A stretch of 64,000 bases of DNA, taken from positions 105,400,001 through 105,464,000 of the forward strand of contig NC_043003.1 of assembly GCF_006345805.1 (NCBI RefSeq), read 5' to 3'. This document shows, one piece after another, positions 1-64,000 of the stretch. The stretch is from Octopus sinensis. Lineage: Eukaryota. A program made the translations under genes and the position numbers. The stretch's first letter is position 1. Every line of letters starts with the position of its first letter. Below the pieces are notes generated by a model. It did not search any database and was not told where the DNA came from. It was given only the letters and a program-made list of their open reading frames with translations.

Positions 1-216
1 GAAATTTAAATAAATGTTGCTTATTGCTTGAACTTACAATAAGCACATTATAGAAACGTTTGAACAGTTGTAGTAGTATCAATAGATCTTTTACAGCAAG
101 ATATTGCTCAGTAGATATTTCTAAATTAAGTAAATAGCTTTTTCATAATTCACATTAAAAAAAAAAATGTTGAAACACATTATTCATTAAAATTGTAATA
201 TATAATACAGACAGAG

Positions 217-305
217 TCAACGACTATTATTTCTAGCAATGTAGGGGATCTCCAGCCAACCAGGAGGGACAGCAGTTCTGAGAAGGGAAAAAATGACTTG
301 GAATG

Positions 306-342
<37 letters not shown>

Positions 343-589
343 CAACAATTGAGGGCAAAATTAATTAATTATTAATCAATTTCACCAAGTGTTCAGTATG
401 CAAAGGGACCATTCAAGGCGAATTCAAATTATTACATTATATAAAAGGGCTTAGTAAAATAAATTAAGCAAACACTATATATGAGAGAGATTTTCTTTAA
501 GTATTAGAAATAGCTTTAAAAAAGTTTTTTAGCTGCTATTTCTAATGAGTTCAGTATGCGGCAAAGTAATTTATTTTACTAAGCCCTTT

Positions 590-637
<48 letters not shown>

Positions 638-1040
638 TCCTTACTCTTTTATTCTTTTACTTGTTTCAGTCATTTGCTGGAGCACTGCCTTTAGTCGAGC
701 AGATCGACCTCAGGACATATTCTTTGTAAGCCTAGTACTTATTCTATCGGTCTCTTTTGCTGAACTGCTAAGTTACGGGGTCGGAAACACACCAGCATCG
801 GTTGTCAAGCAATGCTAGGGAGACAAACACAGACACACACACATATACACTCACACACACATATATATATACATATATACAACGGGCTTCTTTCAGTTTC
901 CGTCTACCAAATCCACTCACAAAGCTTTGGTCAGCCCGAGGCTATAGCAGAAGACACTTGCCCAAGGTGCCACACAGTGGGACTGAACCCGGAACCATGT
1001 GGTTGGTAAGCAAGCTACTTACCACACAACCACTCCTACG

Positions 1041-1073
<33 letters not shown>

Positions 1074-1556
1074 TCATCATCATTTAATGTACTGGTCCCA
1101 TAGAGGCATACATTGAATGGTTAAGGAGTCTGAGGACTATGTTGGCCTCGAGTGTCTGTTTTGAAATGGTTCCTACAGCTGGATAGCCTTCCTTTTTGTA
1201 GCACTGGAACTAATGAGGCCACCAAATAACTCACAAGACAAGACCCCATTCACAAAGTGGTGGAGCAGTAACGGTGGCTTTGTGCCAGGTGTAGTGAAAG
1301 AGGGACAAGTGTAAGGGTCTTGCTGTGAAGGAGATACAGATATACCCCCAGCAGGAAAGGGTGGGGGAATGGTGCAAATGGGTTATTAAGGCATGCCCTT
1401 AATGTACAAGTAGAGGGACAGAAAAAGAATGGGGGCACAGAACCAAGAATTCCACTCACAATGCTTTGGTTGGCTTGAGGCTAGAGGCTAGAGTGGGACT
1501 GAACCTAGAACCATGTGGTTGGTAAGCAAGCTATTTACAACACAGCTACTCCTGTG

Positions 1557-1650
<94 letters not shown>

Positions 1651-3366
1651 TATATATATATATATATAATATATATATATATTATATATATATATATATA
1701 TACTTATATATATATATACTTACATATATATATATAATATATTGTGTCTGGGGAGAGTCATTCTGTTTTAATGTCTTATTAATTAACACACTCACCAGTT
1801 CAGTTTCCATTCATTTATTATTTGTTCACCTACATTGCTAGAAATAAGAGTTAAAATACTCTTAATCCTAAAAGAAGAGCATAAATATGTATATATATAG
1901 ATATACTGACAGCAGAGGTAACCATGCCATGATCATCCCAAGGATCAATGAGACTTAGCCTAGTTTTGCTCACACCATAGGCATCGTCTGTGCTGACTGC
2001 TTGAACAGCTCAAAGTCGACTAATTCTGTCTGCCAGCATATATATCTATATATATAAAACTGTAGTTGTGTGAGTGTCTGTCCCCTTCGATTTAGATTCC
2101 TAACTCCTCCCACATTTTGCGGTGCAGTTTAACCAAATTCGGGTATCTTGTAGTCGTGATTCATATCAAGCCCGTCTGAGTATTAGCGCGCGTCTACGAT
2201 GAGTCTACGATTTAAAAAATAATTTAACATCATTTTTTATTCCATTTTAATGCATAATTTTTCGTGTGTCGATGGCGGCGGAGTTGGTGTCCATGGTCAC
2301 ACCTGCACCTGCACCTGTGTTTGCTTCTCCCCCTTCTTCCCTCCCTCGTGAAGCTGTGGGGAAGGGAGGGTAAGGAAATCAACGTCGTAATGCGTTGTCA
2401 AGGAGACCAGCATTCTTTTAGAACAATGACTTCATGGCTTGAAGACACCAAAACAGAAATGGCTAAGAAAGCCCGAATTGGCATCTATAAGGGAAGTAAC
2501 TCTCTAAAAATGCTTATATAGTTATTTCCCTTACAAACCCGAGCAACGCCGGGCAATACTGCTAGTTTACCATAAAAATTTATGGATGATTTAGTGAAAT
2601 GCTAATGTATATACTACAAAGGAAAATTAACACCCAGGTGTAATGTGATACCATAAAGGTAAAATTCAATCATCTCATTGCACCTGGCTGTTTATCATTT
2701 TTAGTATACACATTAGCATTTCACTAAATCATCTACAAATTTTTATGGTAAATATATATATATACAGGCGCAGGAGTGGCTGTGTGGTAAGTAGCTTGCT
2801 TATGGTTCCGGATTCATTCCCACTATGTGGCACCTTGGGCAAGTGTCTCCTACTATAGCCTTGGGCCGACCAAAGCCTTGTGAGTGGATTTGGTAGACGG
2901 AAACTGAAAGAAGCTCGTTGTATATATGTATATATATATACATGTGTGTGTGTGTGTCTGTATTTGTCCCCCCAACATCGCTCCATGGTGGTGTGTATCC
3001 GTCACCATAACTTAGCGGTTTGGCAAAAGAGACTGATAGAATAAGTACTAGGCTTACAAAGAATAAGTCCTGGGGTTGATTTGCTTGACTAAAAGTGGTG
3101 CTCCGGCATGGCCACAGTCAAATGACTGAAACAAGTGAAAGAGTATATTGATCTCTGTTGGTTTACCAGAAGTGATAAACGAGAGGACTCAATACAGATG
3201 TGGAGTGTTCTTTAACGAGCCATTACTGAAAGGCTCCAATTTCTAGTAATTAGAGTTGCTCGTTACCGATCATCATTTGGTAAAGTGAGCTTGGTTTCCT
3301 TTTGAATATCCACTGTCTGATTATTGGAAATAAGCAACTGGAAATCAAGGTCTTTGAGTTACAATG

Positions 3367-3400
<34 letters not shown>

Positions 3401-6400
3401 CAGTTGAAGAATTAAATGTGGTGCCATGAATTCCATTCTGACTTAATGTATCATACTCTGTAACTAAATGGAATTTCAGTTTGTATGGACAGATTTCTTT
3501 GAGGCAAATCTTCTATTTTTTGTACACATAGAAATACAGACATATCAAATACCATACAACATAAATTGTTGATTTATGAAAATCATCTCAGCCTCTAGAG
3601 CAGTGTTTCTCAACCTTTTTATCCTTGCATAACCCCTAAAATAAATTACATGTCTCAAGGAACCCCTGCACAAGAAAATTATATTCCATATCTTTCTCAT
3701 ATTTTTTTCATCATAGTTCATATGCTAAATAAATAAATATATATATATATATACTCTTTACTCTTTTACTTGTTTCAGTCATTTGACTGTGGCCATGCTG
3801 GAGCACCACCTTTAGTCGAGCAAATCAACCCCGGGACTTATTCTTTGTAAGCCCAGTACTTATTCTATCAGTCTCTTTTGCTGAACCGCTAAGTGACGGG
3901 GATGTAAACACACCAGCATCGGTTGTCAAGCAATGCTAGGGGGGACAAACACAGACACACAAACACACACACATACACATATATCAAAATGTGACCTCGT
4001 GCGTACCGTTGGCGATTTTTTTTCCTCTGTCTTCCCTTCTCTGGATCTTTCCTTCTCCTATGTTTCCGATGAAGAGCTCCGCTCGAAACATTAAACCCTC
4101 CTTCTTCCCTTCATTCCTGAGCATCCAATAATACCATATTTGTTCCACGTCCTCGCGTTGTTGTGTTTTCTTGTTTGGATTAACTATATATATATACATA
4201 TATACGACAGGCTTCTTTCAGTTTCTGACTACCAAATCCACTCACAAGGCATTGGTCGGCCCGGGGCTATAGCAGAAGACACTTGCCCAAGATGCCACGC
4301 AGTGGGACTGACCCCGGAACCATGTGGTTGGTTAGCAAGCTACTTACCACACAGCCACTCCTATATATATATATATATATATATATTCTGTTTATTTGCA
4401 TTGGTTCCTGATAAACTCTTGTTTATCCTGCTGTTATCTACATTCTACATGCATAGTGTGCCTGAACACCAAGGCCTGGGGATAATACATGTAATGAATA
4501 CCAACAGTATATATGGATATTTTATCCCTCAGTTGGTTACTATAACCGCTAACTCTGTTTACACTTGACACACACACACACACACACATATATATACATA
4601 TGGTTGTTATATTTTTTGATAACATAATAGATTAGATAGGATGATGCCTATATTACAATAAACAATAACATGTTGTGCATGTATAGTAATATTACCCTCA
4701 TGAAATTAGCCTTAGCTTATCTCACTCTTTCTTATGGAACCCTTAGGAACCTTTTGCGGAACCCTAAGGTTCTGGGGAACCCCAGCTGAGAAACACTGCT
4801 CTAGAGGATGTAACATAATTGTTTGCCCCTTCTCGAGCCATGCCTTGCTCATAAGGGCCAGTTTCCTGGTTTCCTTGGTGTATAGGTTCTCCACCAGGTG
4901 AGCTGCAAGATGCAGGAGGAAAGAGTGAGAGAAAGTTGTAGCGAAAGAGTCAGCAGAAGTTGGCCATTGCCTTCTGCCAGAGCCACGTAGAGCTTAGGTG
5001 TTTCACTCATAAACACACACATCGCCCGGTCTGAGATTCGAACCCACGATCCCTTAACCATGAGCTCGCTGCTCTAACCACAAGGCCATGTGCCTTAACA
5101 TGTAACAATTACTAAATGGCAATTAAGACCAACTCCACTTGAGAAGGGGAGACAATCTTATGAATCTAGAATTGCCCAGTCAAAACATCATTAAGGAAAA
5201 GAATATGCTTATTCTTTGGAGAGAAGAAGACAGACATGGATGTGGCATCTGCATGGTGAATGTCTGACCTTGTTTCCAGTAGCCAAAGGTCAGGTCAGGT
5301 GTGGGGGCATGTGCCATTGTGACGCATTGCTGAATTCACCATTTGTTAGCATATTCCTGAATCCTCTCAAGTGATTGTTGAGCAGATTCCTCATCAGTCT
5401 CCATCTCCACGAGATACCTCCTCATCTGTTGTACCCCAAGTGGCATGTGGTTGGTCAACACAAGCCATCAACCCAGTCAGACCCTCAGTGAAGGGAACAT
5501 GATAGACAAGGTCTATCTTGGAAAATCAAACAATATAGCCAAACTGTTTGAGCTGATAGTCCCGAATCATACAAGTAACAGCATACATCCTGGTTTCTGA
5601 GAAGAGTGATGGGTTGGATACAGAATCCGACCAATAGTAACCCATAACCCTTGCAAAGTGTCCTCAGACCAAAGAATTTCAAGTGGATCCTAAAGGCCCT
5701 GGACGATGTCCAAATCTGACAAGTACAGAGCAGCCCCTCCCTGTCCTGCTCTATACTGACCAAACTGGTCTTTTCTCTCTTTTTTCTGTTTTTCTTTTCT
5801 TATCTACCATCCTTTTGTTATCTTTTGTCATTTACTTGTTTCAGTTATTAGACTGCGGCCATGCTGGGGCACTGCCATGAGGAATATTTTAGTCGAATGA
5901 ATTGACCCCAAGACCTATGTTTTTTTAAAGCCTGGTACTTATTTTATTGATCTGTTTTGCTGAACTGCTTAGTGATGGGAATGTAAACACACCAACACTG
6001 GTTGTCAGGCAGTGGTGGTGGGGGTGACAAAACACTCACACATGCGCATGCCCACACACACACACACATACACACAGGGTGCCATAGGTAAATTATTGCC
6101 ATTTAATATTTTTAATTTCACACATGTGCATTGTTTGTTTTTGATTTGTCAACTACACAGTATAGTAGAGTCAGTTGGGCACTGTCTGTGAGAAAAACTG
6201 CACAATAATGCAATTCACTCTGCCAGAAATTTGGAAAAGACATGCTGTACTGCTTGGCATTTGCACCAGAAACTCCGATACAAACAGATGGTGAATACAA
6301 AACAACCGTTGGCTTGCCATGTCCCTAAAACTTGTACCGAGAGTGATAAAAATTAAACATCCAGTCAGCCTCTTGGTGTTTGGAGTGATCACTAGTGATG

Positions 6401-7532
6401 GTGATGTTATGCCTCCATCCATCTTCCCACATGGCCTCAGACTCAACATGGAAGCTAACATTAAGTGCCTGGAGGAGGTACTGCTGTCTTGAATGAAGAG
6501 GGTGGCTGCTGGAAGATGCTATGTCTGGCAACAGGACTCTGCACCATGCCACACAAGTAGGAGAACCTAGTCATGACTGTCAGACAATTTCTGCGACCAC
6601 ATCACCTCTAACATCTGGTCACCTAACTCCCCAGACTACAACCCTCTTGATTATTATGTGTGGAACACAGTTGAGTGAGACTCAAACAAAACTCCTTGTA
6701 ACACCAAAGATTAACTGAAGGCAAGGATTATGGCAGCATTGACCAACTTAAACAAGGAGACTGTCCAAAAGAGTTATAGATCTCAAAGTCATCTCGAGGC
6801 CATGGTTGGAGCCAATGGGGATTGTATTGAATGAATTTATTCTTTAGTGTTTCAAGATACTTTTATGTAATTTTGGTAAATATATCTGTTTGAATGAGAT
6901 GTCAGTGTGATTTTCATTTTTGTGTAATTTGGACAACAATATATCCAAGGCTGTGAACAATTTCAGAACATTTATAAAGAGAAGGTCTTATGGCTGTTTC
7001 CTGGATATTTTATAAATCCCTTCATCGAAGGCGGTGTGAAAAAATGGTTAAGCAATGGTTATTCTGGAGAAGATATGAAAGAGAGAGTGAAGTGGAGTAA
7101 TGAAAACAGACGTGAGATATGCAGGGATATTGTATCTGCAGTTCCATTATATATTATATAGAAGTGAGTAGACAAATGAAAGAAGGGCACCCAACATATT
7201 TATTGGGAGTTACATGTATAAATCAAAACAGTTTCATTCAGACTCCCTAGGAGTCTGTTTTCATCAATATAATCAACTAGGCCCTTCCCCCAAAATTTCA
7301 GGCGTTGTGCTTTATAGTGAAAGGATTATTATTATTATTTTTTTTTTTTTTTCCTCTTTCAAATTTGCTTCCATTTCTTGCCGAGTGTCTTCCCGACTCC
7401 TAGGGCAAAGAAACTCATAGTATACATTGGTAGGCCATTAAACTAAACTCAATAGTTCGTTCATTTTTTTTTTTAAGTTAAATTAAAATACATGGGTAGT
7501 AATAGTTCTCACATCGACAATGCTCTTCTCAA

Positions 7533-7607
<75 letters not shown>

Positions 7608-7952
7608 TATTATTATTACTATGTTTGACTTTTGCTTTATATTTGTACAAGTTGGCTCCAAGTCTCACCCAGAGACCTCAAGAGACAACAGGTTGGAAGT
7701 TCGTGTTGTTGTTATGCCTAGTGTGCCATATATTTGGTTTTGAAATTAGTGTTGTACTAGTGAATGTGAATGTCTAAAAAAAACCAAAAGAAACCCCGAA
7801 AATTATGTTTGTTTTAAAACTTGAGATTACATAGAAAGTATTTTGCGTAGGATATGAGGAGTTCCCATGAGCACTATCTTTTAAATTTCTGCCATTTTGG
7901 GGTTTCCTGGTATCTGAGTTAGGTAGCGATTATCATTATTATTATTATTATT

Positions 7953-7985
<33 letters not shown>

Positions 7986-8164
7986 TTCATCATCATCATT
8001 ATTATATTATTATTATTAAGAAGACAGTGTGATGGCAGAATCATTAGCACTTTATCTTTCATCCTTTCATGGTCAATAAAATAAGTACCAGTTATGCACT
8101 GTATCTAGTGTAATCGATTCATCTCCTCCCCCAAAATTGCTACCCTTGTGGCAAAATTTCAAAC

Positions 8165-8221
<57 letters not shown>

Positions 8222-8566
8222 TATTATTATTACTATGTTTGACTTTTGCTTTATATTTGTACAAGTTGGCTCCAAGTCTCACCCAGAGACCTCAAGAGAC
8301 AACAGGTTGGAAGTTCGTGTTGTTGTTATGCCTAGTGTGCCATATATTTGGTTTTGAAATTAGTGTTGTACTAGTGAATGTGAATGTCTAAAAAAAACCA
8401 AAAGAAACCCCGAAAATTATGTTTGTTTTAAAACTTGAGATTACATAGAAAGTATTTTGCGTAGGATATGAGGAGTTCCCATGAGCACTATCTTTTAAAT
8501 TTCTGCCATTTTGGGGTTTCCTGGTATCTGAGTTAGGTAGCGATTATCATTATTATTATTATTATT

Positions 8567-8599
<33 letters not shown>

Positions 8600-8982
8600 T
8601 TCATCATCATCATTATTATTATTATTATTATTATTAAGAAGACAGTGTGATGGCAGAATCATTAGCACTTTATCTTTCATCCTTTCATGGTCAATAAAAT
8701 AAGTACCAGTTATGCACTGTATCTAGTGTAATCGATTCATCTCCTCCCCCAAAATTGCTACCCTTGTGGCAAAATTTCAAACCATTATTATTATTATTAT
8801 TATTATTATTATAAAGGTGGCACGTATAAAGCACCCACTACACTCATGGAGTGGTTGGCGTTAGGAAGGGCATCCAGCCATAGAAACATTGCCAAATCAG
8901 ACTGGGCCTGGTGCAGCCTCTGGCTTCTCAGACCCCAGTTGAACCGTCGAACCCATGCTAGCATGGAAAGCGGACGCTAAAC

Positions 8983-9013
<31 letters not shown>

Positions 9014-10359
9014 TGGGGAGCTGGCAGGTGGAGAAGAACTTGAAGGCATAAGAGTGGGGTAGATGACGTACCATAAGACAGAGTGAGTCAAGACACAGAA
9101 GGTGGCATCAGCAAGTCATCGTGAAATGCTCTGGAACCACATCATGTTTTATCCCAAAGAAATGCAAATTCCAAAGATGATCTAAAATAGAAATGGAGAG
9201 TTCTTGGCAAGTTGAACCCTGGACATAGGAAGGCACCTGACTGTTGACGATTATGTTGATGATGATGATGATATTAATAATAAGGCAGGTTTATAAATTA
9301 CTTACAAAGTTGTAATTGTTATTATTAGTATTATTATTAAAGTGGTGAACTGGCAGAATCATTAGCAAGCTGGGCAAAATACTAAATGGCATTTCGTCCG
9401 TGTTACATTCTGAGTTCAAATTCCACTGAGGTCAACTTTGCCTTTTATCATTTCGGGGTCAATAAATTAAGTACCAGTGAAATTGTGGGATCGATGTCAT
9501 TGATTAGTCCCCTTCCCCAAAATTTCAGGCCTTGTGCCTTTAGTAGAAAGGGTTATTGTTATTAAAGCACCATCCGACCGTGGCCGTTTGCCAGCCTCGT
9601 CTGGCACCTGTGCCGGTGGCATGTAAAAAGCACCCACTACACTCATGGAGTGGTTGGCGTTAGGAAGGGCATCCAGCCGTAGAAACATTGTCAGATCAGA
9701 CTGGGCCTGGTGCAGCCTTCTGGCTTCCCAGATCCCAGTTGCACCGTCCAACCCATGCCAGCAAGGAAAGCGGACGCTAAACGACGATGATGATGATGAT
9801 GATTATTACTGAGTGCATGCCATCAAAGTGACACTGGGGTACAAGTATACAAAGCCCAGTACATCCATCATGACTACCTGTCTGATAAGGGTACACCAGG
9901 CACATGCATCACAACCATATGTGCATGACATGGTGATCTCATATCAAGATAAACAGCGCATGACCTTGCAGGTGGGGCCCAGTTAGAATTTTCTTCTGGT
10001 CAAGTAACCCATCCCGCTCAAAAGGTCCCTGAATAAGGGTTGTTTAAAGATGTTGAACGAAACACCCATGTTTCCAGAGGTGAATTATTCAAACACCAAA
10101 GAATTCCTCTCAACACATGGCTATGATGCTCCCCAACTACTTCTGCTCGTGATCAGAGATGCACATATCGTCAGCCACTAAGGGACATGCCCAACTGGTT
10201 AAGGTCAAACAACTGACAAGCAAACCTGGGGTATTAAGCAGAATATTTGCTGTAGCCCATCTTTTATACCAAGACAAAACAATGTACATGATAACACTTC
10301 CAACTATTATTATTATTGTTGTTGTTGTTGTTGTTGTTGTTGTCGTTGTTGTCGTCGTC

Positions 10360-10392
<33 letters not shown>

Positions 10393-10538
10393 GTTGTTAT
10401 TATTATTATTATAATTGTTATTATTATTATTATTTCATGGGTAATAGACCAGTTAGAATGTCAGCTATTTACTTAAAATACCTTATGCTTTTCTAAAACC
10501 CACGGAGGTGGACTTTGACTTTCCTTCCCGGTTGACAT
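217..10538 (-). CDS. hypothetical 55-aa spliced ORF (exons 10538-10482, 3316-3267, 277-217)
   Basis: Three phase-compatible GT-AG segments in non-repetitive sequence give [55 protein letters not shown]. No homology recognised; the exons were hand-picked. Confidence 0.2.
339..597 (+). mobile_element. (TA)n-flanked non-autonomous element with terminal hairpin
   Basis: Perfect 30-bp inverted repeat 436-465/568-597 plus an inner tagaaatagc/gctatttcta pair; homologous to the reverse complement of about 38300-38408. Confidence 0.55.
636..1042 (-). mobile_element. tRNA-derived SINE family 1
   Basis: Head ggcgtaggagtggttgtgtggtaag...gggttcagtccc, internal (TA)/(TG) microsatellite, (gtaaaaga)n tail; more than 10 copies in the window. 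Confidence 0.85.
1559..1741. repeat. (TA)n microsatellite
   Basis: Direct reading. Confidence 0.95.
2045..2565 (+). mobile_element. non-autonomous Helitron
   Basis: A|TCTATATATATAAAA start, subterminal hairpin cccgagcaacgccggg, CTAG|T end. Confidence 0.88.
2566..2755. repeat. inverted repeat, about 60-bp arms
   Basis: tttaccataaaaattt...gatgatttagtgaaatgctaatgt mirrored by acattagcatttcactaaatcatc...aaatttttatggtaaa. Confidence 0.75.
2766..3143 (+). mobile_element. tRNA-derived SINE family 1
   Basis: Near full-length copy homologous to 636-1042. Confidence 0.85.
3752..4362 (-). mobile_element. SINE family 1 split by a roughly 200-bp insertion (about 3985-4190)
   Basis: 3' half 3752-3960 and 5' half about 4195-4362; the insert sits in the internal microsatellite. 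Confidence 0.8.
4062..4096 (+). ncRNA. degenerate minimal type-I hammerhead ribozyme-like motif
   Basis: GTTT-CCGATGA-A-GAGC tcc GCTC-GAA-ACAT-T-AAAC: stems I and II pair; core C-for-U change and an ACAT/ACGT mismatch in stem III. Confidence 0.5.
4820..5095 (-). mobile_element. tRNA-derived SINE family 3
   Basis: Reverse complement of 45431-45700; A-box and B-box (ggttcgaatc) in the head. Confidence 0.85.
6075..6940 (+). mobile_element. decayed Tc1/mariner DD37D (maT-type) transposon
   Basis: Conceptual translation ...[16 protein letters not shown]...[17 protein letters not shown]...[15 protein letters not shown], with 37 residues between the last two Asp; in-frame stops. Confidence 0.85.
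7550..8783. repeat. near-identical tandem duplication, about 614-618-bp unit, bounded by (ATT)n
   Basis: 7619 onward repeats at 8233; the differences I saw are microsatellite length and one base in a T/G run. Confidence 0.92.
7619..7930 (-). mobile_element. 3' end of an R4/Dong-like LINE with (TAA)n tail (second copy 8233-8545)
   Basis: Minus-strand [27 protein letters not shown] parallels the C-terminus at 13250-13338. Confidence 0.7.
8815..9012 (+). mobile_element. (GAT)n-tailed RTE-type 3'-end element
   Basis: gagtggttggcgttaggaagggcatcc...ccatgctagcatggaaagcggacg..aaacgatgatgat; about 20 copies in the window. The RTE link is inferred. Confidence 0.75.
9340..9550 (+). mobile_element. tRNA-derived SINE family 2
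   Basis: ggtgaactggcagaatcattagc...gagttcaaattcc...tcggggtcaataaattaagtaccag; other copies at 20671, 35412, 46621 and 56375. Confidence 0.8.
9575..9803 (+). mobile_element. (GAT)n-tailed RTE-type 3'-end element
   Basis: Homologous to 8815-9012. Confidence 0.75.
10305..10432. repeat. compound (ATT)/(GTT)/(GTC)n microsatellite
   Basis: Direct reading. Confidence 0.95.
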
Positions 10539-12207
10539 CACTTCTCATCCTTTCTTTTATCATACGTACAACGGTCGATTTAATTGGTGTTTGTACTCTT
10601 AGGAACCAAGATTTGCTAAATCTAACCATCACAACTAGTAGAGGGTTAACAGGGTAGTTTCTAAGGAGGGAGTTTGTTGATTCAGTGAAGAGGCTAAACA
10701 CATGAACAACAACACATCGAATAGAGGAAGAAGAACAACAGCAACAATTATATAAAAACACAAAGATTATGAAAAAAAGAATAATAATAATAATAATTAA
10801 ATAAAAGAAGACTTTACCTACCCTTTATCTTACAAGACATAATATTTATCAGTTTGTTTTGTTTGAGTTGATTTTGTCCATTCTTCCTGTTGTATATTTT
10901 ATCTTCAGACTCTCTCCACTCCAAGTAGCTGGCTTATTCATGTCCGCATAACTGGATTTAATCAACTTGTCTTCATATTTTTAAGAATGTAACTTGAGAA
11001 CAAGTTCGTACTTGAATTCCAACCTTCAGCATTTCCCCTGATTTCTTTTGTGTAATTATAAATGACACAGCTTGATCTCGTTGCAACATTCTTATAGTTA
11101 GTTACCAACATTTGACAACAGATTGATATGAATAATTGGTGAACCCATAACGAGCTGTCATCTCTTGTTCTTTATTAGTTTTTCATTAGCTGCACTGCTT
11201 CGGGTTTCGAGTAGTGTTTGCCAACAAATACAACAAATCCTCACGTTAGTTTAATTCATCTTGATATATTCATTTACATACAAACACACACAGACATATA
11301 TATATATGCATGTATGTATGTGTGTGTGTGTGTGTATATTGTGTATGTGTGTATAGAGGTTTATTTTAAGGTAGTGATCCGGCCAATCAGGTTGTTGAAT
11401 TTGCTGTTCTCAGCAGTAACTGCAGTCTGTATTAATAAATATTGAACAACAGCTTCTGTTGGGAGAGCAGCGAGACTGAGTGAATGTGGCTGTCAATGTA
11501 TGTGTAGATGTATGAAGGTGGATGTGTATTTATATATGTGTGTGCTCAGGTATATGTATTAAGGTGTATGTGTGTTTGCATGTAGAACAATAGCTGTGGT
11601 ATATAATAATAATATATATTAAGTAATATGTGCCTGGATGTGTTTAGCTATGAAAACAGTCTTTTAGTAAGGCTTACGGCTGTTTAGCCCCAGGTCAGCC
11701 CCGATGTACCATATCTTTGACCAGAAGCATTCCACTTGTGAGTATCAGGCTTTTTGTACATCTGAGGCTAAATTTTCTAGCATGTCCTTCTATTTTAAGA
11801 TAATAGAGTGCAATCTGAGGAAATATGGCTGCTATTTCTAGAAGATCATGTGGCCAGGTAGAAGCTCCCTTGTAGCAGTGATGGTAGTAACAGTTAGTGT
11901 GGTAGAAGTGGTATAATGGTGTAATTAGAAGTTAGTATTGATTTGTTTTATGAGCCACAGATGAATGAGTTGATGGAGTCTCTAAAACAACCAGGCCAGA
12001 GATTGAATGGACGTTCATTTCCTGTCCCTGGCATTGAACTGAATCCTTGTCCAGGACTCTTTCTCATAAATGACTCAGTCCATTTAGCTGTAAGTAGGTA
12101 CCATGGCTCACTGCACTAATCAATTGCTTGATGAAGTCAATGAGAAAGTTTTGTTTGCTTGCTCTATTAGAGGAATGGGGGGGGGGTCTTTCTGTGGGTT
12201 TAGGTGA

Positions 12208-12425
12208 AAAGCACATGGCCTGGTGGTTAGGGTGGTGCACTCATGATTCCTAACCCTAACCCTAAGATCATGGGTTCGGTTCCTGGACTGGGTGGTGCAT
12301 TGTGTTCTTGAGCAAAACATGTCATTTCACATTGTTCCAGTCCACTCATCAGTAAATGAGGAACCCTGGGTCCAGCTGGTGACCCTTTCAGAGGGAACAT
12401 TGTGATTTCAGTCACTTATTTGCTA
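12208..12425 (+). mobile_element. tRNA-derived SINE family 4 (other copies about 35035-35320 and 62255-62400)
   Basis: gcacatggcctggtggttaggg...gggttcggttcc...ttgagcaaaac; contains taaccctaaccctaa in the head. Confidence 0.7.
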
Positions 12426-12846
12426 TAGAAACCGGATGACAGACTCTGTGAGTCTGAGGACTTGAGACAGTCCAGGAGCGATGATGGTGACGGTGGTGAG
12501 CTTAAGCCATGGTAATTGTGCTTATAATGTGACCTTCCCTTCAATTCCATCACCAACACCACCACCACCATCACCACAGCCACCTTCATCCTTAGTAGAT
12601 CTGATAATAAACTGTTTTTCTTTTGATGAGACAAGGATAATTTTGAAAAAGAAAAAGAAAAAACCCAGTATAACTAATTTTCATGATACCCGTATATTAC
12701 TGGTATTTGTTTCAACATCCCTGCGAATGAAGAGAAGCAGAACTGTCACTGATGTGATCTGAGAATGGTATATATGAACCATCTGCAAGTGTGTCATGAG
12801 TTTTTGAGGTAAGTAGGAAAATGCTGGAATATTTAATAATATAATA

Positions 12847-13338
12847 GAATATAAAGCAAGACATGACAGAGTCGGCCAGTATTTACATTGGACAATATGT
12901 CGGCATTATAAAATCAAAACCGCTGACAAATGGTATAAACACCATCCTGAAGCTGTGACTGAGGGAGAAAATGTGTAAATTCTATGGAACTTCCCCGTAC
13001 CGACCGACAAGACTATAAAAACTAATAAACTGGATATTATAAAAGATCAGGCAAAAAAGATGTGTTTATTAATTGACATGAGTATCCCTTGTGATCACAA
13101 TATAGCAGTGAAAGAATTTGACAAGATGAGTAAATATAAAGACCTGCTAATAGAAATTGAAAAAATGTGGCATCTCAAGGTGACTACAGTACCAGTGATT
13201 GTAGGATCTCTAGGAATGATAAAAAAAGGTACTGAAACCTATTTGAAAATGATACCAGGCTTACCATCCCTACAAGAAATGCAAAAAATCATGTTAACAG
13301 GAACGGCTCATGTACTGAGAAGAGCATTATCGCTGTAA
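12847..13338 (+). mobile_element. R4/Dong-clade LINE 3' fragment (restriction-like endonuclease domain)
   Basis: EYKARHDRVGQYLHW..C..KWYKHHP..V*ILWNF..TDKTI..NKLDII...CLLIDMSIP.D.N...KE..K..KYKDL..EI..MW......VPVIVGSLG...GTAHVLRRALSL*. Confidence 0.88.
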
Positions 13339-13439
13339 AAACAACATCCATTCATGAATTTATTTATTTATTAATTTTTTTCAATACATATTTTACCTGT
13401 GAATTTGCGACAAGCACAGGCAAGGGCGTTCTGGACCAG

Positions 13440-14700
13440 GGTTGGGGGGTATCCTCAATGCCTGAACAGGTGGGCCAGGTACTGTGAGTGGGTCTCAAAA
13501 TCCTGGTCACGGCTGCACAAGCGTCGGAGGCGGAGGAACTGGGAGCAGGGGATGGCCCATTTGGTGTGGAAGGGATGGGAGGAGGAGAAGTTGAGGTAGA
13601 GGTGGGAATCCATGGGTTTGAAGAAGGCAGAGGTGGTGAGAGAGTGGGAGGGGTGGTCAATGGTAAGAGAGATGTCGAGGAAGTTAACAGAGGTGTCAGA
13701 GATAGTAGAAGTGAATTGGAGAGAAGGGTGGAAGTTAGAGAGGAAAGAGATGAAGTGGCAGAGTTGTTTGCGGGAGAGGGAGGTGGCACCTATGCAGTCA
13801 TTTATGTAGTGACTGTATAGCTCTGGAATCGGCCCGGAGAATTGGGAGAATGCTTGGGCCTCAATGTGGCCAACAAAGAGGTTGGCAAAATTGAGGCCCA
13901 TTCTCGTTCCCATTGCGACCCCAGACAGCTGTTGGTAGGTATCCCTGGCGAACGTAAAGCAGTTGAGGGTGAGGATGAGCTCTGCCAGGCGGAGAAGGGT
14001 GGGGGTGCTGGGTGTGGGCTCAGGGTGATGGTTGAGGAAATATTGGAGGGGGCTAAGAGACCGTCGTGGTGTGGAATCACAGTGTATAGGGATTTGATGT
14101 CTAAGGTGAAGAGGAGGTGTGAGGGGCTGGGAGGGAAGGAAAAGGAATTGAAGAGATGAAGGGCGTGATTAGTGTCATGTATGTGGGATGGGAGGGCAGC
14201 AACTAAAGGGGACAGGATGCAGTCAAAGTATTTAGAAATGAGTTCGGTGGGACAATTACAGGCAGAAACAATGGGGCGGTCAGGGTTATTGGGTTTATGT
14301 ATTTTGGGAAGGAAATAGATGGTGAAGGTCCGGGGTGTTTGGACGATGAGGTTGGTGTGGAGAGCAGAAGAAGAGATGAGGTCGTAGATGGTGAAGGACA
14401 CTCGCTGTTGGTAGGAGGAGGTGGGGTCAGAGGGGAGTAGGCGATAGAAGAGGGGATTTTGAAGTTGGCTGAGCGCTTCCTCTCTGTATAGGTCTGTGCG
14501 CCACACCACTCCACCTTTATCTGCCAGCTTCATGACAATGTCGTTGCGGTGACGGAGGTTGCAAAGGGCAATCGATTCAACACGAGTGAGGTTGTCTTGG
14601 AGAGATCTTTTTTTGAAATTGAATCGGTTGACCAATGCACTGCATTCGTACACAAACAAATCTAGGCTACTGAATTGGCCTGGAGGTGGCGTCCAGTTGG
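13440..14700 (-). mobile_element. Penelope-like element reverse transcriptase pseudogene
   Basis: SNWTPP...DIVMKLADKG...YFLPKIHKPNNPDRPIVS...LDIKSLYTVIPH / GVAMGTRMGLNFANLFVG...HYIND...NFLD...SSHP...IPCSQFLRLRRLCS; frameshifts; 5' end abuts (TA)n at 14708. Confidence 0.92.
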
Positions 14701-14705
14701 ATAGG

Positions 14706-14746
<41 letters not shown>

Positions 14747-15054
14747 AAAGAAGAAAAAGAAAATGGAGATTGGGCAGTTAACAATTGTTTACTATTAACA
14801 GCAAATTAATCATCGTTTGCAGCTGTTTCAATTAATACTCAGTAATTAATATTAAGTAAAATTAAATTTATGTGACCTGAGCATAATATCTTCAGAGGGA
14901 AAAAATATATCTTTGAATGTTTTATATGTGTTTATGGATTCATTATAGCAAACTGACTGATACGGTTTATGATTTGTACTGTTATATGTTCAGGTGAGGG
15001 GTTTACAGGTTGATTAGAGATAAGATAGAGTGGTAAATAGAATTAGAACTATGA

Positions 15055-15699
15055 ATCTTTTCCTTTTGAACGGCAGATGTCAACACAATTTCTAGTTAAC
15101 TAAACACTTTTAAACTTCGTATACTGGTAGAATGTGTTTATAAAACATCATTTTCTCTTGGTTTTATTTAGAAAATTCTATAGTTTGTAAGATATTTCGT
15201 CTGAAAATCTAAGCATTTCGGCAATTTTAACCAATCGATTACCTCCATTCAACTAAAATCATTTGCTGCGTCTAAAACTGAGACAACATCCTGTAACTAA
15301 CCCTGAACCTCCCCCCTAACCCTAACCCTAAGCCTTTTTTTTTTCTTAATTGTTAAATTAATTTAATTCCATTGCTTTAGTTTTTTTACACGCGTAACAA
15401 TTAAATTAATTTAACAATTAAGAAAAAAAAATTTAGGGTTAGGGTTAGAGTTAGGGGGGAGGTTTAGGGTTAGTTACAGGATGTTGTCTCAGTTTTAGAC
15501 GCAGCAAATGATTTTAGCTCAAAAGAGAGCATAGGATTGGTTAAAATTCGAAAAATTAAACTACATTAAACAAACAAATTACAGTTTTCTCAAGAAAGCC
15601 AAGAGAAAAAAATGTTTTATTTTGACACATTCTACCAGTATACGAAGTTTTAAAGTGTTTAGTTAACTAGAAATTGTCTGCCGTTCAAAAGGAAAAGAT
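15055..15699. mobile_element. 645-bp foldback element (about 310-bp imperfect arms, 30-nt loop) with internal (CCCTAA)n/(TTAGGG)n
   Basis: Termini atcttttccttttgaacggcag / ctgccgttcaaaaggaaaagat; loop 15369-15398. Confidence 0.88.
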
Positions 15700-16976
15700 C
15701 CAGAACAATAAATGAACAAATTAAATAGAGATGAAAGAGGAAATTTAAATATAAATAAGTTAAGTTTATAGTTAACTAACAGCAGCTAATCCTGGTTTCA
15801 CCTGGTTACTTTGGATGATGCGGCTGTAAAACCTGGTCTGTGTAAGCATTCGACTTGTTTGGGCATGCTTAAATTAAAAGACAATTTTAGAATGACTTTT
15901 TTCTGTCAAAACGCTAAAAATAACTGACTAACAAAAGAAAAAACCTACCGAGATTCAACCAAATCAAAAACTAAACCCAAATACTAAGCAAACAAAGATG
16001 AACCATCCCACTTCCATGGCGCACGCATACACACACACACACGTTCACACCCCCTTCCCTTTACATACACACATATATTCACACAGAGTTGAAACGCTGT
16101 TTGATTTATTTTTCATTGCACAATTTTCATCATCCCACCACCAAGTATGACATCACCCCTTCCTTCCTTATTCATCTATCACTCCTTCTTTTCTCATTCA
16201 TAAACACAAGAGTATTATTATAGTAGATTATCTTGGTAACCATGGGAGCTTTGGAAAAATACAAAGTCTGGCAACAGTGCAATTCCACCCAGCCATTTGA
16301 CCATGAATCCCAAGACATGTATAGATAAAAGAATGGAATATTCGTTTATAAGGTATAAATAAAGAGAAGAGCAGAGAGTATTTTTTGTCTTGCGTTTTAG
16401 CGTTTCACCGTTAGAATCAACATCAAAAAGAAACACAAGTAATAAAATGGAAGCTTATTAGTTTTAAAAATATCAGTGAAAATCAATATCCTATGGAGGG
16501 CATAGGGACACAGCATGAGATGCAACCTTTTCCCAACATCTCTTTTGGTCATCAGCCAAACTTCAGGTTTCGCACCATCTGCCTGTCTGTCCAATTTTTG
16601 AGGTTGTTCAACCATTCACTTCATGCTCTTTTAATGATGGTTTGTCCATGCATGACCATCAAATATGTACAGCGATTTCTTACTTTGGCACAGTGCCACT
16701 AATTCAGAAAGCATAGTGAATTGGTACTTCCACTGAAGGAATGAAATGTAAAGTCAGCTGAGTAGGACTGGTACTCAAACCCTAAAGAAAATTGGTTATA
16801 GACTGCAAAACTTTTCCAGCTTGTTCTCTATTGGCAAGAAGCCTTGTAATTAGACTGAACAATCACATACATACTTAGGACCTACATGGACAGAGGGGAA
16901 AAGGTATGTACTGTCATAGAGGTCAGCTGTCCGGCAGATATAAAAATCTCTTTGAAAATCAAAGAAAAAGAGGATA

Positions 16977-17147
16977 GGCGCAGGAGTGGCTGTGTGGTAA
17001 GTAGCTTGTCTACCAACCGCATGGTTCCGGGTTCAGTCCCACTGCGTGGCACCTTGGGTAAGTGTCTTCTACTATAGCCTTGGGCCGACCAAAGCCTTGT
17101 GAGTGGATTTGGTAGACGGAAACTGAAAGAAGCCCGTCGTATATATG

Positions 17148-17178
<31 letters not shown>

Positions 17179-17380
17179 CTGTGTTTGTCCCCCTAGCATT
17201 GCTTGACAACCGATGCTGGTGTGTTTATGTCCCCGTCACTTAGCGGTTCGGCAAAAGAGACCGATAGAATAAGTACTGGGCTTACAAAAGAATAAGTCCC
17301 GGGGTCGATTTGCTCGATTGAAGGCAGTGCTCCAGCATGGCCGCAGTCAAATGACTGAAACAAGTAAAAGAGTAAAAGAG
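16977..17380 (+). mobile_element. tRNA-derived SINE family 1, full-length
   Basis: Complete head, internal microsatellite and gtaaaagagtaaaagag tail. Confidence 0.9.
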
Positions 17381-17384
17381 AGAG

Positions 17385-17610
17385 AGTTATGAACAACTGC
17401 TTTGAAACTTCCAGCTTCTATATCCAGACTATGAATTCATATTCATACCAATAATTGGAGCACTAGGTTTTGTTAGTGAAATGCTTAAAGGAGAATCTGG
17501 ATAAACTGGGATTTTCAGAGAGAGAAACAGACCTAATTCGTACATTTCAAGTGCAATCTGTGAGTGGAACAATAAAAATATGCAAGACTTTTCTAAAGTT
17601 CCAAATGTGA
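17385..17610 (+). mobile_element. RLE-type LINE C-terminal remnant
   Basis: NFQLLYPDYEFIFIPIIGALGFVSEMLK/ENLDKLGFSERE...SVSGTIKICKTFLKF resembles the IGALG...GT tail of RLE LINEs; frameshifted. Confidence 0.6.
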
Positions 17611-17867
17611 ATTTGTCTGTGTTAACTACATCCCAAAGCTGGAGCCGTGCATCTTTGTTGGAAACCGGCTCCCTCCTCAGATAGTGTATCTGATACACTA
17701 TCTGAAATAAAAATGAGGTAGTCTTGGCTGGAATGTCTTTTACCATAAGTTTTCTGATCATTTAACTGGAGCTAACCAACAAACCAGAACTTATACTGTT
17801 TCCTCTGGAGGTTTAAATAAATGCCACAACAACAATAATAACTAAAACAGCACTAGTTTTCATCCAA

Positions 17868-18282
17868 CCATGCCGAACAGTTGCTACAAATAGCACGCAG
17901 TCTGTTCTGTAAAGTGGTTGGCCCATAGGAAGGGTACCATGCCAAAGCAGACAGAGCCAGGCACATTCGTCTGGTTTGCAAGATCCTGTCAAACCATCTA
18001 ACCCATGCCAACATAGAAGGAGGACATTAAACAATGATGATGATGATGATGATGTATATCTATTTCAACAGTAAAGTAATAGATATACATCATTATCATC
18101 ACCATCATCATCATTGTTTAATGTCCTCCTTCCATGTTGGCATGGGTTTAGATGGTTTGACAGGATCTTGCAAGCCAGACGAATGTGCCTGGCTCTGTCT
18201 GCTTTGGCATGGTACCCTTCCTATGGGCCAACCACTTTACAGAACAGACTGCATGCTATTTGTAGCAACTGTTAGGCATGGT
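17868..18282. repeat. young inverted duplication of a (GAT)n-tailed element (about 200-bp arms, 13-nt loop)
   Basis: 17868-18064 is the near-perfect reverse complement of 18078-18282. Confidence 0.92.
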
Positions 18283-18589
18283 TAGATGATGATCATCATC
18301 ATTGATGATAAGCCCTACCCCATCTGCAACAATCCCTTGCTCTTCCCATATACCCTTACATCTACCCATTCACCCTTAGTATTCTTTTACTCCCAGGGTC
18401 CTCCCTTACAAACCACCACTGCCATCTTTATCTCTTTTCAGCTGCTCTTGCAGAATATGAGTAGCCATGTCACTTCTCATGGAGTAAGAAATCTTTTCTC
18501 ACAAACCACCACACACACACAGATGCACACGCACACACGTACATACACACACACACAGGTGCACACGCACACATGTACACACACACATA

Positions 18590-19092
18590 TGCACAAAGAA
18601 ATATGTTGGAGCAATGGACAACTCATTTAAGGCCAGGCTAAATGACCTTCTTTTAGGATCTCAGAGAAGCTCAACATTACCACATTAGCTAGCTATATAT
18701 GACAACTAAAAGGAGTGAATGCCATATAAAGTTAGCAGGAAGCTGCTGGAACAACCTGAGTCTGACCTGAATAGAAGCAGACAGTGCAAACTTTACTTAG
18801 CTGAAAATACAATGACACAAAAAAATTCACACAATCCAGTTGTCTTCCTGAATTCAAAGAGTGAAACGTTTAGCCACTGCCCCTATGACAAAAAATTCAT
18901 GGTGAAAAAGTGGTTTACTTGTTTGTGGTCTTGAGAATGGAAAAATCGTATGCAAGCACAGTAGACCCATTTTGACCACAGCTGGAACTGTACAAAGGGA
19001 GGTAATTCTTCTTTCCCTTTCAGTATTTTTCACCATCAAACTGACCAAGACTGCATATTTGCCTCCATCATAGAGTGACCAATGGTTCCACA
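18590..19092 (+). mobile_element. Penelope-like GIY-YIG endonuclease 3' fragment (left arm)
   Basis: KYVGAMDNSFKARLN..SFRI..TTLASYI*QLK..PYKV..CKLYLAE....FLNSKSE..HCPYDKKF. Confidence 0.8.
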
Positions 19093-19820
19093 TCTATAAT
19101 GCGCTAAACATAATAGACGATTTCTCAGACTCCATTAGCCATGGACCTATAACCGCTTCTCAAACTGGAGATAGAAAACCGTTATGGTCAGTTAATTTTA
19201 TAAGCAAAAATATAAATTTTGTTTGAGCCTTAAATCGGACGGGTTATTGTACTTAGACCAGTCCAGATCAACAAATTTTTACAGTCCTAAACGACGAAGG
19301 GGGATCACCACCCTTAGGTTGGTTCCTGTCCACGACTATTTTTTATATGACCCTAATCAATGAACGGGAAATCACACACCTGCATTAGGTAGCGTTTATG
19401 ATTCAGACAAGGACTGTAGATCTCATTTCTGGAGTTTGAAATGATCCTATGAGACTCGTTTGACCCAACGACCCTTTTAAACTCCAGAAATGAGATCTAC
19501 ATCCCTTGTCCACATCTTAAACGTTACCTACTGCTAGTGTGTGATTTCCCGTTCATTGATTAGGGTCATATAAAAAATAGTTGCAGATAGGAACCAACCT
19601 AAGGGTGGTAATCTCCCTTCGTCGTTTAGGGCCATAAAAATTTGCTGTTTCAGACCGGTCTAAGGGCAGTAACGCGTCCCATTTAAGGCTCAAACAATAT
19701 ATTTTTTGTTCACAAAATTAACTGACTGTAACGGTTTTCTATCTCCAGTTTGAAAAGAGGTTGTATGTCCGTGGCTATTGCAATCTGAAGAGTCATCTGT
19801 TAGGCTTAGCACTTTATAGA

Positions 19821-20500
19821 TGTGGAACCATTGGTCACTCTATGATGGAGGTAAATATACAATCTTGGTCAGTTTGATGGTGAAAAATACTGAAAGGGAA
19901 AGAATTGCCTCCCCTTGTACAGTTCCAGCTTTGGTCAAAATGGGTCAACTGTGCCTGCATACAACTTTTCCATTCTCAATTCCACAAACAAGTAAACCAC
20001 TTTTTCAAAATTAGTTTTCTGTCATAGGGGCAGTGGTTAGATATCTCACTCTTTGAATTCAAGAAAACACCTAGATCATGTGAATATTTTTGTGTCATTG
20101 TCCTTTCAGCTAGGTAAAGTTTGCACTGTCTGCTTCCATTCAGGTAAGAATGTTCTAGCAGCTTCCTGTTAATTTTATATGGCATTCACTCTTTTTAATT
20201 GCCATATATAGCTAGCTAATATTGTAATATTGTGCTTCTCTAAGATCCTAAAAGACCTGTGATTATTTAGCCTGGCCTTAAATGGGTTGTCCATTGCTCC
20301 AATATATTTTTGTGTGTGTTTGTGCGTGCGTGTGTGTATGAGTCCTTTGTTTAATGCTGCTACTTTTGGACACCATCTCTGCTTCATAGATCGCAGCCTC
20401 AGTGTTGCATTGACCATTCACAGAGCACTCACTGCTAGCCCTACATGAGCATCTTGCTTCTATACAGGGTGAGGGATGTTCACTAATATCCTTTCTGTAT
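19821..20500 (-). mobile_element. Penelope-like GIY-YIG endonuclease 3' fragment (right arm, inverted)
   Basis: CSCRASSECSVNGQC...AIYEAEM...KYIGAMDNPFKARLNNHRSF...LASYIWQLK / PYKINRKLLE...CKLYLAE...FLNSKSE...HC. Confidence 0.85.
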
Positions 20501-20670
20501 GTGAGAGAGAGAGAATGTGTGTGTGTGTGCATTGTCATCATGATCTTTTAAGATTTTTCTTCCATGCTGGTAAGGCCTGGATGGATTGACAGAATTTGAT
20601 AGGTTGGAGGACTATCTCATACTCAAACAATTGCTTTGGCATAGTTTCTGTGGTAGGAGGTCCTTCCTAT

Positions 20671-20903
20671 TTATTTCTTTATTGCCCACAGGGGGCTAAA
20701 CATAGAGGGGACAAACAAGGACAGACAAAGGGTTTTAAGCTGATTACATCGACCCCAGTGCATAACTGGTACTTAATTTATCTACTCCGAAAGGATGAAA
20801 GGCAAAGTCGACCTCGGTGGGGTTTGAACTCAGAACATGACGGCAGATGAAATACCACTAAATATTTCACCTGGCATGGTAATGGTTCTGCCAGCTCACC
20901 ACC
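20671..20903 (-). mobile_element. tRNA-derived SINE family 2
   Basis: Reverse complement of 35412-35630. Confidence 0.8.
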
Positions 20904-21525
20904 CTGAGGGAGACCCTTCCTTTTGCCAACCCCCTTATATCATATACAGGTTGCTTTTTTTCATGGCACCAGCATGAGTGACATCACCAAGCAGCTTGTG
21001 AGACTATGATCTCCTTCAAGTGGGTCGGATGAAAGATGAGAAGGAGGCAGATTAAAGCTTGATGATGACTGGTTAAAATATGAAGGTGTGAGAAAAGGTT
21101 TCTTACTCAATGAGAAGGGACATGGCAACTCACACTCTGCAAGAGAAGCTGAAAGTAATCAAAGCGGAGCTGGGAAAAGAGATAAAGATGGCAGTGGTGG
21201 TTTGTAAGGGAGGACCCTGGGAGCAAAAGAATACTAAGGGTGAATGGCTAGAAGATGTAAGGGTATATGAGAAGAGGGAGGGATTGTTGGAGATGGAGTA
21301 GGGGTTGTCATCAATGATGATGATGATGATGATGATATATATATATACATATATATATATACATACATCATCATCGTTTAATGTCCTCCTTCCATGTTGG
21401 CATGGGTTAGATGGTTTGACAGGAGCTGGCAAATCAGAAAAATGTGCCTAGTTCTGTCTGCTTTGGCATGGTTTCTACAGCTGGATACTCTTCCTAATGC
21501 CAATCACTTTACACACACATACACA

Positions 21526-21560
<35 letters not shown>

Positions 21561-21562
<2 letters not shown>

Positions 21563-22380
21563 TATATATAAAAGGCAGTTTGTCTGTCTGTGTGTCTATC
21601 AGGTTGTACCCTCACCCTGACCATGGCTTTCAACTGATTCTGATGAAACTTGACACACACATAGCCCAATATCATAATTCAAAACTAACGCAGCGAAAAT
21701 TTTGAAAAGTTCCCCCAGTTCTGAAAAAAAATCGATAAATTCGACATGGGGTCGAGAATCTAAGCTTATCATATGCAACACATTTTCTGTTGTAGTTTTC
21801 GCAACTTGCAATCGATTTTCACCAAACTCATGGTGAAGCTTAATGTTACCCTAAGGAACTTAATTCTGACGTTAGTTTTTCATGCAATACCTTACCATCA
21901 GAAAAAATCGATAAAATCATGCCATTTTGGGAAATCACGTTCAAATTCAAGATGATATATTTTCGACAATATCTTTACCAAATTGGCAGGAATTTTTTTT
22001 GAAATTCACAGCGAGCATCATGTCTGCTCCAAGGAGCTATATGGCCCTTTTGATTCCAATAGGATACCTTATTACTGGAAAAAATTGGTTATTTACATCA
22101 TATGTGGCACACATAGCAAACCGATTTTTCTGCGATATTTTTTGAAAGTTCATAGATTTTCCCTACACCGATGTTGGACATCAAGTTTGCATTAAATGTC
22201 AAACTAACGACCTTTTGTCAATGCAGTTAACACGTATTGGGAGAAATCGACAAAACCATATCACTTTGAGACCGACCATGATTATACAAAATAACGGTTC
22301 AATGAGTACAAAAAAGGGTAAAAAGGTAAAGGGCATTGCTTATTGACAAAGTTTCTTACATACCCGGGCTATGCTGCTAG
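21561..22380 (+). mobile_element. non-autonomous Helitron
   Basis: TCTATATATAAAA start next to (TA)n; ...cccgggctatgctgCTAG|T end. Confidence 0.75.
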
Positions 22381-22387
22381 TATATAT

Positions 22388-22950
22388 ATACAGAAGGTCT
22401 GATCGAAAGGTATTGGGACTGGTGCCTTAAAAATAAAACTTCAACACATTTCGATTTGGCATTTAACTACCTTTGAAGTTGTTCCCCTTCTGAAGCTGCA
22501 CATTTTATCCAGCATCTTTTTAATTGATGGAAACATTCCTGGAACTTTTTTGTTCATCACATTCTCTTGTACTTCCTCAATGTCTTAAAAATCTTGTTGG
22601 TGCGAGGGGGGGTGTCTTCCACTGTGAAGGCTGAGCCTTGGTTACGGATCATAGCCATTGACACCTGACACCGTTTGTCACCTGTTATGACCATTTTCAA
22701 AAGTTTCCATCTTCCTTGACACAATCAAAGAGATCCATCGCAGCTGTAGCCTGATCTTCATCTTGAGACAACCACTCGCTACACACTTCATTTCCATGCA
22801 CTGCTATAAACAATGGAAATGAGTGAAAATGTTATAACTTAATGTATTCGTGTGGCAGAGTTCAAGGTCAATCTGTGCCAAGTAGTTTCACTCTGCATAT
22901 TTTACCTCTGTTACCATAGAAACAGTCTCACTACTTTTTGATCTATATCA
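22388..22950 (-). mobile_element. internally deleted mariner transposon
   Basis: Imperfect TIRs (ggtctgatcgaaaggtattgggactg / cagtctcactactttttgatcta); minus-strand FLKMVITGD...GYDP...QWKTP and IEEVQE...FQECFHQLKRCWIKC..SEG. Confidence 0.8.
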
Positions 22951-23262
22951 TCCTCATCCACATCATTTAATGACTGTTTTCTATGCTGGCATGGGTGAGA
23001 CGGTTTGACTGGAGCTGGAAAGCTGCACCAAGCACAAGATGTATATTTTGTCTTGCTTTCTTTGGATGGGTGCCCTGCCTAACATGCCAACCACTTTATA
23101 GAGTATAGTGGGTGCCTTCTACATGTTACTGGCATTGGTACCTTTCATGTGTCACTGGCATGGGTGCCTTTTACGTGTCACTGACATAGGTGCCATTTAT
23201 ATGTCACCAGCATAGGTGCCTCTTACGTGTCACCAGCACAAGTGCCCTTTTATGTGTCACCA
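22950..23262 (-). mobile_element. (GAT)n-tailed element with a roughly 26-bp internal minisatellite
   Basis: About 5 units of ggca(t/c)rggtgccttttacgtgtcac at 23130-23262. Confidence 0.7.
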
Positions 23263-23274
23263 GCACTGGTCAGG

Positions 23275-23530
23275 TAGATAAACAGACAGACTGACAGAAA
23301 GAAAGAAAAACAGATAGACAGAGACAGATAGATAAACAGATAAATAGATAGATAAACAGACAGAGACAGACAGATAGCTAGATAGATGGATGGATGGACG
23401 GATGGACGGAGGGACAGACAGACAGACAAATAGATAGATAGATGGTTAAATAGATAGATAAATAGACAAACAAACAATAAATAGATAGATTGACAGACAG
23501 ACAGATGGCTAGCTAGACAGACAGACAGAC

Positions 23531-23586
<56 letters not shown>

Positions 23587-23685
23587 GATAGATAGATAGA
23601 TGGTTAAATAGATAGATAAATAGACAAACAAACAGATAAATAGATAGATTGACAGACAGACAGATGGCTAGCTAGACAGACAGAC

Positions 23686-23726
<41 letters not shown>

Positions 23727-23786
23727 TAGATAGATAGATAGATAGATAGATAAATAGATAGACAGATAGATAGATAAATAGATAGT

Positions 23787-23818
<32 letters not shown>

Positions 23819-23855
23819 TAGATAGATAGATAGATATATAGATAGATAGATAGAC

Positions 23856-23918
<63 letters not shown>

Positions 23919-23927
23919 TAGATAGAC

Positions 23928-23960
<33 letters not shown>

Positions 23961-23971
23961 TACAGACAGAC

Positions 23972-24006
<35 letters not shown>

Positions 24007-24035
24007 TATATAGATAGATAGATAGACAGACAGAC

Positions 24036-24134
<99 letters not shown>

Positions 24135-24147
24135 CAGATAGATAGAT
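23275..24147. repeat. about 870-bp (GATA)/(GACA)n tetranucleotide array
   Basis: Direct reading; includes an internal duplication (about 23425-23530 / 23590-23690). Confidence 0.97.
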
Positions 24148-24479
24148 CAATATGTACTTCACCAGGCATGAGATAACTTATCTAAAAATTCCTTGTAGTA
24201 CCGAACAAATAGTTAGAGATTTATTAGTGCTATGACAACAATGTCTGTATGAAGGAAATAGAATAAGATGCAGGACCCTTGAATTTATCATAAAAAAAGC
24301 GGACATAGAAGTTTGTCTGTATGAAAATATACGTGTACGTAGATATATGTGTGAAAGTGTGCGCGTATGCATGTGTGTATGTGTGCACGCACACATGCAT
24401 ATATGATGTCTTGCAAACAACTTGCACATGCAAGTGCTACCAGTCAAAAGCTCCGTATACCGGAAGCCAGCAAGTGTAT

Positions 24480-24725
24480 GGGGTCATCAGGAGAAAATGC
24501 GCGCCGTTTCGGGGCCTACCTCTCGACGGCATCAATGCGCACCGGCCCCCCTCACTGATATGAAGCCCTGCTTGCTAGATCAGCTGGTTATCAAATAAAG
24601 CTCAATATTCTTCTAGCCATCGCTCATCGTCTCTTTTTAACCAAATCCAGTGGCTAGCCTTCTCCACTGTAGATTGGATATCAGTCATGGTGGTATTGAC
24701 TTTACGATGAGTTAGGCCTAGCGAT
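24480..24725 (-). mobile_element. HERO-like (RLE LINE) extreme 3' end and UTR
   Basis: Minus-strand LGLTHRKVNTTMTDIQSTVEKASHWIWLKRDDERW resembles the HERO C-terminal E.AS.W.W..R....W as I recall it; GC-rich UTR. Confidence 0.6.
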
Positions 24726-24829
24726 AACATATATATATATATGCAAGTTTGGTTTCCCTCAAAAAATGAAAAAAATGGAAAGATGGTCAGAGTAATAAAA
24801 TCATTCCACAATGCTAAGATGTTTTCCAT

Positions 24830-25275
24830 GATGAAAAGTGGTTCAGTTGCTGATTATTTCCATATAAAGAATGGAACCAAGCAGGGTTCTGTAATGGTCC
24901 TTAACTTATTTGCAATCTATTTCTCAGCCTTGCTGCAAACTGCATCCAGGAATATCGATGAAATTGTGCATATCCAATTTAGATCAGATGGCAATCCACA
25001 ACACCCCAGGACCAGAACCAAATTCAGGGAACAACTTCTGTGAGAGTTTGCGTTTGTAGATGGTTGCGCTTTGATAGCATTTTCTCTACAGGACATCCAA
25101 GTATCAGTTGACTGTTTTGTTAATTCTGCCAAATTCTTTGGTTAAACCATCAGCTTGAAGAAGACTGAGGTATTGCACTAACCAGCGCCTGGTCGCCTTA
25201 ACACGATCCTATTGTCCTAAATGCTGTGCCAAAATTTTGCTACTTAGAAAGCATTCTGTCAAACAATATCTCTGA
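24830..25275 (+). mobile_element. RTE-clade (BovB-like) LINE RT fragment
   Basis: FHIKNGTKQGSVMVLNLFAIYFS...IQFRSDG...FAFVDGCALIA...FFG*TISLKKTEVL. Confidence 0.85.
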
Positions 25276-26058
25276 GAAACCATATTAAAATTTGTTGGAA
25301 ACCATTATGCTTAAAATTTGTATAATTTATTAAGTTCTACTGTCTAATTAATGCTGTTAATGACCTAACACTTGAACTAGGATCATTATTTTTAAAATAC
25401 GGATTTTGTCTTTAGGCGCGTTCTATAAATAAGCTCGTGAAAAGGGCGTAACGCTTACATATTTTGTAATTAACGAAATAATATGGATTACATAGGGACA
25501 TAACTACAGATGTGTGTCCTTTTATGCACTTTGTTTCTTTATGACTTTCTGAAAAATGCATATTTTTTATGAAATTTTCAACAAACATGTTGTGGATTAC
25601 GATTATGTCTGAATTTGATGTAGAAAAAAAAAAAAAAAGATTGAGGTGGGGTCAGAAAAATCACACACCTAGTCTTTATTTGCTCATACGTTCTAATGGG
25701 ATGTAGGAATAACCCGATCCCTTTTTGTTTCTCCATTAAAATCCGATATACACTATCTGAAACTGTATTTTTAAAAAATATTCATTTTCCCGTAAGTTAT
25801 GAGAAATCAAAGTCGAAGATGGGCAAGGCACACAACTGTACTAATGCCGATTTTATTTAGCTTTAATAACGTAATTAGCTTATCAAAAACGAATGGTCGT
25901 TCTTTTCTGCTCGTTTTTGCACTATTTCGATTCCCTGAAAAGGCAAGTGCTCGAAAATCTAATTTGAGTTTTTCGAACTCTCGGGTGTCACTGTGCACGC
26001 TTATCTCCCTTGCTGTCAAGCCGCTGACAAGTTGTGTCCCTTTATACTGATTCACTGC

Positions 26059-26100
26059 AAACGTGTAGCAGCTCTTCCTTGGCTCCTCGCTTCCAACAAA
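26059..26100 (+). promoter_or_regulatory. candidate non-coding first exon/TSS region of the C7orf50-like gene
   Basis: Pyrimidine-rich gctcttccttggctcctcgcttcc followed by a consensus donor AAA|GTAAGT at 26101 in a locally CpG-richer unique segment. Coding exon 1 has an acceptor at 33476, so it needs an upstream exon. The 5' boundary is a guess. Confidence 0.35.
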
Positions 26101-27642
26101 GTAAGTCGATTCTTGCACGTTTTTTTCTCATTTTTAAACAAATTCTTTTATCTTAATCCAGCCAAAATTAAGTTTTTAAAACTATATTTGTTCCAAAGTC
26201 ATAATTCATAAAATTGCTCATGTGAAACTATGCTATCTACATAGAAATATATCCTGATGTGTGCAGGAGTTTCCATTTGAATATTAATTTGAAATGGAAA
26301 TGTGAAGTATTTCAAAATCTAGGTCGAAATTATTATTTAAGAAATTTGCAATATTGTATCTTAATTATTGATAATTCGAATACATCGATACGGTTCCTGG
26401 CTGTAGTCACGTGTAACTGTTTTATAACCAGAAACTAGAACAGAACAAAAGGGGTTTAAACCACAAATGATAAAATATTTGTGGTTAATTATTTAGGTTA
26501 ATTAAGAATATTTAGTTTGTTTCTCAGGTTGGAATTAACTTTTATTGAAAATATTGAAACTGTTTCAGTAGTTGGTTTGCTCTGAATCGAAAATTATTAA
26601 ACTTTATATCCTCTCAGATAAGAACTTAATGCAAAAGGCTTTTAAAAAAACTGATCTCTCTTCATGAGGCAGCGTTATGATGAGAGAGAGTCTCTTGACA
26701 TATTTAGTTACATGGAGAGGTGGAAAGGGTTAGTAGGATGAGAGTTAGGTGGAATTTCGACAGCTCTCTCTCTCACCGAAACTCTGCCGAATATGGTATT
26801 AGATAGGATTGACTGATTTTTAATTAAGCACTTGTTAAATGACCGTTTAAGTTTAAAATTGGAGAATCCAGTGAGGTAGATTTCTAAGCGATCACTCTAT
26901 CTGCTAGAAATAACAGCCAGATTTCCCCCTCGATGATATCCTATTGTCTTAAAGTAAGGGAAGTACGTTGAAACGTTGAACTTATCCAGTTTAACAGTAG
27001 CAGCTGGTCATTGGATGTTTTTAGCAACATCTATTGTTGCAAATATTCAAAGTGTCTGATCTCATCTGTCTCTTCCACCATCCTTCCCGCTGTCTCTGAG
27101 ACCCCATTAAAAAGGTCATGGGCCTGTCCTTCCTCATGTGACTTTAATGAAATAATATAAAGACTCCAGTCACGCTGCGTTCTGGCAGAGTCACACAAAC
27201 TCCTCAATCAGGGATAAACGTGGCAACTAAGAGGCAATCCAGCAAGATCAGTATTTCTCATATAGGTGCTGCTTCGAAAATATATGAGCGCCGATAAGCC
27301 TAAAAAATTTTAATACGAGAACAATTGAGATAAGTGGATTTTCACAGGACAGTAGTGATGGGCGGTCTTTATAGACTGAGAGATTAGATTGACTCATATA
27401 ATAATACTTAGTGCATAATTTTAGGATTGCAACGAGTAAAGTATCAGATCCAACAAATTGGGGACGAAGTAGGGGTCCGTTGGTTGGAATTCGTTATTTA
27501 AACCTAAGAAACTACTAGCATTCGTGAGCCTTCATAAAACTCTTAAACCAGAATACAATAGGAACAAGAACGTCGTTAAATTTTCTCGTGTAACAAAAAC
27601 TAATGCTTTAAATATCTATATTTAATTTTTTTAAAGTATAAA

Positions 27643-27864
27643 ATATGTAATTGTATATAAAATATATATATATTGAGCAAAGATATGTAATTGTATAAAA
27701 TATATATTGAGCAAAGATATGTAATTGTATATAAAATATATATATTGAGCAAAGATATGTAATTGTATAAAATATATATTGAGCAAAGATATGTAATTGT
27801 ATATAAAATATATATATTGAGCAAAGATATGTAATTGTATAAAATATATATTGAGCAAAGATGA
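27643..27864. repeat. minisatellite with alternating 34/38-bp units (72-bp higher-order repeat)
   Basis: gagcaaag core at 27675, 27709, 27747, 27781, 27819 and 27853. Confidence 0.95.
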
Positions 27865-29254
27865 TATTGTTTGATCGAATATAAAGATCAAGTGTACAGC
27901 ATTCGTGCATTGGCCACTAAACACGTAATCATGTTTTTCACAAAGAATATGTTCAAGTCGCGACTATATTGGGAGAAACAATATTGTTACATATTATGTG
28001 CGTGTCTGTGTGAATGAGTTTGGGTTTATTTTTTTCTTTTCCATTGAGAAAATTTATTGAAGTTCATGTTTGGTTCGGTATTTCTTTTGAATTTCTGGTC
28101 TTAACACGAGGGATCGTTACAGTCTTCGTTTGCCTGTTTCCAGTGGTCACTGATCAAACAGACCTACCGTATGTAGGAAATATATGATTTGCTCTTCCGT
28201 CTCAGGTCAACTGGATAGAGTTATGGTACACGGGTAACCTGCTCGACGAAGTATCACTCCAGATCCTCATCTGTATCGTGTTTTCTTATGGCCGAGGACC
28301 ACATTTCGATATAATGAGCAGAATTACATGTCTATAATAGTCTAGACACGTTGCATTACATTCACAGATTCTAGTGAGTGTCACCGTGTCAAGTGGGTGA
28401 AGTGGACTTATTTCTTATTCCTCTCTTTGTGTTAGTGTACGATCTTGTTACAGAATTAGGGTCTACTGAGCTAAATCTGTGCATTACAGCCATATCTGTG
28501 CATTATATTCTTTATGCTTGTTTAGGCTGAATGTAGGAAGTAGTGTTTTAGGATGTTGTAGCAGTCTTTTGGAGGGGTTTCAAGATTTCTTTTTTTGTAG
28601 TGACGGACGGGGCTGGTGTTGAAGCTTGCTGTAGAATCATTCTGTGCCCGTCGCATGTCTGAGAAGTCTTTTAGTTTTAATATTTTGGAGCTTCTACAGT
28701 TTTGCACCACATCTGTTACGTTTTTCGTTTGTCACCTAACAATTCCGCCTTTTCTACACTTTTCTGCTTCCCGCCCACATGGTTTGACGCTGCCTAACTT
28801 CTGTGGCCACTCGACCTGTTAGAAATAGCAGTCATATCTTCCTCAAAATAGTTCGAGTCACTTTTATTTTACAATTGGCTTCAATTTCCTGTAGAAACTA
28901 CTCTTCTGAATGTTACCCTCCTGTCATTCTTTGTTGAGCACATGTAGCAGACTTCATCCGGAGTTGGTGCTACTGTTTAATGAGATTCCTATCACAAATG
29001 TTGACACTGTATTAGAACGATATTTAAAAAGTGCTCCCAAAACAAGACGTCTCAGGCTTTGCATAAGCTGTATATTTTTATATTTCGAATTGTACTTCAA
29101 TCTGTATCAACACCTAGTTCAATACCTCCCTGGGGTCCTGCTTCATATTTGGAAACCACGGGAGTTCTTCATAGCTTATATAATTTCTGTGTGTAGCTCT
29201 TGTATACAGGTGTCAGGATGAAGCGGGAGTGTGAGAAAGCAGAATTGTTCCAAA

Positions 29255-29620
29255 AGGAAACCCATGAGAAGTGAAGGAAAGAGACCAGGTGGTCTTACCT
29301 TTTGCCCCTGGGTAAGAGGTTAGCACCTCATCTGGGACGCCACGGTCTGTGACTCCCACATCTTGAATACGCGGTAAATGGGAGGGTCACAGCTGCCGTA
29401 GCGGAACGGAACAAAACCCTGAAGTATCGGGACCTGGCAGTGAACTATCTCTTTGAGCCCGTGGTATGTGAGACGTTTGGCGGGGATGGACCGCTAACGG
29501 TGAAGTCCTTGCCATTGTTGGTAGCTCGCCTTGCCGAAGTGTCAGGTGATGCCCACAAGGGTGCTTCGCTGTTCCAACGTCTTAGCCCGCCATCGCCCGT
29601 ATTAATGCCGCGAGCGTGTT
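29255..29620 (+). mobile_element. CRE-clade LINE RLE-domain remnant
   Basis: GKRPGGLTFCPWVRG*HLIWDATV...AAVAERNKTLKYRDLAVNYLFEPVVCETFG...LAEVSGD....LFQRLS. Confidence 0.82.
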
Positions 29621-30189
29621 GGCTTGCTTCCGTTGAACCTTGTGGTATGCGACCAGTTAAGGCACTCGCTGCTGCGTTGATGTTGTTTACCCCCCCCCCT
29701 TTTTTTTTGCTTTGTTCTTCGTTTGTATAAATTGTGCAGCAAATTAAATGTTTCTTAGAGGTAAAAACAAACAAACACAAAACCCATGAGGTGAGGTACG
29801 AAACTCTCCTGGCGCCATTTTATTTATTGTGGTTTTGTTGTTGAGAGATTGAAGCCCCAGGTAGAATTGATATAGTTCATGAGGAATCTACCTTTTACTT
29901 GTTTCAGTCATAGGAGTATGGCCATGCTAGGGCACCACGTTTAAAATTTTTTCTCGACCCTAGGATTTATTTTGTTGCCTGGTACTTGTTCCATTGACCT
30001 CTTTTGCTGAATCATAAGGTCACGGGGACGTATATGGGCTTCCACATAGTTTCCCCTCTACCATATTCACTTAGAAGTCGTTGGATGGTACGTTGCTAGA
30101 GTAGAAGACGCCCAACGTGCTGTGTAGTGGGACTGAACTTGAAGCCACGTGGTTACAAAGCGTGCTCCTTAACCACTGTACACCATCGT

Positions 30190-30850
30190 TAAGTGTTCCT
30201 CTTGATCAAAAGTGGTTCTTGAGATCACTCGTTGTTAGTTTGTTTTGATTTCAGTGTCGTAAATGTGGGGATGCTGTAACTTCTACTCTTGTTGTCTTTT
30301 GTATATCAAGTGTGATGGTTAGATATGATGTCCTCTTGTGCTGCTGGTGAAGATCTGGTGTATGCAGCTGCTTTAAACCTGTTGTTTTCGGTCCAAGTTT
30401 CTTAGTGATCAAAGTATTTTCATAAGTTTGCCCTTAATGTCCATGCTTGATTTCAGACTTTTAGTTAACTCTTGAAGTAAAGATTTTTGCCAACATACAT
30501 GGCAGTCCTCATTTAGGACGAATGTTGCTGTAATTTAGCCCCAGGAGATATCATCTCCAGCTGGTTATATGACACGATCTTGTCCTTATATTTTCAAACA
30601 AGGGAATCTAGCACCCCCACTCAGCTCAAAACAATATCTGTGTATCGCAATTTCCAGGTTATTTCCCTTCATCAGCACAGAATAATTGTTCGGCTAGAGG
30701 TGGTACTGCCAAATTCCCATTCGAAATATATAGTTTTCAAAGTGACAACTAGTCACTGATCTATAAATTAGAAAATTACTATTTTTTAAAATCTCACTAC
30801 GAGAGAGATTAGTTAACCTTTGTTTCATTTGTTCTCAGTGATATAAAGCC
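30190..30850 (-). mobile_element. possible Penelope-like 3' remnant carrying a hammerhead motif
   Basis: Hammerhead motif at 30638-30680; upstream coding resemblance is weak. Confidence 0.35.
30638..30680 (-). ncRNA. minimal type-I hammerhead ribozyme-like motif
   Basis: Minus strand CTGTG-CTGATGA-AGG gaaataa CCT-G-GAA-ATTGCGAT-A-CACAG: 5-bp stem I, intact CUGAUGA, near-palindromic stem III. Confidence 0.6.
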
Positions 30851-30877
30851 TTCCTTTCATTAGGCCTAAATTACTCT

Positions 30878-31085
30878 CATCATCATCGTTTAACGTCCGC
30901 TTTCCATGCTGGCATGGGTTGGACGATACGACTGAGGACTAGCGAACCAGATGGCTGCACCAGGCTCCAATCTGATCTGGCAGTGTTTCTACAGCTGGAT
31001 TCCCTTCCTAACGCCAACCACTCCGAGAGTGTGGTGGGTGCTTTTATGCGCCACCGGCACGAGGGCCAGTCAGGTGGTACTGGCA
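30878..31085 (-). mobile_element. (GAT)n-tailed RTE-type 3'-end element
   Basis: catcatcatcgtttaacgtccgctttccatgctggcatgggttgg... Confidence 0.75.
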
Positions 31086-31479
31086 ACTCTAAGGTTGAAA
31101 AAAAAAATGATAATGTGCATCATATACAATGCATAGACACCAAGGAAATAAATATGTCCTGTGTATCACATGTGATACAAAGGTTCAAATAAGGTTAGTC
31201 ATTTGTGCTGTAGTGTCTGGATAGAGGTGGAAGGATGTGAATGTTATTATCCTCTCTGTGTATGGTTGTCTGTATGTTTTGTTGGTGAAAGGATGGATCC
31301 ATGTCATACTTCATGCAAGAAATTGCATAGCCTTGGTCGCCTGACTGGTAGTTGGCTAGCTTGTATTTTGTGTTTCTTGAGTGGACAGTGGTGAGTGGAG
31401 TTAAAAGGTTTGTTAAGAGAGGGCACTAGTTGTGACCCTTTCAGGTCTGAGTGTGGTGGGAGGCTATCCTCAGACTGGA

Positions 31480-32530
31480 GACCTGAATATGTTTGTTGCA
31501 ATGGACGCTACTTGAAGACATTCAGGTGCACTGTTGTGCCCCCTTCTTTGCAGCCACTTTCATCTCATTTGTGTCTTTGAGTTGTTGTCCCCCAAAACCA
31601 AACAAGTAGAAGTCAGAGAGCACCAGATCCAGGCTGTATGGTAGAGGGTGGCGAAGACCATTGATCAATCCAATTTAATGATTGCCTGATTTATTGCCAA
31701 AAATGTGAGATTCTTGTTTGGTCTTTTCTTCCTAATAGTTTCCCTAAGCCTCTTGGATATTTCAGTGCTTCTTTTGCTGTTCACATTGAAGTTACATTCT
31801 AGATCCTCCAAGAACATATTGCTATGATTTTCTGTGCTAATTGCTGGCTTTTGAACTTCTTATGTCTTGGAGGAGAAATATGACACTATTCCGTAGACTC
31901 AACCTTTGTTTCCACAAAATAAATACAATCGCATTTCATTCCCTGTCCTCAGATTGTAAAAAAACCTGACCCCATTGACTGCAAATGCAGATCAGAGCAG
32001 ACTTCTTGCCTTCTTTCCTTCAAATGCCAAGGTAGCCCCACTTTGCATAGACTTTCCGATACCCAAAATCTTTCACCATCTTCTGTTATGCATTATGACC
32101 ACAGTCCGGTTGTGCAGAAAGCTCATGGATTGTGACATGTCTCTCTGTGCAAATCAATTTGTCCACTTACAATTTGTGTCAGTGGTTGCAGCTGATGGTC
32201 TCCCAGCTGTGTCGCTCGCCTCCAGTGCTGGCTTCCCCTTCTTTAAACTTCATCCATTTCTGCACATTGGTCTTGTCAATGGTGTCATCTCTGTAAACGG
32301 CCTGTTGCCTTTTGTGGATGTCAGGCAGTCTGCATCCCTCCTTCATGAAGAACTCAATGACTGCTTGCTGCTGCTATTTGGAACCTATTCTTTGCTTGCA
32401 ATGAAGAACAACAGAAAGAAGAGTTACTGTAGAAGATGAGTTACTCTGCCAACAAATTTGCCATTTGAATGATTTGTGTCAGTTAAGATTCTGTCTCAAC
32501 ATTTTTGCATTACTTTTAGTTGAACCTCAT
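31480..32530 (-). mobile_element. decayed near-full-length mariner transposon
   Basis: Terminal tatgaggttcaactaaaaagtaatgc; minus-strand QAVIEFFMKEG..IHKR..VY..KWMKFKEG...DFGYRKVYAKW and HPLPYSLDLVLSDFYLFG. Confidence 0.8.
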
Positions 32531-33488
32531 ATTGGACCATTGGGTCTCAGGAATGTCTACATTATTTCACATTTATGTGATAACAAGATAACATATTTAG
32601 GCTTAACCAACGGCTTTTAGCAGTGACTATTATGTCACATTTATCATTATATGGAAGAACAAAATATGGTAGGAAACGTTTTGGCTCAGCCGTTTTAGTG
32701 CTGGTTGATTTGATGCTTGTTTGGCATCAGACTCTTTAATGTTTCCCTGCCTCCCTTTCTCCCCCTTTTATTATATGTGTGCATCTAGTGATGTGTAATC
32801 TCTCTCTCCAATTGGTAGGTTAGTTGATGAAGTTGCCATTTTAAGAAACCCGCTAATCTCTTTTTTTGGTTTTGCAATTAAAAAATTTTTTTTTTTAATG
32901 GTGAATTTTCCTATGGCAAAATATCCTACAACAGTGTATATTTCTGTGCATGCACACATGTATTTGCTTCCAATACCAAACTGCTATCTACAAAACGGGT
33001 TATATGTCCAGTCAGCCATGCCAATTGGTTGATGCCTTAACTGCTGTTTAGGTTTTTATCATCAAAACGGCATGGCTGTGTGGTTTGTTACTTTGCAACT
33101 ATCTGGTTCCACAATCAGCCCACTGCCTATTCATCTTGGGACATGTCTTATTACACAGCCTCAAGTTGATCAAAACCTTGTAAGTGAAATTTGCTAGTCA
33201 GAAACTATGGAGAAACTTGTTACAGAGGTTTTTTGTTCTTGGTTGGGTAGACTTACCCTCTCCACCATCACCTGATGTATGAGTGTCTTTAGTTGTAAGC
33301 ATTAAGGCCATGCTTCCCATTTAACAATTACTTTCTGTTATCTTACCAGACTCAGAGACCTGAGAAAAGTCAAGCATGATGCCTGACTAAGTGATTTATG
33401 AAATAAGCCTTAAATCGTAGAAATCTGTAATTTCACTTAGAATTATTTTTTCTTTTCTTTTTAAGTTCTATTTTAGTTACTTCTGAAA

Positions 33489-33669
33489 ATGGCTAAAGAT
33501 AAAAAGACTAAAACTACTGAAGGATGCGAAAAAGCTGAAGTAAATTTGAATTCTTCAGCTGTTAACAAAAAACCCCAAAAGAAAGAACAAAAAGGTCCTA
33601 AAGAGAGTAAGGTAACTGAAGCACCGTCTCAAGGGAAAGATAAGAACGTCAATGCTGTACCAGCATCAG
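33489..33669 (+). CDS. C7orf50: C7orf50-like coding exon 1 (MAKDKKTK...NAVPAS)
   Basis: Acceptor ttttag ends 33476, ATG 33489, donor TCAG|gtaaat at 33670; 181 nt, phase 1. Confidence 0.75.
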
Positions 33670-36600
33670 GTAAATATACCATTTGTAGATTTTGATTTAC
33701 CAGTTTTCTATATAAAAAAAAGAGGGACTGTTTTATTACTGGTAAATGGAATTTGTTGTGTGTGAGAGAAAGAGAGGTAAAAGAAGTAGAACAAAAAAAG
33801 AAATATAACTGGCAAAGAATGAGCAATAAAAATACTGTGTTTACTCAAATATGAGTAGAACTGTTTTGTACTTGATTTTAACTGTTAAAAATGGGGTGCA
33901 ATTTATATACGGGACAAAGCTTTTAACTATGTGAGGAAAAATTTTGTAACACTAAATATGGGGTGTTATTTATACATGAACAAATATGTTTCAGATTAAA
34001 GTTGGTCCCTTTAGTGTTATCAATAATGTTGTTGTTTTTACAAAAATAAAATAACTAATCAAACAAATGAGCACAACATTAACACTGGCCCTTTATCTTG
34101 GAGCGTTATCTATGGGGTTTGCAGGAATTTGTTGCTAATTTCTCTTACCTAAGAAGAGATAATGGTTTGTGCTGATGATGGGCTTAGTGATGACAGTGTA
34201 ATGCATATCTCTGCTGTGAGAAATGATTGGAAGGGCAGCCCGTGGCTTTGAAATGCTGCCTCAGAAAAAAGAGAAAAAAACCTTGATGAGTACAATAACT
34301 ATGAAGATTGTCATGAGGCCTGCAAGGCTAAGCTGTTCCTTTAGAAGGGAAACGAGCCCTAAAATGTTGTTGCTGTTGTATATCCTTGACTGACTTCTAC
34401 CTTTTTTATTGATACTTGCATAGAAGCTGAAAGTGTTTGCTTTCTCAGTGGTTTGCACCTATGCTTCCCAGGTATCTCTTTCACCAAATATTCCCAGTAT
34501 CTCTAAAAACTCAATCTCTTGTTCATCTTTTGAGCCCATCCATACTAGAGACATCCATGTAATAACATCCAATTACTTCTTTGCAATGATATCACATTGA
34601 AATTCTCTGTACAACAGATACATCTCCACACATTCTGTTGTTGGTTAAGGGTCAAGATTTTAACTGATTTTTATGTTGAAAGATGTGAGAATATTACATT
34701 TTAAAAAAATGGACCTCTTGGATCAACTTTGTCTTTCGCTCTTTTCTGGGTTGTAGAAGGGAGCCAATCCAGGATAGTGAGTTGGCAGAACTGTCAGGGG
34801 ATTGGACAAGATGTGTTGAAGTACCTTTGTGGCTCTTTCCATTCTAATGGTAATATGTGCAGTAGAAGCCTTTAAGCAAAGCCTTTCCTTTGGACAACAA
34901 CTTCTGGCATGAAGATGGCATTCTTGCATTTATAGACAACTGCTAGTCTTTCATACAACAAAACGTTGACCAAGCCTGTACAGACATGACTTCTGGAAAT
35001 GTTAGATGTGCAGTGTGCTTGTAAAAGATTGTGATGGTTCGTGGCTTAGTGGTTAGGGCCCTAAGATCATGAGTTCGATTCTTGGTGGGGCACTGAATCC
35101 TTGAGCAAAACATTTTATTTTACATTGCCCCAAAATGAGTTGTGCCTATAATCCAAAGGGTCAGCCATGTCACATTCTGCGTTACACTGAATCTCACTGA
35201 GAACTACATTAGGGGGTACATGTGTCTGTGGAGTACTCAGCCACTTGCAAATTAATTTCACATGCAGGCTGTTCTGTTGATCGGATCAACTGGAACAGTT
35301 GTCATCATAACCGGCAGAGTGCCAATTCATTCACTTGTAAAAGATATCAATTATTATGTTCTTAGTGTAAGGTTTGTTTCATGACTACATCACAGATTAG
35401 AAAAGGATTATAAGGCGGTAAGCTGGCAGAAACGTTAGCATGCGGTATTTCGTCTGCCGCTACGTTCTGAGTTCAAATTCCGCCGAGGTCGACTTTGCCT
35501 TTCATCCTTTCGGGGTCGATTAAATAAGTACCAGTTACGCACTGGGGTCAATACAATCGACTTAATTCGTTTGTCTGTCCTTGTTTGTCCTCTCTGTGTT
35601 TAGCCCCTTGTGGGCAGTGAAGAAATAAGAAAAGGATGGTCATACCTGGAATGCTTTTGTTGCTTGCAATGTGTGCTGTCTACTAGTAGCTATGCAAACT
35701 GGTCAGAGCTGTGTCTAGCCAGGATCATTATAGAAACTGCTCACCTCTCAGTTGGTTTTCTGTTACACTATCAATAGGATTTTTATTTTCTCTGCTGTAT
35801 TATTTCACAAAACTTGGTAACATTTTTTAATGAAAGGCTTTTTGTTTTAGATGCAGAGAAGAAGAAGAAGCAGCAAAAGAAGAAACCGAATGGACTTAAG
35901 GCAGAAGACGGCAACACGCAAAATCATGTGGAAGGTGTGTGTGGGATTCGGTTTTCTTGTTACTAACATAATTGTTCAGTTCTATATGCCCACAGGCTTA
36001 TGGCATAGTACTTAAGAGCGCGGGCTTCTAACCCCAAGATTCCAAGTTCAATTCCAGGCAGTGACCTGAATAATAATAATAATAATAATATCTAAAAATA
36101 CCTTAGGAATGAGAACCCAGGTTCAAAATTTCCCCAAGGCTCCTGATGAAGGCTGGAGGGTATATCAGCTGAAACGTGTTAACAACAAACAAGATGAGGA
36201 CAAATATCCGTCAAATGTAAATAATGAACATAATTGTTGTTATTAACATTTTATTGTCCATTTTCAAAGTTAGCATGTAGTAGTAGTGGTTGTTTGACCT
36301 CAGATCAAGCCTGGGTGATCAATCAGAGCTAACTTGGGGGCTAAACAGCAACAATTGCTAACCCTTAAAAATAGACTGTCCCGGTTTTCTTTTAAGGCTT
36401 TAGTAGAACTACATTAGGCCTTTAGCATTTAAACTGGTCATGCCAGGCCCAAATATTTTGCTTGTTTGGTGTTTAAACTGGCCAGATCTGGCTTCTCACA
36501 TCAATCCCACAATGTCATTCTAAAAATATGCAAATCACATCATTGAAATTTTGTAGCTACAAGATAATAATGCATGATTAATTCCAAAACAAAATCAATA

Positions 36601-37129
36601 AATAGGCATAACATTTGGTAGAGTTATCTGAATGCTGGATTATCTTAATCCGTGGTCTTATATAATACAGTTTCATGTGCCCTGACAGATCACTGCTATT
36701 TCTAGCAGGTTGCATGACCACATAAGAGTCTCACTTGCTGACTCCTCCTAACCTAGGTTTATGCATCTCTTATACAGTTGAGTTTTTTTGTTATCTCATC
36801 TGTGACCATCATCATCATCATCGTCATCATCAACCACAAACGTCTTTGTATTTTTCTTTGTAGGAAATGTGAAAGCACCAAAACAAAAGAAATCTGAAGA
36901 GAATGCGGCGGGTGGTAGGTGGCTTTAACCATTTAAATATATTATTGGGAGTTTCTGTGAATAGGTGCAGGCATGGTTACACAGTTAAGAAGCTCACTTT
37001 GCAACCACGTGGTTTCAGGTTCAATCCCATTGTGTGGAACCTTTAGCCCCTGGCTAACCAATACTCCATGCAAATTTGATTGACAGAAACTGAAAGAAAG
37101 TTGTGCATTGTGTGTGTGTGTGTGTATAT

Positions 37130-37174
<45 letters not shown>

Positions 37175-38406
37175 CACACACACACACACACATACACAAA
37201 GAAAACAGAAAATGGAGAAGTACTGATTAACAGCAATTGACTTACATCAATTATTTAATTCAATGCAAATAGACTGCATCCCATCTAACAGCTGTTTCTG
37301 CTTCCAGTGTTATATGGTTTTGCCATTGATATTCAAAATATGTAAAAATATTAATCATATTTGATAATAGAACCAATCTGAAACAAGGAGCATCATATGA
37401 TTAATATTTTTACATATTTTGAATATCAATGGCAATACCATATAACACTGGAAGCAGAAACAGCTGTTAGATGGGATGCAGTCTATTTGCATTGAACTAA
37501 TAAATAATAATTGATGTAAGTCAACTGTTGTTCATCAGTACTTCTTCATTTTTTGTTTCTTGATAAACTCATGTTTATCCTTGTCTTTACCTATAACTTA
37601 TGAACATATGTTCGTATATGTATGCCCATGGTTAAACATAGGTAACATACCAATAGTGTAATGGATACTTCTATCCCTTAGTTATTTTTAACTTCTAACT
37701 CAACTAACCTATATATGTATATAGATAGATGTAAGAATTTACTGTGGTCAAGGCTGTATGGCATTTGATTATAAATAAATAAGATAAAAAATACACCAAT
37801 GAATGAAAAATATGTAAACGCACGAGAGAAAAGTACAGGACAAAGTAGCAAAAGAAGATAACTCCCACATCAGTTATCAGACAAGTAATAAACAGTCTGA
37901 CAACTGATGAGTGAGTTGTCTTCTTTTGCTACTTTGTCCTCTACTCTTCTCTCTTGTGTTTACATATTTTTCACTCGTTGTTGATGTCCTATACACAATG
38001 TGTATTTTTTAAATTTTATATATATTTAATAATTAGGGTTCAGCAAAGATTTGCTTTACCACATACCGAAGTTTAGAAATAGCAGCCAAAACCTTAGCTA
38101 TTTCTTCTACTTTAAAAAGGGACTCCCGGAGAAACCAAAATACTTGAAAACAATCCATGACCAGATATTGATTGATTTTCATTACTTTCCTCTGCCTATG
38201 TGGATTGTTTTCAAATATTTTGGTTAGCTAAGGTTTTGGCTGCTATTTCTAAACTTCGGATTGTGGTAAAGCAAATCTTTGCTGAAGCCTAATTATTAAG
38301 TATTATTTAAGTTTACCGTGAAATGGTCCTTTTTTCATGCTGAATTCTACTTGGTGAAATTATTGATTACCTCTTAATTAATTAATTTTACCCTTTGTTA
38401 TTATTG

Positions 38407-38447
<41 letters not shown>

Positions 38448-41400
38448 TACATACAAGGTGGCCAGGCCAAATTTGACAGTTTACATAAAAATAAAAGAAA
38501 ACATAAAATCCCATCCACAGATAAAAGTATTTTAAAAAATCAAAAAAACATTAACTAGGTTATGGCTGAGAGATAACAGTTTACTCAGAAGCTGCCCTCA
38601 ACTTCCACCATGGCCTTAACCCTTTCGTTACCAAACCGCCCAAAGCCGCCCGAAAAAAATTTTGGTTTATGAAACCAAACCGCCCAAATTTACCTATTCA
38701 TATTTAAATGAGAATATCAGAGCAAATCTCTTCAGTACATTCGTGAAAACACGTATTATACTTCGTAAACAGTTCAACTACAGTTTTGTACAATAATCGA
38801 AGTGTAATTTTAATTCCGTGAATTTTGGGAGATTTTTTTCCGAAATTTGTTCCTATTGTGTTTTCAAAATTTGTAATTCTGACAAAAAATGGATACGAAT
38901 TTCATTATATCAAGCAGCGAGTCAGAATTCGAAGGATTTTCTACTGAAGACCTTCATAAATCTAACTCTATGACTGAAAAAAAAAAGCACATGGTATTTG
39001 ATAATGAATTTGATGTTTCATTTTCCGAAAGTGAAAACAGTGAATCTGAGATCTCCGATAGCGATAAAGAAAACGAATTGGCACCTGAATGGAGTGAAAA
39101 TTTAAAAACTGTTTCTTTCGGTGATTTTTCTGCAGAAACTGGACCAAGCCACAGACTTTCCCAGAAGGGTAAAGCCTTAGGCTATTTCTATTTACTTTTT
39201 CGAATGAGCCTATTTGAAATCATTACAGCGAAAACGAACCGTTACGCTAAACGTAAACAAAACGAAAGAAAGGATAGTTTGTTATTTCCCACAACCTTAA
39301 ATGAAATTAAGACTATTTTGCCATAAATATTATTATGGGTATCAGAAAGTTACCCAGAATAACAAATTCTATCGTAAAATTTTGTTGTATACCCAATTGA
39401 ATATTAGCTAATATTTTCTATAGCGATGTTTGAACAAAATTTTAATAATTTTATATTTTGTGGAATTTACCTGTATCTACCTGCAAATAGAGTCACTTTG
39501 TGACAAAAATTATAGTATAGAATTGGTTGAGAATATTTCATTAAATTATCTTCCAAAAATCAGATTAATATATCGATAAATAAAAAAGTTATAGTTGTTT
39601 AATGAAACCAGACTAAATTTATGATTACGTTAGAAATTAATTGAAACACATAAGGGGTGTAATTTGGTCAGAAATATAGTAACGAAAGGGTTAAGATGGC
39701 TCAGAAATCTGGTGCATACATTTCTCACTCTGTGCCTGGGAAGATATTCAAACACTTCCTTGATCTTGGCTACCAGCAGGCAGAGCGATTGGTGTTTTTC
39801 TCAACCGTGCCCCACACATAGTAATCCATGGGATTGCAATCAGAGTAATTGGGAGGGGGGGTGCAGAAGCAGGGGCGTGTGAAGCCTTAGAAATTCTCCA
39901 ACAACCACTTCTGACTCTTTCTAATGGTAATGCAAAGAGCCACACATATGGCCTTCCAGCAGCAACCCTCTCCAATCAGGGGCTTGACCACAATCTCCAG
40001 CAGATTGACATAATGGCCTGAATTGAGCCTAAGACCCTGTTCAAAGACGTAGGGATGAATTCCATCATTTGGGTGCAGTGAGAACGCCTTCTGTGTCCCT
40101 TCCTGCTGCCCATGGCTTCTTAGTCTCTGTTGCAGCTGTCCATGTCATGTCCTACAGCCGTTACAGTGTCCAGAGCATTGAGCAGCAGTCATCCTCATCA
40201 TTTAACATCTATTTTCCATGCTGGTATGGGTTGGACAGTTTGACTGGAGCTGGCAAAGCCAGGAGCTACACCTGGTTCCATTGTCTGTTTTGGCATGGTT
40301 TCTGCAGTTGGATGGCCTTCCTAGTGCCATCCACTTTATAGAGTGTATTGGGTACTTTGTATGTGGTTCCAGTAGTAGCAGGGTCACCAAGTACCTTGCA
40401 ACTGGGAGTTGGGGAAGTAGAATTAAGGGGCTGTGGCTTTGTGCCAGTTTAAAGATTTAAGGTATAGAAGATATAGGTGTCTTGCTGCAGAGTTGATTCT
40501 TGGCCACCCCAGTTGGAAAATAAAGGAGAGTGAAATGAAGAGAGTGGTAGTGAGAGAGATGATGGTGGGGATGTTTCAGGACATGCCCTCAAGGGACATT
40601 GGGGATGGCAAAGATAGGGGAGGTGACATGGAAACTTGGGCTGGGAGTGTGGGCAGGATGAAGTGACTAGCAAAAGAGAAATATAAGAGAGGTTTGGGGG
40701 CAAGGGTTGCATCACATATGTAAGGATGTTGAGGGTGATAGCAAGAAAGTGAGGAGTGGATGACAGAGAGCAGCACAGAGAAGGGAGGTGTTGTGTGGAC
40801 GCCCCCAGACGACGAAGTAGGCTAGCCTAATACATAGATATAGAGGGAGAAGTCTAGACGTCTGGAATTGAGTAGCAGTCATAGTAGACTAGAACAGAGA
40901 AGAGTAGTAGAATTGAGTAGTAGAAGGCACCCGAACGTGTGACATAACAGGGAGAGAAGGCGCCAGAAGGAGGTGATTGGTGGGAACAGTAGGAGGGTGG
41001 GTGGGCAAGGTAACTGAGAAAACCAGGGAGTGTAGTATGTACCTATTCTGTTCTCAGGTGATTGAGGAAGTGATGAGTGTTAAGGGATGAAATGTGGGTG
41101 GTGGCAGAAGAAGGTTGATGTTGATCTGTTAGAGATCTGTTTATTATTAGGCAGCATGGGTACTTCAGCTGTAGTTTGCAGGCAGGGGACATGCCAGTGT
41201 CTGCAACAGAAGTTTTGGCTCTCAAACATGCTACAAGGCAAGGCCTGTGTTTAGCAGTCTTTTACTAAGACATACTCTCAACCTAGAAATAGGTGCCATC
41301 TTTGGTAAGGGGCATCGTATCTATATAGGGGTTAAGCAGTCTGATGGTAAATAACATGTCCAGAGAAAAATATTACTTTCATTCATTTATTTAAGATAAT

Positions 41401-44400
41401 AATACTATTATTATTATTATTAATTTCAATATTATTGTAGAACTTACTAAAAAGAAAACGCAAAAGCAACAGAAAGGTAAGAATTTTTAATGCTTTCTTT
41501 TATGAGTCTCTCATTTTGACCCTCTGGCATTTAAACTGGCCAGATCCAGCCTCTCACTTCTATCCTACAATGTCAGTCTAAAAACAAACAATCAAGTCGT
41601 TGAAATCTTGAAGCTACGAGACAGTGCAGAGCATTACACTTGACAGAATCACCTGAATGGGTAGCTTCTCCCTTCCATAACTGCTTTTGGAAATTGGTCT
41701 CAAGAAAAATCTATTAAGATAATGTAGAGTTTGGAGTTGCTAAAAGAAAGCAGGAGAAATGAACCATTCAAAAGAAGTCTTGTCACGATTGTCAGAAATA
41801 AGCCTATCAAGTTTCTGCAAGTGTGTTTTAGATTCTGGTATCAATGTCAGATTATCCTATCAGAATAGGATAATCTGTAGCCACAGAGAGGAGGATATGC
41901 ACATTCACCAAATCGTGACCCTTTAGTATTTAAACCAGCCATAATCGGTCAAAATATTTAACTTGTTTTATGTTCAGATCGGCCAGATCTGGCCTCTTGC
42001 ACCTCCTCTACAATGTCATTTCAAAAATAAACACTGACATCATTGAGTCTCAAAGCTATGGAGATAATGCGTGATGTAAAACAATGTGAATAAATAAACA
42101 TTACATTTAACAGCATAATCAAATGCTAAAAGGTTAAAGCTATAATGCTACAGAGCTGATGCTTAATAAGGTCAGTAGGCCTTTGTAGTCCCATGTCTTT
42201 TGGAATGTAATAGAAAGTTGGAACCAGTTTGGCTTTATTATTTTGTAATTTACGTCAGATATTTGTCAGTCTCATTCATAACAAACTGAAGCCATTGTGC
42301 CATAGTAACAATTGTGTTAATTGGTTTTATGCTATGAATATGTTTTTTTTTTCTTTCTTTCAGAAGCAACAACTCCTACACCAAAGACTGGGCAAACCAA
42401 TGCTTTAAAAGGTAAACAATTTTGTTGTTGTTAGATAATTTTAAATGTTAATGTTGCTTCTACATGTTGTGCCTAATTAGCACAAACGTCTTCGATGCAA
42501 CGGCTTCCACACTTTAGTGTTTTCTTTGTTGTTTTTCCTTTATAGAAAATGGGAAAAATAAGAAACATAATACCAGTGGAGGAAATGTGACAGATGGATC
42601 TACTGGAGAAGGTAGAATAATATTTAGCTACTGAAATATATATTGCTGCTTTAGAATTTTAATTTAATTTGCATTAAAAGAAAGCAAAACAAAAGTTCTA
42701 AGAAATTGATGGCATCAGTAAATTACTTCTAATTCAAGCCCCATTAATCAGGTTATCATCTCATTTGGTGCCTTAACCAGTTTGTTCTTATCTCATTTAT
42801 GTTGGCTGTGTGGTAAGTAGCTTGCTTACCAACCATTTGGTTCCGGGTTCAGTCCCACTGCGTGGCACCTTGGGCCGACCAAAGCCTTGTGAGCGGATTT
42901 GGTAGACGGAAACTGAAAGAAGCCTGTCGTATATATACATCATCATCATCCTCATTTAACGTCCGCTTTCCATGCTAGCATGGGTTGGACGGTTCAACTG
43001 GAGTCTGGGGAGCCCGAAGGCTGCACCAGGCCAGTCAGATCTGGCAGTGTTTCTACAGCTGGATGCCCTTCCTAACGCCAACCACTCCGAGAGTGTATAC
43101 ATATATGTGTGTATATGTTTGTATGGCTGTTTGTCACCCCAACATTGCTTGTCATCCAATGCTGGTGATTACGTCCCTGTAACTTAGTGGTTCAGCCTAA
43201 GAGACCGACAGAATAAGTACTAGGCTTACAAAGAATAAGTCCTGAGGTCTAAAGGTGGTGCTCCAGCATGGCCACAGTCAAATGACTGGAACAAGTAAAA
43301 GAATAAAAATCCACCCCCACTCCAGAACCAATTCTATTCCTCCTCATCTTCCTTCAGCCCTCTGCTCTTTCCCCTCTCCTATACTCAATCCTTAACACCT
43401 CCAGTCCTCTGTATCACTTCACCTATATTCCCTCCTGCTCTGTACCTTGAGGGTGTGTCCTAATACACATCCATCACTCTCTCTCTTAGCCTTTCTCTCT
43501 CTCCCTGCTTCTCCAACTGGGCTGTCCTTGTAGATAGGTGCCTTGTAACAAGGCACCTATTTCTGTTTCCCTCTGTTATTCTTTTAACTTCTCATCAACT
43601 GGCACAAAGCTACCTCCCTCAATATTGCTCCCACCCCTCACCCTCACTCGAGGGAACTTTGTTTTGTCTTGCAAGATTTTTTGGTGACCTTGCTGGGTAC
43701 CACATAAAAAACATCTAGAACTCTTTGTAAAATGTTTGGTATTAGGAAGGGCATCCAACCATAGAAACCATGTCTAAACAGACAATTGGAGCTTGATGCA
43801 GGCTTTTGATTTGCCAGCCTTTGTCAAACTGTCTGACCTGTGCCAGCAAGGAAAATGGATGTTAGATGGTGTTGATGACGATGTCCTGAGAAATATCAGA
43901 CCAAGAACGGTTGGTTAAATTCTGTTATGACATCTTAAGGTACAAATAAAATTGAGGATTGATGAGAAAACTCACTAAAGACACCTTAGATATTCACTTG
44001 GGGCTCAACTGTATAATGTGTTTATTTTGTATAAAGAATACAACATATTAACCCTTTTGTTACCAACCCAGCTGAAACCACTTCTGGCTCTGAGTACAAA
44101 TGTCTTGATTTCATAAGTTTTGAATTAAAATCTTCCACCAAACCTTACTCACAATTTATGTTCCTAACACTAGCTGTTATTTTACTAAATTCTTTGTTAT
44201 ATTTAGAATTAATTGAAAGAAACACAGAACATTTCAACAGAAATACAGTAACAAAAGGGTTAAGATCCACTGAAATTCTTAGCCATGCGATCTCCTTTCT
44301 GCTGCTCTGGGAATATTTATCAACAAACTGTATAGTGTGGGAAAAAAGCATTCATCGTCATCATCATGTCGCTTCTACATGTGTGTCTGATTAGCACAAG

Positions 44401-47400
44401 CATCTTTGATGCAACAGCTTCCATATTTTACTGTTTTCTTTTGTTGTTTTTGCTTTATAGAAAATGGGAAAAATAAGAAACATAATAGCAGTGGAGGAAA
44501 CGTGACACACACGGCAGTTTCATGTTTTTTTGTGTGTGCAAATTTGTGTATGTGGTGCTCCCTAGCAGATTACTAACGCAAGGGAGGATAATCATTCCTT
44601 CAACGTCTTTGGCGGAATTAGAAGATGGAATCAGAAAGTTAGCATTAAGGAAAATAATGCATTGGATCTGCATATTTATTTGATTTGTTGGTTTCTTGAT
44701 GTGAAATAATGTTCATATGAGTTGTTATAATGTTTCTGAATTGCTTGTTATCATTGTTCTATTCAGCAGAAATACACTTGTTGCTAACAATCATTGTAGA
44801 CTCAGTCAGTCAACAAATAAACTTCACGAGGTTTTGCAATGTTGTGAGAGAACATCCCTGTTATTATTTTTTATTTTTTTATTAGCGTTCAACTCAATCA
44901 CTTTGCCTGCATCAAATGGAATTTGGCAAGATCTGCTACCAAGATCCCATTCCATTATTTCTTTTGTTTGAGCCTGGTGCAGCCTACTGGCTTGCCAGTC
45001 CCCAATCAAACTGTCCAACCCATGCCAACATGGAAAACGGACGTTAAACAATGATGATGATGATGATTTTCTTATGCAATCCCATACTGTGTCATCCTGT
45101 ACCTTCCTAGAACTTTTTTGTCAGTCATTGTGATTATTATTGTTATCATTATTGTTATTATTATGATTTAATTTCAATATCATTGTAGAACCTGTTAAAA
45201 AGAAGACAAAACACAAGCAACCGAAAGGTAAGGTTTTCTTCTCCGTCTAATTTCATATCCTTTCATATTCATAATTGCTTTTGAAAATTAACTTCATCTG
45301 ATATTTGGGTCTCGGAATATATCTAATGAGTTCACAAATGGAGTTTGCTGCAGTTGCAGTGGAACAAGTGACTGAATACATTAAAAGAATCAATTTTTAT
45401 TAGTTAACTATTTGTCAGAAATGTGTTTGTGGAGGCACATGGCCTAGTGGTTAGAGCAGTGGACTCGCAGTCGAGGGATCGTGGGTTCGAATCTCAGACC
45501 GGGCGATGTGTGTGTTTATGAGCAAAACACCTAAGCTCAGAAGGTCATGGCGAAACTTCTGCTGACTCTTTCGCCACAACTTTCCTCCTGCATCTTGCAG
45601 CTCACCTGTGACGGACCAGCGTCCCATCCAGGTGGGGAACCTATATGCCAAGAAACCGGGAAACCGGCCCTAATGAGCCAGGTGTGGCAAGAGAACAGAA
45701 ATGTTTGCTTGCTTGCAGGTCGAGAGTGCCAGTATTTCTGGATCCAGTTGGCAATTAGTTTGTTGAAAGCTGCATATAATAAGTAGACAACACCAAACAA
45801 ACATGTAAACAGGATTTGTTATACCACACTTGGCATAAAAAAGATGTTCACACGTCATCATATATATATTTAGAATCAGCAAGATGAAAATAGTTTAATA
45901 CAACATGCTAAAAACTGCCTATCCAAAATTTAACACTGGGACTGGTTCTGGGTTTAACATAATGAATGTGTGTGTGTGTGGTGTCATGTCTGAAAGGAGT
46001 GTGTGTTCATAATGTACTCAAGAACATGCTGAATTTGGTGCTGAAAAGGGCTATTTATAAGTTATGTTTGACCCTTTCGTTACCAACCTGGCTGAAACTG
46101 CCTCTGGCTCTGAGTATAAATGTCTTGTTTTCATAAGTGTTGAATTAAAATCTTCCACCAAACCTTAGTCACAATTTATATTCCTAACACTAGCTTAATG
46201 ATAACTAAGTTATTTTACTAAATTCTTTGTTATATTTAAAGTAATTTCAAGAAACACAGAATCTCAAAATAAATACATTAACGAAAGGGATAAGGAAACT
46301 TCTAGAACAATCTGGAGAAGCCGTCTTGTGGACACTGGCCACTGGTAGGGCAATAGCTTGGCTGCACACCTGATCAAGCCATTGCTGTGTCATGACATGA
46401 AAGTCATAATATGGCAATGCAAGTTCACATCCTGCTACCAGTTCATCTACAATTTGTGAGAGATTGTTTTAGATTTTGTTAGCTGAATGTTTTAGGATTC
46501 CATGTAAAAGAAGAATATTTATGTGCTCAAAGGTGGTGGCCACAGCAGCATCTTTAAAGCTCCATTGCAACAGCATTGAGGCTTAGTAAGCAGTGATTGG
46601 TGAGCATTTTGTAAAATATTTATTTCTTTACTACCCACAAGGGGCTAAACACAGAGGGGACAAACAAGGACAGACAAAGGGATTAAGTCGATTACATCAA
46701 CCCAGTGTGAAACTGGTACTTTATTTATCGACCCTGAGATGATGAAAGGCAAAGTCGACCTTGGTGGAATTTGAACTCAGAATGTAACGACAGACGAAAT
46801 ACTGCTAAGCATTTCGCCCAGCGTGCTAACATTTCTGCCAGCTCGCCGCCTTTATAAAATATTGTCATCTCGTGTGCTGTGGATTGTAATGCAGTGTAGG
46901 AACAGATCCGACATATTTAGTTTGTAGGTGACCAAATTAAATATTTGTCTGGCTCTAGTTCTACTTGCTTGCTTCAGATGGTTGAATCTAGTATTCCATG
47001 GCAATAATTATGATAATTGGTGGTTTTTATGCTATAAATAAGTTTCTTTTCTGTTTCAGAAGAAACAACAACTACAGCAAAAGCTGGGCAAAACAATACC
47101 TCGTCAGCTTCAAAAGGTAAACAGTTTTATTTCTGTTAAATAACTTTAGATATTAACATTTGAAGCATTTGTGTCTAAATAGCAGAAACATCTTTGGTAT
47201 GACAATTTTCCATCTTTTATTTTTTCTTTGTAGAAAATGGTAAAAAGAAGAAATCCAATAACAGCGGAGAAACTTTGCAAAACGGATCTGCTGGAGAAGG
47301 TAGAAAACTTATTGAAATATTTTGTTGCTGTTTTAGAATTTTGATTTAGAATACATTAAAAGAAAAATATCAAATCAAAAACTCTAGATAAATTGTAGTT

Positions 47401-49679
47401 TTCTTTAAGATGGCCTTCAATTTGTATATCATTAAGTAAGAGCCAGCTCTGTCTGCAACATTTGACCTCTTGTTACTCTTTCTATATAAGGCAGTCCTCA
47501 ATTTCTAGGGCAAAGAGCACTCCTCTTATGTGAGATTGATGGAATTATGTCACTTTCTGATGATATATTTGTAAGAGGCAGCTCGAAGGCAATATGTGAA
47601 GTATTAGATTGTATAGTTAGATAACTTGTCCAGTGAAATATGTTTTCCTTTAAAACAACAAAATAGCAAAGGCAGAGAGCTTCTTGCAAAAAGGAAAAGT
47701 TTAAAAAGTATTTCAGGTGAATGGAGTAAAGAAGTGTGAATATGTGCAGAACCATTGATGTTGATTGTTGAGTGCAGACGGGTTGGTACTGTATAGACTC
47801 ACATTTCTTGACTACATTCACTCCTGACAATGGGCCTTTACACCTGAAATATATGAAGTTTAATGAAGTTGTCCCTTTTAGCATTGTAAGAAGCTCTCTG
47901 CCTTCGTTATTTTGTTATTCTACTTCTTTATCATATTGCTCCAAGGTGGCTGTCCTGCTCTTCTTTCTTAGCTTTGCTTATTTATAATATTATTCTTCAT
48001 TTCAATATCATTGTAGAACCTGTTAAAAAGAAGAAAAAACACAAGCAACAGAAAGGTGAGATTGCTCTTCCATTTCTAATTTGATGTCTGGTATCTTAAA
48101 AGTTTTCATGTTTTTTCACACCTGTTATGAGTTGGTATGGTTTGCTGCAGTTGATGGGAAAGATTTAAAAAGAAAAAAAACTCAAATTTTTGTTTGGTTA
48201 CGATTATCAGAAGTGAGTTCATCATCATCGTTTAACGTCCACTTTCCATGCTAGCATGGGTTGGACGATTTGACTGAGGACTGGTGAACGAGATGGCTGC
48301 ACCAGGCTCCAATCTGATCTGGCAGAGTTTCTACAGCTGGATGCCCTTCCTAATGCAACCACTCCGAGAGTGTAGTGGGTGCTTTTATGTGCCACTGGCA
48401 TGAGGGCCAGTCTGGCGGTACTGGCAACGGCCATGCTGAAATGGTGTCTTTAAAGTGCCACCTGCATAGGAGTCAGTCCAGCGGCACTGGCAACGACCTT
48501 GTTCGAATGTTATGTTCACATGCCACAGGCACAAGTGCTAGTAAGGTGACGCTGGTAACGATCACGCTCAAATGGTGCTTTTTACGTGCCATCAGCACGG
48601 AAGCCAAACAGCTGCTCTGGCAGTGATCCCGCTCGGATGGAGCTGTTTGCGCTCCACTGGCACGGGTGCGAGTCATTGAATTTGGTTCAATTTCAATTTC
48701 CCCACATCTATAATTTCTGAGAATAGTTTTAGATTTTCTTATCTAACTGTAATAGGATTTCATCTGAATATGGATCTTGCTCACAGCATATAAGGGAAGG
48801 ACCTGCACACTCCGCAAAATGCTAGCCCCGACATCTCTCAAACATTGCTGAGAATTAATAAGCAACAACTGATGAACATTCTGTAAATCATTATAGTCTT
48901 GTATTTTGCACAAATAATAGAAAGTTACAACAAATTTGTTTTACATATTTCATTTGTTGGTTACCGATGAAATACTGTCAGGTTATAATTCTACTCATTC
49001 ATAACAAACTGAAGCCATTGTGCCATAGTAACAATTGTGTTAATTGGTTTTATGCTATAAATATGTTTTTTTTCCTTTCTTTCAGAAGAAACAACTCCTA
49101 CACCAAAGACTGGGCAAAACAATGCTTTAAAAGGTAAACAATTTTGTTGTTGTTGTTAGATAATTTTAAATGTTAATGTTGCTTCTACATGTTGTGCCTA
49201 ATTAGCACAAACGTCTTCGATGCAACAGCTTCCACACTTTAGTGTTTTCTTTGTTGTTTTTCCTTTATAGAAAGTGGGAAAAATAAGAAACATAATACCA
49301 GTGGAGGAAATGTGACAGATGGATCTACTGAAATATATATTGCTGCTTTAGAATTTTAATTAAGAGAAAAAATGCAGCAAAATGAAAGCTCTAAAAAGTT
49401 GCTAAAAGTTATCATTAAGCTAGTGTAGAATTTGAATACCTTCAAGTAAATTGTATTTGATCCATCTGTGGACTTTGTGTCAGCTATCAAATAGTCTTTG
49501 ATTCATTATGAAATGGTCCAAAGCATTCTCTTATTTGATTTAATCACTTGCCTCTCAGCCAAATTTTCATTTTAATCCTTCTTTCACTTTTCTGTGCTAA
49601 TGTGTGTGTGTGTGTGTGTGTGCATCACAATATTGTCGCAAGATTTAGTTTTTTTCTCATCTCATCTTTACACAAGGTA

Positions 49680-49740
<61 letters not shown>

Positions 49741-52700
49741 GTTCTAGAGGGAGCTTTTTGGGAATATTTATAAACAAATTTTTTAATGTGTAAAACTGTT
49801 AACCTTCAGTCTTCGTTTTACATATTACAAACATATTTCTAATGTAATTTTCACATATGTATTACAAGCTGGTGGTGAGGGACACAAAAACTAAGGAAGC
49901 GTGACGACTAGATCTGATGGCTTCTTCTCTGTCACCTCTTCAGCTCCCTGTGGAACTTTTGACCCATCAACATGTCTTTGATTTCTTTCTTTTTGTCCTC
50001 CACAATCTTCAGGTACACTTCCCATTTTGTTTCAAAGGTTGCTGAGAGGGTTCTCAGCTTTACCCGTTCCTAGAAGATTAGGATCTTTAAGGATCATTAA
50101 ACACTGAGTTCTAATCCTGTACCCTGATACGAGAAGGTGCTCCAGCCTCTCCAGTAGTGCTTTAATCTGTGAATGTCCTCACTCTTCCTTTACTCTAAAT
50201 AAATGGACATCTTTTGCTTTCTGTGGTTTTCTTAGCAAGAAATGTTTCTCTGCTGTAGATCTGCTAATTCTATGAAGAAACCCCAACCTAAAGGATTTGG
50301 CTTGTGTTTAGCAGTCTTTTAATATTATGCCCACAAACAAGTTGTTGGTGTTATTTTTTTAAATGTCTGAGAGAGCAGCATACCCAGATGTGGAGATTCT
50401 GATAGCATAGGTTCTGAGATTATGATGGCATTGGTTCTAAACTTGTTCAGTGAATGTCCATTTTCCCTCCTGACATGTGTTGGTCTGACAGGAGCCAACA
50501 AGCCAGAGGACTGCACCAAGCTCCAATGTCTGTTTTTGCATCGTTTCTACAGCTGGATCCCTTCCTAACGCCAACCACTTCCCAGAATGTACTGAGTGCG
50601 ATCACCAAGTAATTTCCAGGACAAGATCCTCCTTCAACTGAGGGAGGAGTAAATTTGAGGGATATGGCTTTATGCCAGAAGGTGAGAGGTGTGCCTGAAA
50701 TGCCATCATTTACAGGACATTAACCACCAGTGTTGTTTCTTTCTTTAAACCTTTCCATTGCAATTAATGGTTTTTGTTACAGTTAATTTTGAAAATAGGA
50801 AAAATTTGTCACGGGATTGTCAATGGAGTTCCAACCAACCATAGGTTGGTCAAAGGATCATGACAATGAGAGATTAAAGTCTGAGAGAGGGACAGGAAGC
50901 TGGTGTTTTGCTGTAGGGAAGTGTATTGTTTTATAATTGTTTATTATTATATTTGAATTTCAATATCATTGTAGAGCCTGCCAACAAGAAGAAAAAACAC
51001 CAAAAAGGTAGGGTTTTATTCTTCTCAAATTCTATCCTCTTTCATGATTCTGTCGTTCAATTAGCATATTAAAGTTATATGTGATTTTTTTTGTTTTCAT
51101 GTTTACTTTTTTGTTCTTTTGGATATTAGCTCAACCGATATTTTGGTCTCAAAAAACAAATCTAATGAATTCAATATTGGTTTGCTACAGCTGAAGGGAA
51201 AAAATGAGATTCAACATTTGTTTGGTTACCCTTGTCAGAAATGAGTTCATCTTCAGTTTCTGAAAAGTTGTTTCAGATTTTGATTTCTGAATGTAAGAGA
51301 AATTCCATCTGAATATGGTAACAGGCACTGAGAGAAGGAGATGCACACTTACCAAGATATTGGCCTCAGCAGCATCTTTAAAGCTCCATTGCAACAGCAC
51401 CGATGCTTAGTAAGCAGTGATTGGTGAGCATTTTGTAAAATATTGTCATCTCGTGTGCTGTGGATTGTAATGCAGTGTAGGAACAGATCCGACATATTTA
51501 GTTTATAGGTGACCAAATTAGATATTTGTCTGGCTCTAGTTCTACTTGCTTGCTTGCAGATGGCTGAATCTAGTATTCCATGGCAATAATTGTGATAATT
51601 GGTGGTTTTTATGCTATAAATAAGTTTCTTTTCTGTTTCAGAAGAAACAACAACTACAGCAAAAGCTGGGCAAAACAATACTTCGTCAGCTTCAAAAGGT
51701 AAACAGTTTTATTTCTGTTAAATAACTTTAGATATTAACATTTGAAGCATTTGTGTCTAAATAGCAGAAACATCTTTGGTATGACAATTTTCCATCTTTT
51801 ATTTTTTCTTTGTAGAAAATGGTAAAAAGAAGAAATCCAATAACAGCGGAGAAACTTTGCAAAACGGATCTGCTGGAGAAGGTAAAAAACTTATTGAAAT
51901 ATTTTGTTGCTGTTTTAGAATTTTGATTTAGAATACAATTGCAGCATGGAAGGTGTTTGTAAGTCATTTAAGAAACACACAAAAACCGTTCGATTCACTT
52001 TAACATTTAAGTTTAATTTGTCAAAATATTTTCGGCGCTTTAAGACCGCGACCTGTTCACTGTGCTATGCAAGTACATCTCCGATTTAGAATACATTAAA
52101 AGAAAAATATCAAATCAAAAGCTTTAATAAATGAATGAAGTTATTGTTAAGGTAGCCTTTAATTAGTGTCAAATAATCACTGATCTGTCACCAAACACTA
52201 CAAGTCATCATCTCATTTGATGTGTCCTTGAATAGTTTCTGTATCTACAAAATTTAATGTTCATCCTGGGTCGTCAAGTTGCATGGAATTGATTGCCTTA
52301 GAAACAGCAAAGTATTTTATTGGGACTTTTGCCACTTATCGCTTTGTATGAGGTTGAGTATACCTCATACTGCTTCTGTGTTTAGTGAAGCTACTAATGG
52401 GTAGGTCAGATTTTCTAACTCTTCCACTGCTAAAAACAAAGAAACAATAATTATGCAGGGTTCTTAATTTCCGTTCCCAAAGATTTCTTAAATAGTTTGA
52501 AGGATAATTCTTCTTCCTCTATTTAGTGTCAGACAAAAGTTACTAATCTGTTTTCCGTTAGTAAAAAAGCTAGATTTATTTAGATAACTTATTTTACAAC
52601 TAAGTATGCGGCCCTTGTTATATTTTCCTTTCATTCAGAGGAAACAATGAATCATAAAAACCAAGAAATAGTTCAGACCATTTTCAATGTTATCAACCTG

Positions 52701-55700
52701 ATGAGATTTGTGCCTAACGATCCTAAGCATCTGCTTCAATATTTTACTATTTTCTATGATTTGTACAGAGAGTGCAAAAAAGAGGAAACGCAAGATCAGT
52801 GAAGAAAGTGTGAAAAGTGGTGATGGTAGGTTGCTTGTTCATTGGAATATATTGCTGGCATTGTTTTACTTTACTATTGTGTGATTTAATATACGGAAAC
52901 ACTGGACGCGGTCAATGAAATTGACTGGGAGAAAGCTATTTTAGCCCTGGATTGCCATACCTAACCTGCCACATTCTCACATTAAATAAGCAAAGTGTAA
53001 AAAATAAAAAGAAATAGGATATATATATATATGTGATGTATGGTTAAAGAATTTCTATAACATTCCCCACCCCACCCTAATATAATTTGATTCATTTGCA
53101 ATCTAATTGATTATATTGAAGATGAGCATTAATTACAGTGTAAAGTTAACTAGTTATGCTTCCGTAAAGTTGAGGGTTTTAATTCAGTTTTTTTTTTTTT
53201 TTTTTTTGTAATTTTGTGGTGAGTTGATTAATGTCCAAAATTCATTTTTATCCATTTATTAGTCACAGTACAATGGCAAGCGAGAGCATTTCTGTTTAGT
53301 TTTGTTTCATGGAAGTTTAGGAGTTTCACTTGAAGCTGGTGCTTTATATTTCTGCTTTAATGATGGAACATTAGCTTCAAATAAGATTGTTTTCTCCAAA
53401 GTTATGGCTTGTGCTTGTTGTTAGTAAAATAAAATAGACATTAGAATTTGGTATTAAAAGTGACTCAGATACTAAGAGAGTAGCTAAACCCTTTCGTTAC
53501 CAACCCGGCTGAAACCATCTCTGGCTCTGTAGTACAAATGTCTTGTTTTCATAAGTTTTGAATTAAAATCTTCCACCAAACCTTAGTCACAATTTATGTT
53601 CCTAACACTAAGCTTAATGATAACTAAAGTACTTAAAGTAATTGAAAGAAATACAGAGCATCTCAAAATACATAGAGTAACGAAAGGGTTCAAGCAAAAA
53701 TCAGTCTTTTCTATAGATTCTTTATTTTCAGGTGTTTTTGTTTTCTTTTTCTTTGCTTTTGCTAGTTTTATTTGGCCAAAGTTGATTTATATTCACCATT
53801 ATTGTAGTATTGTTAGAGATTATCCTTGTTTACCCCAGCTGAACAAGAGTTGAGGATGCTTATGATCAAAAGCATTTTCTCATGACCATCCAGTCTTTAT
53901 AGGGGGGTGGGGTGTCTCAGATTACCATATGAGATGCATCTCAATTTCTAAAGCAGATATGCAGGAAAAACGGTTTTAGTAGATTAAAGCATATAATCAT
54001 CCTTATCATCATTTAACGTCCGTTGCCCATGCTGGCATGGGTTGGACAGTTTGACCAGGGCTACTAAGCTGAGAGACTGCACCAGCCTCCAGTCTGATTT
54101 AGCATGATTTCTATGGATGGATGCCTTCTTAATACCAGAGAGTCTCAATTTTACATATAGGGCCCAGGGGATTTTCTTCAGCAAGAAAGTATGCCTTATA
54201 TGCCATCAATTACGGGACATTGTTTCTTTCTTTAAACCTTTTTGTCACCATATTTGAGTTAATCCTTGTTTATCCCAGCTGAAATCACAATCAAAATCAA
54301 ATTCGCTGATGTGGCTGATGACAGCACCACCTGAATGGCATGGGTGCCAGTGGAACGTTAAAGCACCATCCGAGTGTGATCGTTGCCAAGGCCGCTGACT
54401 CAGTCATGTGTTGGTGGCACATAAAAGGCAACATTTGAGCGTGATTGTTGCCAGTATTGCCACTGCAGCTGGACTGGCTCCTGTGCAGGTGACACCTAAA
54501 AGACACCATTTGAGCATGGCTGTTGCCAGTACCGCCTGACTGGCCCTTGTGCCAGTGGCATGTAAAAAGCACCCACTACACTCTTGGAGTGGTTGGCATT
54601 AGGAAGGGCATCCAGCTGTAGAAACTAACTCTGTCCGATCAGATTAGAGCCTGGTGCAACCATCTGGTTCGCCAGTACTCAGTCAAACCATCCAACCCAT
54701 ACCAGCATGGAAAGCGGGCGTTAAACGATGATGATGATTTCTGTTGCAATAAACTGCTTTTGTTACAGTTAATTTTGAAAATATGAAGAATTTAATAAAA
54801 TTACTTTGTTGTAATAAAACTGGCGTTTGGAACATGGAATTTTGGTGGAAGAAGGTTTTAATTCCGAACATTTTTAAAACGGAGTTTGGGTCATAAAATC
54901 AGAAAGTGTTTCAGGTGAGTTGGTATGAAAAGGGTCAAAGATGGTTGGGTGTGGGTCGAGGATCAAACAACCATCCAGAGACTTCTTTATTAACTCATTT
55001 GTGAGGGTGTAGTGTGTTGGTGTAACAGACCTAAAATCTTCAGTGAGTGTTTGCTGGGAGTCAGTTGTAAGCTAAGATGTAGAGTGATGATGATGATGAT
55101 GTAGATTGATGATGATATGTGGTTAAAGTTTGTAATTTAGTGGAAAATGTCAGGAAAAACTGGTTCATATTTCATTATATAGGTTTATTGATCATTGGGA
55201 AATATTTGATCAGTTAGGTCTGTTAATTGAGACTTGAACCTGGACACCAACTGGACGGTTGATTGCTTTCTACAGCAAAGCTTTTTGTTGGTTCTTTCAG
55301 ACAAGAATAAAACCACCAAACCAAAAGGTGCACAAAGTGACAACTCACCTGCAGCAAAAGGTAATCGGTGTTGGTGCTTGATTGACCATTTTCCTGTTCA
55401 CAACTATTTCCACAGTAATTCTTACTCTGGAACTGTCTCCATTCTATGTAAATTCTTTCAGGAAACAATACAGTTGTTCTAAAAATGAAGGAGCCATTAT
55501 GTGAATTTCTTCATGTTGTTTCAGTATCAAAGTGTTTGTAGGACTCCACCGCTAGGAAAATAGGTTCTTCCAATTCATAACAGAAAATCCGTTTGTCTAT
55601 TTCTGAAAACTCTTGGCAGTCTTTGGTATTTTTGCATAAATTTCTCCCTCTTCAATATTGATGCTTTTATTTATCTTCAATAAAACTGAAACAGCGTCTT

Positions 55701-58700
55701 GCAATATTTTTAATATTCTGATATCCTGAGAAGATATCCTTCAAATTATTATTGGACATTTAGTGTGAAAGTGTGTGTGTAGTTAGCAAAAATAATAATG
55801 ATGGAAAAACAAAGGCATGGCGTGGGGTGCGATGCACACCCTGTGCGCAGAGAGATCTTCTTGCTTTTTAATTGAACTGAATTTTTTTTTAAGCATCACC
55901 ATTATAGGTATTTGGTATAAACCTATAGGTATAGGTATATAGATACCTATATAGGTATTTATACTTTGGTGAAATTAAGGAATCAACTCGTAAATAAATG
56001 AAACCCTCAAATCCATCAGTGTACACACACGCAGTCACATATCTATGCATGCATGTATATGCACACGACTACATGCATAGGTACACCATGATCTATACAC
56101 ATGCAGATGAAGGTCAGTTCATATGAAAAAGAAAGTGAACAAAATATGACCACTTGCTTATTGGGAAAATTGTAAGTCCGATTTTTTTTTTGTTTTTGTT
56201 AAATAATCAAAGCAAATGTTCATCATTTCGAACCACTCACCCAATGAGTATTTCTGTCAAATCTGGTGAAAATCCGTTCAGCCGTTTCCCAGTAATTTTG
56301 CAAACACACAGACTAAGACGAGTGATTATAACCCCCTGCTTTCACTTGCGCTCACTGGGGTGAGAAGGGGGGGGTGGTCAATTTCATCAACCCCGGTGCT
56401 CAATTGTTACTTAATTTATTGACTCTGTGAAGATGAAGGGCAAAGTCAACCTCAGTGGAATTTGAACTTAGAAGATAAAACCTGAGGAAATGTTGCTAAG
56501 CATTTGGTCTGCCATGCTAGCAATTCTGTGCTGCCTTAAAAATAATAAGGGAGAGAAGGAAATCAGTTGGTTTTATTTTAAATGTAAATCGCATGCCAAA
56601 AGTTTATAGCAATTATAAAATCTTTTGTAATTAGTTAATAAACGAAATATATAATGTGATGAAATAGATGTTTTAAAAGAATTAAGATCAAAGCACAATT
56701 TTAGTTGTCATGAAATATTTCATGAGAGGAACTTATGAATATGAGATGAACATCAACCACTTAAGTCTTTGTAACTTAGAACTTTTTTTCTATTTTTAAC
56801 ATTTTTCATTGAAAAACTAGAATAGGTATTGTACTGCAAACCAAACTGGGAGTTCAATACTTCAAAGTTGAAAGTGAACTTGAAACCTTTATTTCTTACA
56901 AAGGATTTTGTATTTTTTTTCTTAGATCCTTTTGAGAAGTATAAACTTTTGGTTATGGAATTCTCCTCACAACTATGTAATTATTGGCTTGGTTCCATTG
57001 TGGTGCATCTTGAGTAAGAATTTTCTAGTTTAGTCTTTGATTGATGAATACTTTGTGAGGGAGGTTTGGTTGGTGGAAGCCTGCCACACATAATACACGC
57101 ATTCAGTGTGTGTATTGATGGTTGATCAAGCCATACCCAATGACTGGTGTAGCAATATAATTGTCAACTGCTACAAGAGCAAAGAAGATGTCTAAAAGAG
57201 AAATGGTTATAGGGGAACCAGACTACTGAATCAGGTTATGAAGGGGTCACAGCACAATTGACCCTTGATAATGTAGATCTGGATGAGATGCCTGAAAGAG
57301 GTACCACAGATATAGTCTACCTGGTGAGGCAACTACAGCAGAAATAGTTGGCTAAATATATACTACTCCTGGCTTTCATTGGTATGGAGAAGGTGTTTGA
57401 CAGGGTGCTATGTTCAGTAATGTAGCAAGGTGTAGATGAAATGGCTCATGATGGCTGAGGTAGCAAGGTGTAGATGAAATGGCTCATGACGGCTGTGCAA
57501 GCTATGTACAAAGTTGTATTAAGTGTTGGTGAGAGTCAGCAATGATTTCAGAGAGGGTGGGAGTCCAAACTCAGTCTTTAATCCTTTCCTATTCATCATA
57601 GTCTAGTGGCCATGCTGTTCATGGACACTGATATGCTGATATTCTAGTTCCCACAGCTGAATCTCTGAGACAAGGCAAAAGAATCAAAACCTAGAACTGA
57701 GAGGTTTCAATGTAAACTTAGCAAAGATGAAGGTTTCAGTAAATAGAAAAAAAAGACAGTTATTCTTGGGGAAATGGCTTTGCTTGGTATGCAAAAATGG
57801 AATAGGTATAAATTCTGTATATTGTACATACTGTAAGGCAAGGACACAGAAGACATGTAGTGGAATCACAGGCAGACTAACAGATAACAAATATTTAAAA
57901 TATTTTCAAAGTATGGATGAAGTGAGGACCCAAATATTGCTTCATAATTTTTGTGTGAAGAAGAAAGAATTTCATAACACTATCTTCATCTCTTTGAGAA
58001 ATTACTTAATGGAGAAATTCTTTCAGTATATTTTTTCACTGTAGGAACAATCTAGATGTTTCTGATTTTATTTTTTGATATTTTAACTGTTCACATTATG
58101 AAATTTTAATAATTTTTTTATTTAATGTTATAGATAATAACATTATCTACATATGTGATGGATGCTCTGGCGCAGTACATACTGTGAGCACCCCAGAAAT
58201 AGATTGTCTTAAGATAGCTTTTGTTAGCAAGATGTAATAGGAGGGAAGGTGATTGCTCTGAAAGTATAGCAACCAGGAGAAGAACAAGTGAGAAAGTTCA
58301 GGGAGTGTTTGCAGCAAAGGCGTTTTTTCTTGGAGAGAGGGCAGATTGTATGATGCATGTGTTAGGAGTGTAGTGTGACATGGGCTTTAAATGCAGAGGA
58401 CTTGAGAAAACTGGAAAGAAATGAAGTGTTGTTGGATGTGAATGTGCATGAATGACATGGTACAAGTGTGGTGAGAGAAAATCTGGGCAGAAGAGGAATC
58501 AGATGTAGTGTGCAAGAAAGAAGACTGCACTGGTATGGACATGCGATGCATATAGATAAGGACATCTCTCTTTATTTAGAAGTGCCGATCACTGAATGTG
58601 GATGGAGTTTGCAAAAGGGGACCCAGGAAGATTCAGTACAAAGTAATGAAGGATTTCAGGACCCTGTGGAGGAGATAAGAAGTGACTGGGATGGCTGGTG

Positions 58701-59290
58701 ATATGTGGCCCTTGAAGAAACACATCCAAATTGGCACCCATCAGCTGTCTGCAGCTTTCCTTTGATTACACCACTTCTCCTCGCCATCCAGAGCCACATC
58801 CTTCTACTCTCCTCTCCAAGCTGTATTTGCTTTAGTTTCAACACACAGTCTCAGATGAAATCCCTTGACAGCTTCATGCATTTTCAAAATATAATTTCTG
58901 TTTTAGAGAAAAAGAAGAAGAGATCTAAGAGAAGGAAGGGTTCGAAGGCTGATGATAAACCCAAAGAGATGATTTTGGGTGAAGATGAAGCAACTACAGA
59001 AAAAAAGGCGAAGCAATTCTTAAATGTTTGGTACACAAATAAGACTGAATGGAATTTTGTAAAAGCCCGTCAGAACTGGTTGGTTCATCATATGTATGAT
59101 CCTGAAAAGGTCAGTTTTCATGACATTTTAACTTCCTTGCTTTAACCATTACAAAATGGTCACAGTTAGTGATTTATTAATTACCATTGAATATTTAATA
59201 TGTACAGGTGTAGCCCTCTGGTGTAGGAATTTGCTTCCCAACCACATGGTTTCAGGTTCAGGCCCAGTGTGTGACACTTTGAGCAAGTGT

Positions 59291-59324
<34 letters not shown>

Positions 59325-60514
59325 ACCATGCCCACCACAACAGAATCGAGATCCTAAAACGAAGGTGCCACATAAAAAGCGTTGGTGTGGATGCTGGTAC
59401 CATGTCAAAATCACCCAGTATACATTGTAAAGTGATTGAGATTAGGAAGGGCCTCCAGCCATAGAAACCACGCCAAACAGACTTTGGAACCTAGTATGTC
59501 CCCTGGCCATGCCAGTTCCTGTTGAGCTGCCCAAACCATGGCAGTATGGAAAACGGATGTTATATGTTGATGATGTTCTTAACCTAATCCTAATCTTCCA
59601 GCTTTTTTCCCTATAAATTCAAATTCTATTGAAATTATCGTTAATGTCCTGCTTATATTTTCAGATCCCTGACACAACATTTCAGACTTTACTCAAGTAC
59701 CTTGCTGGCATGAAAGGTCGTAGCCGAGAGGAAACTAAGAAGCAAGCACAGAGCTTGTTGGATGCCGTTACCAAAGACAAAAACGCACTTCATAAAAAAA
59801 TCAAGTTGTCTGGTAAGTTAAGGATTCCTGTATAATTTACAGATTTTTAATTAAAAATACTTTTCACCTGAAAGTTTTGTAGTCTGCTGGAGGTTGAGGA
59901 GTTTTCATGTTAAACCATTGAGAGATTCTACTAAATGTTGTGAATGTTTATAACGAGTCATCCAAGTCAAGTGAGTTCATCATCATCATCATCATCATTT
60001 AGCGTCCGTTCTCCATGCTAGCATGGGTTGGACAACATTTTGGCACACAGCCATTCAGGCACAATTTTCGTTGCGTCTTGCAACCTTTTCAATAGTCTTG
60101 ACTCTTGAGTTTATTAAAAAGGTTGCAAAATGCAACGAAAATTTTAGGAAAATAAAAATAAGAAAAAAAGTGGAAATTTTACCGGTGAATGTGTTACATT
60201 ATAAGGCACAAAAAGAAAATGACTCTCCCCAGATACAACAGAATACATTCACGTTGTTTTGAATTAATCATCCATTATCTTGTAGCTTTGGGATTTTGAT
60301 GATGTGAATGTTTAATTTTCGAATGACATTGTAGGGTTGGTGCAAAAGGCCAGATCTGACTGGTTAACTACTAAAGGATTAAATATATTTTATCAAATGA
60401 CTGAAACAGTGAATGTATTGTTTGCAATTTCTCTTTCTAATTTTCTTTTCTTTTGTAGGGGAACCCGGACTTATTCAACGAACCAGAGCTGAACAAGTCA
60501 TCCAAATACTGTAG
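33489..60514 (+). CDS. C7orf50: C7orf50/cholesin/Rbp95(YCR016W)-like WKF-domain (DUF2373) protein, about 464 aa over 19 coding exons, with an expanded Lys-rich repetitive N-terminus
   Basis: Spliced C-terminus ...AKQFLNVWYTNKTEWNFVKARQNWLVHHMYDPEK|IPDTTFQTLLKYLAGMKGRSREETKKQAQ...|GEPGLIQRTRAEQVIQIL* matches the family pattern W(K/R)FxKxRQxWL..HMYD..K(V/I)PD..F..LL.YL.G..GR.RE...R..QV(L/I)Q(L/I)L as I recall it. All junctions are GT-AG and in frame; exon lengths sum to 1395 nt. Confidence 0.9.
35412..35630 (+). mobile_element. tRNA-derived SINE family 2
   Basis: aaggcggtaagctggcagaaacgttagc...gagttcaaattccgccgaggtcgac... Confidence 0.85.
35851..35934 (+). CDS. C7orf50: coding exon 2 (DAEKKKKQQKKKPNGLKAEDGNTQNHVE)
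   Basis: ttttag|AT...GAAG|gtgtgt, 84 nt, phase 1-1, open. Confidence 0.75.
35977..36226 (+). mobile_element. tRNA-headed element with (AAT)n spacer and hammerhead-like motif; 12-bp TSD
   Basis: A-box-like tggcatagtacttaag, B-box-like aagttcaattcc, CTGATGA-A-GGCTG..CAGCT-GAAAC at 36143-36175, flanking AACATAATTGTT at 35965-35976 and 36227-36238. Confidence 0.75.
36419..36640 (+). mobile_element. MITE family 2 (ccctttagcattt...aatgctaaagg; piggyBac-like ends)
   Basis: Homologous to 41520-41660, 41919-42133 (ends in ttaa) and about 60265-60380 (minus strand). Confidence 0.65.
36864..36914 (+). CDS. C7orf50: coding exon 3 (GNVKAPKQKKSEENAAG), diverged C-like exon
   Basis: tttttctttgtag acceptor (same as C2/C4), donor G|gtaggt, 51 nt, phase 1-1. 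Confidence 0.7.
37199..37561. repeat. intronic palindrome, about 162-bp arms, 34-nt loop
   Basis: Arms 37199-37360 / 37395-37561. Confidence 0.92.
37801..37976. repeat. intronic palindrome, about 82-bp arms, 12-nt loop
   Basis: Loop 37883-37894. Confidence 0.9.
38027..38298. repeat. intronic palindrome, 74-bp outer stem plus 24-bp inner stem
   Basis: 38027-38100/38225-38298 and 38134-38157/38201-38224. Confidence 0.9.
38455..40060 (-). mobile_element. decayed DD37D-type mariner interrupted by a piggyBac derivative
   Basis: ERVAAGRPYVW..., NPMDYYVW; SHLKAMVEVEG is restored across the TTAA insertion site; homologous to 6075-6940. Confidence 0.8.
38620..39690 (+). mobile_element. piggyBac deletion derivative (1071 bp)
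   Basis: TTAA TSDs at 38616-38619 and 39691-39694; TIR CCCTTTCGTTAC; ORF 38889-39326 has the acidic N-terminus and GP...YFYLLF...TNRYA...PTTLNEIK, then frameshifted IMGIRKLPRI. Confidence 0.92.
41441..41476 (+). CDS. C7orf50: exon A1 (ELTKKKTQKQQK)
   Basis: tttcaatattattgtag|...AAAG|gtaaga, 36 nt, phase 1-1. Confidence 0.75.
41919..42133 (+). mobile_element. MITE family 2
   Basis: ccctttagtattt...aatgctaaaagg|ttaa. Confidence 0.7.
42364..42411 (+). CDS. C7orf50: exon B1 (EATTPTPKTGQTNALK)
   Basis: ttctttcag|...AAAG|gtaaac, 48 nt, phase 1-1. Confidence 0.8.
42546..42611 (+). CDS. C7orf50: exon C1 (ENGKNKKHNTSGGNVTDGSTGE)
   Basis: cctttatag|...GAAG|gtagaa, 66 nt, phase 1-1. Confidence 0.8.
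42803..43305 (+). mobile_element. SINE family 1 split by an inverted (GAT)n-tailed element (42938-43100)
   Basis: The insert sits in the internal tatatacat microsatellite. Confidence 0.8.
44052..44259 (+). mobile_element. piggyBac MITE family 1
   Basis: TTAA|CCCTTTTGTTAC...GTAACAAAAGGG|TTAA. Confidence 0.9.
44461..44506 (+). pseudogene. truncated duplicate of exon C1 (pseudoexon)
   Basis: Intact acceptor and the first 46 nt of C1, plus a copy of the upstream intron from about 44380. Homology stops before the donor; read-through reaches TAA. Confidence 0.7.
45189..45227 (+). CDS. C7orf50: exon A2 (EPVKKKTKHKQPK)
   Basis: tttcaatatcattgtag|...AAAG|gtaagg, 39 nt, phase 1-1. Confidence 0.8.
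45431..45700 (+). mobile_element. tRNA-derived SINE family 3
   Basis: tggcctagtggttag A-box and gggttcgaatctc B-box, followed by a non-tRNA body. Confidence 0.85.
46072..46289 (+). mobile_element. piggyBac MITE family 1
   Basis: CCCTTTCGTTAC...TAACGAAAGGG; degenerate TSD. Confidence 0.85.
46621..46854 (-). mobile_element. SINE family 2 with 9-bp TSD TAAAATATT
   Basis: TSD at 46612-46620 and 46855-46863; empty site at 51436-51444 in the paralogous unit. Confidence 0.9.
47060..47116 (+). CDS. C7orf50: exon B2 (EETTTTAKAGQNNTSSASK)
   Basis: ctgtttcag|...AAAG|gtaaac, 57 nt, phase 1-1. Confidence 0.8.
47234..47299 (+). CDS. C7orf50: exon C2 (ENGKKKKSNNSGETLQNGSAGE)
   Basis: tttttctttgtag|...GAAG|gtagaa, 66 nt, phase 1-1. 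Confidence 0.8.
48017..48055 (+). CDS. C7orf50: exon A3 (EPVKKKKKHKQQK)
   Basis: tttcaatatcattgtag|...AAAG|gtgaga, 39 nt, phase 1-1. Confidence 0.8.
48219..48690 (-). mobile_element. long (GAT)n-tailed element with internal tandem units of about 60 bp
   Basis: Homologous to 54300-54738 and 60775-61390. Confidence 0.75.
49086..49133 (+). CDS. C7orf50: exon B3 (EETTPTPKTGQNNALK)
   Basis: ttctttcag|...AAAG|gtaaac, 48 nt; 2 substitutions vs B1. Confidence 0.8.
49271..49330 (+). pseudogene. exon C3, donor-less copy of C1
   Basis: Nearly identical to C1, but 28 nt including GAAG|gtagaa (42606-42633 in unit 1) are absent; read-through hits TAA. Confidence 0.8.
49683..49737. repeat. (CA)n microsatellite
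   Basis: Direct reading. Confidence 0.95.
50975..51007 (+). CDS. C7orf50: exon A4 (EPANKKKKHQK)
   Basis: tttcaatatcattgtag|...AAAG|gtaggg, 33 nt, phase 1-1. Confidence 0.75.
51642..51698 (+). CDS. C7orf50: exon B4 (EETTTTAKAGQNNTSSASK)
   Basis: 57 nt; differs from B2 by one synonymous base (ACT/ACC). Confidence 0.8.
51816..51881 (+). CDS. C7orf50: exon C4 (ENGKKKKSNNSGETLQNGSAGE)
   Basis: 66 nt, identical to C2; donor GAAG|gtaaaa. Confidence 0.8.
51938..52082. mobile_element. 145-bp insertion with 13-bp TSD GATTTAGAATACA
   Basis: TSD at 51925-51937 and 52083-52095; empty site at about 47343 in unit 2. Confidence 0.85.
52769..52825 (+). CDS. C7orf50: exon ESAKKRKRKISEESVKSGD (NLS-like KKRKRK)
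   Basis: ttgtacag|AG...GATG|gtaggt, 57 nt, phase 1-1. Confidence 0.75.
53489..53688 (+). mobile_element. piggyBac MITE family 1
   Basis: CCCTTTCGTTAC...GTAACGAAAGGG. Confidence 0.85.
54300..54738 (+). mobile_element. long (GAT)n-tailed element
   Basis: Tandem units followed by the conserved 3' end. Confidence 0.75.
55301..55360 (+). CDS. C7orf50: exon DKNKTTKPKGAQSDNSPAAK
   Basis: gttctttcag|AC...AAAG|gtaatc, 60 nt, phase 1-1. Confidence 0.75.
55807..56362 (+). mobile_element. possible HINE/Helentron-like non-autonomous element
   Basis: aaacaaagg start and ...gagtgattataaccccctgc...ggggtg end resemble molluscan HINE-type termini; single copy here. Confidence 0.35.
57170..58690 (+). mobile_element. 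heavily decayed RTE-clade LINE (RT and C-terminal region)
   Basis: GTTDIVYLVRQLQQK...AFIGMEKVFDRV; KWLCLVCKNGIGINSVYCTYC...CSGITGRL; RRLHWYGH; includes a 38-bp tandem duplication near 57423. Confidence 0.8.
58907..59109 (+). CDS. C7orf50: WKF-domain exon 1 (EKKKKRSK...WNFVKARQNWLVHHMYDPEK)
   Basis: ctgttttag acceptor, AAG|gtcagt donor, 203 nt, phase 1-0. Confidence 0.92.
59665..59812 (+). CDS. C7orf50: WKF-domain exon 2 (IPDTTFQTLLKYLAGMKGRSREET...KIKLS)
   Basis: ttttcag acceptor, TCTG|gtaagt donor, 148 nt, phase 0-1. Confidence 0.92.
60459..60514 (+). CDS. C7orf50: terminal coding exon (GEPGLIQRTRAEQVIQIL*)
   Basis: Long polypyrimidine tract ending ttttgtag; TAG at 60512-60514. Confidence 0.88.
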
Positions 60515-60580
60515 CAGTCCTTACAGTCATAGGCATTGTCAAAACATTTGATATTTTTTTGTCATTTTTGTCTTTTGGCA

Positions 60581-60586
60581 ATTAAA
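60581..60586 (+). terminator. candidate polyadenylation signal ATTAAA (second copy at 60652-60657)
   Basis: ATTAAA about 67 nt after the stop codon; no transcript evidence. Confidence 0.4.
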
Positions 60587-60774
60587 AAGTATGTTTTAAA
60601 ATACCTATTCAATGCAAACGGTTTCTTTTGTTATCAATCATCAGAGTGTGAATTAAAGACACAAAAGCAGGCAGCTAGAATGGTCTTGTGCTTTACAGCC
60701 CACTAAATATCAGAAAACATTATTTTCAGCCATAAATACGAAACTATGTTTGCCAACATAACACGGCAGTCCTG

Positions 60775-61390
60775 GTTTAGGACGAATTTCCTTCTTTGGA
60801 CACTAAACTCTGCTTGCGAAGACCTGTTGAGGCAAGTGAAATCAAAATCAAATTCGATGACTGGCATCTGTGCCAGCGGGGTGCAAAGAGCACCATACGA
60901 GTGTGATCGTTTGACAAAGTGGCTAACTGGCTTCCATGCCAGTGGCACATAAAAGGCACCATTCAAGCATGATTGTTACCAGCGTCGCCTTACTGGTACT
61001 TGTGCCCGTGCTAGTAGGGTGCCAAGAGCACCATCCGAGCGTGATCGTTGCCAGAGCAGCTAACTGGATTCCGTGCCGGTGGCATGTAAAAGGGCACCAT
61101 TCGAACGTGATTGTTACCAACGTCGCCTTACTGGCACCTGTGCCGGTGGCATGTGTAAAAAGATTTGATCGAGGTCATTGCCAGTACCGCCTGAATGGCC
61201 CCCATGCCGGTGGCATGTTAAAAGCACCCACTACGCTCTCGGAGTGGTTGGTGTTAGGAAGGGCATCCAGCTGTAGAAACTCTGCCAGATCAAGATTGGA
61301 GCCTGGTGCAGCCATCTGGTTTGCCAGCCCTCAGTCAAAATAATCCAATCCATGCTAGCATGGAAAGCGGACGTTAAATGATGATGATGT
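60775..61390 (+). mobile_element. longest (GAT)n-tailed element, with alternating repeats of about 60 bp
   Basis: XYXY-type internal array at about 60860-61220, then the conserved end. Confidence 0.75.
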
Positions 61391-61851
61391 TGCTGTAATT
61401 TAGACCCAGGGGACATCGTCTGGGGCTAAATTACTGCAACATTCGTCCTAAACCAGGACTGCTATGTTATGTTGGCAAATAATCTTTACTCCAAAGTACT
61501 GAATATTTCTCTTTGAGAGATTTACAAATAGTAATTTTATGTGTTTTGTGTCTTACAGGGGTTTGGCGAAACGAAATTACGCCCCCTAAAGCGTACTTGG
61601 GGTTTCAATGGTTAAAGCAGTGGCTCTCAACCAGGTTTTACCTATGGATCCCCTTCGCTCTTATTTTATCAGATGCACCCACTTAACCATTCCATATTTA
61701 GAATAGCCTCTTATATTTTTATAATTAAATATTAGGAATTGCGTAAAATATTGCTAAAATATCTTGTGTATTGTTGATGCATAGGCAATTTACTGCAGAT
61801 AAATTTTAACCCCAAAATCTCCAATGGATCCCAGTTGCAAACTGGGTTTAA

Positions 61852-62066
61852 CCCTTTCGTTACCAACCCGGCTGAAACTGGCTCTGTTGTACAAATGTCT
61901 TGTTTTCATAAGGTTTTAATTAAAATCTTCCACCAAACCTTAGTCACAATTTATGTTCCTAACGCTAGCTGAATGATAACTAAGTTATTTTACTAAATTC
62001 TTTCTTATATTTAAAGTAATTGAAAGAAACACAGAGTATCTGAAGAGAAATACAGTAACGAAAGGG
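61852..62066 (+). mobile_element. piggyBac MITE family 1
   Basis: TTAA|CCCTTTCGTTAC...GTAACGAAAGGG. Confidence 0.85.
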
Positions 62067-62664
62067 TTGGTTGGAAAAAGTCTCCGTCTCATGTCTGTCC
62101 TCCGAAGGAAGATAATTCTGTTTTTATTTGGTATTTATCTCCTCTCTCTCTCTATGAAAGACCATGAAGTTCTTCCACCTGATGACGGGTTTTAATTTTA
62201 ATCCTGCAGTTGAATTGTGTGACTGCTGTGCATATGCTTCTAAATGTGTACGGCCTAGGGGTTAGGTTGTTGCACTCGTCATTCCAAGATCATGCTTTCA
62301 ATTCCCGGACCACGCAGTGTGTTGTGTTCTTGAATAAGACCCTTCATTCCACGTTACTCCAGTCCACTCAACTGTCAAAAACGAGTCACCTCGTAGCAGA
62401 TTGACGTCATGTTTAGGGGAAAGATTTTGGTCACTTATAAGTCATGGAAACCAAGAAAGGGGTCCTATGAACCCTAGGACTTAGTAATGTCTCAGGGACT
62501 ATTTTTTACTGAACATATAAGGACTACGGATGGCAGCCAAAGTTACTTTACAGCTGTTACACCACAGTCAATTCTGAGTTCAAACACAGCCAGACTCAAC
62601 TTTTCTCTTCATACTTCAGGAAGGAAATAACAATTAAGTACAAGACTTTATTCTTTGCAGTATT

Positions 62665-62880
62665 TCATCATCATCATCATCATCATTTAGCGTCCGCTTT
62701 CCATGCTAGCATGGGTTGGACAGTCCAACTGGGGTCTGGGAAGCCAGACGGCTGCACCAGGCCCAGTCTGATCTGGCAATGTTTCTACGGCTGGATGCCC
62801 TTCCTAACGCCAACCACTCCGTGAGTGTAGTGGGTGCTTTTTACGTGCCACCGGCACGGAGGCCAGTCGGGGCGGCGCTG
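62665..62880 (-). mobile_element. (GAT)n-tailed RTE-type 3'-end element
   Basis: Homologous to 8815-9012. Confidence 0.75.
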
Positions 62881-63143
62881 GCAGCTGCATATTTTAGTAC
62901 CTAGTTTTTGAACCCTGTTGAGATCAACCTTACTTTCTGGAATTGGTAAAATATGTCCCAGTCAAATAGAGAGGATAATTTACCCCCCCCCCCCTCAATT
63001 TGTGGCCGTGCATGCAAGTGTGTACAGTAATCCCTCGCCATTTGCAGTTTATTATTTAAGCTTATGTTGATTCTTCTGTCGTGTTTTGCATTTATAATAA
63101 AATAAATATATGCAAATTATAAAAATAATTTTAAAAAATATAC

Positions 63144-63545
63144 AGGTGCAGGAGTGTCTGTGTGGTAAGTAGCTTGCATACCAACCACATGGTTCCAGGT
63201 TCAGTCCCACTTCATGGCACCTTGGGCAAGTGTCTTCTGCTATAGTCTCGGGCCAACCAAAGCCTTGTGAGTGGATTTGGTAGAAGGAAACTGAAAGAAG
63301 CCCATTGTACATAAATATATGTGTGTCTGTGTTTGTCCCCCCCACCATCGCTTGACAACCAATGCTGGTGTGTTTACGTCCCTGTAACTTAGCAGTTCAG
63401 CAAAAGAGACCGATAGAATAAGTACTAGGCTTCCAAAGAATAAGTACTAGGCTTCCAAAGAATAAGTCCTGGGGTCGATTTGCTCAACTAAAGGCAGTGC
63501 TCCAGCATGGCCGCTGTCAATATGACTGAAACAAAAGAATAAAAT
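63144..63545 (+). mobile_element. SINE family 1 with an internal 22-bp tandem duplication
   Basis: gaataagtactaggcttccaaa occurs twice at about 63415-63460. Confidence 0.85.
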
Positions 63546-64000
63546 GTACCGTTTCTGTTTCGCAGATTTCCACCTATCATGGGGTGGTTTTGCAATGTGA
63601 CACCCGTGATAGTTGAGGGATTATTGTTATTGTAATTTTCAAGTTAGCAATTGAATGGTAAAATCAGAAGAGAAGATTCCACACAGTTTCTACAAATGCA
63701 TTTAAACATAAGAAAGGATATAGTTTACATTACGGTATTTAGTTTCATTCATATTTTAAAATTTAAATCCTGCTGGCATAAACTTTGGCATATTTCTCAT
63801 TGAGATTGATAAAATTGGTTCTAATTAATTTGGTGGTGTCAATTAAATCAATTATTTATCCAGCTGATAACAGTTTGTAGATGATTAATAAATCATCATG
63901 GAAGGTTTGCAGAAATGGTAATGCAGTAAGAATTCGGTTTTGTTCATTTACATTCTTGAGTTTAACTTCTCTTGGAGTCAATTTTATCTTTCATCTCTCC

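What the first reader, a model, noticed from the sequence alone, without database searches (positions are those of the whole stretch)
35851..55360. Fifteen consecutive symmetric phase-1 short exons allow frame-safe combinatorial splicing
Seen: every intact exon between coding exon 1 and the WKF exons is a multiple of 3 (33-84 nt; seven are 51 nt or shorter), ends in G and starts with A (once G). Any skipping combination therefore yields an E/D/G junction codon and keeps the frame. Inference: net charge and length of the N-terminal arm could be set by alternative splicing, possibly tissue-specifically, since microexon inclusion is often neural in bilaterians.
Basis: partly seen in the sequence, partly recalled or inferred. 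Interest (0 to 1): 0.75.

Follow-up and report, generated by a model that had tools for sequence, protein, structure and literature searches.

The report
Duplicated mini-exon array in octopus cholesin gene
The 15 short, frame-neutral exons are real: they come mostly from repeated duplication of a three-exon cassette in the disordered, lysine-rich arm of an octopus C7orf50/cholesin-like gene, and public Octopus vulgaris gene models already show several exon-skipping isoforms, so this is a clean but fairly ordinary example of a known gene architecture.

Summary
Observation confirmed. A 19-coding-exon model maps exactly onto the + strand. Between coding exon 1 (33489-33669) and the first WKF exon (58907-59109) lie 15 AG/GT-flanked exons of 33-84 nt. 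All are multiples of 3 and phase 1-1, all end in G, and 14 start with A.

The 15 exons are not independent. Thirteen belong to three exon families (A = lysine patch, B = Thr/Pro-rich, C = Asn/Gly-rich) amplified as a cassette. The array also holds three broken copies and shows signs of gene conversion. Only about five independent exon origins remain, giving chance of roughly 0.01 rather than 1e-6.

The gene is a WKF-domain (C7orf50/cholesin) homologue. The window is 95-99% identical to Octopus vulgaris OX597820.1, where seven annotated CDSs give five proteins that differ by skipping whole cassette exons. This supports frame-safe combinatorial splicing. However, template switching by reverse transcriptase or copy-number alleles could mimic part of it.

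Two of the 15 exons (52769-52825 and 55301-55360) appear in no annotated isoform.

The neural-microexon idea has no support: the exons are 33 nt or longer, and none has UGC near its acceptor. Tissue specificity is untested. Fish orthologues independently build the same arm from phase 0-0 cassettes.

Verdict: a new member of a known kind, of modest interest.

The parts
33489..33669 (+). Coding exon 1 (ATG, 60 codons + 1 base; ends in phase 1 with G)
   Evidence: Identical in O. vulgaris L001. Used by P0001/2/4/5. Conserved with the next exon in the O. bimaculoides fragment A0A0L8HI96.
35851..35934 (+). Exon x2, 84 nt, phase 1-1 (DAEKKKKQQKKKPNGLKAEDGNTQNHVE)
   Evidence: In all five O. vulgaris isoforms. 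No DNA similarity to the A/B/C families.
36864..36914 (+). Exon x3, 51 nt, phase 1-1; the only exon that starts with G
   Evidence: In all five isoforms. Its acceptor region resembles the C family only weakly (E 0.014).
41441..41476 (+). A1: A-type lysine-patch exon, 36 nt, net charge +4
   Evidence: A profile E 3.5e-26. In all isoforms.
42364..42411 (+). B1: B-type Thr/Pro-rich exon, 48 nt; tandem cagAAG acceptor
   Evidence: In all isoforms.
42546..42611 (+). C1: C-type Asn/Gly-rich exon, 66 nt; skipped in P0003, P0004 and P0005
44461..44510 (+). Truncated C-type pseudo-exon: the B-C intron and the first ~50 nt of a C exon, with the homologous donor lost
   Evidence: nhmmer with the BC profile, E 1.6e-32. 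Also present in L001.
45189..45227 (+). A2, 39 nt, net charge +5
   Evidence: Skipped in P0001 and P0004.
47060..47116 (+). B2, 57 nt; tandem cagAAG acceptor
   Evidence: The 506-nt block is 98.4% identical to the B4/C4 block.
47234..47299 (+). C2, 66 nt. Intact in the window; in the O. vulgaris reference it lacks one A of an A-run and is frameshifted
48017..48055 (+). A3, 39 nt, net charge +6
   Evidence: In P0001 and P0003.
49086..49133 (+). B3, 48 nt; tandem cagAAG acceptor
   Evidence: In P0001 and P0003.
49271..49323 (+). C3 pseudo-exon: acceptor intact, but a 28-nt deletion removed the exon's 3' end and donor.
   Evidence: Same state in L001. Never used in the isoforms.
50975..51007 (+). 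A4, 33 nt, net charge +4
   Evidence: In P0001, P0003 and P0004.
51642..51698 (+). B4, 57 nt; peptide identical to B2
51816..51881 (+). C4, 66 nt; peptide identical to C2; joined directly to the WKF exon in all five isoforms
52639..52670 (+). Degenerate B-type relic with no in-frame donor
   Evidence: Part of the BC-profile match 52622-52858, E 2.4e-13.
52769..52825 (+). x14: a diverged C-type exon (9-nt deletion, 57 nt, KKRKRK patch). Splice sites and frame are intact, but it is in no annotated isoform
   Evidence: Identical in L001. Absent from P0001-P0005.
55301..55360 (+). x15: a diverged B-type exon, 60 nt. Splice sites and frame are intact, but it is in no annotated isoform
   Evidence: BC profile E 4.5e-6. 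Identical in L001. Absent from P0001-P0005.
58907..59109 (+). First WKF exon, 203 nt, phase 1 to 0
   Evidence: Pfam PF10180, E 2.3e-10, 40.6 bits against a cutoff of 25.. Same phases as scallop exon 2.
59665..59812 (+). Second WKF exon, 148 nt, phase 0 to 1
60459..60514 (+). Last coding exon (53 nt + TAG), encoding ...EPGLIQRTRAEQVIQIL.

Best explanation
The region is the N-terminal arm of an octopus WKF-domain gene, the homologue of C7orf50/cholesin. The arm is a lysine-rich, almost certainly disordered tail: 269 aa, 24% Lys and 4.8% hydrophobic residues. In the octopus lineage it is encoded by mini-exons that all lie between phase-1 introns. Most of the array arose by repeated local duplication of a three-exon cassette. 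The cassette consists of A (basic patch EPVKKKKKHKQQK), B (Thr/Pro-rich spacer) and C (Asn/Gly-rich spacer). The present order is A1 B1 C1 Cpsi A2 B2 C2 A3 B3 C3psi A4 B4 C4 Bpsi C5 B5. Some B-C blocks have since been homogenised by gene conversion. A copy of a 1-1 exon is itself 1-1 and inherits its G...A boundary bases. The uniform symmetry and the Glu/Asp/Gly junction codon therefore follow from this history, and from the requirement that only frame-neutral copies survive in a coding region. Because every exon is frame-neutral and encodes no folded structure, the spliceosome can skip any of them harmlessly. A exons have pyrimidine-poor acceptors and C exons have weak donors. Annotated O. 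vulgaris transcripts show at least four skipping patterns, which change the number of basic patches from 2 to 4 and the protein length from 320 to 371 aa. Shown: the exon structure, paralogy, conservation in a second genome, family membership and the existence of annotated isoforms. Inferred: that the isoforms are true splice products, that they matter functionally (for example through the number of nuclear/nucleolar-targeting or nucleic-acid-binding basic patches), and the order of duplication events.
For: Exact gene model and phases. WKF domain. Family names (C7orf50 homolog, cholesin) on related proteins. Paralogy: B2C2 vs B4C4 98.4% over 506 nt, B1C1 vs B3C3 87.5% over 441 nt, type 1 vs type 2 about 70%; alignment including introns; A-exon flanks 78-83%. 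Profile hits show that x14 is C-type and x15 is B-type, and reveal two further relics. Gene conversion: in O. vulgaris, B2C2 is 0.5% from B4C4 but 2.1% from its orthologue in the window. The same array is present in O. vulgaris OX597820.1, with only 3 exonic differences. Isoform exon paths. Seven CDSs and five proteins. Alternative forms in that annotation come from PASA on Iso-Seq and RNA-seq, with a genome average of 1.36 transcripts per gene. Composition and charge. Crude splice scores. Two scallop orthologues have a phase-1 intron, also split G|AT, just upstream of the WKF exon, and the same 1-0, 0-1, 1-end phases downstream. General rule that disordered proteins are assembled from symmetric exons, often by internal tandem duplication, and that alternatively spliced symmetric exons are the most disordered: PMC3632108.
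Against: I could not inspect any read-level transcript data. The isoforms are annotation models, and one of them is clearly distorted: P0003 has a 10-nt exon and cryptic sites that bypass a 1-nt deletion. Near-identical paralogous exons invite in-register template switching by reverse transcriptase and ambiguous mapping. The B2|C4 join of P0002 and P0005 is exactly what a C4-to-C2 jump, or mapping around the frameshifted C2, would produce. Exons x14 and x15 are never included in the models. Scallop exon 1 contains EPVKKKKK and SDNSPS inside a single exon, so it is unclear whether the mini-exons were inserted into an ancestral intron or arose by intron gain or loss. No function of the arm was tested. 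No PDB relative of the WKF domain was found.
Confidence: 0.75

Rival explanations
1. The array is real, but the annotated 'isoforms' are artefacts. They could arise from reverse-transcriptase template switching between near-identical paralogous exons, from mis-mapping among copies, or from the frameshifted C2 in the O. vulgaris reference. In that case the gene makes essentially one constitutive mRNA.
For: C2 and C4, and B2 and B4, encode identical peptides and are 97-99.5% identical in DNA. B1 and B3 differ by 2.5%. The O. vulgaris reference has a 1-nt deletion in C2, so reads from an intact C2 would map better to C4. This reproduces the B2|C4 join in P0002 and P0005. P0003 is visibly an ab initio-style model.
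Against: Skipping of C1 (the B1|A2 junction in P0005 and P0003) has no paralogous-jump explanation. In P0001 the C exon is C1-like up to the last 7-9 nt before the junction with A3, which leaves almost no homology for a switch. All junctions sit at canonical exon ends. Even if the B2|C4 join is re-read as B2-C2|W1, five exons are still skipped.
Confidence: 0.15
2. The length variants are alleles, not splice forms. The cassette array is copy-number polymorphic through unequal crossing-over, and the cDNA donors carried shorter arrays.
For: There is evidence of ongoing exchange between copies: a gene-conversion signature, and an N/S difference in C1 between the two genomes that matches the C3 pseudo-exon sequence. 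The cDNA data came from animals other than the one assembled.
Against: Two independent assemblies differing by 1-5% have the same exon order and the same three relics. P0004 and P0005 lack C1 while keeping its neighbours, which would need a deletion of about 0.3 kb with precise ends. Four different patterns would require many alleles.
Confidence: 0.07
3. One reading: a regulated, tissue-specific and possibly neural microexon-like programme sets the arm's charge and length.
For: The frame arithmetic holds. Charge differs strongly between exon types. This gene has 7 CDSs against a genome average of 1.36 transcripts per gene.
Against: The exons are 33-84 nt. No acceptor has UGC within 25 nt; the nearest lie at -30 to -37, upstream of the pyrimidine tract (compare). 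There are no tissue data. Recently duplicated, conversion-homogenised exons carrying neutral low-complexity sequence are equally compatible with unregulated, noisy skipping.
Confidence: 0.2

Closest known systems
Disordered protein regions assembled from symmetric exons by internal tandem duplication (Schad, Kalmar & Tompa 2013, NAR, PMC3632108)
   Same: Runs of same-phase symmetric exons encode low-complexity disordered sequence, arise by internal tandem duplication, and are prone to alternative splicing. Runs of successive 1-1 exons are the second commonest class in human.
   Different: That study is a human genome-wide survey. This case is a lineage-specific amplification in an octopus gene, with unusually short exons (33-84 nt against a mean of about 175 nt for human 1-1 exons) and evidence of gene conversion between copies.
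Fast skeletal troponin T (TNNT3) 5' mini-exons 4-8 (Breitbart et al. 1985, Cell; PMC2447309)
   Same: A block of consecutive very short exons of one phase class encodes a charged N-terminal variable arm. The exons are spliced combinatorially, so that length and charge vary (abstract read).
   Different: The TnT arm is acidic, its isoforms are shown experimentally to be developmentally regulated, and its exons are not recent near-identical duplicates. Here regulation is unknown.
Fish cholesin/C7orf50 orthologues (Culter alburnus P0014; Siphateles boraxobius isoforms X2 and X8)
   Same: Same gene family and same lysine-patch N-terminal arm, built from consecutive symmetric exons (159, 129, 69, 117 and 102 nt). 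A duplicated 71-aa cassette is present in isoform X2 and absent from X8.
   Different: The fish exons are phase 0-0 and longer, and are unrelated in sequence to the octopus cassettes. The modular architecture therefore evolved independently.
Scallop C7orf50 homologues (Mizuhopecten yessoensis, Argopecten irradians)
   Same: Same family. There is a phase-1 intron split G|AT upstream of the WKF exon, and the downstream exon phases are identical. The EPVKKKKK motif is present.
   Different: The whole arm lies in one or two large exons. Its repeats are intra-exonic and cannot be spliced out.
Neural microexon programme (SRRM3/4, eMIC domain)
   Same: Short frame-preserving cassette exons, often in disordered or surface regions.
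   Different: Size (at least 33 nt here, against 3-27 nt). No proximal UGC. No evidence of neural regulation. These exons are recent duplicates rather than deeply conserved.
Titin PEVK and CD44 variable-exon arrays (recalled from memory, not checked here)
   Same: Long runs of symmetric exons encode extensible or disordered segments whose length is set by exon choice.
   Different: Different proteins and functions. For those arrays regulation is established by experiment.

Membership tests
WKF-domain / C7orf50 (cholesin) protein family | Match to Pfam PF10180 (WKF) above the gathering score | tested here: met
   The peptide of exon 58907-59109 scores 40.6 bits against a cutoff of 25, E 2.3e-10. 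All O. vulgaris isoforms carry precomputed PF10180.
WKF-domain / C7orf50 (cholesin) protein family | Homology to proteins that sources name C7orf50 homolog or cholesin | tested here: met
   Hits to Mizuhopecten 'C7orf50 homolog', Argopecten 'cholesin-like' and Siphateles 'cholesin'. The exhaustive search gave 753 relatives at E<=1e-3.
WKF-domain / C7orf50 (cholesin) protein family | Conserved phase-0 intron inside the WKF domain (after ...D/S-x-K, before I/V-P/S-D) | tested here: met
   Octopus PEK|IPD, scallops ESK|VPN and DSK|IPN, fish SVK|VSD.
WKF-domain / C7orf50 (cholesin) protein family | Secreted hormone acting on GPR146 (the property that gives cholesin its name) | not testable with these tools
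   Known only from mammalian work cited in abstracts. Nothing here bears on it.
Symmetric phase 1-1 cassette exons | Length divisible by 3 and both flanking introns in phase 1 | tested here: met
   15 of 15 in the exact spliced mapping. The same holds in O. vulgaris for the exons used there.
Tandem exon duplication | Significant DNA similarity between neighbouring exons that extends into the flanking introns | tested here: met
   Four A copies, five B copies plus one relic, and five C copies plus two relics. Not met for x2 and x3.
Alternatively spliced cassette exons | Transcripts with and without the exon from the same gene | tested here: inconclusive
   Five annotated O. vulgaris proteins differ by whole exons, and the alternative forms are PASA-derived. 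No reads could be inspected, and artefact or allele explanations remain possible for some junctions.
Mutually exclusive duplicated exons (Dscam type) | Exactly one paralogue of a cluster per transcript | tested here: not met
   P0001 contains A1, A3 and A4, and also B1, B3 and B4, together.
Neural (SRRM3/4-dependent) microexons | Length 3-27 nt | tested here: not met
   The shortest exon is 33 nt. Seven exons are 33-51 nt.
Neural (SRRM3/4-dependent) microexons | UGC motif between branch point / pyrimidine tract and the 3' splice-site AG | tested here: not met
   None of 15 has TGC within 25 nt of the AG; the nearest lie at -30 to -37. The motif occurs in 74-79% of dependent microexons but is not strictly required.
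Neural (SRRM3/4-dependent) microexons | Neuron-enriched inclusion | not testable with these tools
   No expression data were accessible.

The most novel reading that the evidence does not exclude
In the octopus lineage, the cholesin/C7orf50 arm has become a splice-tunable 'valency dial'. A recently amplified cassette (basic patch plus two neutral spacers) is kept uniform by gene conversion. Its exons would be included in regulated, tissue- or stage-specific combinations that set the number of basic patches, and so nucleolar or RNA binding (or secretion behaviour). Two further exons (52769-52825 and 55301-55360) would be used only in tissues not yet sampled. Fish would have reached the same solution independently with phase 0-0 exons, which would imply selection for a modular arm in this family.
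Probability: 0.2. Interest if true: 0.5.

Novelty: new member of a known kind. Interest (0 to 1): 0.3.

Why it matters
The locus is a tidy, fully resolved example of how a disordered protein arm grows by exon-cassette duplication and thereby becomes alternatively spliceable. It has relics, gene conversion and a two-genome comparison all visible within 20 kb. An independent parallel exists in fish orthologues of the same gene.

It also has practical value for annotation. The O. vulgaris reference carries a likely 1-nt homopolymer error or polymorphism in one exon, which distorts one deposited model. Two plausible exons are unannotated.

It does not open a new mechanism. The principle is textbook: symmetric exons in disordered regions, tandem duplication and combinatorial skipping. 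C7orf50/cholesin has recently attracted interest as a hormone in mammals, so isoform diversity of its arm in other animals is of moderate comparative interest.

Tried and rejected
1. Homologue searches with short peptides (with the WKF exon; with the two unannotated exons plus flanks) returned nothing. They also missed the O. vulgaris proteins that contain 60 aa of the query exactly. They are therefore void, not evidence that exons 52769 and 55301 are unexpressed.

3. The look-up of encoding contigs did not find P0001, P0011 or P0016. No O. bimaculoides locus could be fetched, so a third octopus genome was not compared.

4. PDB sequence searches with the WKF region and with a family profile gave no meaningful hit. 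My recollection that C7orf50 appears in ribosome-assembly structures could not be confirmed and is not used.

5. I first read the scallop comparison as showing that all 15 exons were inserted into one ancestral phase-1 intron. I have softened this because scallop exon 1 contains EPVKKKKK and SDNSPS motifs. Intron gain in octopus or intron loss in scallops cannot be excluded.

6. A Pfam scan of intronic and other ORFs found nothing.

7. Tandem Repeats Finder sees no array, because the period is several kb. The duplication shows up only by self-BLAST and profile search.

Full report
**What the window is.** The sequence is eukaryotic: 38% GC, microsatellites and long introns. Region 22-64 kb is collinear with Octopus vulgaris chromosome record OX597820.1:115,797,105-115,841,447 (GCA_951406725.2, locus L001) at 95-99% identity, with several indels. 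The window therefore comes from another assembly of the O. vulgaris species group, possibly O. sinensis; this was not determined.

**The gene.** The exon at 58907-59109 matches Pfam PF10180 (WKF domain) at 40.6 bits against a cutoff of 25. A search with the assembled protein returned five O. vulgaris 'WKF domain-containing' proteins. More distant relatives are named 'C7orf50 homolog' and 'cholesin'. The exhaustive search found 753 family members.

**Checking the observation.** I enumerated phase-1-compatible AG..GT intervals, located a start exon and assembled a model. I then mapped the protein back with an exact spliced aligner.
- Exon 1 is 33489-33669 and ends in phase 1.
Their lengths are 84, 51, 36, 48, 66, 39, 57, 66, 39, 48, 33, 57, 66, 57 and 60 nt.
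- All are phase 1-1 and all end in G. Fourteen start with A and one (36864) starts with G.
- The first WKF exon also starts with AG. Every donor-acceptor combination therefore yields GAT, GGA, GAA, GAG or GAC (D, G or E) and keeps the frame.

The annotated proteins end ...KLSG|EPGLIQRTRAEQVIQIL, using 59665-59812 plus 60459-60511 and then TAG.

**The exons are not independent.** Self-BLAST, an alignment of the four B-C blocks with their introns and distance matrices show a repeated three-exon cassette:
- A: EPVKKKKKHKQQK-like, 33-39 nt, net charge +4 to +6.
- B: EETTPTPKTGQNNALK or EETTTTAKAGQNNTSSASK, 48 or 57 nt.
- C: ENGKKKKSNNSGETLQNGSAGE-like, 66 nt.

A profile built from the B-C blocks adds four more members:
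- A truncated C copy at 44461-44510 (E 1.6e-32).
- A degenerate B relic at 52639-52670.
- Exon 55301-55360, which is a diverged B-type exon (E 4.5e-6).

The third C copy (49271-49323) has lost its 3' end and donor through a 28-nt deletion. The array therefore reads A1 B1 C1 Cpsi A2 B2 C2 A3 B3 C3psi A4 B4 C4 Bpsi C5 B5. It is preceded by two exons (35851 and 36864) with no detectable paralogues.

**Chance estimate.** There are about five independent exon origins. Using the human conditional frequency of 0.396 for a phase-1 intron following a phase-1 intron (Table 1 of PMC3632108), five independent exons give about 0.01, against 9e-7 for fifteen. The pattern is still more than chance, but the excess is explained. 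A copy of a 1-1 exon is 1-1, and only frame-neutral copies can persist inside a coding region. 'Ends in G' is the donor consensus. 'Starts with A' reflects shared ancestry and Glu/Asp codons.

**History of the copies.**
- B2C2 and B4C4 are 98.4% identical over 506 nt. B1C1 and B3C3 are 87.5% identical over 441 nt, or 97.5% in the ungapped core. The two types differ by about 26-30%.
- The A-exon flanks differ by 27-43% between paralogues. The B-C blocks have therefore been copied or converted much more recently than the cassettes as wholes.
- In O. vulgaris, B2C2 is 0.5% from B4C4 but 2.1% from its orthologue in the window. This is the signature of gene conversion after the two genomes diverged, or else of an assembly artefact.
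- The single amino-acid difference between the window and O. vulgaris in C1 (N against S) matches the C3 pseudo-exon sequence.

**Conservation.** All 15 exons, their AG/GT sites and the three relics are present in O. vulgaris, with only three exonic differences. With 1-3% background divergence, this cannot separate constraint from recency. An O. bimaculoides protein fragment (A0A0L8HI96) conserves exon 1 and exon 35851 at 89%. Two transcripts from other cephalopods (Logan assemblies, species not identified) lack the A/B/C repeats. The amplification therefore appears restricted to octopods.

**Evidence on splicing.** The O. vulgaris annotation has seven CDSs (CAI9726312-18) giving five proteins, against a genome-wide average of 1.36 transcripts per gene. 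Alternative forms in that annotation were added by PASA from Iso-Seq and RNA-seq (PMC10700109). Mapping the proteins to L001 gives these exon paths:
- P0001 skips A2-B2-C2.
- P0002 joins B2 to C4.
- P0004 joins B1 to A4.
- P0005 skips C1 and also joins B2 to C4.

**Caveats on the splicing evidence.**
- P0003 is an ab initio-looking model. It has a 10-nt exon and cryptic sites inside B2 and C2. These compensate for a 1-nt deletion in an A-run of C2 in the O. vulgaris reference.
- That same deletion would push reads from an intact C2 onto C4, so the B2|C4 path may really be B2-C2 joined to the WKF exon. Five exons are skipped either way.
- In-register reverse-transcriptase template switching between near-identical exons, and copy-number alleles, can mimic skipping.
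- The B1|A2 junction (C1 skipped) and the C1|A3 junction have essentially no paralogous homology to support a jump. I take these as the best evidence for genuine skipping.
- None of the five proteins contains exons 52769-52825 or 55301-55360. All five join C4 directly to 58907.
- These two exons have intact sites and open frames in both genomes and belong to the C and B families. However, about 40 decoy candidates with similar crude scores exist in the same introns. Their use remains unproven.

**The neural-microexon suggestion.**
- The exons are 33-84 nt.
- None has UGC within 25 nt upstream of the AG. The nearest are at -30 to -37, upstream of the pyrimidine tract.
- A UGC between branch point and AG occurs in 74-79% of SRRM3/4-dependent microexons, although it is not strictly required.
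- No tissue data were accessible.

**Comparison within the family.**
- Two scallop orthologues have four coding exons, with phases 0-1, 1-0, 0-1 and 1-end. Their last three exons match the octopus WKF exons in phase. The scallop intron upstream of the WKF exon is also phase 1 and split G|AT.
- The octopus mini-exons thus share the phase of a conserved molluscan intron. Scallop exon 1 contains EPVKKKKK and SDNSPS, which resemble the octopus A and B5 exons. I therefore cannot say whether the mini-exons were inserted into that intron or whether introns were gained or lost.
- A cyprinid orthologue builds its arm from five phase 0-0 exons of 159, 129, 69, 117 and 102 nt. In another cyprinid, isoforms X2 and X8 differ by a duplicated 71-aa cassette. 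A modular, skippable arm has therefore arisen independently in this family with a different phase.

**Mechanism.** The arm is 269 aa, with 64 Lys, 30 Thr, 27 Glu, 27 Asn and only 4.8% hydrophobic residues. It is almost certainly disordered. Each A exon contributes one basic patch. Skipping changes the number of patches and the spacer length without affecting the WKF domain. A exons have pyrimidine-poor acceptors and C exons have weak donors, which is typical of skippable exons. Whether the variation is regulated or is splicing noise tolerated in a neutral linker is open.

**Verdict.** The feature is a new member of a well-known kind, namely symmetric-exon arrays in disordered regions generated by tandem duplication (PMC3632108). 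Its closest functional analogue is the troponin T 5' mini-exons (PMC2447309). Interest is modest.

Noticed in passing
window 42361-42367, 47057-47063, 49083-49089, 51639-51645: All four intact B exons have a tandem NAGNAG acceptor (cagAAG). Use of the distal AG would remove one codon in frame, giving a second, finer layer of possible frame-safe variation.
   Followed up: no
L001 24974-25038 (orthologue of window 47234-47299): The O. vulgaris reference lacks one A of an A-run in exon C2, so the exon is 65 nt and frameshifted. This is either a homopolymer assembly error or a real polymorphism. It explains the odd deposited model CAI9726312 (P0003), which uses cryptic GT/AG sites inside B2 and C2.
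   Followed up: partly
L001 24711-25098 and 29416-29805 vs window 46970-47359 and 51552-51941: The B2C2 block of O. vulgaris is closer to B4C4 of both genomes (0.5%) than to its own orthologue (2.1%). This is a gene-conversion signature or a collapse in assembly.
   Followed up: partly
window 42546-42551 vs 49271-49276: C1 encodes ENGKNKK in the window but ESGKNKK in O. vulgaris. The Ser codon is the one present in the dead C3 copy. This suggests sequence exchange from a pseudo-exon into a live exon.
   Followed up: no
window 44048-44264, 46068-46294, 53487-53690: A ~220-nt interspersed repeat (80-84% identity between copies, SINE-like) sits in three introns of the array. A second repeat family lies at 40189-40365, 42943-43097 and 48219-48391.
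   Followed up: no
window 59813-60458 vs L001 37751-41287: The last intron is 646 nt in the window but 3537 nt in O. vulgaris, an indel of about 2.9 kb. Another indel separates window 37724-39691 from L001 16299-17599. That window segment contains a 145-aa ORF (38889-39326) with no Pfam match.
   Followed up: no
L003 (Culter alburnus CM079604.1) and proteins P0010/P0011: Fish cholesin orthologues build the N-terminal arm from phase 0-0 symmetric exons. They have an annotated isoform pair differing by a duplicated 71-aa cassette. This is an independent parallel to the octopus array.
   Followed up: partly
L008 1568-2016 (Argopecten irradians exon 2): The scallop arm has an intra-exonic tandem repeat...VPKKKKDKKKKKKNVSFTESFTEEGSGDDENDSQEET... 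occurs twice. The same basic-patch-plus-spacer unit is thus repeated without introns.
   Followed up: no
window 13364-14659, minus strand: Overlapping long ORFs (285, 152 and 141 aa) look like remnants of a retroelement polymerase, but none matched Pfam at E<=0.01. They lie outside the gene.
   Followed up: partly
tool behaviour: the search for homologous proteins returned no hits for 68-aa and 101-aa queries whose sequence is contained exactly in database proteins that the same tool found with the full-length query. Negative results from this tool with short lysine-rich queries should not be trusted.
   Followed up: yes

What the first reader, a model, noticed from the sequence alone, without database searches (positions are those of the whole stretch)
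41441..51881. C7orf50/WKF gene expanded by a tandem A-B-C exon-triplet array with higher-order (1=3, 2=4) structure
Seen: four successive units of exon A (33-39 nt, EPVKKK..KQ.K), B (48 or 57 nt, EETT...GQNN...K) and C (66 nt, ENGK.KK.N.SG...GS.GE), each with family-specific splice-site flanks. B1/C1 recur as B3/C3; B2/C2 recur as B4/C4 (C2=C4; B2 and B4 differ by one silent base). Known: human C7orf50 (about 194 aa, from memory) and yeast Rbp95 are nucleolar/RNA-binding WKF proteins with a basic N-terminus. Inference: this lineage has roughly doubled the protein by serially duplicating a Lys-rich / Thr-Ser spacer module, giving a polycationic disordered arm that could tune rRNA binding or nucleolar partitioning. 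I do not know of a description of this.
Basis: partly seen in the sequence, partly recalled or inferred. Interest (0 to 1): 0.9.

Follow-up and report, generated by a model that had tools for sequence, protein, structure and literature searches.

The report
Repeated mini-exons in octopus C7orf50 gene
The octopus version of the ribosome-assembly protein C7orf50 has a tail lengthened by repeated copies of three tiny exons that are spliced in different combinations, which is a real but fairly ordinary case of exon duplication in a disordered protein region.

Summary
The exon array is real. Eleven intact A/B/C mini-exons lie at 41441-51881 on the + strand. All are phase 1-1, multiples of 3 nt, and have AG/GT borders. 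They sit between three N-terminal exons (33489-36914) and the WKF-domain exons (58907-60514; Pfam PF10180, E=2.7e-22).

- C3 is dead. A 28-bp deletion removed its 3' end and donor.
- A truncated C copy lies at 44461-44507.
- A fifth C-like exon lies at 52769-52825.
- The 1=3, 2=4 identity covers only the B-intron-C tracts. The A exons are only 62-76% alike.

This pattern points to old units with later gene conversion, not a recent two-unit duplication.

The genome statistics match Octopus sinensis. The O. vulgaris reference carries the same architecture, so it is not an assembly artefact. Five public O. vulgaris isoforms (320-426 aa) use subsets of these exons.

The protein is not doubled relative to other molluscs, whose orthologues are 308-353 aa. 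Several other WKF proteins also have periodic Lys-patch repeats.

A splice-tunable basic arm for RNA binding or nucleolar targeting is plausible from the yeast and human literature, but it is untested here.

This is a new member of a known kind, of modest interest.

The parts
33489..33669 (+). Coding exon 1 (ATG at 33489; MAKDKK...AVPAS), ends in phase 1
   Evidence: tblastn of P0001 matches at 100%. Sequence read.
35851..35934 (+). Exon 2 (DAEKKKKQQKKKPNGLKAEDGNTQNHVE), 84 nt, phase 1-1
36864..36914 (+). Exon 3 (GNVKAPKQKKSEENAAG), 51 nt, phase 1-1
41441..41476 (+). A1 (ELTKKKTQKQQK)
   Evidence: Present in all five O. vulgaris isoforms.
42364..42411 (+). B1 (EATTPTPKTGQTNALK)
   Evidence: Present in all five isoforms.
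42546..42611 (+). C1 (ENGKNKKHNTSGGNVTDGSTGE). O. vulgaris reads ESGK at its start.
   Evidence: Present in isoforms P0001 and P0003.
44461..44507 (+). C1', a truncated C copy. It comprises the acceptor plus the first 47 nt, within a 142-bp partial duplicate at 44366-44507. It is 89.5% identical to C1 and C3. It is a pseudo-exon.
   Evidence: Also present in O. vulgaris.
45189..45227 (+). A2 (EPVKKKTKHKQPK)
   Evidence: isoforms P0002, P0003, P0005.
47060..47116 (+). B2 (EETTTTAKAGQNNTSSASK)
47234..47299 (+). C2 (ENGKKKKSNNSGETLQNGSAGE). Intact here, but 1 nt shorter (A5 to A4) in the O. vulgaris reference.
48017..48055 (+). A3 (EPVKKKKKHKQQK)
   Evidence: isoforms P0001, P0002.
49086..49133 (+). 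B3 (EETTPTPKTGQNNALK)
49271..49329 (+). C3 remnant. A 28-bp deletion removed the last 7 nt and the GT donor. It is skipped in both isoforms that use unit 3.
   Evidence: The same deletion is in O. vulgaris.
50975..51007 (+). A4 (EPANKKKKHQK)
   Evidence: isoforms P0001, P0002, P0004.
51642..51698 (+). B4 (same peptide as B2, one silent difference)
51816..51881 (+). C4 (nucleotide-identical to C2). It is spliced directly to the first WKF exon in all annotated isoforms.
52769..52825 (+). C0, a candidate fifth C-like exon (ESAKKRKRKISEESVKSGD). It is 57 nt, phase 1-1, with good AG/GT sites. It is in no annotated isoform.
   Evidence: (family D1, 66%). It is 137/137 identical in O. vulgaris.
58907..59109 (+). 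WKF exon 1 (EKKKKRSKRRKG...WNFVKARQNWLVHHMYDPEK)
   Evidence: (PF10180, 78.8 bits).
59665..59812 (+). WKF exon 2 (IPDTTFQTLLKYLAGMKGRSREE...)
60459..60514 (+). Last coding exon (GEPGLIQRTRAEQVIQIL, stop at 60512-60514)
42268..42640 (+). Type-1 B-C high-identity tract. It is about 98% identical to 48991-49340. Four paralogue differences are fixed in both species. The flanks fall to 40-70%.
46536..47355 (+). Type-2 B-C high-identity tract. It is 98-100% identical to 51360-51937, with two fixed paralogue differences. It is interrupted by a SINE-like insertion at 46621-46850 (target-site duplication AAAATATT) that is absent from unit 4.

Best explanation
What it is. This is the single-copy octopus orthologue of C7orf50/Rbp95, a WKF-domain ribosome-biogenesis and RNA-binding protein. 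Its disordered, Lys-rich N-terminal arm is encoded by a string of short symmetric exons.

How it arose. A three-exon unit was tandemly duplicated, introns included, to four units. The unit consists of:
- A, a Lys patch that looks like an NLS;
- B, a Thr/Ser/Pro spacer;
- C, an Asn/Gly/Ser/Lys spacer.

The units are old: the A exons and intron patches are now only 62-83% alike. Later, shortly before the O. sinensis/O. vulgaris split, the B-intron-C tracts of units 1 and 3, and of units 2 and 4, were homogenised. The most likely mechanism is non-allelic gene conversion over tracts of about 0.35-0.6 kb. Some copies have since decayed (C3, C1', and possibly C2 in O. vulgaris).

How it works. Every exon from exon 1 to the first WKF exon is phase 1-1 and a multiple of 3 nt. 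Every exon ends in G and the next begins with A[A/G]. Any subset therefore splices in frame with Glu at each junction. The array behaves as a set of cassette exons, and annotated isoforms carry 80-148 aa of it.

Inferred function, not shown. Splicing sets the length, net charge (+10 to +18) and number of Lys patches of a flexible arm. That arm would contribute to non-specific RNA binding and to nuclear or nucleolar targeting of the WKF domain.
For: Gene identity:
- Pfam WKF match at 78.8 bits against a cut-off of 25.
- A single WKF locus in the genome.

Exon anatomy:
- Splice sites, phases and junction bases read directly.
- My rough estimate from base composition: 185 codons open in one frame at about 7% stops per codon gives about 1e-6 by chance.

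Reality of the array:
- The same architecture, including dead C3, C1' and C0, is present in an independent assembly of the sister species.
- Paralogue-specific fixed differences are shared by both species.
- The B-C block is confined to this locus in 2.72 Gb.

Transcription and splicing:
- Five O. vulgaris isoforms combine the exons differently and join them to the WKF exons.
- Alternative forms in that annotation come from PASA runs on Iso-Seq and RNA-seq (PMC10700109).

Old units with later conversion:
- A exons with flanks are 62-76% alike, and A2-A3 is the closest pair.
- Type-1 versus type-2 B-C blocks are about 70% alike.
- The 1/3 and 2/4 tracts are 98-100% alike, with identity dropping sharply into weakly homologous flanks.

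Functional inference:
- The N-terminal fragment 1-85 of yeast Rbp95 binds RNA more strongly than its WKF part (PMC9508819).
- Human C7orf50 needs a Lys-rich NLS and NoLS, and acetylation of K71/72/76 releases it from the nucleolus (PMC13178565).
- An AF2 single-sequence model gives no secondary structure in residues 1-263 and helices only in 264-370 (low confidence).
Against: - No read-level data were examined. Exon usage rests on deposited gene models.
- B2/B4 and C2/C4 cannot be told apart at the protein level.
- The O. vulgaris reference C2 is 65 nt, so full use of C2 is undocumented there.
- P0002 has an odd 5' end and a cryptic B2-to-C2 junction, and may be a model artefact.
- Sequence constraint is weak. 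For C1 versus C2, pN/pS is about 0.7; for B1 versus B2 it is about 0.8. Exons are no better conserved than the intron between them.
- Three C copies are decaying. Much of the array may therefore be tolerated rather than selected.
- Orthologues are closer than paralogues, so no conversion since the species split is detectable. With only two close species, conversion versus small patch duplication is inferred from identity profiles only.
- No localisation or binding data exist for any cephalopod.
Confidence: 0.8

Rival explanations
1. The (1=3, 2=4) pattern reflects a recent tandem duplication of a whole two-unit block (A1B1C1-A2B2C2 giving A3B3C3-A4B4C4), that is, a true higher-order repeat.
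For: The B-C blocks pair 1 with 3 and 2 with 4 at 98-99% identity. The order of unit types alternates.
Against: - A1/A3 (68%) and A2/A4 (67%) are no closer than any other A pair, and A2/A3 is the closest at 76%.
- The offsets differ, at 6723 versus 4581 bp.
- The sequence between the B-C blocks is not alignable apart from short patches of 72-83% identity.
Confidence: 0.1
2. The array is essentially neutral baggage. Exon duplicates in a disordered region are tolerated, the isoform variety is splicing noise, and there is no tuned function.
For: - pN/pS is about 0.7-0.8, and exon identity is no higher than intron identity.
- C3 is dead and C1' truncated.
- C2 is frame-broken in the O. vulgaris reference.
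- Total protein length matches relatives that lack the array.
- Similar periodic arms arise repeatedly in the family.
Against: - Eleven exons keep their frame, length class and both splice sites.
- Composition classes (K patch versus T/S spacer versus N/G/S spacer) are kept across paralogues that are about 30% diverged.
- Every isoform keeps A1-B1 and ends with a B-C pair.
- Lys patches are functional in human and yeast relatives.
Confidence: 0.35
3. The array is an assembly artefact (haplotig or collapsed-repeat misassembly), or consists of exonised transposon fragments.
For: Near-identical B-C copies could in principle come from misassembly. The introns are full of SINE-like repeats.
Against: - Two independent assemblies of two species agree exon by exon, including the deletions and insertions.
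- Paralogue-specific substitutions are shared between the species.
- The B-C block has only four copies genome-wide, all in this locus.
- Isoforms contain both B1 and B3, which differ in sequence.
Confidence: 0.02

Closest known systems
C7orf50 (human; also called cholesin) and Rbp95/Ycr016w (yeast), the WKF-domain family (Pfam PF10180)
   Same: - A C-terminal helical WKF domain with the W-x-F...RQxWL...MYD motif.
- A basic, Lys-rich N-terminal arm.
- A single-copy gene.
- In the relatives the N-arm binds RNA (Rbp95 1-85) and carries the NLS and NoLS (C7orf50).
   Different: - The human and frog proteins are about 194-197 aa with a short arm.
- Here the arm is 185-290 aa. Part of it is built from duplicated 33-66-nt cassette exons spread over 10 kb.
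- No function has been tested in cephalopods.
Scallop 'cholesin-like' isoforms X1/X2 (Argopecten irradians), and other WKF proteins with periodic arms (P0087, P0112, P0069, P0095, P0134)
   Same: - Tandem repetition of a 'Lys patch + acidic/Ser-Thr spacer' module in the N-arm.
- In the scallop, isoforms differ by one module.
- The intron position inside the WKF domain is shared (...K|IP...).
   Different: - The scallop repeat (38 aa) lies inside one large exon of a compact 2.7-kb gene.
- The modules are not homologous in sequence to octopus A/B/C.
- These are independent expansions with a different gene architecture.
Treacle (TCOF1) central repeat domain
   Same: A disordered nucleolar ribosome-biogenesis factor whose 11 central repeats correspond to successive exons 6A-16 (PMC9133508). 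Some of these exons are used alternatively.
   Different: - An unrelated protein.
- Its repeats are about 60-70 aa acidic/basic CK2-site units, one exon per repeat. The octopus unit is split into three mini-exons.
- No near-identical tract pairs are known to me.
Tandem exon duplication with alternative splicing in general (for example the titin PEVK and nebulin triplicated exon blocks, and schistosome micro-exon genes); cited from my own knowledge, not checked here
   Same: Short symmetric exons are duplicated in tandem, with blocks of several exons re-duplicated or homogenised to about 99%. Exon skipping yields length variants of a disordered or elastic segment.
   Different: - Different proteins and functions.
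- The octopus exons are not mutually exclusive, since several units co-occur in one isoform.
- They are longer than typical schistosome micro-exons.

Membership tests
WKF / C7orf50 / Rbp95 family (PF10180) | Match to the WKF domain model above Pfam's gathering score | tested here: met
   78.8 bits against a cut-off of 25, E=2.7e-22, full model 1-62/63. The exon-wise genome hit is also over the cut-off.
WKF / C7orf50 / Rbp95 family (PF10180) | Architecture: basic low-complexity N-arm, then the WKF helices, then a short C-terminal ...R.R..Q.LQ-like tail | tested here: met
   Spliced model and isoforms. The tail GEPGLIQRTRAEQVIQIL aligns with the tails of scallop, frog and other relatives. pI is about 9.9 and Lys content 20-22%.
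WKF / C7orf50 / Rbp95 family (PF10180) | Orthology (single copy, best hits are C7orf50 homologues) | tested here: met
   One WKF locus in G000. Hits are named C7orf50 homolog or cholesin-like in scallops and WKF domain-containing in vertebrates.
WKF / C7orf50 / Rbp95 family (PF10180) | Nucleolar localisation, rRNA / pre-60S association | not testable with these tools
   Known only for human and yeast members.
Tandemly duplicated cassette-exon array | Exon copies homologous together with their flanking intron sequence, in tandem and in the same orientation | tested here: met
   The repeat finder families D1, D4, D5 and D7. Self-BLAST. Intron patches 46444-46503, 48705-48773 and 51248-51318 are homologous.
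Tandemly duplicated cassette-exon array | Symmetric phase and lengths divisible by 3, so that any subset keeps the frame | tested here: met
   All lengths (36, 48, 66, 39, 57, 66, 39, 48, 33, 57, 66, and C0 at 57) are divisible by 3. Every exon ends in G and the next starts with AA or AG.
Tandemly duplicated cassette-exon array | Transcripts that include different subsets | tested here: inconclusive
   Five deposited isoforms with different subsets come from a transcript-based pipeline. No reads were inspected. B2/B4 and C2/C4 are indistinguishable in protein. P0002 is a doubtful model.
Mutually exclusive exon cluster (Dscam-type) | Exactly one exon of the cluster per transcript | tested here: not met
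   P0001 and P0002 contain two to four A exons and several B and C exons together.
Concerted evolution by non-allelic gene conversion | A high-identity tract with sharp borders embedded in older, lower-identity homology | tested here: met
   Units 1/3: 92-100% identity over 42268-42590, falling to 40-76% outside. Units 2/4: 90-100% over 46536-47340, falling to 72% or less upstream and 82% then 35-45% downstream.
Concerted evolution by non-allelic gene conversion | Discordant relationships of neighbouring segments | tested here: met
   The B-C blocks group as (1,3)(2,4). Among the A exons A2-A3 is closest, and A1/A3 and A2/A4 are not close.
Concerted evolution by non-allelic gene conversion | Paralogues more alike within a species than orthologues between species (ongoing conversion) | tested here: not met
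   Orthologues are 99.0-99.4% identical. Paralogues are 94-95% identical over the full type-1 block (about 98% in its core) and 98.6-99.4% for type 2. There are 4 and 2 fixed paralogue differences shared by both species. The events therefore predate the roughly 2.5-My species split.

The most novel reading that the evidence does not exclude
The array is an octopod-specific, selectively maintained 'valency dial'. Regulated combinatorial splicing of 11-12 symmetric mini-exons, possibly steered by the inverted SINE pairs that bracket exon groups, sets the number of Lys patches on a ribosome-biogenesis factor. That in turn sets its nucleolar partitioning or rRNA affinity in a tissue- or stage-specific way. 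Gene conversion keeps alternate units interchangeable.
Probability: 0.15. Interest if true: 0.55.

Novelty: new member of a known kind. Interest (0 to 1): 0.3.

Why it matters
It is a clean, well-delimited example of how a disordered, charged protein arm grows. The steps are tandem duplication of a multi-exon unit, symmetric phases that make every copy a free cassette, patchy gene conversion, and birth-and-death of copies.

It sits in a conserved ribosome-biogenesis factor whose Lys patches have measurable roles in human and yeast. It could therefore serve as a natural series of arm-length and charge variants for testing how the valency of basic patches affects nucleolar partitioning.

It does not reveal a new kind of system. 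The exons are already in public O. vulgaris gene models. The protein is no longer than its molluscan relatives.

Tried and rejected
- **Assembly artefact.** Rejected by comparison with the O. vulgaris reference locus L001.
- **Transposon-derived exons.** Rejected: the B-C block has four copies genome-wide, all in this locus.
- **Recent two-unit block duplication.** Rejected on A-exon identities and identity profiles.
- **Further cryptic A/B/C copies in the window.** A PAM30 tblastn found only the listed copies plus C1' and C0.
- **O. bimaculoides orthologue.** Only a 100-aa N-terminal UniRef fragment exists (P0016, 89% identical). Its locus is not on record, so the age of the array could not be tested.
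- **Nearest non-octopus relatives (P0006, P0017).** These are transcript contigs from unnamed samples, so the species is unknown. They lack the array. The alignment of their disordered arms to octopus is not reliable, so homology of C or C0 to their 'KENDSKK...' and 'KKRKRK' segments is only a lead.
- **Pfam scan of other long ORFs in the window.** It gave nothing significant.
- **AF2 single-sequence model.** Low confidence throughout (mean pLDDT 45.5). It is used only as weak support for disorder, so no fold search was run.
- **Literature.** No paper combines C7orf50 and octopus.

Full report
**1. Source of the window**

G000 has 2,719,151,902 bases in 13,516 contigs, and the window is C7:105400001-105464000. 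These are the figures given for the Octopus sinensis assembly GCA_006345805.1 in PMC10700109.

The window is collinear with the O. vulgaris reference (GCA_951406725.2, OX597820.1:115790105-115848447, locus L001). Mismatch is about 1-1.5%. That fits the roughly 2.5-My split quoted in the same paper.

**2. Observation check**

Reading the sequence and checking borders by script confirms eleven intact exons on the + strand:
- A1 41441-41476, B1 42364-42411, C1 42546-42611
- A2 45189-45227, B2 47060-47116, C2 47234-47299
- A3 48017-48055, B3 49086-49133
- A4 50975-51007, B4 51642-51698, C4 51816-51881

All have AG/GT borders and lengths divisible by three. All are in phase 1. Each ends in G and the next begins with AA or AG, so every junction codon is Glu whichever exon follows.

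C2 and C4 are identical in nucleotides. B2 and B4 differ by one silent base.

The twelfth exon, C3, is a remnant. A 28-bp deletion between two CTACT repeats removed its last 7 nt and the donor.

One is a truncated C copy at 44461-44507, inside a 142-bp partial duplicate. The other is a fifth, divergent C-like exon, C0 (52769-52825, ESAKKRKRKISEESVKSGD), with good splice sites.

The B-intron-C block occurs only four times in the 2.72-Gb genome, all in this locus. Type 1 matches type 2 at E=3.6e-42.

**3. The gene**

Downstream exons 58907-59109 and 59665-59812 encode a full WKF domain (PF10180, 78.8 bits, E=2.7e-22). It is the only WKF locus in the genome.

Mapping the O. vulgaris proteins gives the remaining exons:
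- exon 1, 33489-33669 (start codon at 33489)
- exon 2, 35851-35934
- exon 3, 36864-36914
- last exon, 60459-60514

Every junction from exon 1 to the first WKF exon is phase 1.

**4. Expression evidence**

The protein database holds five O. vulgaris isoforms of this gene, 320-426 aa long. Decomposed into exons:

| Isoform | Exon content |
|---|---|
| P0004 | A1-B1-A4-B-C |
| P0005 | A1-B1-A2-B-C |
| P0003 | A1-B1-C1-A2-B-C |
| P0001 | A1-B1-C1-A3-B3-A4-B-C |
| P0002 | alternative 5' end, then A1-B1-A2-B2(5' part)/C2(3' part)-A3-B3-A4-B-C |

In each isoform the final C is joined directly to the first WKF exon. None contains C3 or C0.

According to PMC10700109, alternative forms were added by PASA from Iso-Seq and RNA-seq.

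Caveats:
- I saw no reads.
- B2/B4 and C2/C4 give the same peptides.
- In the O. vulgaris reference C2 is 65 nt (A4 instead of A5). This is either a real frameshift or an ONT homopolymer error. The terminal C of those isoforms must therefore be C4, and P0002's cryptic GT...AG junction bypasses the defect.

**5. Not an artefact**

L001 carries every element, including the C3 deletion, C1', C0, the SINE-like insertion in unit 2 and the 146-bp insertion in unit 4. The paralogues carry fixed differences shared by both species: four between B-C blocks 1 and 3, and two between blocks 2 and 4.

**6. History**

Homology between units is confined to three places:
- the A exons with about 50-60 bp of flank (62-76% identity, A2-A3 closest)
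- short patches in the A-to-B introns (72-82%)
- the B-intron-C block (type 1 versus type 2 about 70%)

Against that old background, two tracts stand out. Region 42268-42590 is 92-100% identical to unit 3. Region 46536-47340 is 90-100% identical to unit 4. Both show sharp falls into weakly homologous flanks.

A recent two-unit block duplication would have made A1 resemble A3 and A2 resemble A4, which is not seen. I therefore read the '1=3, 2=4' pattern as gene-conversion tracts laid on an old four-unit array.

Orthologues (99.0-99.4%) are closer than paralogues, so the events predate the species split. The fixed differences are 0.4% and 1.2%, against about 1.2% interspecies divergence. That places the events only a few million years earlier, though this is a rough estimate from very small counts.

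The SINE-like insertion at 46621-46850 (target-site duplication AAAATATT) followed the homogenisation and preceded speciation.

**7. Constraint**

For C1 versus C2, pS is about 0.30 and pN about 0.21. For B1 versus B2, pS is about 0.21 and pN about 0.17. Exon identity is no higher than that of the intron between them.

Sequence constraint is therefore weak, as expected for a disordered region. Frame, splice sites, length class and composition class are kept in eleven exons.

Net charge by exon class:
- A exons: +4 to +6
- B exons: 0 to +1
- C exons: 0 to +1

The array adds 80-148 aa and +10 to +18 charge in the annotated isoforms. With all eleven exons it would add 185 aa.

An AF2 single-sequence model shows no secondary structure before residue 264 and helices only in the WKF part. 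Its confidence is low.

**8. Comparison with relatives**

- Frog C7orf50 is 197 aa.
- Scallop orthologues are 308-353 aa.
- The two closest non-octopus proteins, P0006 and P0017, are 333 and 311 aa. They are transcript contigs of unknown species, 58-60% identical in the WKF part, and have long Lys-rich arms but no A-B-C array.

The octopus protein is therefore not doubled relative to molluscan relatives. The array seems to occupy the place of other Lys-rich sequence.

A scan of 163 family members for internal repeats found periodic 'Lys patch + spacer' modules in several others, with periods of 26-44 aa. One is Argopecten, whose X1 and X2 isoforms differ by one 38-aa module. That module lies within a single large exon of a 2.7-kb gene.

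Expansion of this arm is thus recurrent in the family. The mini-exon architecture is what is particular to octopus.

O. bimaculoides is represented only by an N-terminal fragment whose locus I could not fetch. The age and taxonomic spread of the array remain untested.

**9. Likely function (inference)**

- In yeast Rbp95 the N-terminal 85 residues bind RNA more strongly than the WKF part (PMC9508819).
- In human C7orf50 a Lys-rich NLS and NoLS are required for nuclear and nucleolar localisation.
- Acetylation of three NoLS lysines releases the human protein from the nucleolus (PMC13178565).

The A exons (for example PVKKKKKHK) resemble such patches. The most likely role of the array is to vary the length, charge and number of basic patches of a flexible arm through cassette splicing.

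An equally serious alternative is that most of this variation is tolerated noise. Weak constraint and decaying copies point that way.

**10. Verdict**

This is a real, transcribed tandem exon array in the octopus C7orf50 orthologue. It is, however, an instance of a well-known process: tandem exon duplication, cassette splicing and gene conversion in a disordered region. The closest analogy is the one-exon-per-repeat organisation of the nucleolar protein treacle (PMC9133508). The exons are already in public gene models, though I found no description in the literature searched.

Noticed in passing
L001 31968-32042 (O. vulgaris) versus window 47227-47302: The O. vulgaris reference has a 1-nt shorter A-run in exon C2 (65 nt, frame-breaking). 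The window's C2 and both C4 copies have the 5-A form. This is either a lineage-specific pseudo-exon or a homopolymer error of the ONT-based assembly. It probably shaped the deposited isoform models.
   Followed up: partly
window 42938-43031 / 44967-45065 / 48204-48493 / 54457-54752: Inverted copies of a SINE-like repeat bracket groups of array exons. One pair encloses A2 to A3, and another encloses B3 to C0. Such pairs could form intronic dsRNA that favours block skipping or A-to-I editing. This is untested.
   Followed up: no
window 46621-46850 and 51938-52082: Two insertions with target-site duplications (AAAATATT and GATTTAGAATACA) lie within or next to the near-identical B-C tracts. Both are shared with O. 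vulgaris. They give a relative order of conversion, then insertion, then speciation.
   Followed up: partly
window 52769-52825: C0 is an unannotated, intact, phase-compatible Lys/Arg-rich exon candidate (ESAKKRKRKISEESVKSGD). It is 137/137 identical between the two species. Its KKRKRK motif resembles a segment in the arm of the nearest non-octopus relatives, so it may be an ancestral exon that is now skipped.
   Followed up: partly
window 24958-25050 and 26023-26100: Isoform P0002 starts from two upstream exons (MKLCISNLDQ...) about 8 kb before the normal start. This is an alternative promoter or a model artefact. The first of these exons differs at 2 of 31 residues from O. vulgaris.
   Followed up: no
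window 13455-14788 (- strand): Long open frames of 237 and 328 aa look like a decayed retroelement polymerase by eye, but gave no Pfam hit. High GC skew spans 12-16 kb.
   Followed up: partly
window 23322-24147; 27643-27862: An (AGAT)n microsatellite of about 208 copies, and a 72-nt tandem repeat of three copies.
   Followed up: no
L012 (Argopecten irradians CM084268.1:24036263-24041000): The scallop orthologue is a compact four-exon, 2.7-kb gene. Its 38-aa duplicated module sits inside one exon. Isoform X2 must remove one copy by an internal splice. The intron inside the WKF domain is at the same position as in octopus.
   Followed up: partly
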